Positions 1-46,975 of a stretch of DNA of 46,975 nucleotides are shown here, one piece after another; the first letter of the stretch is position 1, and each line of letters opens with the position of its first letter. Position numbers and translations under genes: made by a program. The notes beneath the pieces are model-generated. The model searched no databases and was not told the origin of the DNA. It worked only from the letters and a program-made list of their open reading frames with translations. Source of the DNA: Anaerolineae bacterium (lineage in GTDB: Bacteria > Chloroflexota > Anaerolineae > CG2-30-64-16); contig JAPKMS010000142.1 in the NCBI GenBank assembly GCA_026645775.1, forward strand, positions 1-46,975. Direction: 5' to 3'.

Positions 1-693
1 ATGGCCGCTGCGGGGTTCGATTCGGTCATCATTGACCTCCAACACGGCCTGATCGGTTACGAGACCGCGGTGACCATGCTCCAGGCAATGTCCGGGAGTG
101 AGACCGTCCCACTGGCACGGCTGGAATGGAATGACCCGGCGACGATCATGCGGATGCTCGATGCAGGCGCGCTGGGGGTCATCTGTCCGATGATCAACAC
201 GGCCGCTGAATGCGCCGCGTTCGTCGGTGCGTGCCGTTACCCGCCGGCGGGCTATCGCAGCTACGGTCCCATCCGGGCCAGCATGCGGTGGGGACCCGAC
301 TACCTCGCGCACGCCGGTGAGATCCTGGCGCTGGCCATGATCGAGACCGCCCAGGCGTTGGAAAACGTGGACGAGATCGCGGCCACGCCCGGGCTCCACG
401 GGTTGTATGTCGGCCCCTACGATCTGAGCATCAGCCTGGGGCTGGCGAAGCCGGCCGACTTCGGAGACCCGGCGCTCCAGGTTGCCCTGGATGTCGTCCT
501 CGCCGCCGCGGCGCGCCATAATCTCGTCACGGGCATCTACGCAGGCACCCCGCACGATGCGCTCATGTTGGCGCAACGGGGCTTTCGGCTGGTCACCGCG
601 GTGCAGGATACGACGCTGTTGCAGACATCCGCGGCCGCGGCTCGCGCGCAGATGGACGCAGGATTGCCGCAGGGGAGCCGCCCGCATGCGTAA
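1..693 (+). CDS. HpcH/HpaI aldolase family protein (probably 5'-truncated by the window edge)
   Basis: Motifs GFDSVIIDLQHG, LDAGALGVICPM, YPPAGYRSYGP, MIETAQAL, GLYVGPYDLS. Homologues usually carry about 30 more N-terminal residues, so the true start is probably upstream. Confidence 0.85.
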   Translation: MAAAGFDSVIIDLQHGLIGYETAVTMLQAMSGSETVPLARLEWNDPATIMRMLDAGALGVICPMINTAAECAAFVGACRYPPAGYRSYGPIRASMRWGPDYLAHAGEILALAMIETAQALENVDEIAATPGLHGLYVGPYDLSISLGLAKPADFGDPALQVALDVVLAAAARHNLVTGIYAGTPHDALMLAQRGFRLVTAVQDTTLLQTSAAAARAQMDAGLPQGSRPHA

Positions 694-1414
694 ACTGGCG
701 ATCTTCAAGACCGGCGGCACCCTGCCCGCGCTCGCCGCCGGCCGCGGCGACTTCGAGGACTGGACCCTCGCGGGGCTGGGTGCGGCGTCGGACGACGTGC
801 TGATCATTGATGCGCAAGGCGGCCAGCCGCTGCCGGACTTCGATGACCTGGCCGGGGTGGTGCTCACCGGCTCGCACGACATGGTCACTGACCGCCTGCC
901 CTGGAGCGAGCGGCTGGCCGCGTGGCTGCCCGGCCTCATCGAACGCGGCATTCCGACCCTCGGCATCTGCTACGGACACCAGCTCTTGGCGCACGCGCTC
1001 GGCGGCGAGGTGGCCGACAACCCGGCCGGCCGCGAGTTCGGCACGATCCCGCTCGATCTGGCGCCGGCCGCGGCATCCGATCCGCTGCTGGGCGTGCTCG
1101 CTGCGCGGCCAGCGCCCGAGGTGCAGGTGTGCCACACCCAGTCGGTGATCCGCCTGCCGGACGGCGCGCGGCGGCTGGCCTCCAGCGACCGGGACGCCAA
1201 TGAAGCATTTCGCATGGGCGAAGCGGCCTGGGGCGTGCAGTTCCACCCGGAGTTCGACGCGGAGGTGGTGCGGACTTACATCCGCGAGTATTCCACCAGG
1301 CTCACGGCGGAGGGCCAGGATCCCGAGGCGCTGGCGGCCGGCGTCCACGACACACCGGTCGGCGACGCCATTCTGCGGCAGTTCATGCGCATCGCGACCG
1401 GCAACGGATGCTGA
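686..1414 (+). CDS. Type 1 glutamine amidotransferase (GMP synthase GAT-like)
   Basis: ATG at 686 overlaps the aldolase end. Catalytic motifs LGICYGHQLLA and GVQFHPE; VLTGS oxyanion strand. Confidence 0.88.
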   Translation: MRKLAIFKTGGTLPALAAGRGDFEDWTLAGLGAASDDVLIIDAQGGQPLPDFDDLAGVVLTGSHDMVTDRLPWSERLAAWLPGLIERGIPTLGICYGHQLLAHALGGEVADNPAGREFGTIPLDLAPAAASDPLLGVLAARPAPEVQVCHTQSVIRLPDGARRLASSDRDANEAFRMGEAAWGVQFHPEFDAEVVRTYIREYSTRLTAEGQDPEALAAGVHDTPVGDAILRQFMRIATGNGC

Positions 1415-1425
1415 TCTGAACATAC

Positions 1426-1460
1426 GTTTGTAGGGCGGCAGGGCATCCCGCCCTACAAAC
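1426..1460. repeat. REP-like palindrome (GTAG type)
   Basis: GTTTGTAGGGCGG (1426-1438) and CCGCCCTACAAAC (1448-1460) form perfect 13-bp arms with a 9-nt loop, just after a stop codon. Confidence 0.7.
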
Positions 1461-1583
1461 CCGGAGCTGGGACGCGGACAGGCGCGGATGACGGCGCCGC
1501 TCCACGCATTTTGCGCCGCCACGGTGGCCGCTGAGGCTGGGGCAGTCCACTCAGAGCTGAACATCACGAAGACCAAACGAGCC

Positions 1584-2339
1584 ATGAACGCACGGCAACT
1601 CGTCCTCCCCAACCGTCCCAAACCCTACGTGATGGCGCACCGGGGCAACTCGACGCAGTGCCCGGAAAACACGTTGGCCGCGTTCCGCCGCGCCCTGGCC
1701 GATGGCGCGGACATCATCGAGACCGACATGCACTTGACGGCGGACGGCGCCTTCATCTGCATCCATGACGGCCTGGCCGACCGCACCACCGACGGCCACG
1801 GCCCGGTGGCGGAGATGACCCTGGCCCAGGTCAAGGGGCTCTCCGCGTCCTACGGCCGGCCGGAGTTCGCGGCCGAGCGCGTGCCGACCCTGGCGGAGCT
1901 ATGTGCGCTGCTGGTGAGCGAGGCGCCAGAGGTGGCGCTGGCGCTGGAACTGAAGACCGACCGCTTCCTGGAGCCGGACGTCTGTCGGAAGCTGGCCGGC
2001 GAGTTGGCGGCCGCGGGCCTGGTCGAGCGGACGGTGGTGCTTTCGTTCAGCCTGGCGCGCGTCCAGGCGGTGGCCGCGGCCGCGCCGATCATCCCCAAGG
2101 GATTCATCACGATGTCCAAGCTGACGCCGCGGGGCGTGGACGCCGAGCTTATCGGCGCGTTCTGGCCGGTCTACTTCCTCAACCCGTTCCACGTCCGCCA
2201 GGCGCACGCGCAGGGCCAGATCACCTGTCCGCTGGACCCGACGCCGAACGGCCGGCTGTGGTACTACCGCTGGCTCGGCTGTGACGCGGTGTTGGCAAAC
2301 GATCCCGCCGCGACGATCCGGGCGCTGAGGCGCGGCTAG
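1584..2339 (+). CDS. Glycerophosphodiester phosphodiesterase (GDPD) family protein
   Basis: AHRGNS, PENTLAAF, IETDMHLTADG, IHD, RVPTLAE, LELK motifs. Start placed at ATG 1584 (MNARQL). Confidence 0.88.
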   Translation: MNARQLVLPNRPKPYVMAHRGNSTQCPENTLAAFRRALADGADIIETDMHLTADGAFICIHDGLADRTTDGHGPVAEMTLAQVKGLSASYGRPEFAAERVPTLAELCALLVSEAPEVALALELKTDRFLEPDVCRKLAGELAAAGLVERTVVLSFSLARVQAVAAAAPIIPKGFITMSKLTPRGVDAELIGAFWPVYFLNPFHVRQAHAQGQITCPLDPTPNGRLWYYRWLGCDAVLANDPAATIRALRRG

Positions 2340-2340
2340 G

Positions 2341-2457
2341 CCGCCTACGGTTTCAACCGTAGGCGGGCACAAACCAAACCCGCTGGGGCGGGTTGCCGCC
2401 CCCGTGCGCAGTGCGTTTCAACGCACTTTGGGTGCCAGACGGTGATTTCAATCACCG
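2341..2457. repeat. Composite multi-hairpin REP/MITE-like element
   Basis: Four hairpins: 2341-2366, 2377-2394, 2410-2427, 2440-2457. Three are centred on the same TTTCAA core. Confidence 0.65.
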
Positions 2458-2687
2458 GCCCGAATGGCCTCACTCCTCTGATCCGCGTGAACCTGCGTTT
2501 ATCCGTGCCGCCACCCGGCTCAATTCTTCACTTCGTAATCCTCCTTACACTCTGCGCGCCCATCAGGCGCGACACTTGATCACAAGCACTTTACAACCAT
2601 TTCACGCAACCAGCACAGTGAAGTGGCAATACATCCACCGGTGTCACAGCCGGCGCGATTCTTGCATCTAGCCCCAGGAGGTATCTG

Positions 2688-3407
2688 ATGCACGTGCAGA
2701 CCGTCCTCGACTTCGTCCGACGCACCGCAGGCAAACACAACCGGGCACTTATGCTATTCACCGGCGCGCTCCTGCTCGTCACCGGCGCGCTCCTGCTCGT
2801 CACCGTCGCAGGGCTGCTGCTGGTCCGCGGCAACGCGGCCGCCAGCACTTCGACTTCGCTGGCTGAGACCCCGAGCCACCAAGCAGCCGCCGGCCAATAT
2901 CGCTGGAGCTACTCCATCAAGTTCGTGTGCGGCTACCAGCCCGAGTTGAAATTCGACCCCGGCACAGCCTTCCGTGAACCGGTGGTGAAACCCGGGAACT
3001 ACGCCACCGACATCAACATCAACAATCCGCAAGCAAAAGAGCTGCCGCTGAACAAGTGGATCACCGTCATGGTGCAGGGCGAGGAAGTGCTTGCCCGGGA
3101 GCCGGTCAGCGTGAATCCCCGCACCAAGCTGAGCATGGTGCTCAAGCCGTATAACGCCACCATGGATGACTGCAACAACCTGTGGCGCTTGCTGCAAATG
3201 CCCATGCCGCCCCCGCCGGCCAGTTCGCTCACCATCGGCTATCTGGTGGTCCAGAGCCCGCTGGAGCTGGACATCGATGCCGTATACACCGCGGAAGTAC
3301 CGGGCGGACCTGACGCAGCGGGCACGATTGCCTCGCCCACCGGCATCTCCATCGATGTGGAGCGCGTGCCAGGCAAGCGGGTCTTTGTACCGGCCGGCCA
3401 GCCGTAA
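2688..3407 (+). CDS. Hypothetical exported protein (YSIKFVCG / PGNYATDININNP motifs)
   Basis: RBS AGGAGG upstream, hydrophobic N-terminal segment ending AAA, GC3-rich codon usage. Confidence 0.75.
   Translation: MHVQTVLDFVRRTAGKHNRALMLFTGALLLVTGALLLVTVAGLLLVRGNAAASTSTSLAETPSHQAAAGQYRWSYSIKFVCGYQPELKFDPGTAFREPVVKPGNYATDININNPQAKELPLNKWITVMVQGEEVLAREPVSVNPRTKLSMVLKPYNATMDDCNNLWRLLQMPMPPPPASSLTIGYLVVQSPLELDIDAVYTAEVPGGPDAAGTIASPTGISIDVERVPGKRVFVPAGQP
2760..2805 (+). repeat. 21-bp in-frame tandem duplication (TGALLLV x2)
   Basis: ACCGGCGCGCTCCTGCTCGTC is exact at 2760-2780 and 2781-2801, followed by ACCG. Confidence 0.9.
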
Positions 3408-3428
3408 GGCCGGCCCAAGGAGGTTCAG

Positions 3429-4211
3429 ATGAACCGCTTGCTTCTCGGATTATACCTGGCCCTGGTGTTGGTGATTGGTCCGTCGGCAGCCACGCCCACC
3501 CGCGCGGAGGCGCCGGATCGCTTCTGCTACAACTGGGGCTTTCTCAATAACACACCGGTTGATGCCGATGGCCTCCGGGCGCGGCTGGCGAGCATCCAGA
3601 CCGTCGGCGAAATGTACACCGGACTGTGGAATCCCTTCGGTGCGCCCCTGCCGGTCAGCGGCTACAACCCCAAGACCGACAGCTACCTGCTCGCCTTCGA
3701 CGGCGGCCCGGCCTATGCCGGCGACCTGATCTATCTCGGCTTCTGCACGGGCGCGGCCACGGTGCGCTCCGCAGGGACCGGTGACTCGCCGCTGACCTGG
3801 CAGGTGGGCAGCCAACAGGCGGCGCCCGCGCCGCTCTTCCTGGGCGTGCGTTGGACGTGGGTCGGTCGCAGCGGCGTGCAGATCCAGATCTACAACGACA
3901 ACCCGCTTGCTATCACCTTGTTGACGGCCAATCTGCTCGACCCGGGTGAGGCCTTGCCGCTGGATGACCTCACCCAGGATGTAGTCCCGGGCCTGTCTCC
4001 GCTGCAGGAGCTGCTGGCCGAACCGCTGGCCTTGCCTGCCGGCAGCATGGCGACTTTCACCTATACAGCCGCGCCATGGTTGGCAGATCAGCCCCTGGTG
4101 CTGGAGGCAGTTGCTGCGGCCGATGATGACCCCGGCAATCTTACCTCCCTGATCGCCCAGGCCCGAGCCCCGTTGCAGTTTTATCTGCCGGTGCTGCTTC
4201 GAATGAAGTAA
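3429..4211 (+). CDS. Hypothetical secreted protein with C-terminal FYLPVLLR motif
   Basis: RBS AAGGAGG, signal peptide MNRLLLGLYLALVLVIG...TRA. The terminal 'YLPxxxR' motif is typical of Chloroflexota exported proteins. Confidence 0.78.
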   Translation: MNRLLLGLYLALVLVIGPSAATPTRAEAPDRFCYNWGFLNNTPVDADGLRARLASIQTVGEMYTGLWNPFGAPLPVSGYNPKTDSYLLAFDGGPAYAGDLIYLGFCTGAATVRSAGTGDSPLTWQVGSQQAAPAPLFLGVRWTWVGRSGVQIQIYNDNPLAITLLTANLLDPGEALPLDDLTQDVVPGLSPLQELLAEPLALPAGSMATFTYTAAPWLADQPLVLEAVAAADDDPGNLTSLIAQARAPLQFYLPVLLRMK

Positions 4212-4318
4212 GGCGCCCGCGGGTGCGGTTGGGCCTGCCGGTCCGCCGCACCCGCATCCCCACACAGAGTTCTGCTATCACACAAACCCCGATTTATCCG
4301 TTGACAAGCCCCGGTGTT

Positions 4319-4347
4319 TTGGCGATCGCTCCGAGGGGCGGTATAAT
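4319..4347 (+). promoter_or_regulatory. Putative sigma70 promoter
   Basis: TTGGCG (4319-4324), 17-bp spacer, TATAAT (4342-4347). Confidence 0.6.
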
Positions 4348-4441
4348 GGCCAGCGGTCGTCTACGGACGGCCAGCCGTGCGGGGGCGAAGTCCCCGCCAA
4401 GTCCCGTCATCCCACCCAATCCTGATGGAGGAGATCCCCTT

Positions 4442-5383
4442 ATGCAGACCGTGCTCCGCTCTAAAAACGGTGTTGAGGCCATCATCGGCCACGACCTCCC
4501 CTTTGTCGTCGTTGGCGAGCGCATCAATCCCACGGGCCGCAAGGCCTTGGCCGCCGAGATGCTGGCCGGCAATTTCGAGCGGGTCAAGCAAGACGCCATC
4601 GCCCAGGTCAAGGCGGGCGCGACGGTGTTGGATGTCAACGCCGGCCTCGGTGTCGCCAACGCGCACGAGCTGGAGCCCGAAGTGATGGTGAAAGCCATCG
4701 AGGCGGTGCAGTCCGTCGTGGATGTGCCGTTGAGCATCGACTCATCGGTGGTCAACGCACTGCGGGCCGGGATCAAGGCCGCGGGCGGGCGGCCGCTGAT
4801 CAACTCTGTGACCGGCGAGGAGGAGCGCATGGAAGCGGTCTTCCCACTGATCGCGGAGCATCAATGCGCGGTGATCGTGATCTGCAACGATGAGACCGGC
4901 ATCAGCATGGATCCCAAGGTGCGCTTTGAGGTCGCCAAACGGATCGTCGCCCGTGCTGAAAGCTACGGCATCGGGCGCGAGAATTTACTGATCGACCCCC
5001 TGGTGATGCCCGCGGGCGCGGTGCCCGGCGCAGGCAAGGCGGTGCTGGAACTGGTGCGCTGGATCAACGATGACCTGGGCTGCAACACGATCTGCGGTGC
5101 GAGCAATGTGTCATTCGGCCTGCCCGACCGGGAAGCGATCAATGCCAACTTTCTGGCGATGCTGATCGCCGGCGGCATGACCAGCGCAATCACCAACCCG
5201 CTGAAGCCGGAATTGAAAAAGGCGATCCTGGCCGCCGACATGCTGATGGGGCACGATGAGAACTGCATGAGCTGGCTCAAATATCAGCGCCAACTGGCGC
5301 GCGAAGCCGCGGCCGCGGCCGGCGGGGGTGCGGCGCCCGCCGACGCGCGCGAGGCGCGCCGCGCAGCCCGTCGCACCGAATAA
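4442..5383 (+). CDS. Stand-alone pterin-binding methyltetrahydrofolate:cobalamin methyltransferase (MetH folate domain / AcsE-like)
   Basis: VGERINPTGRK, LDVNAG, PLSIDSS, LINSVTGE, LIDPL, GASNVSFGLP. RBS GGAGGAG precedes ATG 4442. Confidence 0.85.
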   Translation: MQTVLRSKNGVEAIIGHDLPFVVVGERINPTGRKALAAEMLAGNFERVKQDAIAQVKAGATVLDVNAGLGVANAHELEPEVMVKAIEAVQSVVDVPLSIDSSVVNALRAGIKAAGGRPLINSVTGEEERMEAVFPLIAEHQCAVIVICNDETGISMDPKVRFEVAKRIVARAESYGIGRENLLIDPLVMPAGAVPGAGKAVLELVRWINDDLGCNTICGASNVSFGLPDREAINANFLAMLIAGGMTSAITNPLKPELKKAILAADMLMGHDENCMSWLKYQRQLAREAAAAAGGGAAPADAREARRAARRTE

Positions 5384-5422
5384 TGCCGCCCGGCGGCCCA
5401 AATCCCTCTTGAGGAGTTGTGC

Positions 5423-6307
5423 ATGGATCCCGTATTGCTTCGTATCGGCGGCCGTGATGTCGTCCATTGGTACGGCCTGTTGATCGTTTTCGGCGCAGTT
5501 GTCGCGGCGTGGCTGGCCACCCAGGAAGCTGCCCGCCGCAAGGAGGACCCGGAGCACGTGTGGAACCTGCTCACGTGGTGTTTGATCCTCGGCATCATCG
5601 GCGCGCGGCTGTACCACGTCTTTTCCACACCCACGGGCAACTTTGCCGGCTGGTCCTACTATCGTGAGAACCCCATCGAGATCATCGCCTTTTGGCACGG
5701 TGGGTTCCGCGGGCTGGGCATCTACGGCGCGGTGGCCGGCGGCGTGTTGGCCGTCGTGCTGTACGCCTGGCGCGCCAAGCTGAGCCTGCCCCGCTGGCTC
5801 GACATCCCCACGCCCGGGCTGCTGGTGGCGCAAGCCGTCGGCCGCATGGGAAACCGCATCAACCAGGAACTCTACGGCCCGGCGACCGACGCGCCGTGGG
5901 CGTTCCACATCAACCCGGCCTTCCCTTGCCAGGAGCCGACCGGCTCACCGATGGCCTGCGGGCTGGCCGATCGCTTAACCACCGAGGCCCGCCAGTGGTA
6001 CGCGGCCAACGGCTTCCATCCCACCTTCTACTATGAGGCGCTGTGGAATATCGGCGGCTTCCTGCTGCTATGGTTCGGCGGCCGGAAGCTGGCGGGCTGG
6101 CTGCGCGACGGCGACATCTTCCTGTCATACCTGGTGTGGTACGGCGTCGGCCGTTTCTGGGTCGAGATGTTCCGGCCCGACGCGTGGCGCCTGGGCACGC
6201 TGGCCACCGCCCAATGGATCGGCCTGGGGCTGGTCGTGATCGGCATTCTCGGCCTGATTCTCAACCATCGACGGCCACAACCGGCCGCAACGGGCCAAGC
6301 CGCTTAG
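5423..6307 (+). CDS. lgt: Prolipoprotein diacylglyceryl transferase
   Basis: HWYGLL, GARLYHV, GLGIYGA, QAVGRMGNRINQELYG, HPTFYYE, YGVGRFWVEMFRPD. Confidence 0.93.
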   Translation: MDPVLLRIGGRDVVHWYGLLIVFGAVVAAWLATQEAARRKEDPEHVWNLLTWCLILGIIGARLYHVFSTPTGNFAGWSYYRENPIEIIAFWHGGFRGLGIYGAVAGGVLAVVLYAWRAKLSLPRWLDIPTPGLLVAQAVGRMGNRINQELYGPATDAPWAFHINPAFPCQEPTGSPMACGLADRLTTEARQWYAANGFHPTFYYEALWNIGGFLLLWFGGRKLAGWLRDGDIFLSYLVWYGVGRFWVEMFRPDAWRLGTLATAQWIGLGLVVIGILGLILNHRRPQPAATGQAA

Positions 6308-6375
6308 CGGACGCCGCGGGGACATCTAGGAGTGTCGGCACGGCGCCTTGATCATCCGTTCTCCAGGAGGACACA

Positions 6376-7509
6376 ATGGCCGAACAACCCTCTGCTGCGG
6401 AACGCCGACAGCTTGCGGCGCGCTATGCCTCCGGTGTTCAAGCCGCGTTGACACCCCCAGCCACCCGCGGCCGGGATGAAGCGCTGGCCGCCGTTTCCGC
6501 CCCCAATCTTCTGCCGGCCTCGCGCGCGCTCGCCGCGGCGGCCGGTGCGGGCCTGACCGCCGCGGACTCGCTGGAAGTGGCCGCGGCCGAGGTGCAACTG
6601 CTGGCCGGCGCCGCCCTCGACCTGCTGCTCGTGAGTTCTCTGGCCGAACCGATGCCGGCAGCCGTGCGCGGCTATGCCGCGGAGCTGGCGGGGGTCGGTT
6701 ATGAGGCCCTCACCCCCGGATTGGACGAACTGCAAACGATTATCAGCGCGCCCGAAGCCTACCTGGTGGGCAGCGTCGCTGGCCGCGGGACTCGTGCGCT
6801 GGCCATGCGGCGCACCCGCGCGCTGAGCGAACCTGCCACAGCGCTGTCTGACGCGGTGCATGCGGCGCTGGCCGGCATCCGCGGCGACGTGGTGACGACC
6901 GGCGCGCACGCCGTCGAAGGGCTGCTGCTCCTGGATGCCGCGCTGCTGCGCGAGGCCATCGGCGTTGTCGGCGGCGATGTAGCCGGGAAACTCGGGCTCG
7001 ATCTGGCCGGGTTCGGTGGCCGTGCGGTGAACTACCTGCTGGCAGCCAACGAGAAGATCCTCGCGTTGGTGGGCTTGGATGCCGTGAGCGAGGCGCGCAA
7101 GCAATTAGAGCGCTGGCTGGGCCAGTTACGCGAGGGCGCCCTGTTCCCCAACCTGACTGAACGCGTCCTGCGCACACGCGCAACCGAGACCGAGATCAAA
7201 GGCTGGCTGGCCGCCTATCAGGGGGACGAGGCCGCGCTGCTGCTGGGCTGCGACCAGGTGACACAACTCACGGGCCGTTTTGCAGCCAAGATGCGCGTGG
7301 CGGACAAAGTCGCCGCCGGGCTGGCCGTGGCCAAGGTTCTCCCGCCGTTGATGACCCCGGCCGGCCGCATCGCCGTGGCGGCGGTCTACCTGGGGCTGTT
7401 GGCCTACATCGTCGGCTCCGGCTATGACCACGTGGACTCGGACCGCATCAAGCTGTTGGACCGGGTGGAAGGCGTGCGCGGGATCAGTAAACGGGTGCTG
7501 GCGGGCTGA
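6376..7509 (+). CDS. Hypothetical Ala/Leu-rich helical protein, possible C-terminal membrane segment
   Basis: RBS AGGAGG, 377-aa ORF with coding-like codon usage. No family recognised. Confidence 0.7.
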   Translation: MAEQPSAAERRQLAARYASGVQAALTPPATRGRDEALAAVSAPNLLPASRALAAAAGAGLTAADSLEVAAAEVQLLAGAALDLLLVSSLAEPMPAAVRGYAAELAGVGYEALTPGLDELQTIISAPEAYLVGSVAGRGTRALAMRRTRALSEPATALSDAVHAALAGIRGDVVTTGAHAVEGLLLLDAALLREAIGVVGGDVAGKLGLDLAGFGGRAVNYLLAANEKILALVGLDAVSEARKQLERWLGQLREGALFPNLTERVLRTRATETEIKGWLAAYQGDEAALLLGCDQVTQLTGRFAAKMRVADKVAAGLAVAKVLPPLMTPAGRIAVAAVYLGLLAYIVGSGYDHVDSDRIKLLDRVEGVRGISKRVLAG

Positions 7510-7649
7510 ATCCAGCCTGGCGGCTAAATTAGCAGTCCGAATTACGGAAACAGGTGCGGAGCACTGTTACAATAAAGTTGTACTGAAGCGTCGGCCAGGT
7601 TAACAACCGGCCCTACAAGCTTATGCCCAAAACAAAAGGAGCCATCCGC

Positions 7650-7859
7650 ATGTCAACCCATGTCACCCTCAACATCCCAGCGATCTCCTGCGGCCACTGC
7701 GTCATGACCATCAAGCGCGAGACCGAAGAGCTGCCCGGTGTACTGGCTGTAGAAGGCAGCCCGCAGGCCAAGACCGCGACCTTCACCCTGGAGAGCGAGG
7801 CCGTCCTCGCTGAGGTGAAGAAGACGCTGATCGAGATCGGATATCCGCCGGCAAACTAG
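7650..7859 (+). CDS. Heavy-metal-associated (HMA) domain protein, CopZ-like chaperone
   Basis: IPAISCGHCVMTI (CxxC), LPGV, terminal IGY. RBS AAGGAG. Extended -10 TGTTACAAT at 7565-7573. Confidence 0.88.
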   Translation: MSTHVTLNIPAISCGHCVMTIKRETEELPGVLAVEGSPQAKTATFTLESEAVLAEVKKTLIEIGYPPAN

Positions 7860-7866
7860 GGGCAAA

Positions 7867-7895
7867 TTGCACCACCCTCCCTTTGGTGGTATACT
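7867..7895 (+). promoter_or_regulatory. Putative sigma70 promoter for ccmE with an inverted repeat in the spacer
   Basis: TTGCAC, 17 bp, TATACT with an extended TG. ACCACC...GGTGGT dyad at 7871-7890. Confidence 0.6.
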
Positions 7896-7938
7896 TGCCC
7901 CCGCTTGCCAGAAGCGAAACCCATGTATCGGAGAGATG

Positions 7939-8427
7939 ATGTCAGAGAGTTCAACTATCCTGCAGGGAGCTGTATCGACCAGTCGGGCCAATAGCAAGGT
8001 CAAATTCATCGTGGGCGGTGGCGTCATCGTCGTGCTGATCGCCTACCTGATCATTTCCTCCATCACCACCCAGGGCGCCTACTACCGCGAAGTGGGCGAA
8101 GTGGTGGCGCAGCAGACCGCGCTCAGCGGCAAGAATCTGCGCGTCAGCGGCAAGATCGTCACCGAGAGCATCCAATATGATACGGCGACGCTGAATCTCG
8201 ATTTCAGGATCTCGGACCCCAAGGATAGCAACCAGCAATTGGCGATCCATTTCCACGGCGTCCAACCGGATCAGATCGCCCGCCAGGACACCGAGGCCAT
8301 CGTCGAAGGCACCCTGGGACCAAACGGCACGCTTGAAGCCAACAACCTGTTGCTGAAGTGCCCGTCCCGCTACGAGGAAGGGGTGCTCAAGGAATACGAA
8401 GAGGTCAAGGTCGACGCGGTCAAATAG
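7939..8427 (+). CDS. ccmE: Cytochrome c maturation heme chaperone CcmE (CxxxY variant)
   Basis: N-terminal TM helix, YY motif, LRVSG, IVEG, LLLKCPSRYE. Start is ATG 7936 or 7939. Confidence 0.9.
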   Translation: MSESSTILQGAVSTSRANSKVKFIVGGGVIVVLIAYLIISSITTQGAYYREVGEVVAQQTALSGKNLRVSGKIVTESIQYDTATLNLDFRISDPKDSNQQLAIHFHGVQPDQIARQDTEAIVEGTLGPNGTLEANNLLLKCPSRYEEGVLKEYEEVKVDAVK

Positions 8428-8470
8428 CCCGACTCACGATGACAGACCGTTGATGAAGGCTAAATGATAC

Positions 8471-8506
8471 AAACGGTCGCCCGCCTGGGCGGGGGACCGT
8501 TTTCTT
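8471..8506 (+). terminator. Probable intrinsic terminator after ccmE
   Basis: AAACGGTC-g-CCCGC / GCGGG-g-GACCGTTT stem followed by a T-rich tail. Confidence 0.55.
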
Positions 8507-8540
8507 ATGGCAAAAATACCGCTTCAGGAAGAAGAAAACG

Positions 8541-10292
8541 ATGCGCTTGAACCTGTTATCAGCCGCCATCCTGGTGGTCCTGGCGCTGACCCTTCCCGGC
8601 ATCGCCGTGGCACAGACGCCCACCCCGACGACGGTTACACCGCCCGCACCGCTTGCCGGCAAAACCCTGTACGCCCAGAACTGCGCCCCCTGCCACGGTG
8701 ACACCGGCGGAGGCGACGGCGCGTCAGCGTCGGGCCTCAGTGTCCCCCCCGCCGCCCTGGGCAATGCCGAGATCATCTCCGCCAAGTCGTTGACCGAGCT
8801 GTTCGCTATCACCAAGAACGGCAACATGCAGCGCATGATGCCGCCGTGGAAGAACCAGCTCACCGATCAACAGATTTGGGACACCTTGGGCTATGCGTGG
8901 ACGCTGCACACCACCCATGCTGAGCTGCAGGCAGGCAAAACCGTTTATGATGCCACCTGTGCCGCCTGTCACGGCGCAGACGGGCGGGGCGCCAGCCCTA
9001 ACGTGCCCAGCCTGGCCGATTTCGCGGCCACATCCCAGGTCAGCCAGGCGGCTTGGGCCGAGGTTGTGGCCAATGGCCGGGGCGCGATGCCCGGTTTGGC
9101 GGGCCAGCTCACGGCGACCGAGCAAAAATCTGTCCTGGAATATGCCCGCAGTCTATCGTTCGGCGGATCGCTGTTCCGGGACGCGCTGGCCAAGGGCACG
9201 GGCGTCATCAGCGGCACGGTGACCAACGGCACAACCGGCTCAGCGATGGCCGACCTGGAGATCGAGCTGGGCATTTTCGACAGCACCTCGCTGCTGGAGC
9301 AACGCACGACCCGGACCGATGCGACCGGCTTCTACCAATTCACCGAGCTGCCCACAGACCCGACCCTGATCTACGCCTCGCGGGTGGTCTACCCGGCCGG
9401 CATGCCCTACAGCTCCGACTTCGTCAGCTTTGAAGATGGCAAAGCGGGCATCGACCTGCCGATGGCTGTCTACGAAACGACTGCCGATGGCAGCGGCGTG
9501 CGTGCCGAACGGGTGCACTTCATCGTGGAGTTTGCGGGGGGCAGCGCCCAGGTGGCCGAATTGCTCGTCTTCAGCCTGGACGGCGACCGGACGTACACTG
9601 GCGATGGCAGCGCGGTTTTGCGTTTCACCTTGCCTGCCGGCGCGCAAGGTCTCTCCATCGATGGCGCCGATGACGCGGGGCGTTTCGAGGTGACGGCCGA
9701 TGGGTTTGTCGATAAACTGGGGCTGCCGCCGGGCCAAAACACCCGCCAGGTATTGTACCGCTACTCGCTCCCCTACTCCGACGGAAAGCTGGACATCGTG
9801 TGGTCGCTGGCGTACCCCGCGACCAACGTGAACGCCCTGGTCAGCGATATCGGCCAACAGGTCAGCAGCGAACAGTTGGCCAGCCTGGGCCTGCGCGAGA
9901 CGCAAATGGGCAATTACTACAACCTGAGCGCCCAAAACATCCCGGCCGGCCAGGCGATCACCCTCCGGATGACCGGGCTAAGCGCAATGGCAGCCGGCGC
10001 AACGACGACGGCGCCGACCGGCGGGACCGGGTCCTCGATTCCCCGCCCGCTCCTGTTCGGGCTGATCGGCCTGGCGGCAGCCGGCGCCACGGCCCTGGTG
10101 CTGCTGCCCTTGGTGCGCGGTCGCAGGACGCCGACCGCCGCGGCGCCAACCGAGCGCGACGCGCTGATCGACGCCCTGGCGCAATTAGACCTCGCCTTTG
10201 AGGCCGGCGACCTGAGCGAATCGGCCTACCGCGACCAACGTCTGCTGCTGAAAGCCCAACTCAGCGATATCCTGCGCAAGGAAGCCCTGTGA
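8541..10292 (+). CDS. Membrane-anchored di-heme c-type cytochrome with carboxypeptidase-regulatory-like beta domain and CcmI-like C-terminus
   Basis: Signal peptide; two CxxCH motifs (CAPCH, CAACH), each followed by an MP axial Met; ISGTVTNGT...TDATGFYQF; C-terminal TM then LAQLDLAFEAGDLSESAY. Confidence 0.85.
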   Translation: MRLNLLSAAILVVLALTLPGIAVAQTPTPTTVTPPAPLAGKTLYAQNCAPCHGDTGGGDGASASGLSVPPAALGNAEIISAKSLTELFAITKNGNMQRMMPPWKNQLTDQQIWDTLGYAWTLHTTHAELQAGKTVYDATCAACHGADGRGASPNVPSLADFAATSQVSQAAWAEVVANGRGAMPGLAGQLTATEQKSVLEYARSLSFGGSLFRDALAKGTGVISGTVTNGTTGSAMADLEIELGIFDSTSLLEQRTTRTDATGFYQFTELPTDPTLIYASRVVYPAGMPYSSDFVSFEDGKAGIDLPMAVYETTADGSGVRAERVHFIVEFAGGSAQVAELLVFSLDGDRTYTGDGSAVLRFTLPAGAQGLSIDGADDAGRFEVTADGFVDKLGLPPGQNTRQVLYRYSLPYSDGKLDIVWSLAYPATNVNALVSDIGQQVSSEQLASLGLRETQMGNYYNLSAQNIPAGQAITLRMTGLSAMAAGATTTAPTGGTGSSIPRPLLFGLIGLAAAGATALVLLPLVRGRRTPTAAAPTERDALIDALAQLDLAFEAGDLSESAYRDQRLLLKAQLSDILRKEAL

Positions 10293-11053
10293 GCGCTGAC
10301 GCCGTAGCCATGATTGATGTGCGCAACCTGACGAAATCGTTCGGCAGCAAGTATGCGCTGCGCGGCGTCAATCTGCACGTGATGCCGGGCGAGTCGCTGG
10401 TGCTTTTCGGGCCGAACGGCGCGGGCAAGACCACGCTGATCCGCATCCTGAGCAGCCTCAGCCGGCCGAGCAGCGGCAGCGTGCATATCGGCGGGCTGAA
10501 CCTGGCCACTCACTCCGACGGCATCCGGCGCTATCTGGGCGTGGTATCCCATGCCCCGCTGCTGTACGACAGCCTCACAGCCGAGGAGAACCTGGCTTTC
10601 TTTGCCCGCCTTTACGATCTGCAACAGCCGGCTGCCCGCATCGCGGCCATGCTGGCGCAGGTCGGATTGACCAGCCGGCGCGGCGACCTCGTGCGCACTT
10701 TTTCGCGCGGCATGTTGCAACGGCTGGCCATCGCGCGGGCCCTGCTCCATGACCCGGAAGTGCTGTTGCTGGACGAACCCGACACCGGCCTGGATCCGCA
10801 GGCTGCTGAAATGCTGCACGGGCTATTGACGGAGTTGAGCGGCCGGGGCGCAGCCGGAAACGGACGCGCAGGAGCGGGTCCAGGCCCGACAAAGCGCACC
10901 ATCGTGACGATCACGCACAGCATCGAGCGCGGCCTAGCCATCGCCGACCGGGTCGTCATCCTCGCGGCCGGGCGCATCGCGTTCGAGGCCGACGTACGCG
11001 GCATGACCCCGGCCGAGTTTCGGCCGCTGTACGACACATACGTGGGATCGTGA
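10289..11053 (+). CDS. ccmA: Heme ABC exporter ATP-binding protein CcmA
   Basis: Walker A GPNGAGKT, signature FSRGMLQR, Walker B LLLDEP. Lies directly before ccmB and ccmC. Confidence 0.88.
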   Translation: MSADAVAMIDVRNLTKSFGSKYALRGVNLHVMPGESLVLFGPNGAGKTTLIRILSSLSRPSSGSVHIGGLNLATHSDGIRRYLGVVSHAPLLYDSLTAEENLAFFARLYDLQQPAARIAAMLAQVGLTSRRGDLVRTFSRGMLQRLAIARALLHDPEVLLLDEPDTGLDPQAAEMLHGLLTELSGRGAAGNGRAGAGPGPTKRTIVTITHSIERGLAIADRVVILAAGRIAFEADVRGMTPAEFRPLYDTYVGS

Positions 11054-11724
11054 TGAGATTCTGGAAAATCGTCGCCGCCATCATCGGGAAAGATATCCGG
11101 GCCGAGCTGCGCACCAAGGACATCTTCAGCAGCATGTTTGTCTTTGCCCTGCTGGCGGTCATCGTCTTCAACTTCGCCTTCGAGCTGCGCGTGCCCTCCA
11201 TGAAGATGGTGGTGCCCGGCATCGTCTGGGTGGCGGTGACGTTCGCGGGGACGCTGGGGCTGAACCGGGCGTTCGTGATCGAACAAGACAAGGGCAGCCT
11301 GGCCGGCTTGCTGCTGGCGCCGGTGGATCGGGCTGCGATCTACTTCGGGAAGATGCTGGGAAACCTGATCTTCATCACCGTCGTGGAGGCGATCCTGCTG
11401 CCGCTGGTGATGGTCTTCTTCAACCTGTCGCTGCTCACGGGCCCCCACCTGCTGGCCCTGTTCCTGGGCACCTATGGGTTTGCCGCGGTGGGCACCATCT
11501 TCTCAGCCATCGCCGTCAACACCCGGGCCCGAGAGGTGCTGCTGCCCGTCCTGCTCTTCCCGGTGCTGCTCCCGGTGCTGGTCGCCGGGGTGAAAATGAC
11601 CGGCAGCCTGCTGGATGGCGAGTCGTTGAGCAGCCTGGCCAACTGGCTGCGGCTGATCGCGCTGTACGACGTGGGATTCACGGTGGTGGCCTATCTCACG
11701 TTCGGATTTGTAATGGAAGAATGA
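11053..11724 (+). CDS. ccmB: Heme exporter protein CcmB
   Basis: KDIRAELR, LGLNRAFVIEQDKGSL, IYFGK, REVLLPVLLFP; about six TM helices. Confidence 0.92.
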   Translation: MRFWKIVAAIIGKDIRAELRTKDIFSSMFVFALLAVIVFNFAFELRVPSMKMVVPGIVWVAVTFAGTLGLNRAFVIEQDKGSLAGLLLAPVDRAAIYFGKMLGNLIFITVVEAILLPLVMVFFNLSLLTGPHLLALFLGTYGFAAVGTIFSAIAVNTRAREVLLPVLLFPVLLPVLVAGVKMTGSLLDGESLSSLANWLRLIALYDVGFTVVAYLTFGFVMEE

Positions 11725-11794
11725 GGCGAGCGACGAATGGGCACTCCCGCGATTCGGCCATTCGCCCCGTCCGATTCCCGGTTCGGAGTTGTTT

Positions 11795-12487
11795 ATGAGA
11801 TCCAATCGCATCCTGACTGTCTTGACCGTGATCTCGGCGCTGGCCATCCTGGCCGCGGCCGTGATGGCGCTGTGGGTGGCGCCCTCGGCGGCCGGGCTGA
11901 CCAGCAACGAGACTTTCGCGCAGCGGATCATCTATTTTCACGTGCCCATCGCCTGGCTGAGCATGCTGGCGTTCGGCGTGACGATGATCGGCAGCATCGG
12001 CTACCTGGTCAGCAGCAAGCGCAACTGGGACAACCTGGCGGTATCATCGGCCGAGCTGGGGCTGATCTTCACGTTGGCGACTGCGACCAGCGGCGCCATC
12101 TGGGCCAAGCCGGCCTGGAACGTCTGGTGGACCTGGGACCCCCGGCTGACGACCTACACCATCATGTTCCTGCTCTTCGTGGCGTATTTTATGCTGCGCG
12201 GCGCGATGGAAGACCCGGCGCGCCGCGCGCGCTTCGCCGCGGTGTACGGGATCTTCGCCTTCTTAAGCGTGCCGATCACCTTCATGTCGATCCGCTGGTG
12301 GCGCACCATCCACCCGGTGCTCATCGACCCGAACGAGGGCTTCGGGCTCTCTGCGGGCATGATGACCGCCTTTTTCTTCGCGCTGGCCGCTTTCACCTTG
12401 TTTTATGTCGTGTTGCTAATGCACCGTTACCGGCTGGAGCAGACGGCGGAACAGGTGGAAAGCCTGAAAGAACAAATTAACTACTAA
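11795..12487 (+). CDS. ccmC: Heme exporter protein CcmC
   Basis: RIIYFHVP, WWD motif GAIWAKPAWNVWWTWDPRLTT, WWRTIHP. Confidence 0.92.
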   Translation: MRSNRILTVLTVISALAILAAAVMALWVAPSAAGLTSNETFAQRIIYFHVPIAWLSMLAFGVTMIGSIGYLVSSKRNWDNLAVSSAELGLIFTLATATSGAIWAKPAWNVWWTWDPRLTTYTIMFLLFVAYFMLRGAMEDPARRARFAAVYGIFAFLSVPITFMSIRWWRTIHPVLIDPNEGFGLSAGMMTAFFFALAAFTLFYVVLLMHRYRLEQTAEQVESLKEQINY

Positions 12488-12502
12488 CTGAGGAGCTTCC
12501 CC

Positions 12503-12652
12503 ATGGAATATATGATTGCTGCTTACCTGGTGGTCTGGCTGGCTGCATTTGCCTTCATCTTCAGCATGGTGCGCCGGCAGAGTAGCCTGCAACGCGAAAT
12601 CGATGCCCTGAAGGAGCAGTTGCGCGATCGGGAAGCCCACCGATCCCGTTGA
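12503..12652 (+). CDS. ccmD: CcmD family small membrane protein (49 aa, absent from the ORF track)
   Basis: RBS GAGGAG. Translation MEYMIAAYLVVWLAAFAFIFSMVRRQSSLQREIDALKEQLRDREAHRSR: AY motif, one TM helix, basic tail. Directly after ccmC. Confidence 0.85.
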   Translation: MEYMIAAYLVVWLAAFAFIFSMVRRQSSLQREIDALKEQLRDREAHRSR

Positions 12653-12663
12653 GGAGCGCCTTG

Positions 12664-13503
12664 ATGACTACCGGCAATCGCTGGCTGACCTTCTTCCATG
12701 CCCTGGCCTTCGTATTTGGCTTCAGCGCGATCTTTATTGCACTGGGCGCCTCGGTGGCGTTTTTTGGCAATGCGCTGAATCCCATGATGTCGACGATCGC
12801 CAAAATCGGCGGGATCATCTTGATCCTGTTCGGTCTACATGTTGCGGGGATGCTGGGCTGGGTCGCCGACCGGATTCGCGCGGCGGGGGGCGACCGGAAC
12901 GTGCTCGGCCGCGCCTACCTGGCGTTTGTTAACCTGCTCGGTCGCCTGATGTACACCGAGGGCCGCGTCCAGATGAACGCCGATCCGCGCCTGGGCTACC
13001 TGGCGTCGTTCATCATGGGCATTTTCTTCTCGGCCGGCTGGATTCCGTGCGTCGGCCCCGTGCTGTCCGCGATCCTGGGGCTGGCCAGCCAAGTGCAAAC
13101 GGTGGCGCAAGGCGCCGGGCTGTTGGCTGTCTACTCGGCCGGGCTGGGCCTGCCGTTCCTGATCACCGGTGCGGCTCTGGCAACCGTGACGCCGTTGCTG
13201 CGGCGGATGAACCGCCACCTGGGCATTGTGTCGAAGATCACCGGCGTCTTCTTGATTCTGATGGGCGTGCTGCTGTACAGCAACCGGCTGACGATCATCG
13301 CCAATCTCCTGGTGGGACAGTTTGGCACCGGGCTGGCCAGCGTGGAGCTGGGGGGCGCGGGTCTGGCGTCAGCCATCACCATCCCGATCGCCTTCATCGC
13401 CGGCCTGTTGTCGTTCCTGTCGCCGTGCGTACTGCCGTTGATTCCGGCCTATATCGGCTATCTGAGCGGCACGACCGTGGCTGGCCGGCCGACGTCTGCA
13501 TAG
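12664..13503 (+). CDS. ccdA: Cytochrome c biogenesis protein CcdA, circularly permuted
   Basis: FVFGFSAIFIALG, AGWIPCVGPVL, YSAGLGLPFL. The AFIAGLLSFLSPCVLPLIPAY motif lies at the C-terminus. Confidence 0.88.
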   Translation: MTTGNRWLTFFHALAFVFGFSAIFIALGASVAFFGNALNPMMSTIAKIGGIILILFGLHVAGMLGWVADRIRAAGGDRNVLGRAYLAFVNLLGRLMYTEGRVQMNADPRLGYLASFIMGIFFSAGWIPCVGPVLSAILGLASQVQTVAQGAGLLAVYSAGLGLPFLITGAALATVTPLLRRMNRHLGIVSKITGVFLILMGVLLYSNRLTIIANLLVGQFGTGLASVELGGAGLASAITIPIAFIAGLLSFLSPCVLPLIPAYIGYLSGTTVAGRPTSA

Positions 13504-13524
13504 GCGCGACCGGCGGAGGTGCGC

Positions 13525-14265
13525 ATGACCGACCAGAAAAAGCCCCCGGACGTCGAAGTGCGGCTGCCCACCACCGGGCCGCTGGCTCGACTCTCGCACG
13601 CCGTCGACCGGCTGGCGGTTTGGTTGGCCCAGCATTGGTTGGCACTATTCAACGCCCTCGTCGCGGTCTTCGTCGGCCTGCCGTTCCTGGCGCCGGTGCT
13701 GATGCACGTGGGCGCGGCCGGCCCTGCGCGCGTCATCTACGCGATCTATGCGCCCACCTGCCACCAGTTGCCTGAGCGCTCGTTCTTTCTCTTCGGCCCG
13801 CGGGGCGTCTACACCGAGCTTGAGCTGGAAACGCAGGGCGAGATACCCGCCGGTCTCAACATCTTCCAACGCCAGGCGCTGCGGTTCATCGGCACGCCGG
13901 AAACGGGTTACAAGGTCGCCATCTGCGAGCGGGACACGGCGATCTACGGCGCGATCCTGGTGAGCGGGCTGCTGTTCGGCGTGCTGCGCACGCCGCTCGC
14001 ACGGCGCCGCGCACGCCTGCCCAAGATGCCGCTGTGGATGTACGTGCTGGTGCTGCTGCCAGCGGCCGTAGATGGCGGCAGCCAGTTGGTGGGGCTGCGC
14101 GAGAGCACATGGCTGCTGCGCCTGATCACTGGGGGCCTCTTTGGTGCAGGGACGGTGTGGCTGGCATATCCGTACGTGCAGGAAGCCATGGCGGATGTGC
14201 TGAAGACCTCCGCGCCGAATCCTGAAAAACAGACACCCCCAAACTGGACAAAAACGGCCCCTTGA
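13525..14265 (+). CDS. DUF2085 family membrane protein
   Basis: CHQLPERSFF, CERDTAIYG, DGGSQLVGLRES, LRLITG motifs. RBS GGAGG. Confidence 0.8.
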   Translation: MTDQKKPPDVEVRLPTTGPLARLSHAVDRLAVWLAQHWLALFNALVAVFVGLPFLAPVLMHVGAAGPARVIYAIYAPTCHQLPERSFFLFGPRGVYTELELETQGEIPAGLNIFQRQALRFIGTPETGYKVAICERDTAIYGAILVSGLLFGVLRTPLARRRARLPKMPLWMYVLVLLPAAVDGGSQLVGLRESTWLLRLITGGLFGAGTVWLAYPYVQEAMADVLKTSAPNPEKQTPPNWTKTAP

Positions 14266-14273
14266 GGTATAGT
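14245..14273 (+). promoter_or_regulatory. Putative rpsT promoter
   Basis: TGGACA, 17 bp, TATAGT, about 110 nt upstream of rpsT. Confidence 0.55.
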
Positions 14274-14381
14274 TGCCGTCTGTGGTCAGCGATAACCACC
14301 CATCAGAAACAACACCCGGTGATCTCTGCCGTTGCGGCGTTTGAATATCATCCGGTGTGAGTAGATTTACGGAGGCTCTAG

Positions 14382-14654
14382 GTGCCAAATCTGAAGAAGA
14401 ACCCATCCGCGTTGAAGTGCGAGCGTCGCGATGCACGCAAAGCCATTTTCCGCGGCGCCGTCCGCACCAGCAGCCGCACCAGTGTCAAGCGGGTGCGTAC
14501 ACTTCTGGCCGCCAACAAACTCTCTGATGCGCAGCAGGCGCTGCAAGTCGCGATCAGCGCGCTGGACAAGGCCGCTGCAAAAGGCGTCATCCACAAGAAC
14601 AACGCGGCGCGACGCAAGTCACGTCTGATGAAGGCGATGAACCAAGCCCTGTAA
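14382..14654 (+). CDS. rpsT: 30S ribosomal protein S20
   Basis: LDKAAAKGVIHKNNAARRKSRL signature; GTG start with RBS GGAGG. Confidence 0.95.
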   Translation: MPNLKKNPSALKCERRDARKAIFRGAVRTSSRTSVKRVRTLLAANKLSDAQQALQVAISALDKAAAKGVIHKNNAARRKSRLMKAMNQAL

Positions 14655-14684
14655 GCAGACTACAGAGAATTTAGTCCCCCTGCC

Positions 14685-14720
14685 ACGCGATCGGCGCCAT
14701 CAAGCGCCGATTTTGCGTTT
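14685..14720 (+). terminator. Probable intrinsic terminator after rpsT
   Basis: ATCGGCGC / GCGCCGAT stem with a 6-nt loop, followed by TTTGCGTTT. Confidence 0.55.
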
Positions 14721-14764
14721 AAGGGGAGCTTGGCCGGGCCAGGTCCGCCTGTCAGACCAGACGA

Positions 14765-15487
14765 TCAGTCCTCTAGTTCCGAGGGTTGCAGGGGATCGGG
14801 AGGAAGTTCGGCGCCTGGCATGATCAGTTTATAGCCAACGCCGCGCTGAGTCACAAGCACCGTGGGATTGTGGGGATCAACCTCGATTTTCTCGCGCAGC
14901 CACCGGATGTGCACATCGAGCGTGCGGGTGTCGCCCAGATAATGGGTATCCCAGATCTCATTCATCAACTCCTGGCGGGAGATGACCTGGTTGGGACGCC
15001 GCATAAAGGCGGAGAGCAGCTTGCATTCCTTGGGTGTCAAGTGCTCGCGGCCTTGTGCGCCGCTGACCACGCGGGCCGTCAAATTGAGCTCCACCTCGCC
15101 CAATTGCAAGGTGTGCGGCAGGGTCGATTCCAACATCTTGCGGACGGTCTCGCGGAGCTTGTGGCCGGTGAAAGGCCGGACCAACCGCTGCTCGCAGGGA
15201 ATCTGGGCCCCCTCGCCGCGCTCCACGATCAGCACACGCTGGGCGCCCGGCAGACGCCGTGCCAGGATACGACAGAGGCGATCACCGGAAAAATGGCTGT
15301 TGACTGTGTTAATCACGACGATGTTGGGCTGAAACTGCCGCGCCAGTTGTAAGCCCATCGTTTGCGTACGCGCAAAATGCACAGCGCATCCCTCTTGCTG
15401 GAAACTCTGCAAAAATTTCTCATAGCTGGGTTCGGCCCGTCCGACGAAAAGGATCTGTATCGGCCTGCCATTTGGGTCGCGGCCCAT
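14765..15487 (-). CDS. OmpR/PhoB-family transcriptional regulator with atypical (pseudo-)receiver domain
   Basis: Winged helix LTPKECKLL...RTLDVHIRWLREKIE...TQRGVGY. The receiver lacks the conserved acidic residues. Confidence 0.88.
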   Translation of the reverse strand: MGRDPNGRPIQILFVGRAEPSYEKFLQSFQQEGCAVHFARTQTMGLQLARQFQPNIVVINTVNSHFSGDRLCRILARRLPGAQRVLIVERGEGAQIPCEQRLVRPFTGHKLRETVRKMLESTLPHTLQLGEVELNLTARVVSGAQGREHLTPKECKLLSAFMRRPNQVISRQELMNEIWDTHYLGDTRTLDVHIRWLREKIEVDPHNPTVLVTQRGVGYKLIMPGAELPPDPLQPSELED

Positions 15488-15524
15488 AGCTCACACCCCT
15501 TTGCTTGGTCAGCGCGTGAACTCT

Positions 15525-15553
15525 ATTATACGCTGAAGCCGCAGCAGTCGCAA
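15525..15553 (-). promoter_or_regulatory. Putative promoter for the response regulator
   Basis: Minus strand TTGCGA, 17 bp, TATAAT. Confidence 0.65.
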
Positions 15554-15566
15554 GTCAGACCAGTCT

Positions 15567-15595
15567 TTGACCTTTATCAGGGGCCGTGGTAAAAT
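15567..15595 (+). promoter_or_regulatory. Putative promoter for the glycosyltransferase operon
   Basis: TTGACC, 17 bp, TAAAAT with an extended TG. Divergent from the regulator promoter. Confidence 0.65.
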
Positions 15596-15605
15596 CGCGG
15601 GCGTT

Positions 15606-16373
15606 ATGCCTTCCGAACCAACCAACGACACACCCACCCGCGGGAAGACCATCATCGTCATCCCTACTTACAACGAAGCCGAGAACCTGCCCGGCTTGGT
15701 CGCTGAATTGCACGCGTTGGCGGTATCCGATCTGGCGGTGTTGATCGTCGATGACAACTCGCCTGACGGAACCGGGCGCGTCGCCGATGCGCTCGCCGAG
15801 CGATTCCCCGGGATCGTCGCCGTGCGGCATCGCGCTGAAAAACAGGGCCTGGGCCGGGCATATGTCGACGGCTTCTCGCACGCCCTGGCGATGGGCGCAG
15901 ATTACCTCATCCAAATGGACGCAGACTTCTCGCATCCGCCCAGCGCCATCCCAACCATGCTCGAACAGATGCAAGCTTATGACGTGGTGGTTGGCTCGCG
16001 CTATGTCAGCGGGGGGCAACTGGATGAACGTTGGAGCTGGTGGCGGCGCTTTTTGAGTTGGTGGGCCAACGAAGTTTGGTCGCGCCGGCTGCTGGGTCTC
16101 CAGACGCGCGATATCACAGCCGGCTTTAAGTGTTGGCGCGCGGCCACGTTGCGCGGCATCGACCTGCGCCGGGTGCAGGCCAATGGCTACGCATTCCAGG
16201 TCGAAATGGCCTACTTGACCGAGCGGCTGGGCTTTCGTGTCAAAGAAATCCCCATCTACTTCGAAGATCGACGGATCGGTCAATCTAAGATGAACATGTC
16301 GGTCAAGCTCCAAGGCGCCCTGGATGTCATACGCATCTGGTATCGGCATCGCAACGCGAAACGGAGCGAATGA
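15606..16373 (+). CDS. Polyprenol monophosphomannose synthase (GT2, DPM1/Ppm1-like)
   Basis: [60 protein letters not shown]. Confidence 0.9.
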
Positions 16374-16424
16374 CGCGTAACGAGTCAACCCAGGTTACTC
16401 GTTACCGGTTCTGGAGACCGCCCC

Positions 16425-19400
16425 TTGAAATCCTCGCACAGGTTAGATATCCTTTGCATCCTGGCACTGCTGCTGCTGCCGCTCCTGTGGTTTGCGCCAC
16501 AGGTGCTGGGCGGCAAAACGCTGCTCCCTGTCGATAATCTTTACACCTTCAACCCCTGGCAGAGCTTTGCTGCGCAACAGGGCGTCGGTGTGCCGCACAA
16601 CGGCCTCATCAGCGACCTGATCCTGGAGAACTACCCGTGGAAGTCGTTCATCAGCGAGGCGCTCCGGACGGGCGACCTGGCAGGTGTGCTGTGGAACCCG
16701 CGGCTATTTGCCGGGGCGCCGTTCCTGGCCGCGGGACAGCAGTCCGCGCTCTACCCGTTGACGGCGTTATTCTACATCCTGCCGCTCTGGCTCGCTTACG
16801 GCGTCTTCACCTGGCTCCAGATCGGGCTGGCCGCGGCCGGCATGTACGTCTTTGCGCGGGTGCTGCGTCAGCGCCGGTTGGCCGCCATGCTGGCCGCGGT
16901 CGCCTATGCGTTCTCCGGCTTCTTCATTGTCAGCGTCAACTTCACGATGATCATCGCCGCGGCCGCCTGGCTGCCGCTGATCCTGGCGATGATCGAGATC
17001 GCCATCCGCAAGCAGGAGCAGAAAGGCGCCGGCCCCTTCTCGCCGGTGCCCTACATCGCAGCGGGCGCGCTCTTCTTGGGGATCGAGAACCTCGCCGGGC
17101 ACGTCGAAATCACCTACTACACCCTGATGGTCAGCGCGTTCTACGCAGCCTGGCGGTTGATCGCACTCCGGCGCCGGGTCGGCGCCTGGCGGCCCGCGCT
17201 GCGGTTGGCCAGTTGGTTGGGGGTGATGGTGGCACTGGGGATGGCCCTCGGCGGCGTGCAACTGCTCCCGCTGTTCGAGTTGGTGCGGCAGAGCTTCCGT
17301 GAAGGGTCGGCCAGCTTGCAACAAGTGCGGGATTGGGCCTGGCCCAGCCGGCAGATCATCACCTTCCTGCTGCCCGATGCGTTCGGCAACCCGACCACCC
17401 ACAGCTATTTCGACATCTGGCAGCGCGTCTGGACACCCGTGACGCAAAACGCACTCGGCGGCGAACTCACTGCCATCGATTGGGGCGTGAAGAACTACGT
17501 CGAGGGTGGGAATTACCTGGGCATTCCAACGTTGCTGCTGGCAGTCATCGCAGTCATGACATCCGTTATCCGGAATCGAGGCTTTAGCCGGTTTGTCGGA
17601 TTCCCCACGCAACCGGCTGAAGCCTCGATTCCGGAGCCATCGAACCGCCGTGGCTCCGTCTCCCTCTTTGCTGTCCTGGCCGTGCTCTCGCTCCTCTTCG
17701 CTTTCGGCACACCGCTGTACGCCATCCTCTACTATGGGCTGCCCGGCTACAGCCAACTGCACTCCGCGTTCCGCTGGGTGTTCCCCTACACGCTGAGCAT
17801 GGCGGTGTTGGCAGGGTATGGGCTGGACGCGTTAATTGCAAATTGCGAATTGCGAATTGCGAATTCACCTGCCTATCCAAAGCAATCTACGATCCGAATT
17901 CCGCAATCCGCAATCATCCTCGGTTGGTTGGCCGTGATCGCCGGGACCGGGGCGCTGGCCGCGGTGCTGGTCAGCATCTTCGTGCCGGGACCCTTCGTGG
18001 CGCTCGGCGACCGGCTGCTGGCCGCGTCCGATCTGGCGCGGCAGTTTGGCTATGCCGACGGCGCGATGGCCTGGAGCCATCAGGCGTTGGGGCTGGCGCG
18101 GTTTGGGGCGATGGCGTTGCTGTCGGGCGGCCTGTTGGTGTGGGGAACACGGAGACGCGGAGACAAGGAGACAAGGAGACAAGGAGACAGGGATCTCCCC
18201 CACACTCCCATCCTCCCACACTCCCATCCGCCCATACTCCCCCTCGCCGCGTCCTTCATCGCCCTGCTCATCCTCGATCTCTGGCTGTTCGGCCATCATT
18301 TCAACCCGGCGACCGACCCGGGGCTGTTGCAGTTCAAGCCACCGGCCATCGAGTACCTGCAAAGCAAGCTGGATGCGACGCAGCCGTGGCGGCTCACCAG
18401 CTTCGACGTGCCCGGCGAGAAGGTCTTGAACGCCAACGCGGCCATGTCGTACGGGCTGGAAGACGTACGCGGTTACGACTCGATCATCCCCAAGCAGTAC
18501 GTCGCGTACATGCGCCGCATCCAGACGCAAGATGACCTGCTCTACAACCGCATCGCGCCGATCTACACGCAGATCGGCGGCCAGCCCAACTATGACGCGC
18601 TGGATAATCCGTTACTGGATCTGCTGGGCGTCCGTTATGTCGTCACCACGCATGCGATCCCCAACGCCGGTTATGAGCTGGTCTACGATCAGGAAGTCAA
18701 GGTCTACGAGAACCGGGGCGCGTACCCGCGTGCCTTCATCGTGCCGGCGGCGGTCGCTGCGGCCGATCAAACCCAGGCGCTGGACCTACTGCAAACCGTG
18801 GATCCCGCGCAAACCGTGGTCATTGAAGGCCTCGCCGCAGATAAACTACCGGCGCCGGCATCGCCCCAGGTGCGCGAGGCGCGGATCAGCCAGCGCGGCA
18901 ACCGCGAGATCTTCGTGGACGTGAACATCAGCGATCGCGGTTGGCTGGTGTTCACCGACAACTATTTCGACGGCTGGAAGGCGTACCTGCGGCCGTTCGG
19001 GGTGGAGGGCGAGGGCGTCAACGAACAGGGCGAGTCCATCGAAGAGCAACTGTCGCTCTACCGGGCCGATGGCACGTTCCGCGCAGTGTACCTCCCGGAA
19101 GCGGGCCAGTGGACGGTGCGCTTCGTTTATTCCCCGCGCAGCCTGCTGCTGGGGCTCTACGCCAGCTTCCTGGCGGGCATCACGCTGCTCCTGCTGGCCG
19201 GCTGGTGGGCGTGGGGCCGTTTTTATCGCGGCGAGCGCAGCGAGATGGGCACCGTCGCCAAGAACAGCGCGGTGCAGATGGGCATGTCGTTGCTGAGCAA
19301 GGGCATCGATTTCGCGTTCGCGATGCTGCGTCTGCGCATACTGAGCCCAGCCGGCGAAGGCAGTTACGCGTTTGCGATCGCATTCTACGGCATCTTCGAG

Positions 19401-20744
19401 ATCGTGACCCGGTTCGGCCTGGGCACCCTGGTCACGCGCGATGTCGCCATTGACCGCAGCCGCGCCCGTCGGTTCCTGGCCAACACCCTCGCGCTGCGCA
19501 CCGGGCTGTGGCTGCTGAGCTTACCAGTGATGGCCGCCGTCGCGCTGAGCTATCGCGTCTTCCTCCATCAGCTCACCGGCGCCGAAGCACAGGCGATCCT
19601 GCTGTTCGCCGGCGCACTGCTGTTCGCCAATATCAGCGACGGCATCAGCTCGATCTTCAATGCTTATGAGGAGATGGAGTACCCGGCCGGCATCGCGACG
19701 GCAATCGCCACGGCCAAGGTCGCGTTGGGCGCGCTGGTGCTGCTGCCCCCCTTGGAGCTCGGTTTTGTGGGCCTGGCCGGCGTCTCGCTGGTGATGAACA
19801 TCGTGCAGATGATCTGGCTGTGGGTCGTGCTCCAGGATAAGGTGCTGGGCCGAGAAAACGCGGCGACGCGGGGACGCGGGGACGCGGGGACGCGGCGAGG
19901 GAGGCTCGGCCTCGACCTGCCCCTCCAGCGCTACATGCTGCGCGAATCCGGCCCGCTGATGATCAACAACCTGCTGGCGACGGTGTTCTGGCGGATCAGC
20001 CAGTTCGTGCTGCGCGGGGCGACCAACCCGGCGGCGCTGGGCATCTTCTCTGCCGGTGTGAAGTGGTTGGACGGCTTGAACGTGATCCCGGCGTATTTCA
20101 CCCTGGCCATCTTCCCGTTGATGAGCCGTTATGCGCAGGCGGGCAAGGATTCGCTGGTGAAAGGTTACCGGCTGGCGTTACAACTGCTGTTCATCGTCGC
20201 GTTGCCCATCGCCATCTTTTTCACCTTCGCCGCCACGCCGCTGATCCAGATCCTGGGCGGTGCGGCATATCTGCCCGACTCGGCCATCGCGCTGCGCATC
20301 ATGATCTGGTCGATCCCTATCGGCTTCGTGAACTCGGTGACGCAGTACGTGCTCATCGCAGTCAACCAACAGCGCACCCTGACCAAAGCGTTTATCATCG
20401 GCGTGCTGTTCACTGCCGCGGCCAACCTGATCTTCATCCCCCGGTTCGGCTACGTCGCCGCGGCCATCATCCAGATCCCGGCGGAGCTTTCGCTCTTTAT
20501 CCCGTTCGGTGTCGCCGTAAGACGCCACGTGGCGCCGATGAACTGGGCGGCGCTGTTGGGCCGGCCGCTGCTGGCCGCAGGGCTGAACGTCGCGGCCGTT
20601 TGGGGCTTGCAGCGTATCGGTTTGCCCCTGTGGCCCGCGCTGGCGATCGGCTTCGGCATCTACGCGGCGGTGCTCCTCGTCCTCGGCGTTTTCCGGGCCG
20701 AGGAATTTGGCGCCCTTCGCAGTCTTCTGAGACGCAGGCGGTAA
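16425..20744 (+). CDS. Fusion of YfhO-like (GT-C fold) membrane protein and C-terminal Wzx/MOP-type flippase
   Basis: N-terminal WNPRLFAGAPFLA...LYP, AYAFSGF, GYDS, LLDLLGVRYV, YENRGAYPRAF, DNYFDGWKA. From about 19250: VAKNS...FGLGTLVTRDVA, IFPLMSRY, NLIFIPRFGYVAAA. TTG start. Confidence 0.8.
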   Translation: MKSSHRLDILCILALLLLPLLWFAPQVLGGKTLLPVDNLYTFNPWQSFAAQQGVGVPHNGLISDLILENYPWKSFISEALRTGDLAGVLWNPRLFAGAPFLAAGQQSALYPLTALFYILPLWLAYGVFTWLQIGLAAAGMYVFARVLRQRRLAAMLAAVAYAFSGFFIVSVNFTMIIAAAAWLPLILAMIEIAIRKQEQKGAGPFSPVPYIAAGALFLGIENLAGHVEITYYTLMVSAFYAAWRLIALRRRVGAWRPALRLASWLGVMVALGMALGGVQLLPLFELVRQSFREGSASLQQVRDWAWPSRQIITFLLPDAFGNPTTHSYFDIWQRVWTPVTQNALGGELTAIDWGVKNYVEGGNYLGIPTLLLAVIAVMTSVIRNRGFSRFVGFPTQPAEASIPEPSNRRGSVSLFAVLAVLSLLFAFGTPLYAILYYGLPGYSQLHSAFRWVFPYTLSMAVLAGYGLDALIANCELRIANSPAYPKQSTIRIPQSAIILGWLAVIAGTGALAAVLVSIFVPGPFVALGDRLLAASDLARQFGYADGAMAWSHQALGLARFGAMALLSGGLLVWGTRRRGDKETRRQGDRDLPHTPILPHSHPPILPLAASFIALLILDLWLFGHHFNPATDPGLLQFKPPAIEYLQSKLDATQPWRLTSFDVPGEKVLNANAAMSYGLEDVRGYDSIIPKQYVAYMRRIQTQDDLLYNRIAPIYTQIGGQPNYDALDNPLLDLLGVRYVVTTHAIPNAGYELVYDQEVKVYENRGAYPRAFIVPAAVAAADQTQALDLLQTVDPAQTVVIEGLAADKLPAPASPQVREARISQRGNREIFVDVNISDRGWLVFTDNYFDGWKAYLRPFGVEGEGVNEQGESIEEQLSLYRADGTFRAVYLPEAGQWTVRFVYSPRSLLLGLYASFLAGITLLLLAGWWAWGRFYRGERSEMGTVAKNSAVQMGMSLLSKGIDFAFAMLRLRILSPAGEGSYAFAIAFYGIFEIVTRFGLGTLVTRDVAIDRSRARRFLANTLALRTGLWLLSLPVMAAVALSYRVFLHQLTGAEAQAILLFAGALLFANISDGISSIFNAYEEMEYPAGIATAIATAKVALGALVLLPPLELGFVGLAGVSLVMNIVQMIWLWVVLQDKVLGRENAATRGRGDAGTRRGRLGLDLPLQRYMLRESGPLMINNLLATVFWRISQFVLRGATNPAALGIFSAGVKWLDGLNVIPAYFTLAIFPLMSRYAQAGKDSLVKGYRLALQLLFIVALPIAIFFTFAATPLIQILGGAAYLPDSAIALRIMIWSIPIGFVNSVTQYVLIAVNQQRTLTKAFIIGVLFTAAANLIFIPRFGYVAAAIIQIPAELSLFIPFGVAVRRHVAPMNWAALLGRPLLAAGLNVAAVWGLQRIGLPLWPALAIGFGIYAAVLLVLGVFRAEEFGALRSLLRRRR
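17569..17635. repeat. REP-like long palindrome inside the CDS
   Basis: TCCGGAATCGAGGCTTTAGCCGGTT / AACCGGCTGAAGCCTCGATTCCGGA: 25-bp arms, one mismatch, 17-nt loop. Confidence 0.85.
17834..17915. repeat. Heptamer tandem repeats (AATTGCG and CAATCCG types) inside the CDS
   Basis: AATTGCA plus AATTGCG x3 at 17834-17861; degenerate CAATCCG tract at 17883-17915. Confidence 0.85.
18151..18242. repeat. Octamer tandem repeats (GGAGACAA and CCCAYMCT types) inside the CDS
   Basis: Five GGAGACNN units at 18151-18190, then five CCCANNCN units at 18199-18238. Confidence 0.88.
19857..19895. repeat. Octamer tandem repeat (GACGCGGG) inside the CDS
   Basis: GACGCGGG x3 plus a partial copy at 19865-19895; degenerate unit at 19857. 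Confidence 0.85.
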
Positions 20745-20745
20745 C

Positions 20746-21588
20746 ATGGAAACGACCTACAATGTCCTGGAACTCGCGCATCTCACCATGAAGTTTGGCG
20801 AGGCGGTTGCGCTCACCGACCTGTCGCTCGAGGTCGGTCCCGGCGAAATTTATGCCCTGTTGGGCGAGGACAGCTCAGGGATCGTGACCCTGTTCAAAAT
20901 CCTCGCCGGCCTCCACCGTGCGGGCGCCTACTCCGGCGAAATCCGCGTCGCCGGCCAGCCGGTCATCTTCCGCGAACCGCAAGATGTGCTGCGCGCCGGC
21001 ATCGGCATCGTGCCCCGCCACAGCAGCATCTTCGGCAAGCTCAGCGTCGCCGAAAACGTCACCATCGGGCTGTGGCAGAGCCAGGGCAGCTTCCTGGTCA
21101 ACCAGCGGAAGATCGCAGACCAGGCCCGCCCCATCCTGGATGTGCTGGGCCTCAAGGTGGATCTTGAGACGCTGGCCGGTAAGCTTACCCCAGGGCAACA
21201 GCGGCTGCTGATGATTGCGCGGGCGATCGCGCCGCGCCCCAAGCTGGTGGTCTTCAGCGAGCCGGCCGCGACCCTCAATTCGCCCAGCGAGCTCAGTCAC
21301 CTGATCCGAGCCATTCGCACCCTGGCCGAGCAGAACATCGCCAGCCTGTACCTCACGCGCCGGCCGGCCGAGGTGCTGCAGATCGCGGATCGCGCCAGCG
21401 TCTTGCGCGATGGCCAGCTCAACGGAACGTGGCCGCGGGCCGCGCTCGATCAGACGACCCTGGCCCTCGCGATGGCCAGCCAGCGGATCGGCGATGGCGG
21501 CTACGTAGACAGCGATGAACCGGAAGCGCGGGGCGGCCTATTTGGCTCATTTTCATCGTTCTTCGGGTTCGGTAAAAGAAAAGGGTAA
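20746..21588 (+). CDS. Sugar-ABC-type ATP-binding domain protein with degenerate catalytic motifs
   Basis: Resembles the N-terminal half of RbsA/XylG (KFGEAVAL, GEIYALLGE, LSVAENV, IADRASVLRDG), but Walker A is GEDSSGIV and Walker B is VVFSEP. Confidence 0.8.
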   Translation: METTYNVLELAHLTMKFGEAVALTDLSLEVGPGEIYALLGEDSSGIVTLFKILAGLHRAGAYSGEIRVAGQPVIFREPQDVLRAGIGIVPRHSSIFGKLSVAENVTIGLWQSQGSFLVNQRKIADQARPILDVLGLKVDLETLAGKLTPGQQRLLMIARAIAPRPKLVVFSEPAATLNSPSELSHLIRAIRTLAEQNIASLYLTRRPAEVLQIADRASVLRDGQLNGTWPRAALDQTTLALAMASQRIGDGGYVDSDEPEARGGLFGSFSSFFGFGKRKG

Positions 21589-21600
21589 CGGGAGGTTCTC

Positions 21601-23805
21601 ATGCGCATCGGCATCATCACCAGCGGCGGCGATTCACCGGGCATGAACGCGGCCATTCGCGCGGTCACCCGCTGCGCGTTGGATCGCGGCATTGAGGTCG
21701 TCGGCATCCACGAAGGGTGGCAGGGTGTCGTGGACGGCGGCGACAAATTCCAGCCATTCAACTGGCGCAGCGTGGGCGGCATCCTCCAGTTGGGCGGCAC
21801 CATCCTCGGCACGGCCCGGTCGGAAGATTTCCGCAAGCCCGAAGGCCGGCGGAAGGCGGTGCGCAATCTGGTGAACGCGGACATCGACGGCATGGTAGTC
21901 ATCGGCGGAGACGGCTCGCTGACCGGGGCGCTCCTGCTCTATCGGGAATGGGCCGATCACCTGACCGCGCTGGCGGCCGAAAACGCGATCCCCGCGAAGA
22001 AGGCCAAGAATCCGGCGCCATTTCGTGTCGTCGGCCTGCCCGGCTCCATCGACAACGACCAGTTCGGCACCGATATGAGCATCGGCGCGGATACGGCGTT
22101 GAACACCATCGTCGAGGCGGTGGACAAGCTGAACAGCACGGCCGACTCACACCAGCGCACCTTCGTCGTCGAGGTGATGGGGCGCCGCTGCGGCTATCTG
22201 GCACTGATGAGCGCGGTCGCCACTGGCGCCGATTGGGTGCTGATCCCCGAAGAAGAGATGGACTCGCGCTGGCATTACAAGATGGTCGACGCGTTGAAGC
22301 GCGGGCGCGCCGCGGGCCGGCGTCACGACGTCATCATCTTCGCCGAGGGCGCGCGCCACAGCGATGGGCTGCCGATCAAGGCCGACACCATCGTCGAAAT
22401 CCTGAAACAACGCATGGGCGTGGAAGCACGTGTCACCGTGTTGGGCCACGTGCAGCGCGGGGGCACGGCCACCCCATTTGAACGCAACCTGGCCTCGCGG
22501 CTCGGCGCGGCGGCGGTGGAGCATCTCGCGGGCGACGATCCTACCCCGGTGATGGTCGGCCTGATCCACAACGAGCCCAAGACGACCTCCCTGGAAGAGG
22601 TCGTCGCCAAGAGCCAGGCCATCAACGCGGAGATTGACAGCGGCAACTTCGAGCAGGCGCTGGCGCTGCGCGGGCGCAGCTTCGCCGACTCGCTGGAGCT
22701 GCTGAGAACGCTGGCTCGCGCCGCGCCGAAGCAGGATGTGACGGACCGCGGCCGCATCGCGGTGATGACCGGCGGCCCGGACGCGCCCGGCATGAACGCG
22801 ATCGTGCGCACCGCGCTGCGCATCGCTCGCAACGAAGGTCAGGACGTGGTCGGTGCGCGTTACGGGTTTGGCGGCCTGGCGCAGGGCGATGTCCAGGCAA
22901 TCCACTGGATGGATGTCCAGGGCTGGATCAACCTGGGCGGCAGCGAACTGGGGGCCGTCCGCCACGAGCTGACGCCGGAAGAAATCGGCCAGATCGCTGA
23001 GCAGATCAAGAAATGGGATCTGCGCGGGATGATTGCGGTCGGCGGCATGGAGACTTACAAGGAGGTGCGCAAGCTGATCGATGCGCGGGAGCGCTACCCT
23101 GAACTGCGCATTCCTATCATCTGCGTGCCCGCAACCGTCGACAACAACCTCCCCGGCACCGAGATCACCATCGGCGCGGACACGGCGCTGAGCAACATCG
23201 TGGACGCGATCGATAAGATCAAATACACCGCGGGCGCTGCACACCGCGCGTTCATCGTCGAAGTGTTTGGCCGGCGTTGCGGCTACCTGGCGATGGCGGC
23301 GGCGATGGCCAGCGGTGCGGAGATGGAGATCCTGGCCGAGGATGGCATCAACCTGGATTTACTGCAGAAGGATATTGCGGTCCTGCGCAGCGGTTTTGCC
23401 GCCGGCAAGAAGATGGGCATTGTCGTCATGGCCGAAAATGCCTCGCCCTACTACAACAGCGACTTCGTGCGCCGGATCATGGAGGCTGAGGCGCAAGGCT
23501 TCTTCCAGGTGCAGACCACGATCCTGGGCCATCTGCAGCGCGGCGGCGTCCCCACGGCGTTCGATCGTATCCAGGGCAGCCGGTTGGGCGCATTTGCCGC
23601 GCGGCGGATCATCGACGAGATCGCCGCAGGCCGCGATCAGGTTCTGGTCACCGGAATCCAACGTCGAGGGGTGGTGGCCACGCCCTACGACGAGGTGATG
23701 GAGGACTTTGATCTGGAGCACGAGCGGCCCAAGGAGCAGCCCTTCATGAGCTGGCGGACGCTGGCGGATACGCTGGCGAAGCCGGCGCCCAGTGTCGAGG
23801 AATAA
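21601..23805 (+). CDS. pfkA: 6-phosphofructokinase, tandem two-domain (eukaryote-like) type
   Basis: N-half TSGGDSPGMN, GGTILGTAR, GGDGS, SIDND, EVMGR, LGHVQRGG. C-half TGGPDAPGMN, TVDNN, EVFGR, LGHLQRGG. Confidence 0.92.
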   Translation: MRIGIITSGGDSPGMNAAIRAVTRCALDRGIEVVGIHEGWQGVVDGGDKFQPFNWRSVGGILQLGGTILGTARSEDFRKPEGRRKAVRNLVNADIDGMVVIGGDGSLTGALLLYREWADHLTALAAENAIPAKKAKNPAPFRVVGLPGSIDNDQFGTDMSIGADTALNTIVEAVDKLNSTADSHQRTFVVEVMGRRCGYLALMSAVATGADWVLIPEEEMDSRWHYKMVDALKRGRAAGRRHDVIIFAEGARHSDGLPIKADTIVEILKQRMGVEARVTVLGHVQRGGTATPFERNLASRLGAAAVEHLAGDDPTPVMVGLIHNEPKTTSLEEVVAKSQAINAEIDSGNFEQALALRGRSFADSLELLRTLARAAPKQDVTDRGRIAVMTGGPDAPGMNAIVRTALRIARNEGQDVVGARYGFGGLAQGDVQAIHWMDVQGWINLGGSELGAVRHELTPEEIGQIAEQIKKWDLRGMIAVGGMETYKEVRKLIDARERYPELRIPIICVPATVDNNLPGTEITIGADTALSNIVDAIDKIKYTAGAAHRAFIVEVFGRRCGYLAMAAAMASGAEMEILAEDGINLDLLQKDIAVLRSGFAAGKKMGIVVMAENASPYYNSDFVRRIMEAEAQGFFQVQTTILGHLQRGGVPTAFDRIQGSRLGAFAARRIIDEIAAGRDQVLVTGIQRRGVVATPYDEVMEDFDLEHERPKEQPFMSWRTLADTLAKPAPSVEE

Positions 23806-23812
23806 GGACTGC

Positions 23813-23849
23813 GTCATCGGGTGGGTTCAACTTGAACCCACCCGATGAC
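23813..23849. terminator. Perfect palindrome between convergent genes (bidirectional terminator or REP)
   Basis: GTCATCGGGTGGGTTCAA-C-TTGAACCCACCCGATGAC, 18-bp arms, no U-tract. Confidence 0.55.
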
Positions 23850-23872
23850 TATGTTGGCTGGCTGTGCCCGGC

Positions 23873-24973
23873 TCACACCAGCCGGCCTATCTCCGCCACC
23901 AGCCGATCGATCTGCTCCGCCGTGTGCGTCGCAAAGATCGCGATGCGCAGCGCACCGCCGGCAGGGGTGCTGCTGTAACGCGTCACGTGCGCCACGCAGA
24001 GATCACGGGCGAAAAGCTCCGCCTGGATCCGGGCCAGGTCAACCCCCGGCCGCGCGGCCAGGCAGAGGATCGGCACGGGCGTGTCGGCCAGCGCCCAGCC
24101 CAACCCGCGCAGGCCGGCGCGGGCGTGGGCCACGTTGGCCCGGAGCTGCTGGCGGAGCGCCGACTGGCCCCCCGCCAGCGCCAGCGCCTGGGTCGCGGCC
24201 GCGGCCACGGCCAGCGGCGCCGGGCTGGTTGCGCCGAACGCGGCCGCATCCCGGCGCAGACGCTCGATCAGCGCCGCATCCCCGGCGAACAACCCGCCGG
24301 CGCAGCCCAGTGCTTTACTGAGCGTGTGCGTGCTATAGAGCCGCAGGCCCGTCGGGATTCGCTCGCCCCAATACTCCCCCGTCCCCTGCCCCTGCTCACC
24401 GATTACCCCGGTGGCATGCGCGTCGTCCAGGCACAGGATGGCGCCCTCGCACTCTGCCAGCACCGCCGCATAGGCCGGCGCCGGCGCGATCTCGCCGGAG
24501 ATGGGGAAGACGCCGTCGCTCAGCACCAGCGGCCGCTCGCCCGGCCGCAGATGGGCGCGCAGTTGGCCGGCCAGATCGCCGGCATCCCGGTGGGCGAAGG
24601 GATGCACGGGCGCCCCCACCGTGCGGGCGCCGTCCCATACGCTGAAATGTGCAGCCGCGTCGACAAAAATGCGCTCGTAATCGCCGCGCAGGCCCTGGAG
24701 CAGGATCGTGTTGCCCAGGTAGCCCGAAACGTAGTAGAGTGCGCCCGCCGTTGAGAAATAGCGGGCCGCCGCGGCTTCCACGGCCGAGTAAACCGGGTGC
24801 TCGCCGTAACCGCCGCGCGAAGTGCCGGTGCCCAGCCCGTAGCGCGTGAGCGCCGCGTGCGCGGAAGCGATGAGCTCGGGGTGGTTCTGCAACCCAAGGT
24901 AACTGCACCCCGAAAAATAATCCCGCTCTCGACCGTCGATGACGACGCGCGGGCCGACAGGTGATTCCATCAT
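23873..24973 (-). CDS. PLP-dependent alpha-oxoamine synthase family protein (BioF/Kbl-like)
   Basis: FSGCSYLGL, SGYLGN, FAHRD, SDGVF, DDAHATG, TLSKALG (PLP lysine). Start uncertain (24973-24994). Confidence 0.85.
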   Translation of the reverse strand: MMESPVGPRVVIDGRERDYFSGCSYLGLQNHPELIASAHAALTRYGLGTGTSRGGYGEHPVYSAVEAAAARYFSTAGALYYVSGYLGNTILLQGLRGDYERIFVDAAAHFSVWDGARTVGAPVHPFAHRDAGDLAGQLRAHLRPGERPLVLSDGVFPISGEIAPAPAYAAVLAECEGAILCLDDAHATGVIGEQGQGTGEYWGERIPTGLRLYSTHTLSKALGCAGGLFAGDAALIERLRRDAAAFGATSPAPLAVAAAATQALALAGGQSALRQQLRANVAHARAGLRGLGWALADTPVPILCLAARPGVDLARIQAELFARDLCVAHVTRYSSTPAGGALRIAIFATHTAEQIDRLVAEIGRLV

Positions 24974-25098
24974 GTAGCTTACCCTCATCTGCACAGAGCA
25001 ACCGGTGTCATTCGCTCATTCGACCAGGAATTCTCACCTTCGTCCTCTCGACTTTTATAAGATACACGATCGTTGTAAAATGCAGAGGGAGGTGGCCC

Positions 25099-26220
25099 AT
25101 GTTGGATGAGACACAATTCCAATACATTCCGAAATATGTTCCGCGTGTTCGACACACCCTCGGCGCGGCGCCCGGCGTTGAGCATGACGAAATCGCTGCG
25201 CTGCCCAGCGGCCCCGAACGGGCGCGTGTGACCTGCATCGACTACAGCCCGGCCCACGTCCAAACCCAGGAGATCGATGACCTGGAGCCATTCCTCGGCA
25301 TCCATCGCCCCGAATGGTCGATCGTGCGCTGGATCAACGTCGACGGCCTGACCGATATGACGGTCATCCATGCCCTGGCCACCAAATACGAGCTGCATCC
25401 CCTGGCGGTCGAAGATTTGCTCTACGTACCGCAGCGGCCCAAGGTTGAGCCCTACGGCAGCGGCGAAGGTGAATTGCGCTCCCGCCTGTTTATCCTGGCG
25501 CGCACCCTGCAAACCGGAGAGGCCGGACTGCACAGCGAGCAAGTCTCCATGTTCCTGGGTCACAACACCATCCTGACGTTCCGGGAAGCCACCAACAATG
25601 CGTGGGAGCCGATCCGCCTGCGCCTCCAGGTCAAAAACACCCGTTTGCGCAACAGTGACGCCAGCTTTCTGATGTACTCGCTGCTCGATGCCATCATCGA
25701 CCGCTTTTATCCGATCCTTGAGTCGTACGGGGATCACATGGAGGAGCTCGAGGCCCTGATTCTGGAACGCTCACCGCGCGCCACCATCAATGAAATCAAC
25801 CAGATCAAACGCGATCTGCTCTTGATGCGCCGGGTGGCCTGGCCGATGCGCGAAGTCGTCTCGACCCTACAGCGTGAGCCCCACGAATGCCTGGGCGAGA
25901 CTACGCGCGTCTATCTCCGGGACCTCTACGACCACGTGGTTCAAATCATGGACATCATCGAGACCTACCGCGAGATGGCTGCCGACCTCACCGATGCCTA
26001 CATGTCATCGATCTCCAACCGCATGAACGAAATCATGAAGGCGCTGACCGTCATCAGCACCATCTTCATCCCCCTGACCTTCCTGGCCGGAGTCTACGGC
26101 ATGAATTTCCACCACTTCCCCGAACTGGACAAACCGTGGGCCTATCCGGTTTTTTGGATCGTCTGCGCCACCCTGGCAGGGGGCATGTTCGTGGTATTCC
26201 GCCGCCGGCGTTGGCTGTGA
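25099..26220 (+). CDS. corA: Magnesium/cobalt transporter CorA
   Basis: WINVDGL, LHPLAVED, QRPKVE, SNRMNEIMKALT, FLAGVYGMNF, PEL. RBS GGAGG. Confidence 0.93.
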   Translation: MLDETQFQYIPKYVPRVRHTLGAAPGVEHDEIAALPSGPERARVTCIDYSPAHVQTQEIDDLEPFLGIHRPEWSIVRWINVDGLTDMTVIHALATKYELHPLAVEDLLYVPQRPKVEPYGSGEGELRSRLFILARTLQTGEAGLHSEQVSMFLGHNTILTFREATNNAWEPIRLRLQVKNTRLRNSDASFLMYSLLDAIIDRFYPILESYGDHMEELEALILERSPRATINEINQIKRDLLLMRRVAWPMREVVSTLQREPHECLGETTRVYLRDLYDHVVQIMDIIETYREMAADLTDAYMSSISNRMNEIMKALTVISTIFIPLTFLAGVYGMNFHHFPELDKPWAYPVFWIVCATLAGGMFVVFRRRRWL

Positions 26221-26230
26221 GCTTCACAGA

Positions 26231-27265
26231 TCATACGAAGGACCGTGCGCCGACAAAGCTCTCCCGCAGATGCTCCACCGCACGCACATCGTCCTCGTGG
26301 ACACCGTTGCGCGAGCGCGAGGAATGGATGATGCGCCAGCCGCCCAGGCTCACACCGACGTGCGTGATCTTGCGGGCCCCTCCGTCGCCTTCCCCGAAAA
26401 AGAGCAGGTCGCCGGGCCGAAACGGCTCCTCAACCGGACGCCCTGCCGCGAACTGCTGATCGGCATCGCGCGGCAGGATGACGCCCACCAGGCGGTGCAG
26501 CAACTGCGCATACCCCGAACAGTCGATCCCCAGCGCCGTGCAGCCGCCCCAAAGGTACGGCACACCGACGAAGAGTGCCGCATCCGCCATGATCTGCTTG
26601 CGGCGGCCGGCTTCGTCCCTGGGCAATGCGGTCAGGGCGCGTAGGTCTGCCGCCGGGACCCAGCCGGTCAGCGGGGACCGCAGCGGGGCCTTCGGGTCGC
26701 CCGGCAGTGTGACGTAGGCCCACGCGCCCTTGATCTGGGCCGCGACCGTGGTGCCGCCCAGGATTCGCTGGGTGAAAGGCGCCTCAGCAATCGGCGCATC
26801 GCGGAGCAGCGCTTCGGTCACAGGGATGATGTATGTCGGCGCCGGCGCGGCCACCTCAGCCAGGTAGGGCCGGTAGGCCCACCCCAGATACCCATCGGCC
26901 TGCCGCACGAAACACCAGCGGCCTTCTTCCAGCAGCACTTCCACCGGCCAGCCGTTGAGGAGCTGACTCATCTGCTCGGCCAGGAACGAGGAGCCGGCAT
27001 AGAGCCCGGTCAGGTTGGTCGCCACGGTCAGCACCTGGGAGGCATCACCGCGCAGGATGTGCACGCGGTTCACATCAAACGTCAGGCCGGGCAGGCGCGC
27101 GCCCAGGCCGGCACGCACCCCCGCCAACGTCGTCGCATCCAGCACCACGCCCGCCAGTATGCACCGTGCGCCATCCAGCGCCACCGCGTCCAGCCGACAA
27201 TAGTGGATACGTGTGTCTCGGTAGGCCTGTGTGACCTCGGCCAGCGCCCGCAAAATCTCTTCCAT
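26231..27265 (-). CDS. NlpC/P60 (C40) peptidase with SH3b domains, YkfC-like
   Basis: GVPYLWGG, GIDCSG, LPRDADQQ, PGDLLFF, ITHVG, IIHS; SH3b motif DGYLGW. Confidence 0.88.
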   Translation of the reverse strand: MEEILRALAEVTQAYRDTRIHYCRLDAVALDGARCILAGVVLDATTLAGVRAGLGARLPGLTFDVNRVHILRGDASQVLTVATNLTGLYAGSSFLAEQMSQLLNGWPVEVLLEEGRWCFVRQADGYLGWAYRPYLAEVAAPAPTYIIPVTEALLRDAPIAEAPFTQRILGGTTVAAQIKGAWAYVTLPGDPKAPLRSPLTGWVPAADLRALTALPRDEAGRRKQIMADAALFVGVPYLWGGCTALGIDCSGYAQLLHRLVGVILPRDADQQFAAGRPVEEPFRPGDLLFFGEGDGGARKITHVGVSLGGWRIIHSSRSRNGVHEDDVRAVEHLRESFVGARSFV

Positions 27266-27290
27266 AGAACCTCTGCCTCCGTACCATCGA

Positions 27291-28340
27291 TCAGGATGCC
27301 AACACGCCCTCGAAAGCCCGAGCCATATTCCCCCAGCAGACCAGCTCCACTTGCCGCTCGGTGAGCCCGGCCGCGGCCAGGATTTCGGGGATCAACGGGT
27401 AGCTTTCTGCCCCGGTGAACCCAGCGGGCATAAAGCTGATGCCATCCAGGTCACCCCCCAGGCCGACGCACGCCTCGCCGCCAACGGCCATCGCATGGCG
27501 GACGTGCCGGGCGATCCAGTCCGGGTCCGGCAGCGGGATTGCACCGAGCTGAGGGCCGGCGGCCTCACGCAGCTTCTGCCGGGTCGCTGCATCGGCGCCC
27601 TTGATCGGCGCCATGATCGCGTCCCAGGCGGTCCGGTAGTCGGGCGCGAGGAAATCCGCCGCCAGGTTGATGCCCATCACGCCACCCCGATCGGCCAATG
27701 TACGGATTTGCGCGTCGGTCAGATTGCGCGGCGCGGGACACAGCGCCCGGCAGTTGGAATGGCTGGCAACGAAGCGTCCCTGCACGATCGCGCTGATCTG
27801 CTCGAACGCCGCATCGGAGGCGTGCGACATGTCCACCATCACACCCAGCTCCTGGCACAGCTCGACCAGCTTGACCCCCTCGGCAGTCAACCCCGCGCCC
27901 GAGCCGAAGGAAGTGCCGGAGAACGCGTTATCGTCCCACGCCGGGATCACCAGCCGCACGCCCAGGTCGTAAAAATACCGCAGATTATCGGCTTTCCCTT
28001 CGAGTGGATCCGCCCCTTCGAGGCCGATGATGGCGAGGAGATCCGGCCTGGCCGCGATCCGCCGCTCAGCCTCGCTCTGTTGTCTTCCCGCCACCCGCAT
28101 CCGGCCGTCCGAGGCCGCGGCCCAGCCGTGAACGGCTGCGATCGCCGCCTCAGCGTAGGCGCGCAGGTCGCGGCCGGGATAGTAGCTGGCCGGCGCAAAA
28201 ACCGCGAACAGTTGCGCACCGTATCCCGCGGCCAGCAGCCGCGGCAGATCCACGTGGGTTCGGCCGCATCCCGCGACAAAATCATAATCACCGTCATCGA
28301 AATGCATGGCGGCATCGCAGTGGGCGTCAAAAAATCGCAT
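27291..28340 (-). CDS. Membrane dipeptidase (peptidase M19) family protein
   Basis: DAHCD, LEGA, GLTAEG, VDMSH, ASHSN, RNLTD, GLGGDLDG. Confidence 0.88.
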   Translation of the reverse strand: MRFFDAHCDAAMHFDDGDYDFVAGCGRTHVDLPRLLAAGYGAQLFAVFAPASYYPGRDLRAYAEAAIAAVHGWAAASDGRMRVAGRQQSEAERRIAARPDLLAIIGLEGADPLEGKADNLRYFYDLGVRLVIPAWDDNAFSGTSFGSGAGLTAEGVKLVELCQELGVMVDMSHASDAAFEQISAIVQGRFVASHSNCRALCPAPRNLTDAQIRTLADRGGVMGINLAADFLAPDYRTAWDAIMAPIKGADAATRQKLREAAGPQLGAIPLPDPDWIARHVRHAMAVGGEACVGLGGDLDGISFMPAGFTGAESYPLIPEILAAAGLTERQVELVCWGNMARAFEGVLAS

Positions 28341-28348
28341 AGCTTTCC

Positions 28349-28373
28349 TCTGATTCGCTGATTCGCTGATTCA
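28349..28373. repeat. Octamer tandem repeat (CTGATTCG) in intergenic space
   Basis: CTGATTCG CTGATTCG CTGATTCA between the dipeptidase and CHR genes. Confidence 0.7.
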
Positions 28374-28376
28374 GTA

Positions 28377-28931
28377 TCACCGATAGATGAAATACCCCAG
28401 CCCCGCCGCACCCAGGATGACAAACACGGGATTGATCTTGGTGAAGGTCAGCAGGCCGAAGGCCACCAGCGCGATGGCTGCTTTGTCCCAACCCTGGGCC
28501 AGCGCCGCCCCCCAGCCCAGCTTCCTGGCGCCGAACACGCTGTTCGCCATATCATAGGCTGTCCAGATCAGCAGGCCAACAACCACCGGCCGCACCGCGG
28601 TCAACATGGCCTTCACCGCCGCGCTGTCCTTGATGCGGAAAAAGAAGAAGATCATCACCAGCATCAAAACGGTCGTCGGCAACACGGTGCCCGCGGCTGC
28701 GGCGATCGCGCCCGGCACCCCGGCCACTTGATAGCCCACGAACGCCGACACCTGCGGCGCGATGGGTCCGGGCAGCGCGTTGCCAACGGCCACACCATCC
28801 GCGAATTGATCCGACGTGACCCAACCGGCCGCGGTACACTCGCGCTGCATCAGCGCCAGTGACGCCGGCCCGCCGCCCCAGGAAAAAAGTGCAACCCGCG
28901 TGAACAACCAGAAGATCTGCCAGAGCACCAT
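28377..28931 (-). CDS. Short-chain chromate transporter (CHR) family protein
   Basis: FSWGGG, GWVT, LPGPIA, VGYQVAG, RPVVVGL, INP. RBS GGAGG before ATG 28931. Confidence 0.85.
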   Translation of the reverse strand: MVLWQIFWLFTRVALFSWGGGPASLALMQRECTAAGWVTSDQFADGVAVGNALPGPIAPQVSAFVGYQVAGVPGAIAAAAGTVLPTTVLMLVMIFFFFRIKDSAAVKAMLTAVRPVVVGLLIWTAYDMANSVFGARKLGWGAALAQGWDKAAIALVAFGLLTFTKINPVFVILGAAGLGYFIYR

Positions 28932-28939
28932 TGAACCTC

Positions 28940-29025
28940 CGTGTAACGTGGAGCGTGGAGCGTCGCCCCATCCCCGTGTCACCGCGTCCCCGCATCCCCG
29001 CGTCCCCGACACCCAATCCCCGCCC
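28940..29025. repeat. Heptamer/octamer tandem repeats (CGTGGAG; CCCCGCGT type)
   Basis: CGTGGAG x2 near 28948-28961. The CCCCGCGT/CCCCGTGT units are the reverse complement of the octamer at 19865 and overlap the epimerase stop. Confidence 0.7.
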
Positions 29026-30028
29026 GTTCCGGGATGCGCACCCGCGCGCCCGCGCCGAACGTGATGCCCGCGAACGGGTCGTTTGCAATCAGCAGCGGCG
29101 CGTCCAGGTCGAGCCAGTCGGCCAGGCCGGCCAGATGTGCCATCGCCGTGGCGCCGATCGAGGTCTCGATCATGCAGCCGAGCATAACCTTCAGCCCGAG
29201 CGCCTTGGCCCGCCGGAGCATCGCCACGCCCGGCCCCAGACCGCCCACCTTCTGGAGCTTGAGGTTGATGCCGCGCACGCCGGCCGCAGCCAGCGCCTCT
29301 ACGTCGGCCAGCGTCTGCACGGACTCATCGGCGACGATCGGCAGATCGGTGTGCGCCTGGACGTAGCCCATGCCCGCGATGTCGTGTTTGCCGACCGGTT
29401 GCTCGACCATCTCCAGGCCAAAGCCGGCGAGCTCACCGATCCGCACCACGGCTTCATCGGGCAGCCAGCCGGCGTTCGCGTCGACGCGCAAAATCGCATC
29501 GGGCCGCGCTGCGCGCACCGCCGCCAACCGCGCCGCGTCGTCGTCCGAGCCCAGCTTGATCTTCAGGATCGGGTAGCGGTCCGCCTCTGCGGCCAGCCGC
29601 GCCATCTCAGCGGGTTCGGCGATGGCGATGGTGAAAGAGGTAGGCAGGTCGACCGGCGCGGGGAGCCCCAGCAGCCGCCAGAGCGACACACTGCGCTGCC
29701 GGGCGATGCGATCGTGCAGCGCGAGGTCGAGCGCACAGCGAGCAGGCGCCGGGCCCGCTGCGCCGACCCACGCCGCGACCGCCGCCGGATCGTCGGGCAA
29801 GACAGGCTGCGCCGCTTGGCGATCCAGCATCTGCTTCCAATACGCGATCATCGCGTCATCGGAGATCCCGTAATACGGCGGGATCGCTGCCTCGCCCCAC
29901 CCCGCGTCGCCGGCCAGCCGGAGCCAAAACGACTGCCGCGTCTCGCTGACGCCGTAGGACAGGCGGAACGGGTTGCGGAGGTTAAGCGTGATCGGTTGCC
30001 AGGTAAACCAGGGTGAAGAAACCAACAT
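28979..30028 (-). CDS. L-Ala-D/L-Glu dipeptide epimerase (YkfB-like, enolase superfamily)
   Basis: GWGEA, TSFTI, LKIKLG, RVDAN, EQP, ADES, NLKLQKVGG, GCMIE and the epimerase-diagnostic DLD motif. Confidence 0.9.
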   Translation of the reverse strand: MLVSSPWFTWQPITLNLRNPFRLSYGVSETRQSFWLRLAGDAGWGEAAIPPYYGISDDAMIAYWKQMLDRQAAQPVLPDDPAAVAAWVGAAGPAPARCALDLALHDRIARQRSVSLWRLLGLPAPVDLPTSFTIAIAEPAEMARLAAEADRYPILKIKLGSDDDAARLAAVRAARPDAILRVDANAGWLPDEAVVRIGELAGFGLEMVEQPVGKHDIAGMGYVQAHTDLPIVADESVQTLADVEALAAAGVRGINLKLQKVGGLGPGVAMLRRAKALGLKVMLGCMIETSIGATAMAHLAGLADWLDLDAPLLIANDPFAGITFGAGARVRIPERAGIGCRGRGDAGTR

Positions 30029-30100
30029 GGGACTGCCATTCCTCTTGTGAGATTCACGAACTGGGAGATTGTGGCGCAGATAGAGCATCCTGTCAAAAAA

Positions 30101-30469
30101 CTACGCCGCGGTCGGCGCCAACTCGCGGAACAGGAACCATGCGCCCTTGCGCTGGCTTGAGCCCTTTGGCGCGCGGTCGTAGTAGAGGTCAAAGATCGGC
30201 CCGGCGTCGGTGCGAACACGGAAATATGCGCGCCCCACACCCCAGGAGCCGCGCACCGCGGCCGCCTCAGCGTGATCGGGGCGCATGTTACCCGCCATGC
30301 GGCCGCGGCGCGCATAATCGTGCCACTCGTTCAACAGCTCGGCCACCCGATAGGTCTCGCCACGCCAGAGGAACGCATCGGGACACGGCGGGCGCTTCTC
30401 GAACACCGGCGCGGCCGCAAAACGGACTTCGATCGGTTCGTCAATAAATCGCAGGGGAGATAATTCCAT
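30101..30469 (-). CDS. DUF6504-like small beta protein
   Basis: DEPIEV, PDAFLWRGETYRV, W...YFRVRT...FDLYYD...WFL. The extended -10 TGCTATAAT (30489-30497) favours ATG 30469. Confidence 0.7.
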   Translation of the reverse strand: MELSPLRFIDEPIEVRFAAAPVFEKRPPCPDAFLWRGETYRVAELLNEWHDYARRGRMAGNMRPDHAEAAAVRGSWGVGRAYFRVRTDAGPIFDLYYDRAPKGSSQRKGAWFLFRELAPTAA

Positions 30470-30607
30470 CTCGTTCACCTTGACGCCCATTATAGCACGA
30501 AGGTCGTACGGGGAAGAGAACGCGATGAGGAGCAAGCCGTGAAATAGAAAAGGGTGGCGGCTGTTATGCAAGCCACCACCCCGTCACCAATTGAAATCGG
30601 TAGGCGA

Positions 30608-33145
30608 TCAAGCCGGTGTCTGGGGCGTGTGTGCGTCCCTGGCCCGCACCCGAAGCATCTGGCGCCGACGGCGAGCCAGCCACACACCGCCCAGGCCCAG
30701 GATGCCGCCCGCCAGCAGCAGGCCGGGGAACAAGGTTGCGTCCCCCCGGGCAGTGAAGCCAGCCAGATGCACGGCTGTCGGGCCGACACTCGAGCCGACC
30801 GCCCAATCCGAGAAGCCGGTGATGTTTGTGCGTGTCACCGTCGAGGTTGTGCTGGTCGTGTTCGCGCCGTTATCGCAGTCCCACCCAGAGCCGCCCAGGC
30901 CGCCCGGATACCGGCAGACGCGTGGGCTGGGCAGGTTGCTGTGCGGCAGCGCCAGCGTCACCTGGTAGCCGCTGGCCGCTCCGCCGCCGCTGGCTGTGCC
31001 GTTGATCGTCCAGTAGCGGCCGGTCTGGATGCCGGTCGTGGCGTTGGGATGATTCGCATCGGTGCGCGTCACCGTAATGCAGTCCAGCGTGCCCACGGTG
31101 ACAACCGTGATCGCGACCGTATTGACGGTCGTGAAGTTGTAGGTGTTGCCCGCCGTGAACCCACACTTCGTCTCACTGATCGCCTGGACGATGGTCGTGG
31201 GATCATTGGCGGTATCGTTGCCGGTATTGGACTCGCCGCCGCCCGACACAGTCGCCGTGTTGGTGACGCTCGGCCCGGCGTTAGCCGCGACGTTCACCGT
31301 CAACGTGAGATCGTTGTAACTGGCGCCCGCGCCCAACGCATCGCTGCGCGTGCAGGTCAGCGTCGCCAGGGTGCAGCTCCAGCCCGTGCCGCCGAGCGCC
31401 GTGGCGGTCAGGCCGGCAGGCAATGTGTCGACCACACTGACGGCGCCGCTGGTTGCCGCGGTGCCACTGTTCGTGGCCCGGATCGTGTAGGTGGCGCCGG
31501 TCTGGCCCTGGGTGAAGTTGCCGGCGTGCGTCTTGGTGATCGTGAGGTCGGGCGCAGTGACCGTAATAGTCGCCGTGATCTTCTGGCCGTCGGCGGTCGC
31601 ATCCGCGCTGCCCGCACCCGGCGTCGTGCCGGCGTTATAGGTCGCGCTGGCCTGGCCGCCGGTGAACTGCGTGCTGGCTCCCGTAAGTGTGCCGAGAACC
31701 GCGTTGCTGAACACTGTGCCGGCGGGCACGGGGAACGCGGCCAGGTTGGTCAAGCTGCTGGCAGCGATGGCCCCGCCGGAGTTGCGCCCTAGCAGATCGG
31801 CGGCCAGGGCCGACGTGCCGTTGATGAGGATCGTCGTTGGGCTGGCGGCGTGGCGAAGCTGAAGCCAACGGGTGACGGTGGCGCCGGCGTTGGTGTTGGG
31901 CGCGACGGGACAGCCCGTGCCGGTCGCGCCAGGCCCATCGTTGCAGCCCCACCAGTTGTCTTCGGCGGTCAGCGTGCCGGCCGAGCGCGACACGCCGCTG
32001 CCGGAAGGGGCCGTGTTACCGACGATCCGGCTGAAACTGACGTTGAGCACTGCGCTGGCGTTGCTGTCGTTACGAATGCCGCCGCCCGCGGTGGTCGCGC
32101 TGTTGTTGAAGAACGTCACGTTGGTCAGCGTGGTCGTGCCGGGGGCGTTGTTGAACAGCCCGCCGCCGTATCGGCCCGAGCTGTTGCCGCTGAACACCGT
32201 GCCTTGGTCAATGGTCAGCGCATCGGTGGTGTAGATGCCGCCGCCGTCGCTGGGCGCCTGGTTGTTCGAGATGGTCCCGCCGTGGATCGCCGATCCGGCG
32301 GGCGAGGCATCTCCGAAGTAGAAGATGCCGCCGCCCTGGCCCTGCCCCGCAGACCCCATCACCGAATTGCCGGTAATGTTGGTATTGGTGAGGACGAACT
32401 TCATGTTGACGCCAAAGAAGATCCCGCCGCCGACGGGTGAGCTTGCTCCGACGCGCCCCGGGTGGTTGTTGGCGATCGTGCTGTTGGTGATGGTCACCAG
32501 GCCGTTGCCGGCTGTGCTGTTAGTTGCCGCGAGCCCGCCCCCATCCCCATCCGTGGTCGAGTTATCGGTGACGATGCAGTCCGTGAGGGTCAGGTTGCCG
32601 GTCCCGGAAGCCTCGAAATCCAGGCCGCCGCCGAAACCATCTCCTAAATAGCCGCTGGGGTTCTTGCCGTAGCGGATCGTCATGCCGCTGAAGGAAACGT
32701 TCAGCGGCGTGCCGAAGTTCGGGTTGACCGAGAAGACCTTGTCAATGCCGCTCCCCGCGCTGGCGCCGGCCTGGATGATCGTGCTGCCCGACCCCGCGCC
32801 GACCAGGCTCATGCTCTGCAAGATGTCGAGGTCGCCGGTGGCGGCCGCGTTCTCGTTGGCTCCGGCGATGGACAGGGTGTAGGTGCCGGCCGGGATGGTG
32901 ATGGTGTGCGGCCCCGCGCTGGCGTTCGCCGCCACGATGGCCTCCCGCAGGCTGCAATCCGCGTTGCAGGTCCCGTCGTTGGTATCGGCGGTCTTGGTGA
33001 CGGTGAACGAGGCCGCCGACGCGCGCTGGACGGGCAGAACCATTAGCCCAAGCACCAACAGGAGCGCCCAGGCGCCGAAAACCAGGCGTTTGCCGACGCC
33101 AGACCAGCCGGTCTGGCGTGCTGAATGGGGCGAGTGAGTTTCCAT
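30608..33145 (-). CDS. CSLREA-domain surface protein with beta-helix repeats, Ig-like and DUF11 domains, and PTAV-TM-RRRR C-terminus
   Basis: Signal peptide; VTKTADTNDGTCNADCSLREAI; repeated GGGI/N turns; DLTITKTH...VVDTLPAGLT...NDTAND (DUF11); GPTAVHLAGF, hydrophobic helix, RRRR. RBS AGGAGA. Confidence 0.88.
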   Translation of the reverse strand: METHSPHSARQTGWSGVGKRLVFGAWALLLVLGLMVLPVQRASAASFTVTKTADTNDGTCNADCSLREAIVAANASAGPHTITIPAGTYTLSIAGANENAAATGDLDILQSMSLVGAGSGSTIIQAGASAGSGIDKVFSVNPNFGTPLNVSFSGMTIRYGKNPSGYLGDGFGGGLDFEASGTGNLTLTDCIVTDNSTTDGDGGGLAATNSTAGNGLVTITNSTIANNHPGRVGASSPVGGGIFFGVNMKFVLTNTNITGNSVMGSAGQGQGGGIFYFGDASPAGSAIHGGTISNNQAPSDGGGIYTTDALTIDQGTVFSGNSSGRYGGGLFNNAPGTTTLTNVTFFNNSATTAGGGIRNDSNASAVLNVSFSRIVGNTAPSGSGVSRSAGTLTAEDNWWGCNDGPGATGTGCPVAPNTNAGATVTRWLQLRHAASPTTILINGTSALAADLLGRNSGGAIAASSLTNLAAFPVPAGTVFSNAVLGTLTGASTQFTGGQASATYNAGTTPGAGSADATADGQKITATITVTAPDLTITKTHAGNFTQGQTGATYTIRATNSGTAATSGAVSVVDTLPAGLTATALGGTGWSCTLATLTCTRSDALGAGASYNDLTLTVNVAANAGPSVTNTATVSGGGESNTGNDTANDPTTIVQAISETKCGFTAGNTYNFTTVNTVAITVVTVGTLDCITVTRTDANHPNATTGIQTGRYWTINGTASGGGAASGYQVTLALPHSNLPSPRVCRYPGGLGGSGWDCDNGANTTSTTSTVTRTNITGFSDWAVGSSVGPTAVHLAGFTARGDATLFPGLLLAGGILGLGGVWLARRRRQMLRVRARDAHTPQTPA

Positions 33146-33210
33146 GGCGTTTTCTCCTGGACGAATTCGTTGGCATCTCGCGATCCGATGCTGCGCGATT
33201 AACATGTCCA

Positions 33211-33305
33211 GTGGGACAGGTTGGCGGCCTGTCCCACATCAGTGGGTATCTTCTCAAAAATCCGGGGGCAACGTGCCTGGCACTTCCGCCAAGTACCAGG
33301 CACGT
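33211..33305. repeat. Two REP-like palindromes
   Basis: GTGGGACAGG/CCTGTCCCAC (33211-33237) and ACGTGCCTGGCACTT/AAGTACCAGGCACGT (33271-33305). Confidence 0.7.
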
Positions 33306-33338
33306 AATTGCAAGCCCCCTAAAAATAGAGAGGACACA

Positions 33339-33867
33339 TCAGTTGCGCGACGGGAAGACACCTTGCAGCGCGATGATGAAACTGACACCCAGATAGGGTG
33401 AACGGTTGTTGTGCGGTTGGCTGCCCCCGGTCGGGGCCAACGCCTGCGGGCTGAGCGCAGCGCCCGGATTTGAATTGGCTGCGTAGGCAGCGCGGGCGGC
33501 CGCGGCCGCCCGCGCCCCAGGTTGCGCCCGCCGGGCTCATCTGCCCGCTCGCCGACGCGTCCGCTTGCGGCTGGTGCGCATGGGCCGGCATCTCGCTCGC
33601 GATCAACGTGACGGTTGTGTTGCCGCCGATTTCTCCCAAGTCGCGCGAGGTCAGGCCGGGACCCTGGCCCAGATGCATCGGCGAACGATTCTGCAAATCG
33701 GGCAGGGCGAAGGTGGTCTGGCCGTTGCCCCCGTACGTCGTCCCAAGGAGCGAGAAGAGGGCCGTATTCTGGGCGATTGACAGGATTTGACCGTTGCAGA
33801 ACGCCCAGCCCCTGGGCGCAAAGTTGCCAGCGAACATCCGGATCTCACCGACAAATGGATCGGACAT
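33339..33867 (-). pseudogene. Tail-collar domain protein 3 (microcystin-dependent protein-like), frameshifted near 33492
   Basis: MSDPFVGEIRMFAGNFAPRGW...LPDLQNR...MPAHAH. The conserved C-terminus GGSQPHNNRSPYLGVSFIIALQGVFPSRN* is in another frame; span 529 nt = 3n+1. Confidence 0.8.
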
Positions 33868-34003
33868 GGTACTCTCCTTTATGTGCCACACTGGGCGGTC
33901 GGAAACCGCTGCAACCTTTGCCAGGTCAGCCTACGCTGACCGATCCTGACCGACAAAGGTCGGCTTTGCACAGGTTGCAACGACCTCGGTCGCCCGCCGC
34001 AGC

Positions 34004-34504
34004 CTAATTCCGCGAGGGGAAGATCCCCTGCAGTGCAATCACGAAGTTGACCACGAGATAGGGCTGCTGGTTGGTATGCGGCTGGCTGCCGCCGGCCGTA
34101 CTGACCGACGCCGGGTTCAGCGCGGTATCCGGTGCGCTGTTGCTGAATGGGTTACTGGACGCCGCCGCCCAAACGTTGTCGGCCGGGGATGCGGCGCTCG
34201 CATCGGCAGCGTCGCCCTTCACCGCATGGGTGTGCGCGGGCATCTCGGAGCTGCTCAGCGTGTGGTTCTCTTCGCCGCCGGTCTGGCCCAGTTGAATCTC
34301 GCTGCCGGGGTGGGCAGGGCTGCGCCCGCGCAGATCGGGCAGCGCAAAGGTCGTCTGACCATTGCCACCGTAGGTCGTGCCCAGGAGCGAGAAGAGCGCC
34401 TGGTTCTGGTTGATCGGCAACAACTGGCCGTTGCAAAGCGCCCAACCCTTCGGCGCATAGGTAAAAGCAACCATTCTGATTTCGGCGAGGAACGGAGTGG
34501 CCAT
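34004..34504 (-). CDS. Tail-collar domain protein 2
   Basis: PFLAEIR, APKGWALCNGQLL, LFSLLGTTYGGNG, FALPDLRGR, MPAHTH, IALQGIFPSRN. Confidence 0.9.
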   Translation of the reverse strand: MATPFLAEIRMVAFTYAPKGWALCNGQLLPINQNQALFSLLGTTYGGNGQTTFALPDLRGRSPAHPGSEIQLGQTGGEENHTLSSSEMPAHTHAVKGDAADASAASPADNVWAAASSNPFSNSAPDTALNPASVSTAGGSQPHTNQQPYLVVNFVIALQGIFPSRN

Positions 34505-34543
34505 GATTTCCTCCTGAAGATGGCGCAACGCCTGGCTGCGGCG

Positions 34544-35059
34544 TTAGTTCTGCGCCGGGTAGATGCCCTCGAGGGCGATGATGAAGCTGACGACCTGGAA
34601 AGGCATCATGTTGTCATGCGGCAGGCTGCCACCGGCTGGGCCAATCGCCGCGGGGCTCATTCCGGCGCTGGGCGGGTTCGCGGAGAACTGATTCAGCCCG
34701 GAGGCCGCCCAAATGCCGCCGCCCGGCGCCGGCTGATTCCCTGCCGCGGACTGCGCCTGCGCCGCGTGCGTGTGCGCCGGGAACTGCCCTTGGGTCAGCG
34801 TCACGGTCTCGCTGCCCGCGCTCTGGCCCAACACGTAGCTCGACAGGCCGGGACCCTGACCCGCGTGCACCGGAATCCGGCCGCGCAGGTCAGGCAGGGC
34901 AAAGGTCGACTGCCCGTCACCGCCGTAGGTCGTTCCGATCAGGCTGAAGAGCACATCGTTCTGGGAAATCGCCAGGAGCTGGCCGTGACAAAACGCGAAA
35001 CCGCGCGGCGCGAAATTGCCGCCGAACATGCGGATCTCACCGATAAAGGGTGTACCCAT
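34544..35059 (-). CDS. Tail-collar domain protein 1
   Basis: PFIGEIRMFGGNFAP, LFSLIGTTYGGDG, FALPDLRGR, PAHTH, PHDNMMP, IIALEGIYP. Confidence 0.9.
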   Translation of the reverse strand: MGTPFIGEIRMFGGNFAPRGFAFCHGQLLAISQNDVLFSLIGTTYGGDGQSTFALPDLRGRIPVHAGQGPGLSSYVLGQSAGSETVTLTQGQFPAHTHAAQAQSAAGNQPAPGGGIWAASGLNQFSANPPSAGMSPAAIGPAGGSLPHDNMMPFQVVSFIIALEGIYPAQN

Positions 35060-35161
35060 GTCTAACTCCTTTTCTAACACCAACCCTGTCTCTGCGCGGC
35101 AGGAGCAGAGACGGAAAGGATTAATCCCCCGCTGAACCTTTCCCTCATCCCGGTTCCGGGA

Positions 35162-35470
35162 TCACTCAGGCCGCAGCCGATTAAACACCGCCTCGTACAG
35201 AAATCCATCAGCTTCCTGGCCGACTGGCGCCAGGAACAAGTCGAACCGCCCCAACGCAGGGTGTTCCATCGGGAGCGTGCCCTGGCCCAGGAAGCGCTCC
35301 CGCGGCCCCCGAAAAGTGAGCGCAAACTGCTCCTGGCGATCAGCGGCCCGACCCTCGCGCAGCTCGATCAACGCGATCTCGCACGCCTCACCTTCCGCGC
35401 CAAGCACCCGAAAGTTGCTGTTGAGCTGTGCGGCGAAGTTATCCCTGCTCAACTGTTCTAACACGATCAT
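35162..35470 (-). CDS. DUF6916-like small protein
   Basis: FALTFRGP...LGQGT...HPALG...LFLAPVG...YEAVFN. Start is ATG 35470 or GTG 35464. Confidence 0.78.
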   Translation of the reverse strand: MIVLEQLSRDNFAAQLNSNFRVLGAEGEACEIALIELREGRAADRQEQFALTFRGPRERFLGQGTLPMEHPALGRFDLFLAPVGQEADGFLYEAVFNRLRPE

Positions 35471-36503
35471 CCACCTCTCGATCTTCCGGCAAGCGCCGGT
35501 GAAACGCCAAGGGCTCCCCTGCCCTGCCGAGGCGCACCGCCTCCAGTTCGGCATACAGCGGCCCGAGCTGCTGCTCGGCCAAACCCCGCATCGCAGGCGT
35601 GACTGCGGCCTGCTTGGCCGCGGTGTCGGCTGTGAACAAAAGCGACGGCGCCTTGGCATCGTAAACGGCTGCCCGACGCATCCGATCCAATTCAGCGGCG
35701 TCAAACGTGGCCCCAAAATGGCCGGCGATCTCCGCAAAGACCGCCTCAGGCAACTGCCGATAGTTCACGAACAGCCCGCCATCATCCCGGTGCGCCAGCA
35801 CGCCCTGGCAAATGGTCGCCAACACACGCACAGCATATTCATCGAGTGACAACGCAGCAGTCGCAGTCATGTCCAACCCCATCCAGCCGGGACCCACGAT
35901 GCCGGGCACCATCTGGGCGCCGGGCTGCCGCCGGTGCGACACGAGCACCTCGGCCGGCTCCCGGTACAAGAAGATCCACGGCACGTCCGGATACGCCCGG
36001 CGGATCAGTCCCAAGTCCACCGTGTGCCAGCTATCGAACTTGATAAACAGGCGCTGTTCTTGGGCGGTGCGCGGCCGGCCGAGTGCACTGATCACTCCCT
36101 GCAGCCAGGCGATACGCTGAGCATCGGTGACACTGTGATCCCATAACCCAGCCCGCAGCACGCTTTCGATCACACTGGCTTCCGAAATCATGATATTCGA
36201 CGGGAGCGCCGCCAACATCTGCGAGACCAGGGTCGAGCCGCAGCGTGACATATGAAAGATGAACCCCGTCGGGCGAATTCCGGGGGCAGCCGTCTGCGTG
36301 TCCACCAACGCCTCGATGGGCGTCTGCCGGCGAAAGACCAGGTTGAACGGCCGCTGCAGGCACGAACCGATCGTCTCGTCAAAGAACGGGGCCGTGAAGC
36401 GTGCGCCGTCCAAGAAACACCAATCCACTGCCCAGCGGCCGTCTCGTCGGTAGACACGGATCGGCGCCCAGTCTCGCCACAGGTCGGGGGTCAGGGCAGC
36501 CAT
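35439..36503 (-). CDS. Sulfotransferase-like P-loop protein
   Basis: FIFHMSRCGSTL (5'-PSB-like loop), IKFDSW, LYREPAEVLVS (3'-PB-like). Start overlaps the upstream small ORF. Confidence 0.8.
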   Translation of the reverse strand: MAALTPDLWRDWAPIRVYRRDGRWAVDWCFLDGARFTAPFFDETIGSCLQRPFNLVFRRQTPIEALVDTQTAAPGIRPTGFIFHMSRCGSTLVSQMLAALPSNIMISEASVIESVLRAGLWDHSVTDAQRIAWLQGVISALGRPRTAQEQRLFIKFDSWHTVDLGLIRRAYPDVPWIFLYREPAEVLVSHRRQPGAQMVPGIVGPGWMGLDMTATAALSLDEYAVRVLATICQGVLAHRDDGGLFVNYRQLPEAVFAEIAGHFGATFDAAELDRMRRAAVYDAKAPSLLFTADTAAKQAAVTPAMRGLAEQQLGPLYAELEAVRLGRAGEPLAFHRRLPEDREVDDRVRTVEQG

Positions 36504-36727
36504 CGCTCGATCCACGTGCGCTTCCCGGCCTGCATGGCCTGCCGGACGTCTTCGGCCGCAAAGCTACATCCGTGGGACTCGCCGAGCGCCACAGTCAGCG
36601 CCACGAACGCCTCACGCTCCGTCTCAGCCCACAGTTGGCCCTGGAGCGCCGCGTCCGTCATGACCAGCCGCCGAAAACCCGTAAGCGCATCACCGGCCTC
36701 CGCCGCGGGTGTGAGCAGGTCAACCAT
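36491..36727 (-). CDS. Small Nif11-leader-like protein (78 aa)
   Basis: LTGFRRLVMTDAALQGQL...FVAL...GESHGCSFAAEDV matches the F..V..D..LQ..L...G..F...E/D pattern. Overlaps both neighbours. Confidence 0.65.
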   Translation of the reverse strand: MVDLLTPAAEAGDALTGFRRLVMTDAALQGQLWAETEREAFVALTVALGESHGCSFAAEDVRQAMQAGKRTWIERWLP

Positions 36728-37301
36728 CTGACCCGACCCCCTGCGACTCCAACTGGAAGAATTGCGTCAGCCACTCATTGACCACACAATCGATCACCAG
36801 ATGGGTCCGGTCGATTCGGCTGCGGTTCTCGACCCGATGCGGGAGGTTGACGTTGAGATACCAGCACTCGCCCACCGCCAGCGGGATACGGTCTCCGGCC
36901 AGGAAAAAGGCCACGTCTTGATCTGTCACGATGGGCACGTGGATCCGGACCTCGCCATCCTCGTAGCCCAGCCGATAGTCGCGGTGCTCGGCGATGCTCG
37001 ACCCGGCCTGGAGTCGCAGCAGACGCACCGAAGTCAGCAGGCACTGGAAGGTTGCCAGAACTTCCTGGTAATACGGACAGCGTCCCAACGTCTCGGTGTC
37101 GGCGAAACGATCGGTGGCCGTCGGATCGGGATAGAGCTGCATCGCCTTGCCGCCGACCGAGCGCAGGGCCACGCCGCTCCAATCGCCCTCATAAATGCTT
37201 TTGTTGAAGTGCGGAACCCATTCCTCTGCCGCGATGCGGCCCAGATCGGCCGTGAGACGGGCCGGATCAAAACGGAAGGGTAACTTGAGACTTGTGACCA
37301 T
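36720..37301 (-). CDS. Aspartyl/asparaginyl beta-hydroxylase domain protein (Fe/2OG)
   Basis: SVRLLRL, IAEHRD (HxD), RIHVPI, GECWY, LPHRVEN, RTHLVID. Its ATG overlaps the GNAT stop. Confidence 0.85.
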   Translation of the reverse strand: MVTSLKLPFRFDPARLTADLGRIAAEEWVPHFNKSIYEGDWSGVALRSVGGKAMQLYPDPTATDRFADTETLGRCPYYQEVLATFQCLLTSVRLLRLQAGSSIAEHRDYRLGYEDGEVRIHVPIVTDQDVAFFLAGDRIPLAVGECWYLNVNLPHRVENRSRIDRTHLVIDCVVNEWLTQFFQLESQGVGSDG

Positions 37302-37822
37302 CAGCGCTGCTCCTGTGTCACAGGGACTGTGACAGTAGGTGTCATACCCTGTGCGGTGCTCGGACGCCACGCCATCTCCAGGTAGATGTCGTCACCCGCC
37401 GTTTGCGCGAATTCCAACCGCTCGTACAGGCGCCGCGCCCGGTTGGCTTGATCCACGTGCAGCACGACCGGCCTGCCGGCCTGAGCCGCCTCAACCTGGA
37501 GCGCGCGGATCAACACCGTGCCGAGGCCAGCGTTCCGATGTTCCGGCAGCAGGCTGATGTCAACCAGGTGCAGCGCCTCCGCGGAGCGATCCACGATCAG
37601 GCGGCCGGCATCAACAGCTTCGCGCTGGATAATATACTGGTCTGCGCCCGGAAACTGCGCCAGATAAGAGCGGCGTTGCGCCTGATACTGCAGCTCCAAA
37701 AACGCTTGCTGCTGCGTCCCATCCCAGGCCATCATGCCCAACACCTCTGCGCGCGTGCTGGCGAACACCTGGCGCAAAAAACTGTCGTCCTGCGCAGTAG
37801 CGGGTCGCAACTTGGCTGACAC
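37301..37822 (-). CDS. GNAT family N-acetyltransferase
   Basis: LRPAT, VDISLLPEHRNAGLGT (acetyl-CoA motif A), LHV, NRARRLYERLEF. GTG 37822 follows GAAGGTG; the ORF is open to 37879. Confidence 0.85.
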   Translation of the reverse strand: MSAKLRPATAQDDSFLRQVFASTRAEVLGMMAWDGTQQQAFLELQYQAQRRSYLAQFPGADQYIIQREAVDAGRLIVDRSAEALHLVDISLLPEHRNAGLGTVLIRALQVEAAQAGRPVVLHVDQANRARRLYERLEFAQTAGDDIYLEMAWRPSTAQGMTPTVTVPVTQEQR

Positions 37823-38312
37823 GTACACCTTCGGCTGGCCTCTCAGATTCTCGACGGGCCCCGATCCGGGGTATGCCACTTCCGGCCATCCTGTGACTTG
37901 ACGGTAAACGCATGATCCTAAACCACTCTCGTGGCAGTCATTTCGCCGTCCCGTTCAACAATCTTATAGCGATCAATTATAAATCAAACACTGTACAAAT
38001 GCAGTCTACGCCCCACGGAGCATTCATACTGTAAGAACAGCTACAAGAACACATTTCACGATCAATTGCGCGGCAGGATAAGGCGCGAAGCGGTCCCCTG
38101 GTGGGGCGTTCGGCATGAGGCTCGCCATTTCGGGCCGCTGATTGCAGGACCGGTGAAGGAGAGACTATCAGGGAGGCAGATCAGCGGCCCAGGCGAAAGT
38201 CCTAAACCGTAGTCAGGCCCGATCGGAATACACGCCGCGTGCCCCGATGACTTCGCTGCATCCGCCATCCCGTGGTAAACTGGCGCATCACACCCAAACG
38301 AGGAACCCGATT

Positions 38313-39449
38313 GTGACTGATAACAAACGCTTGCATTCCTATCTGCGCGACCACGCACCTGACATGGTTGCGCTGCTGACACGGCTCGTCGAAATGGAGT
38401 CGCCCAGCGACCACAAACCGTCGCTCGACCGGCTGGCCGGGGCCCTGGCCACTGAGGCGCTCAGCCTTGGCGCAGAGGTCGCCGTGCTGGCGCGCGAGAC
38501 GGCCGGCGACATCGTGCGCGCCCGCTGGGGCGACGCCGCGGGCGGCACGCTGCTTCTTTGCCACATGGACACCGTCTGGGAGCTGGGGACGCTGGCCACC
38601 CGGCCCGTGCGGATCGAGGATGGCCGGCTCTACGGGCCGGGCGCGTTCGATATGAAGGGCGGGATCGTCAACGCATTGTGGGCGGTGCGGGCGCTGCGCG
38701 AGCTGGGCCTGATGCCATTGCGGCGGATCACCCTGCTGATCACCAGCGATGAGGAGACGGGCAGCCAGGCCTCACGCGCACTGATTGAGGCCGAGGCGGT
38801 GGCCCATGAGGCGGTCTATGTCCTGGAGCCGGCTTATCCCCCGCTCGGCGCGCTCAAAACCTGGCGCAAGGGCACGGGAGAGTACACCGTCACCGTGACC
38901 GGCCGCGCGGCGCACGCGGGCGCGGCGCCCGAGCAGGGAATCAACGCCATCGTGGAGCTGGCCCAGCAGATCCCGACAATTGCGGCGCTCACCGACTACG
39001 CCACCGGCACCACCGTGAACGTGGGTGTGATCAGCGGTGGATCGCGCAGTAACGTCGTGCCCGACCGAGCGTGGGCCGAGGTGGATGTACGAACGATGAA
39101 TGCGGCCGAGGCTGCCCGGATTGATGCAGCGCTCCGGGGCCTGACACCGCGCCTGCCCGGCGCGCAGATAACGGTCGGTGGCGGCGCAAACCGGCCGCCC
39201 ATGCCCCGCTCCGAGGCGACGTTGGCGCTCTATGCTCGGGCCAAGGCTGCGGCGGATGAGCTCGGCCTGCCCCTCTCGGAGACCGGCACCGGCGGTGGAT
39301 CGGATGGCAATTTCACCGCCGCGCTGGGCGTGCCGACGCTGGATGGCCTGGGGGTGACCGGGGATGGCGCGCACGCGCTGCACGAGCATGTGGAGCTCGC
39401 ATCGCTGCCGGAGCGGGCCGCGCTCCTGGCGGCCCTGCTGCGGAGCTGA
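38313..39449 (+). CDS. M20 family metallopeptidase (carboxypeptidase G2-like)
   Basis: ESPS, CHMDTV, GPGAFDMKGG, DEETGS, GRAAHAG, GGGSDGN, GAHALHE. Confidence 0.9.
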   Translation: MTDNKRLHSYLRDHAPDMVALLTRLVEMESPSDHKPSLDRLAGALATEALSLGAEVAVLARETAGDIVRARWGDAAGGTLLLCHMDTVWELGTLATRPVRIEDGRLYGPGAFDMKGGIVNALWAVRALRELGLMPLRRITLLITSDEETGSQASRALIEAEAVAHEAVYVLEPAYPPLGALKTWRKGTGEYTVTVTGRAAHAGAAPEQGINAIVELAQQIPTIAALTDYATGTTVNVGVISGGSRSNVVPDRAWAEVDVRTMNAAEAARIDAALRGLTPRLPGAQITVGGGANRPPMPRSEATLALYARAKAAADELGLPLSETGTGGGSDGNFTAALGVPTLDGLGVTGDGAHALHEHVELASLPERAALLAALLRS

Positions 39450-39457
39450 TGCCGGCA

Positions 39458-41698
39458 TCACGCCTTGCTTTTCGTGGCCAGCCGGCTCTGTAGCGCCTTG
39501 AGGATGTCCGCGAGGGACTTGACGTCGACCTCACTCCAGCGGCCGTCAAAGAACTGCTCCGGCCCAAGCGCCACCCGGCTCATCCACCACTGTGCGTTGA
39601 ACTCGCGCTGCGGAAACTCCGCGTAGCAGATGCGCCCCGGGCCCGGCTGGCCGAATCCGACGTTCTTCGGGTTGTAGTAGTAGATGCCGTCGCAGCCGAA
39701 CAGGAACCAACCTTGCCATAACGCCGCCATCGAGGCCGTGACCAGCCCCAGGACGCGCTCCGCGGCCGGCACATCGCAGAGTTCCCGGGCCTGGGCCAGC
39801 TTGTCCGCTGGGATGTTCGGATCCAGGTACAAGCGCCCCTGTTTGAAGCTTTTGAGGAGATCGCGGATCTCATCTGGGGCCAGCAGCGTCCCGGAGGCCG
39901 CGTCGGGCGCCAGTGGCCGCGCCGGCAGGATCTCCAGTGTGCCTTCAGCCTGGACCGTGATGCGTTGGCCGTTGCTCGCCAGCGCCTCCACCGAGACCGT
40001 CTCGGAGATCAGCCCCGGAAACGCGTACGCGGCCTCGAAGGACACGGTCCGCTCCTCGCCGCAGGCCAGGGAGACCGGCCCGAGCAGGCTCGCGGCGCCG
40101 CGCCTGGCTTTGACCTCCTTCAGGGCGGCATCTCCATCGTTTTTGATGCGTACGTGCCACGTTGCTGGGCTACCTGCGTCGATGGCGCCGGGCCTGGCCG
40201 ACAGCTTGACGGCCAGATGGGGGTGAATCGGGGGGCGCGGCGCGGGCTCAGCAGGCGCCTTTGCAGGCTCTGATTTTCGGTGCGACAGGGCCGTCTGGCT
40301 GTCTGCCGCGGCCGGCTTCCCCCCGCCGGTGGATGCGACGCCGGCCACCGGGGCAGAAGTCTTCGTGCCGCCGCCCTTGGCGCCTGCTGGCCGAGGCCGC
40401 CGCTTAGCGGGTGCAGCAGCCTCGGCGGCCGGCTTGGCCTTGACGGGTTCCTGGTCGACAGGCGCTTCGGCAGGCGCGGCCTTCAGCGCCGCCTGGCGCA
40501 CCGGCGGCTCGGCCTCAACCGGCTCCGGCCGTGGGGCCCTTTCGACTGGGGCCGGCGCCGGAACGACTTCGAAGACGCGGCCTTGCGGCACGCGCATGAA
40601 CAGCACCGGTGTGGCCCACTCGAAGCCACGCGCATCTTGCATCCGCACAGCTCTCCGCCCTTCAGCGACCGCCGCATCCACCGGATTATCCCGGGCCAGC
40701 AACGGGTAAAAACGCTGCGCAAACGTGATCGCCGCCGCATCCGAGATGGGAAACTGCATGGCTACGACGGCAGGAACCCCGGCCAGCACCATCGCCGTGG
40801 CGACGCCGGCAAAGGGGTTGAGCCCTTGCCCCTGGGCCGATTGCGCTGTCCGGCAGGCGTTCAGGAACACCAGGCCCAACTTCGCGTCCCGCAGCAGGAT
40901 TCCCAGCGTTTCGCCATCGACCCGCTGGGCCTGGCCGTGCTGGTCTTCCAGCAATATGACCCCGCGGCCGGTCTCCTGATCGAAATCGCCATGGCCCATG
41001 AAGTGCAGGATATGATACGGCTTCTCGACCAGGCGGTCCTGCAACTCCTGGATCGCGGCGCGCTGAATGAACTCCACCTCGACATTGTCCTGTTTGGCCC
41101 AACTGTCCTGGATCAACTTGCGCTCCCGGTCGAGGTCGAGCGGATCATAGCCGGGCGGGCTGGCAATCACCACCAGGACGCGCAGGGGCAGTTCCAGTGG
41201 CACCGGATTGTCGGGCTGCTGAACGTTCAAGTAGCGGATGATAGGGGTTAATCTGGAGAGGCTCAAAAACTCGCTGGTGTGCCTGTAGTGGAGCAGTTCC
41301 CAGGGCAGGTTGGCCAATAATCTCAGGCTGGGCTCAGTCGGGTCGATGTGCAGCTTGATCCGCAGCCCGCGGCGCCCGGGACGCTCGTCACGCCACCCAA
41401 AGCTCCGCTCCAACAGCGAGCGCACGGAACCCGAAAAAAGAGCATCGAAGAGCTGATCTCCGGCATCCTCGGCCTGCGGCCCCGCGGCAGCCGGCGGCGC
41501 GGGTGCGATCGTGGGCTGTGCGCCGCGCACGACCTGGCCCAGATCCACCAACAGCGGCCCGATCGCCTCGGGGTCGAACGGCAGGCGGAATGTCGAGCGG
41601 CCTTCGCCGGCCGGGGATTGCAGCACCAGCGCCGTATACCCCCCATCCTCGTCCGGTTCGATCTTCAGCGAGAAATCACGGTACTCGACTTCGATCAT
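39458..41698 (-). CDS. CHAT (caspase-like) domain protein with Pro/Ala linker, Ig-like and unknown C-terminal domains
   Basis: LPWELL, LRVLVVIASP, HFMGHG, FLNAC, AVVAMQFPISD, WATPVLF. Confidence 0.85.
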   Translation of the reverse strand: MIEVEYRDFSLKIEPDEDGGYTALVLQSPAGEGRSTFRLPFDPEAIGPLLVDLGQVVRGAQPTIAPAPPAAAGPQAEDAGDQLFDALFSGSVRSLLERSFGWRDERPGRRGLRIKLHIDPTEPSLRLLANLPWELLHYRHTSEFLSLSRLTPIIRYLNVQQPDNPVPLELPLRVLVVIASPPGYDPLDLDRERKLIQDSWAKQDNVEVEFIQRAAIQELQDRLVEKPYHILHFMGHGDFDQETGRGVILLEDQHGQAQRVDGETLGILLRDAKLGLVFLNACRTAQSAQGQGLNPFAGVATAMVLAGVPAVVAMQFPISDAAAITFAQRFYPLLARDNPVDAAVAEGRRAVRMQDARGFEWATPVLFMRVPQGRVFEVVPAPAPVERAPRPEPVEAEPPVRQAALKAAPAEAPVDQEPVKAKPAAEAAAPAKRRPRPAGAKGGGTKTSAPVAGVASTGGGKPAAADSQTALSHRKSEPAKAPAEPAPRPPIHPHLAVKLSARPGAIDAGSPATWHVRIKNDGDAALKEVKARRGAASLLGPVSLACGEERTVSFEAAYAFPGLISETVSVEALASNGQRITVQAEGTLEILPARPLAPDAASGTLLAPDEIRDLLKSFKQGRLYLDPNIPADKLAQARELCDVPAAERVLGLVTASMAALWQGWFLFGCDGIYYYNPKNVGFGQPGPGRICYAEFPQREFNAQWWMSRVALGPEQFFDGRWSEVDVKSLADILKALQSRLATKSKA

Positions 41699-41723
41699 CG
41701 TGTTCCCCCTTAATGCACCACAC

Positions 41724-41736
41724 TGCCATTATACCA
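41724..41736 (-). promoter_or_regulatory. Putative extended -10 promoter for the CHAT gene
   Basis: Minus strand TGGTATAAT (TATAAT at 41733-41728), about 30 nt before the ATG. No clear -35. Confidence 0.5.
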
Positions 41737-41750
41737 GATCGCGAAGACAA

Positions 41751-41783
41751 CAAAAACGGGAGAGCAGTATCTGCCCTCCCGTT
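41751..41783 (-). terminator. Intrinsic terminator after the zinc-ribbon gene
   Basis: Minus strand AACGGGAGGGCAG-ATA-CTGCTCTCCCGTT followed by TTTG. Confidence 0.7.
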
Positions 41784-41822
41784 CATTACCATATTCCTAG
41801 GGGAAGATGGTTCTAGACGACT

Positions 41823-42239
41823 TTACCAGTCGCTGCGGCCGCCGCGGCTGCCGCGATCACGGCTGCTGCTGCCGCCGCTGGAACGACCGCCGCCGTAGCC
41901 ACCGCTGCCGCCGCTGGAGCGACCGCCACCGTAGCCACCGCTCGTGCCGGCCGGGCGCTGGGACTTGAAGCAATCGGAGCAGTAGACCGGCTTGTCACCG
42001 CGCGGCTGGAACGGAACTTCGGTTTCCTTGCCACACTGCGCGCACACGGCCGGGTACATCTGGCGATCGCCACGATCGGCGAAACCGCCGGCCCCGCGGC
42101 TGGCCTTGCGGGCCGCGCGGCAGCTCGGGCAACGGGTCGGTTCGTTGGTGAAACCCTTCTGGGCGTAGAATTCTTGTTCGCCGGTGGTGAAGACGAACTC
42201 ATTACCACAATCTACGCAAACGATAGTCTTGTCTTGCAT
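41823..42239 (-). CDS. Zinc-ribbon / CxxC-x17-CxxC domain protein with Gly/Ser/Arg-rich tail
   Basis: MQDKTIVCVDCGNEFVFTTGEQEFY...PTRCPSCR; AVCAQCG...VPFQP...VYCSDCF. RBS GAGGAG. A 36-bp duplication at 41868-41939 encodes GGYGGGRSSGGS x2. Confidence 0.9.
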   Translation of the reverse strand: MQDKTIVCVDCGNEFVFTTGEQEFYAQKGFTNEPTRCPSCRAARKASRGAGGFADRGDRQMYPAVCAQCGKETEVPFQPRGDKPVYCSDCFKSQRPAGTSGGYGGGRSSGGSGGYGGGRSSGGSSSRDRGSRGGRSDW

Positions 42240-42394
42240 GGTGAATAGACTCCTCTGAACTGAAACTGAAAGAAATGAGATAGTTATTGGGTCGATCCGT
42301 TTGCGCGAGTCTGGTAGGGGGGCACAAGCCTCAAGGGAACTACAGAGAAGTCCCACCCGGTTCCACCGAGCCACGGAAAGCAACAACGAATTAG

Positions 42395-42423
42395 AATGTA
42401 CCACCATTCTGAAAAAAGCGCAA
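42395..42423 (-). promoter_or_regulatory. Putative promoter for the zinc-ribbon gene
   Basis: Minus strand TTGCGC, 17 bp, TACATT with an extended TG. Confidence 0.5.
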
Positions 42424-42459
42424 ATCTACCATAATAATCTTTACGCCGTAGCTTCTGGG

Positions 42460-42488
42460 TTGCGGGCACGCCGCGGGTGTGGTATAAA
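42460..42488 (+). promoter_or_regulatory. Putative promoter for the helicase pair
   Basis: TTGCGG, 17 bp, TATAAA with an extended TG. Confidence 0.55.
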
Positions 42489-42494
42489 ATGGCC

Positions 42495-44738
42495 GTGCAG
42501 CCACAGACCCTCCTGCCGGCCCAAATTGCCCTGGTGAACCTGCCCGCTGACCGTCGGATTTTCCTGGAAGGCGCCGCCGGCACAGGCAAGACGACCGCGG
42601 CCGTCGCACGCATGTTGGCCCTGCTCCGCGCCGGCGTCCCGGCAGACGAAATCCTGATTCTGCTGCCCCAACGCACCCTGGCGACGCCCTACACCGACGC
42701 GCTGCGCCGGCCGGCAGTGCCCGCGGGCGGTGAGGTCACCGTGCTGACGTGGGGCGGCCTGGCGCAGCGGATGACCGAGCTATTTTGGCCGCTGATCGCC
42801 GGGGAGGCCGGCTTCGCCACCCCCAATCGCCCCCCTGTCTTCCTCACGTTGGAAACGGCGCAGTATTTCATGGCGCGCATGGTCGCGCCGCTGCTGGAGG
42901 CCGGTTACTTCGACAGCATCGCTGTCGACCGAAACCGCCTCTACAGCCAGATCCTGGATAACTTGAACAAGGCCGCCAGCGTCGGCTTTGCCCACACCGA
43001 GATCGGTGAGCGGCTGAAAGCGGCCTGGGTGGGCGAATCGGCGCAGGCTCGCGTCTACGATGAGGCGCAGGAGTGCGCGACCCGGTTCCGATCGTACTGC
43101 CTGGCGCACAACCTGCTGGACTTCTCGCTCCAATACGAGGTCTTCGCCCGCCATCTGTGGCCGCTGCCCCAGTGCCGCGAGATGCTGCTGGGCCGCTACC
43201 GGCACCTCATCGCCGACAACGTGGAAGAGGACACGCCGGTGTCCCACGACCTGCTGCTCGACTGGCTGGCCGCGTGCCGCTCCGCACTCATCCTCTACGA
43301 TGTGGGCGCCGGCTACCGCCGCTTCCTGGGCGCCGACCCGATCAGCGCATACCGGCTGAAGGCGCAGTGCAGCGAGCACAGGGCCTTCAATCAAGCCCAT
43401 ATTATGTCCACCGATATCGGAGCCCTGAGCATGGCGCTGGGCCGTGCCCTGGGGCCGCCGGGCGGGCAGCGTCAGCAGGCTGCCGCGCCGGCGGCGATGG
43501 GACGCGTCCGTGCGGAAGAGCTGACGTTTGCTGAGCCGACCACGGCCATGCCGGCGCCTGAGCCGATCGTCGGCGCCCCGGCCAGCCCGCGCAGCGCGCT
43601 CGATTTCACCGCGCACCGCTTCCACCCTGAGATGCTGGACTGGCTGGCCGCAGAAATCGCCGGGCTGGTACACGATCAGGGCGTGCCGCCGAAGGAGATC
43701 GTGGTGCTGGCGCCGTTCCTGGGCGGCGGGCTGCGGTTTTCGCTGGAGGCGCGGCTGGCGGCCCGCGCTGTTCCCGTGCGCTCGCACCGCCCGTCCCGCG
43801 CGTTAAATGAGGAACCGGCAACCGGCTGCCTGCTGACGCTGGCCGCCTTGTGCCATCCGACCTGGGGCATCCTCCCAAGCCGCTTTGATGTGGCATACGC
43901 GCTGATGCAGGCCATCGAGGGCCTGGATCTGGTGCGCGCCCAGCTTCTGGCCGAGATCGCCTACCGCGTCCGAGAGGGGGCGCCCACGCTCAGCGCGTTC
44001 GACGAGATCGAGCCGGAGATGCAGGAGCGCATCACGTTTCTGCTCGGCGGGCGGTACGAAGGGCTGCGCACCTGGGTGGCGGCGCACACGAAGGCCGCAG
44101 CAACGACGGCCGGCCCGCGACGCCAAACCGCAGCCCGGCGCCGCACTGAGTTAGACCACTTCTTCAGCCGGCTGTTTGGCGAGCTGTTGTCGCAGCCCGG
44201 TTACGGCTTCCACGGCAATTTCGACGCGGGCGAGATCACAGCCAACGTGATCGAATCCGCGCGCAAGTTTCGACAGGTGATGGCGCAAGCGGAGCCCGAT
44301 CGGCAGCCGGAACTGAGCCGCGAATACGTCCAGCTCGTGCGCGATGGCGTGGTGGCGGCCCAATATGTGCGCAGTTGGCAGCGCCAGCCCGAAAACGCGG
44401 TCTTGCTGGCCCCGGCCTACACGTTTCTGATGGGCAATCGGGCGGTTGACCACCAGTTCTGGCTGGATGTAGGCAGTCCCGGCTGGTGGGAGCGCCTCTA
44501 CCAGCCGCTGACGCAGCCTTACGTGCTGAGCCGGCGCTGGCCAGTGGGCACACCCTGGACCGACTTGGACGAATATAGCGCCCGGCAGGAAGCGCTGGCG
44601 TGCCTGGCGTTGGGGCTGGTGCGCCGATGCCGCGTCCGGGTGCACCTGGGTCTATCGGAGATGGGCGAGCAGGGCCTGGAGCAGCGCGGGCCGCTGCTGC
44701 GCGCGATCCAGCGCGTATTGCGGGACACGCAGCCATAA
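42495..44738 (+). CDS. UvrD/SF1 helicase-like protein with degenerate Walker B
   Basis: Walker A GAAGTGKTT, VPADEILIL, LLDF; Walker B region HLIADNVEED; EIVVLAP. Start is GTG 42495 or ATG 42489. Confidence 0.75.
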   Translation: MQPQTLLPAQIALVNLPADRRIFLEGAAGTGKTTAAVARMLALLRAGVPADEILILLPQRTLATPYTDALRRPAVPAGGEVTVLTWGGLAQRMTELFWPLIAGEAGFATPNRPPVFLTLETAQYFMARMVAPLLEAGYFDSIAVDRNRLYSQILDNLNKAASVGFAHTEIGERLKAAWVGESAQARVYDEAQECATRFRSYCLAHNLLDFSLQYEVFARHLWPLPQCREMLLGRYRHLIADNVEEDTPVSHDLLLDWLAACRSALILYDVGAGYRRFLGADPISAYRLKAQCSEHRAFNQAHIMSTDIGALSMALGRALGPPGGQRQQAAAPAAMGRVRAEELTFAEPTTAMPAPEPIVGAPASPRSALDFTAHRFHPEMLDWLAAEIAGLVHDQGVPPKEIVVLAPFLGGGLRFSLEARLAARAVPVRSHRPSRALNEEPATGCLLTLAALCHPTWGILPSRFDVAYALMQAIEGLDLVRAQLLAEIAYRVREGAPTLSAFDEIEPEMQERITFLLGGRYEGLRTWVAAHTKAAATTAGPRRQTAARRRTELDHFFSRLFGELLSQPGYGFHGNFDAGEITANVIESARKFRQVMAQAEPDRQPELSREYVQLVRDGVVAAQYVRSWQRQPENAVLLAPAYTFLMGNRAVDHQFWLDVGSPGWWERLYQPLTQPYVLSRRWPVGTPWTDLDEYSARQEALACLALGLVRRCRVRVHLGLSEMGEQGLEQRGPLLRAIQRVLRDTQP

Positions 44739-44747
44739 CGAGAAGCT

Positions 44748-46975
44748 ATGTTCACACCGCGTCCCAAACAAGCAGAAGTCCTCACCTACACCGGCGGCAA
44801 GATGGGCGTCTCGGCGGTGCCCGGCAGCGGCAAGACGCAGACACTGTCGGCGCTGGCCGCGCGGCTGGTGGCCGAAGCCAACCTGGCCGACGACCAGGAG
44901 GTGTTGATTGTCACCCTGGTCAATTCGGCCGTGGATAATTTTGCGCGGCGGGTGGGCGATTTCGTCTCGGAACGCGGGCTGCTGCCGCACATCGGCTACC
45001 GGGTGCGCACCCTGCACGGCCTGGCCCACGACATCGTGCGCGAGCGGCCCACCCTGGTGGGCCTGTCCGACGACTTTCAGATTGCGGATGAACGCGAAAC
45101 CGGCCAGATCCTCCAGGAAGCATCCGAAGCGTGGATCGCGGCGCACCCGTACGCCGCCGACGCCTGGCTGGATCCCGATCTGGACGACCGGAAACGCGAG
45201 TGGGCCCGTCGCGACCACTGGCCCAAGCTGGTCAGCGGCCTGGCCGGCAACTTCATCCGCCTGGCCAAAGACCTGGAGCTGATCCCCGCGGTGCTGCGCG
45301 AACAGGTGGACCATTTGCAGGCAGCCGCGCCGGATCTCGCTGTCTGGCCCCTGCTCGACATGGCCGCGGCGATCTACGCCGATTATCAGCGCGGCCTCAC
45401 CTACCGCGGCGCGGTGGATTATGACGACCTGATCCGCCTGGCCCTGCTGGCGCTGCAATCGGATGGCGAGTACCTCAAGCGGATGCAGCACCGGTGGCCC
45501 TACCTGCTGGAGGATGAAGCGCAGGACAGCAGCCGGCTGCAGGAGCAGATCTTGCGGCTGCTGTCGGACGCCACCGGCAACTGGGTGCGCGTGGGCGACC
45601 CCAACCAGGCCATCTTCGAGACGTTCACCACCGCCAGCCCGCGCTTCCTGCGCGATTTCCTGGCCGAACCCGGCGTGATCGCGCGCGATCTGCCTAACTC
45701 AGGGCGCTCCGCGCCGGCGATCATGGATCTGGGCAACTATCTGGTGGCGTGGACCCGGGCGCGGCATCCCGTGCCGGCGCTGCGCGACGCGTTGGCCCCC
45801 TCGCGCATCGAACCAACCCCGCCGGGCGACCCGCAGCCCAACCCGGAGGACGAACCAAACGGCGTCCGGTTGAGCGTGCGCAAGTTCACCCCCGCCGAGG
45901 AGCTGGAAGCGGTGGTGCGATCGCTGATCCGCTGGCTGCCAGAGCACCCGGATCGCACCGTGGCCGTGCTGACCCCGCGCAACGACCGCGGGGAGGCCGT
46001 GGTCGGCGCTTTGAAAGCCGCGAACATCGAAGTCATCGAACTGCTGCGCTCCACCAGCAACACGCGCGCCGGCTGCGGCGCGCTCGCCAACGTGATCCAC
46101 TATCTGGCCGACCCCGCGTCGCCCAAGAAACTCGCCACCGCCTACGAGGTCTGGCGACGGGCCGACCGGGAAGAGCCCGCGGCGAAAGCCCGCATGGAGC
46201 TCGTGAGCCGGGCTCTGCGCCGCTACCGGCAGGTGGAAGATTTCCTCTGGCCGCGTGCCGGTGCAGAGGCGTTGACGGCCATCGAACTGCCGGACGACGA
46301 TGACCTGGTCGAGCAGGCGCTCCGTTTCCGCGATCTGGCGCGCCGGTGGCAGGGCGCCACCACCCTCCCCATCGATCAGCTTCTCCTGACCATCGGCCAG
46401 GATCTGTTCGCTCGGCCGGCCGATGTCGCGATTACCCACAAGCTGGCCGCCGTGCTGCGGCAGTTGAGCCAGAGCCATCCCGAGTGGCGGCTGCCCGAGC
46501 TGACGCAGGAATTAGCCGTAATCGCCAAAAACGAGCGCAAGTTCATCGGTTTCTCGGACGACGACACCGGCTTCGACCCGGAAAAGCATCGCGGCAAGGT
46601 GGTCGTGGCCACGATGCACAAGGCCAAGGGACTCGAATGGGATCGGGTTTACCTGATGTCAGCCAATGCCTATGACTTTCCCTCAGCATTGCAGGGCGAT
46701 TCGTTTATCTCCGAGAAGTGGTTCGTGCGCGACCGCCTGAACCTGGAGGCCGAGGCGCTGGCGGCGCTGAAAGCATTGGCCACCGATGGCGCGTTCCGTC
46801 CGCTGGGCGTGGCGACTCAAGCCGCTCGCCTGGACTACGCCGCCGAGCGCCTGCGGCTGCTCTACGTCGCCATCACCCGCGCCCGCCGCGAGCTGATCAT
46901 CACCACCAACACCGGCCGCCAAACCGGCGGGGATATCCAGCCTGCGGCCCCGTTGATCGCGCTGCACGCGTGGTC
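44748..46975 (+). CDS. ATP-dependent UvrD/PcrA-family helicase (3'-truncated by the window; absent from the ORF track)
   Basis: Read by hand from ATG 44748: MFTPRPKQ...AVPGSGKT, TLHGLA, LEDEAQD, VGDPNQAIF, TMHKAKGLEWD, ERLRLLYVAITRAR. The start and the window-end codons are in the same frame. Confidence 0.9.
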   Translation, partial: MFTPRPKQAEVLTYTGGKMGVSAVPGSGKTQTLSALAARLVAEANLADDQEVLIVTLVNSAVDNFARRVGDFVSERGLLPHIGYRVRTLHGLAHDIVRERPTLVGLSDDFQIADERETGQILQEASEAWIAAHPYAADAWLDPDLDDRKREWARRDHWPKLVSGLAGNFIRLAKDLELIPAVLREQVDHLQAAAPDLAVWPLLDMAAAIYADYQRGLTYRGAVDYDDLIRLALLALQSDGEYLKRMQHRWPYLLEDEAQDSSRLQEQILRLLSDATGNWVRVGDPNQAIFETFTTASPRFLRDFLAEPGVIARDLPNSGRSAPAIMDLGNYLVAWTRARHPVPALRDALAPSRIEPTPPGDPQPNPEDEPNGVRLSVRKFTPAEELEAVVRSLIRWLPEHPDRTVAVLTPRNDRGEAVVGALKAANIEVIELLRSTSNTRAGCGALANVIHYLADPASPKKLATAYEVWRRADREEPAAKARMELVSRALRRYRQVEDFLWPRAGAEALTAIELPDDDDLVEQALRFRDLARRWQGATTLPIDQLLLTIGQDLFARPADVAITHKLAAVLRQLSQSHPEWRLPELTQELAVIAKNERKFIGFSDDDTGFDPEKHRGKVVVATMHKAKGLEWDRVYLMSANAYDFPSALQGDSFISEKWFVRDRLNLEAEALAALKALATDGAFRPLGVATQAARLDYAAERLRLLYVAITRARRELIITTNTGRQTGGDIQPAAPLIALHAW

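Follow-up and report, generated by a model that had tools for sequence, protein, structure and literature searches.

The window, a 46,975-nucleotide stretch of DNA from an Anaerolineae bacterium, contains a locus of nine genes, all on the minus strand. The ORF listing of the window contains every ORF where a preliminary description of the sequence had put it. The first gene (37301..37822) encodes a GNAT acetyltransferase, for which Pfam gave above-cut-off matches to FR47, Acetyltransf_7, Acetyltransf_1 and Acetyltransf_10. Its start is uncertain (GTG at 37822, 37828 or 37879), and its translation contains an R-N-A-G-L-G stretch, which we take to be a putative acetyl-CoA loop. The next genes encode an Fe(II)/2-oxoglutarate oxygenase of the Asp_Arg_Hydrox family (36720..37301; PF05118, 53.5 bits against a cut-off of 22.6), a 78-aa Nif11-like protein (36491..36727), a sulfotransferase-like enzyme (35439..36503; Sulfotransfer_3, PF13469, 31.4 bits against 27) and a 102-aa DUF6916 protein (35162..35470; PF21880, 91 bits). 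As had been described, these five genes overlap, by 1, 8, 13 and 32 nt. Three genes with a Collar domain follow: type A (34544..35059, 171 aa, 99 bits), type B (34004..34504, 166 aa, 101.9 bits) and type C (33339..33867, 104.9 bits). The ninth gene (30608..33145) encodes an 845-aa CSLREA-domain surface protein (CSLREA_Nterm, TIGR04214, 39.9 bits against 25). Its N-terminus is signal-like, and its C-terminal hydrophobic anchor precedes an RRRR stretch. No signal peptide is present on the GNAT, the collars or the short DUF6916 protein. Family matches upheld the earlier names of the GNAT, hydroxylase, sulfotransferase, DUF6916, collar and CSLREA proteins; "Nif11-like" was sub-threshold, and the third collar gene proved to be frameshifted near 33492 in the assembly.

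The gap of about 190 nt between the type C collar gene and the CSLREA gene holds a dispersed palindromic repeat (33247..33318, minus strand), which folds as RNA into a strong hairpin (-42.3 kcal/mol, z -5.2) followed by U5. Since the gap holds this element, the CSLREA gene may be transcribed as a unit of its own, with the repeat and U5 as a possible terminator or attenuator between it and the cassette. Elsewhere in the genome, the repeat is matched 21 more times, at 15 sites. Contigs of other organisms accumulate at it. A second, terminator-like hairpin with a T-tract lies 3' of the CSLREA gene (30551..30582, minus strand); its 12-pair stem contains 8 G-C pairs and is followed by TTTCTATTTC.

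A widespread cassette

DUF6916, which is single-copy in this genome, was used as the anchor for a survey of other loci. The family has 8,756 representatives at E<=1e-3. We examined the best 80 of 137 confirmed loci, which span at least 8 phyla as named in the record titles. GNAT homologues were found in 78 of these 80 loci and collar genes in 73, with exactly three collar genes in 55, counts that are not independent, most of the loci being from related Acidobacteriota. Thus, the recurrence of a GNAT, DUF6916 and three-collar cassette, which had been proposed earlier, is real, and these five genes are the core of a widespread cassette. The hydroxylase, the 78-aa protein and the sulfotransferase are accessory genes. 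The cassette is also carried on plasmids: all 5 plasmid loci examined (among 12 matches) hold DUF6916, a GNAT and three collars in shuffled order, and in 4 of the 5 a giant gene adjoins them. Cassettes beside large surface proteins occur in cultured Pseudomonadota, too.

Three collar paralogues

The type A collar is homologous, over the collar domain, to the C-terminal part of T4 gp12 (1ocy, 1pdi, 5iv5; E 2.1e-5), which comprises the collar and the receptor-binding part. An HxH pair and a third histidine are invariant in all three collar types, at H96/H98 and H148 in type A and at H91/H93 and H143 in type B. In gp12 and gp37, the HxH motif binds metal. Phage gp12 forms a 527-aa homotrimer, long-shafted and part of a baseplate; the cassette instead encodes three separate shaftless proteins of about 170 aa, one per paralogue type, and they lie in a non-phage chromosome with GNAT and DUF6916 genes. 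The collar monomer was modeled poorly outside the collar domain (pLDDT 62).

A quick tree search with 165 collars gave clade A (56 rows), clade B (56 rows, support 97) and clade C (53 rows, support 80); judged from their sequences, the collars are three ancient paralogue clades. The collars of the window at 34544..35059 and 34004..34504 fell into clades A and B, respectively. Three full-length collars are present in 53 loci (within the best 80 of 137), and every one of these has one each of A, B and C, in the order ABC (36 loci) or BAC (17 loci), with type C always last. One of each was also found in 9 triplets from 8 loci outside the set from which the type profiles were built.

A viral system offers a parallel. 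As far as the available text of the report goes, three PF07484 proteins encoded in succession by virophage DSLV2 purify together as a 1:1:1 heterotrimer of about 55 kDa that binds Synechococcus cells, and such a tripartite tail-protein triplet is reported in 45 virophages (PMC12724248, J Virol 2025). The bacterial triplet is likewise a run of three co-oriented PF07484 genes that are similar in size. The contexts differ: the DSLV2 triplet is viral and adjoins capsid genes, and in the same text it is described without a GNAT, DUF6916, a Tat-signal partner or a giant adhesin. Retention of one of each paralogue fits a 1:1:1 heterotrimeric, gp12/gp37-like knob, as in the virophage triplet.

We also considered whether the locus is a now functionless leftover of a decayed prophage, tailocin or contractile-injection system. 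Collar domains derive from phage fibers, the type C gene is frameshifted in the assembly, and IMG/VR lists similar triplets, of which two adjoin integrases and one follows an eCIS_core protein. Against this, none of the 39 window ORFs scanned belongs to an integrase, terminase, capsid, portal, sheath or baseplate family, in agreement with the earlier view of a non-phage locus, and none of 50,697 phage records matched DUF6916. The frameshift puts the C-terminal part of type C in a different frame through one base at 33492, which is missing from the contigs of runs X2 and X4, although not X3. When the extra base is removed, the frame (stop codon at 33339-33341) encodes 175 aa, 82% identical without gaps to the type C collar of another locus (L001). 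With the one-of-each rule kept across phyla as well, a functionless remnant is extremely improbable, and the cassette member here is chromosomal and non-phage.

Neighboring surface proteins, export and accessory enzymes

An ORF of at least 750 aa follows the collar triplet on the same strand in 33 of the 44 loci with room for one, as compared with a rate of 33/434 among upstream ORFs. The recurrence beside large surface proteins noted previously is thus supported, and the 11 loci of the 44 without a giant gene after the triplet count against our preferred explanation (below). CSLREA homologues are present in 24 of the best 80 of 137 loci, mostly directly 3' of the third collar. The architectures of the giant neighbors are unrelated (beta-helix CSLREA, He_PIG/Ig, cadherin-like, FG-GAP, DUF4347-fn3, choice-of-anchor D and YDG), and no shared docking domain was seen among them.

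AF2 modeled the DUF6916 protein of the window as a six-stranded, all-beta fold (pLDDT 89). In 48 of the best 80 of 137 loci there is a second DUF6916 gene, whose product bears a twin-arginine export signal, canonically SRRxFLK; such a copy was found in Comamonas, too. It is absent from the window and from the whole MAG, as well as from 20 of the 55 three-collar loci within the best 80 of 137, two PRR cases allowed for. Export by the Tat-bearing DUF6916 therefore cannot be universal. In Tat "hitchhiker" export, signal-less subunits cross the membrane with a signal-bearing partner, as in E. coli hydrogenase-2 and DMSO reductase. The 48 loci resemble such systems in having a putative signal-less, folded and probably metal-bearing oligomer encoded beside a small Tat-signal partner. 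They differ in that the pairing of collars with DUF6916 is putative, and the window is without the Tat copy.

These data bear on whether the core acts inside the cell, as a GNAT-centered toxin-antitoxin-like, stress or defense module with the collar trimer as sensor or scaffold and the giant neighbors as coincidence. The absence of signal peptides from the core proteins, the lack of a Tat copy in the window and the tight coupling of the GNAT to a small protein in most loci would suit such a role. We nevertheless consider it quite unlikely, given the Tat-exported paralogue, the strong enrichment of giant secreted neighbors and the fact that NCBIfam listed no toxin-type GNAT family for the cassette GNAT.

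The accessory enzymes have a patchier distribution. Among proteins of solved structure, the hydroxylase comes closest to L-proline cis-4-hydroxylase (4p7w, E 8.5e-10) and proline 3-hydroxylase (1e5r), with which it has in common a cupin core with H-x-D...H and the PF05118 match. The H-x-D and distal H are kept across the homologues aligned. At 193 aa, the hydroxylase is shorter than the 290-aa proline hydroxylases and aligns to roughly their first 180 residues. In the sulfotransferase, residues S86, R87, G89, S90, T91, R181 and S189 are invariant across 12 homologues. The neighborhood survey suggested in the preliminary description tied this enzyme to the cassettes, as it was present in only 3 of 400 other genomes sampled from the same phylum and 2 of the 3 copies lie within collar cassettes. 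The survey did not make either enzyme part of the core, the hydroxylase occurring in 7 and the sulfotransferase in 8 of the best 80 of 137 loci. Other cassettes have, as variable enzymes, a Methyltransf_28 enzyme or a P4H-type oxygenase.

The 78-aa protein gave no match in a Pfam search and scored 19.6 bits against the NCBIfam Nif11 leader model (TIGR03798, cut-off 32.3), over residues 15-64. This likeness to Nif11-leader precursors, the position of the gene between two tailoring enzymes and the lasso-peptide genes around the cassette in one Azospirillum locus could point to a RiPP pathway in which the protein is a precursor peptide hydroxylated and sulfated by its neighbors. Such a pathway is very unlikely. 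Besides the sub-cut-off score, the translation lacks a Gly-Gly ahead of its C-terminal stretch, the C-terminus (RR.WIERW) has been conserved over three phyla rather than varying, and a peptidase, cyclase or transporter partner is absent from the window. Moreover, a Nif11-like domain is fused to the C-terminus of the hydroxylase in three loci (L004, L005 and L078) and to the N-terminus of the sulfotransferase in L087, where Pfam detects both Nif11 and Sulfotransfer_3. Because it is fused to either enzyme elsewhere, we infer that the 78-aa protein is an adaptor and not a precursor, and its proposed role as a separate substrate loses support.

The preliminary description had envisaged a maturation line: the hydroxylase makes a hydroxyl, the sulfotransferase sulfates it, the GNAT acetylates, and the modified collars cap a CSLREA adhesin fiber. 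The overlap of the five enzyme and adaptor genes, the rarity of the sulfotransferase outside collar cassettes, one recorded Sulfotransfer_3-DUF6916 fusion protein and the CSLREA-like proteins 3' of many triplets speak for it. However, the idea that hydroxylation creates a site for sulfation was not supported, since the sulfotransferase occurs without the hydroxylase in five loci (L008, L010, L026, L085 and L087) and the hydroxylase without the sulfotransferase in two (L007 and L079). A protein substrate for the hydroxylase was not supported either, as its nearest solved relatives use free proline. With non-core enzymes, giant neighbors of varying architecture and signal-less collars, this line is unlikely.

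The same relatives raise the question of whether the enzymes serve to build or modify a surface glycan or small molecule, for example an acetylated, hydroxylated or sulfated amino-acid or sugar unit, which the collar trimer or the giant protein then binds or carries. The hydroxylase has a weak NCBIfam match to "nonproteinogenic amino acid hydroxylase", and the only PDB match of the GNAT, also weak, is a small-molecule enzyme, puromycin N-acetyltransferase. Lipopolysaccharide binding by gp12/gp37-type tips, as stated in the available text of the virophage report (PMC12724248), would be compatible as well. We regard this reading, too, as improbable: the cassette has no conserved gene for a carrier, ligase, glycosyltransferase or exporter, and the enzyme set varies by locus while the collars and DUF6916 are constant.

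A proposed binding module at the envelope

Our preferred explanation, to which as a whole we assign a probability of roughly 0.45, is a non-phage cassette encoding a heterotrimeric collar knob with a binding role at the envelope. Within the cytoplasm, the A, B and C collars would most likely co-fold as one 1:1:1 heterotrimer, a knob like the T4 gp12/gp37 tip, in which each chain may contribute one HxH pair to a metal site that all three share on the threefold axis. DUF6916 would be the dedicated partner of the knob, either as an assembly factor or as a docking adaptor. In most relatives, the second DUF6916 copy with its Tat signal could carry the folded complex across the membrane. The GNAT and the variable enzymes, here a 2OG hydroxylase and, linked to it through the Nif11-like adaptor, a PAPS sulfotransferase, may tailor a cassette product or its ligand. 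Counted against this explanation are the collars without signal peptides, the hairpin repeat and U-tract between the triplet and the CSLREA gene, the lack of a common architecture among the giant neighbors and the MAG without a Tat-bearing DUF6916. At the cell envelope, the knob would serve as a lectin-like binding module, acting together with the giant anchored repeat proteins of the adjoining genes. The cassette is thus probably a borrowed viral binding device.

Gene content of the cassette and its recurrence in other genomes

ORF prediction and Pfam/NCBIfam searches confirmed nine cassette genes, all on the minus strand, at the positions proposed in the preliminary description. The first encodes a GNAT protein (37301-37822), which scored above the Pfam cut-off with four GNAT models and contains R-N-A-G-L-G, which we take to be the acetyl-CoA loop R/Q-x-x-G-x-G/A. 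It is followed by genes for an Asp_Arg_Hydrox-family oxygenase (PF05118; 36720-37301; 53.5 bits, above cut-off), a 78-aa Nif11-like protein (36491-36727), a Sulfotransfer_3 enzyme (PF13469; 35439-36503; 31.4 bits against a cut-off of 27) and a 102-aa DUF6916 protein (PF21880; 35162-35470; 91 bits against a cut-off of 27). As already described, these five genes overlap, by 1, 8, 13, and 32 nt. The collar genes A (34544-35059), B (34004-34504), and C (33339-33867) come next, and the Collar domains (PF07484) of their products scored 99, 101.9, and 104.9 bits against a Pfam cut-off of 24. The ninth gene (30608-33145) encodes an 845-aa CSLREA protein (TIGR04214 at residues 67-94; 39.9 bits against a cut-off of 25). 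The protein has a signal-like N-terminus, and RRRR follows its hydrophobic C-terminal stretch. Downstream of the gene lies a clear terminator. An Rfam scan of 30300-38300 gave no match, and the promoter scan detected none on the minus strand.

All three collar genes are thus present, as had been claimed, but the third is frameshifted near 33492 in this assembly. The site shows a one-base length difference in a GC-rich stretch: among contigs from other runs, X2 and X4 lack the base and X3 agrees with the window; the site is outside the coverage of X6. Without the extra base, the third collar has 175 aa and is 82% identical, without gaps, to its counterpart in L001, an Anaerolineales locus. Judged from the X2 and X4 sequences and this matching frame, at least some of the population probably has an intact gene. 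Between the third-collar stop (33339) and the CSLREA start (33145), we found a palindromic dispersed repeat of approximately 70 nt (33247-33318), with a predicted fold of -42.3 kcal/mol (z -5.2) followed by U5. Elsewhere in this genome, 21 further matches to the repeat lie at 15 places, and it also matches contigs of other organisms in wastewater runs. Because the hairpin and U5 are located upstream of the CSLREA gene, this ninth gene may be a separate transcription unit, transcribed on its own.

An alignment search with DUF6916 in one-genome-per-species contigs yielded 137 confirmed loci, the best 80 of which were examined. According to their sequence-record titles, these 80 belong to Acidobacteriota (the majority), Chloroflexota, Planctomycetota, Verrucomicrobiota, Bacillota, Bacteroidota, and Abditibacteriota; the closest is L001 (72% identity in DUF6916 and 75-81% in the collars). 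When six-frame ORFs of the 80 loci were searched with the window proteins, homologues of the GNAT protein were detected in 78 loci, of the collars in 73, of the CSLREA-like protein in 24, of the sulfotransferase in 8, of the Nif11-like domain in 8, and of the hydroxylase in 7. Exactly three collars were present in 55 of the 80 loci, and many of the remaining loci are cut by contig ends. These counts show that the cassette core consists of GNAT, DUF6916, and three collars, and that the hydroxylase, the Nif11-like protein, and the sulfotransferase form a rare accessory module. The recurrence of the core is therefore borne out; of the co-occurrence suggested for the whole set, the part concerning GNAT, DUF6916, and the collars held, and the part concerning the hydroxylase and the sulfotransferase held in 7 and 8 loci.

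DUF6916 also matched 12 plasmid or megaplasmid records of cultured Pseudomonadota. We examined five of them: Ruegeria sp. TM1040 (megaplasmid genes TM1040_RS01845 to RS01880), Rhizobium bangladeshense, Comamonas antarctica (HUK68_RS19575 to RS19605), Azospirillum sp. TSH100, and Pontibrevibacter. In all five, DUF6916 and GNAT are accompanied by three "tail fiber protein" genes; gene order and orientation differ. That the genes are kept together despite this shuffling is good evidence that they are functionally linked. Within the phylum of the window organism the family is patchy: it was found in 8 of 401 sampled genomes, including that of the window, and was not found in the sole sampled genome of the organism's own family.

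The window is one entire contig of a 4.38-Mb assembly with 478 contigs, and 39 of its ORFs were covered by the Pfam scan. No integrase, terminase, capsid, portal, sheath, or baseplate family was detected among them. Nothing in these 39 ORFs places the cassette in a phage tail or tailocin gene set, in agreement with the non-phage character proposed earlier. Annotated functions among the scanned ORFs are cytochrome c maturation, Lgt, phosphofructokinase, CorA, peptidases, a chromate transporter, a CHAT protein, and AddAB-like helicases. At other loci, the genes that recur beside the cassette encode regulators, enzymes, and giant surface proteins. The genome harbors a single cassette, and DUF6916 had no match among 50,697 phage records. 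We are highly confident that the cassette is conserved and is not of phage nature.

Two further features were noted in the window. In a 1,439-aa ORF (16425-20744), a YfhO-like membrane domain is joined to a Polysacc_synt flippase domain; this fusion is unusual, and the genes around it are polysaccharide-related. At 39458-42407, the 746-aa CHAT-domain (caspase-like) protein adjoins a 194-aa protein with zf_Tbcl and zf_Tbcl_2 (two treble-clef zinc fingers), with which it may form a pair.

Accessory enzymes and the Nif11-like protein

In the hydroxylase homologues compared, EHRD and LPH (the H-x-D...H iron triad) are conserved, and its closest solved relatives are free-proline hydroxylases. In the sulfotransferase, S-R-x-G-S-T and R181/S189 were invariant among 12 sequences; these presumably correspond to the 5'-PSB and 3'-PB loops for PAPS binding. 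Profile matches of this enzyme in the PDB were weak (Stf1, E 0.016; TPST1, E 0.09). When 400 other genomes of the phylum were searched with the sulfotransferase as anchor, three carriers emerged, two of them with the gene inside a collar cassette and the third with the gene 77 kb from that genome's DUF6916. The idea that hydroxylation is a prerequisite for sulfation was not supported, since each enzyme occurs without the other: the sulfotransferase alone in five loci (L008, L010, L026, L085, and L087) and the hydroxylase alone in two (L007 and L079).

The Nif11-like protein matched the Nif11 leader model (TIGR03798) below threshold (19.6 bits against a cut-off of 32.3). Its C-terminus is conserved across three phyla. 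Gene fusions join the domain to the hydroxylase in L004, L005, and L078, and to the sulfotransferase in L087. The score, the conserved C-terminus, and the fusions do not fit a Nif11-leader RiPP precursor, in which a variable core would follow a Gly-Gly type site. The fusions also do not bear out its earlier treatment as a separate player. Judged from these sequences, the protein is best read as a putative adaptor between the two enzymes.

Other enzymes accompany the core elsewhere: 14 loci carry a 581-aa Methyltransf_28 protein, and in 3 loci the third collar is followed by a 2OG-FeII_Oxy_3 oxygenase. Overall, the structural core stays constant, and the putative tailoring enzymes are interchangeable. 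A single 373-aa metagenomic protein, P0067, contains both Sulfotransfer_3 and DUF6916; it may represent either a genuine fusion or an artefact of a frameshift in overlapping genes. Around the cassette on plasmid p1 of Azospirillum sp. TSH100 (L113; 5900-16300), genes are annotated as lasso peptide B2, asparagine synthase-related, aspartyl/asparaginyl beta-hydroxylase, 2OG-Fe(II) oxygenase, and cupin, which may connect the cassette with peptide tailoring at this one locus.

Composition of the collar triplet

A quick tree of the collars was calculated from 165 rows, of which 163 came from the 55 three-collar loci (two truncated sequences were dropped) and two from the window. It separated three clades, A (56 rows), B (56 rows; support 97), and C (53 rows; support 80). 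Wherever all three collars are full-length (53 loci), types A, B, and C are each present once, with type C always last (order ABC in 36 loci, BAC in 17). Type profiles assigned one of each to all 55 three-collar loci, a check that is not independent because the profiles were built from the same data, and also to nine triplets in eight loci outside the profile-building set. The more divergent IMG/VR loci L090, L092, and L093 gave no clean type assignment.

Tandem collar triplets were observed in two IMG/VR loci: two triplets in L091 (5633-8906), where two collagen-repeat proteins with CBM96 precede them, and three in L092 (1-5453). In L097 (6987-11133), also from IMG/VR, the triplet directly follows a 654-aa eCIS_core protein, and GNAT and DUF6916 are missing; this is a different kind of triplet context. 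In the IMG/VR loci 10 ORFs were scanned, too few for a conclusion on capsid or terminase genes there.

All three collar types share an invariant HxH after the collar domain (H96/H98, n=45, in type A; H91/H93, n=45, in type B; H96/H98, n=44, in type C) and a further His in a QPH motif. The N-terminal 70 collar residues are homologous to the T4 gp12 collar (E 2.1e-5). The window also has three consecutive, co-oriented PF07484 genes for proteins of about 170-190 aa, which is the arrangement of the virophage DSLV2 type. According to PMC12724248 (2025), three such consecutive DSLV2 proteins copurify in a 1:1:1 complex of approximately 55 kDa, form 16-nm fibres, and bind Synechococcus cells. A literature search for tail collar and heterotrimer found nothing beyond this paper. 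Given the one-of-each rule, the shared HxH and QPH motifs, the gp12 homology, and the DSLV2 precedent, the most economical reading is that the three collars would form a single A1B1C1 heterotrimeric knob, and we consider this reasonably probable. The collar monomer model had a pLDDT of 62 and was poor outside the collar domain. A complex prediction addressed a different question, the binding of DUF6916 to the three collars (A and B from the window, C from L001); it scored 0.00 against a mark of 0.32 and counts neither for nor against such binding.

DUF6916, export, and giant surface proteins

The DUF6916 model is all-beta, with six strands (pLDDT 89). Foldseek searches with it in PDB and BFVD returned nothing at E<=0.001. 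Sub-significant rows include phage baseplate-hub proteins (Mu gp44 1wru, MuSo2 3cdd, "43 kDa tail protein", and gpD), and this modelled likeness is a lead only. A protein atlas search retrieved DUF6916 clusters only, and no paper mentioning DUF6916 was found in a literature search. The family is large, with 8,756 representatives at E<=1e-3. Of the 150 listed with the best scores, most have a length of about 100 aa, and a minority is longer, at about 140-150 aa.

At the loci surveyed here, this longer form is represented by a second DUF6916 protein, the N-terminus of which is a canonical twin-arginine signal (SRRxFLK, then a hydrophobic stretch). This Tat copy was detected in 46 of the 80 loci by regex and in two PRR cases by eye (48/80 together), and Comamonas also has a Tat-bearing DUF6916. 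The collars, the short DUF6916, and GNAT are without signal peptides, and their N-termini are strikingly uniform (M, then A/S/G, then x-P-F/Y). A folded, probably metal-bearing collar trimer beside a partner with a Tat signal suggests that the trimer might be exported as a hitchhiker. This route cannot be universal, because the Tat copy is absent from the window and its genome and from 20 of the 55 three-collar loci.

The preliminary description had also mentioned recurrence beside large surface proteins. Of the three-collar loci, 44 have 3 kb or more of sequence after the last collar, and in 33 of these a same-strand ORF of at least 750 aa starts within 1.5 kb after the triplet, which confirms this claim and links the cassette to large envelope proteins. 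Upstream, 33 of 434 ORFs have at least 750 aa, and the contrast with the downstream side is inflated by kinship among the loci. The giant neighbours include CSLREA/CSLRGA beta-helix proteins (the regex count of CSLREA is an undercount, CSLRGA variants being missed), He_PIG and Ig-repeat proteins, cadherin-like proteins of approximately 1,900 aa, FG-GAP proteins, a DUF4347-fn3 protein with an IPTL-CTERM signal, a choice-of-anchor D protein, and a 3,937-aa YDG protein. Their architectures are unrelated, and no common docking domain was evident among them.

In the best-supported mechanism, to which we assign a probability of roughly 45%, a domesticated heterotrimeric fibre tip would have DUF6916 as its partner, be tailored by enzymes, and act at the envelope together with giant adhesins. 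A surface role of the collar complex, taken by itself, is tentative and slightly less favoured. In a fuller version, which we regard as unlikely, bacteria of many phyla would have domesticated a phage- or virophage-type heterotrimeric tip as their own surface lectin complex. The tip trimer would assemble with DUF6916 in the cytoplasm, and GNAT and the variable enzymes would tailor it. The Tat-signal DUF6916 paralogue would then carry the folded complex out, and with the giant adhesins the exported complex would serve in cell-cell or cell-substrate recognition. If true, bacteria would possess a new class of surface-recognition device, and the Tat system a new kind of cargo.

In genome annotation, triplets of short "tail fiber protein" genes routinely pass for prophage remnants. 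The analysis turns such scattered hypothetical genes into one testable system: a fixed A, B, and C set with GNAT and DUF6916, often with a Tat paralogue, beside giant surface proteins. The system is present in bacteria that are cultivable and non-pathogenic, among them Ruegeria sp. TM1040, Rhizobium, Azospirillum, and Comamonas. If its reading as a binding device holds, it would bear on adhesion and on floc and biofilm formation in soil and wastewater bacteria, and on the cellular reuse of viral receptor-binding modules.
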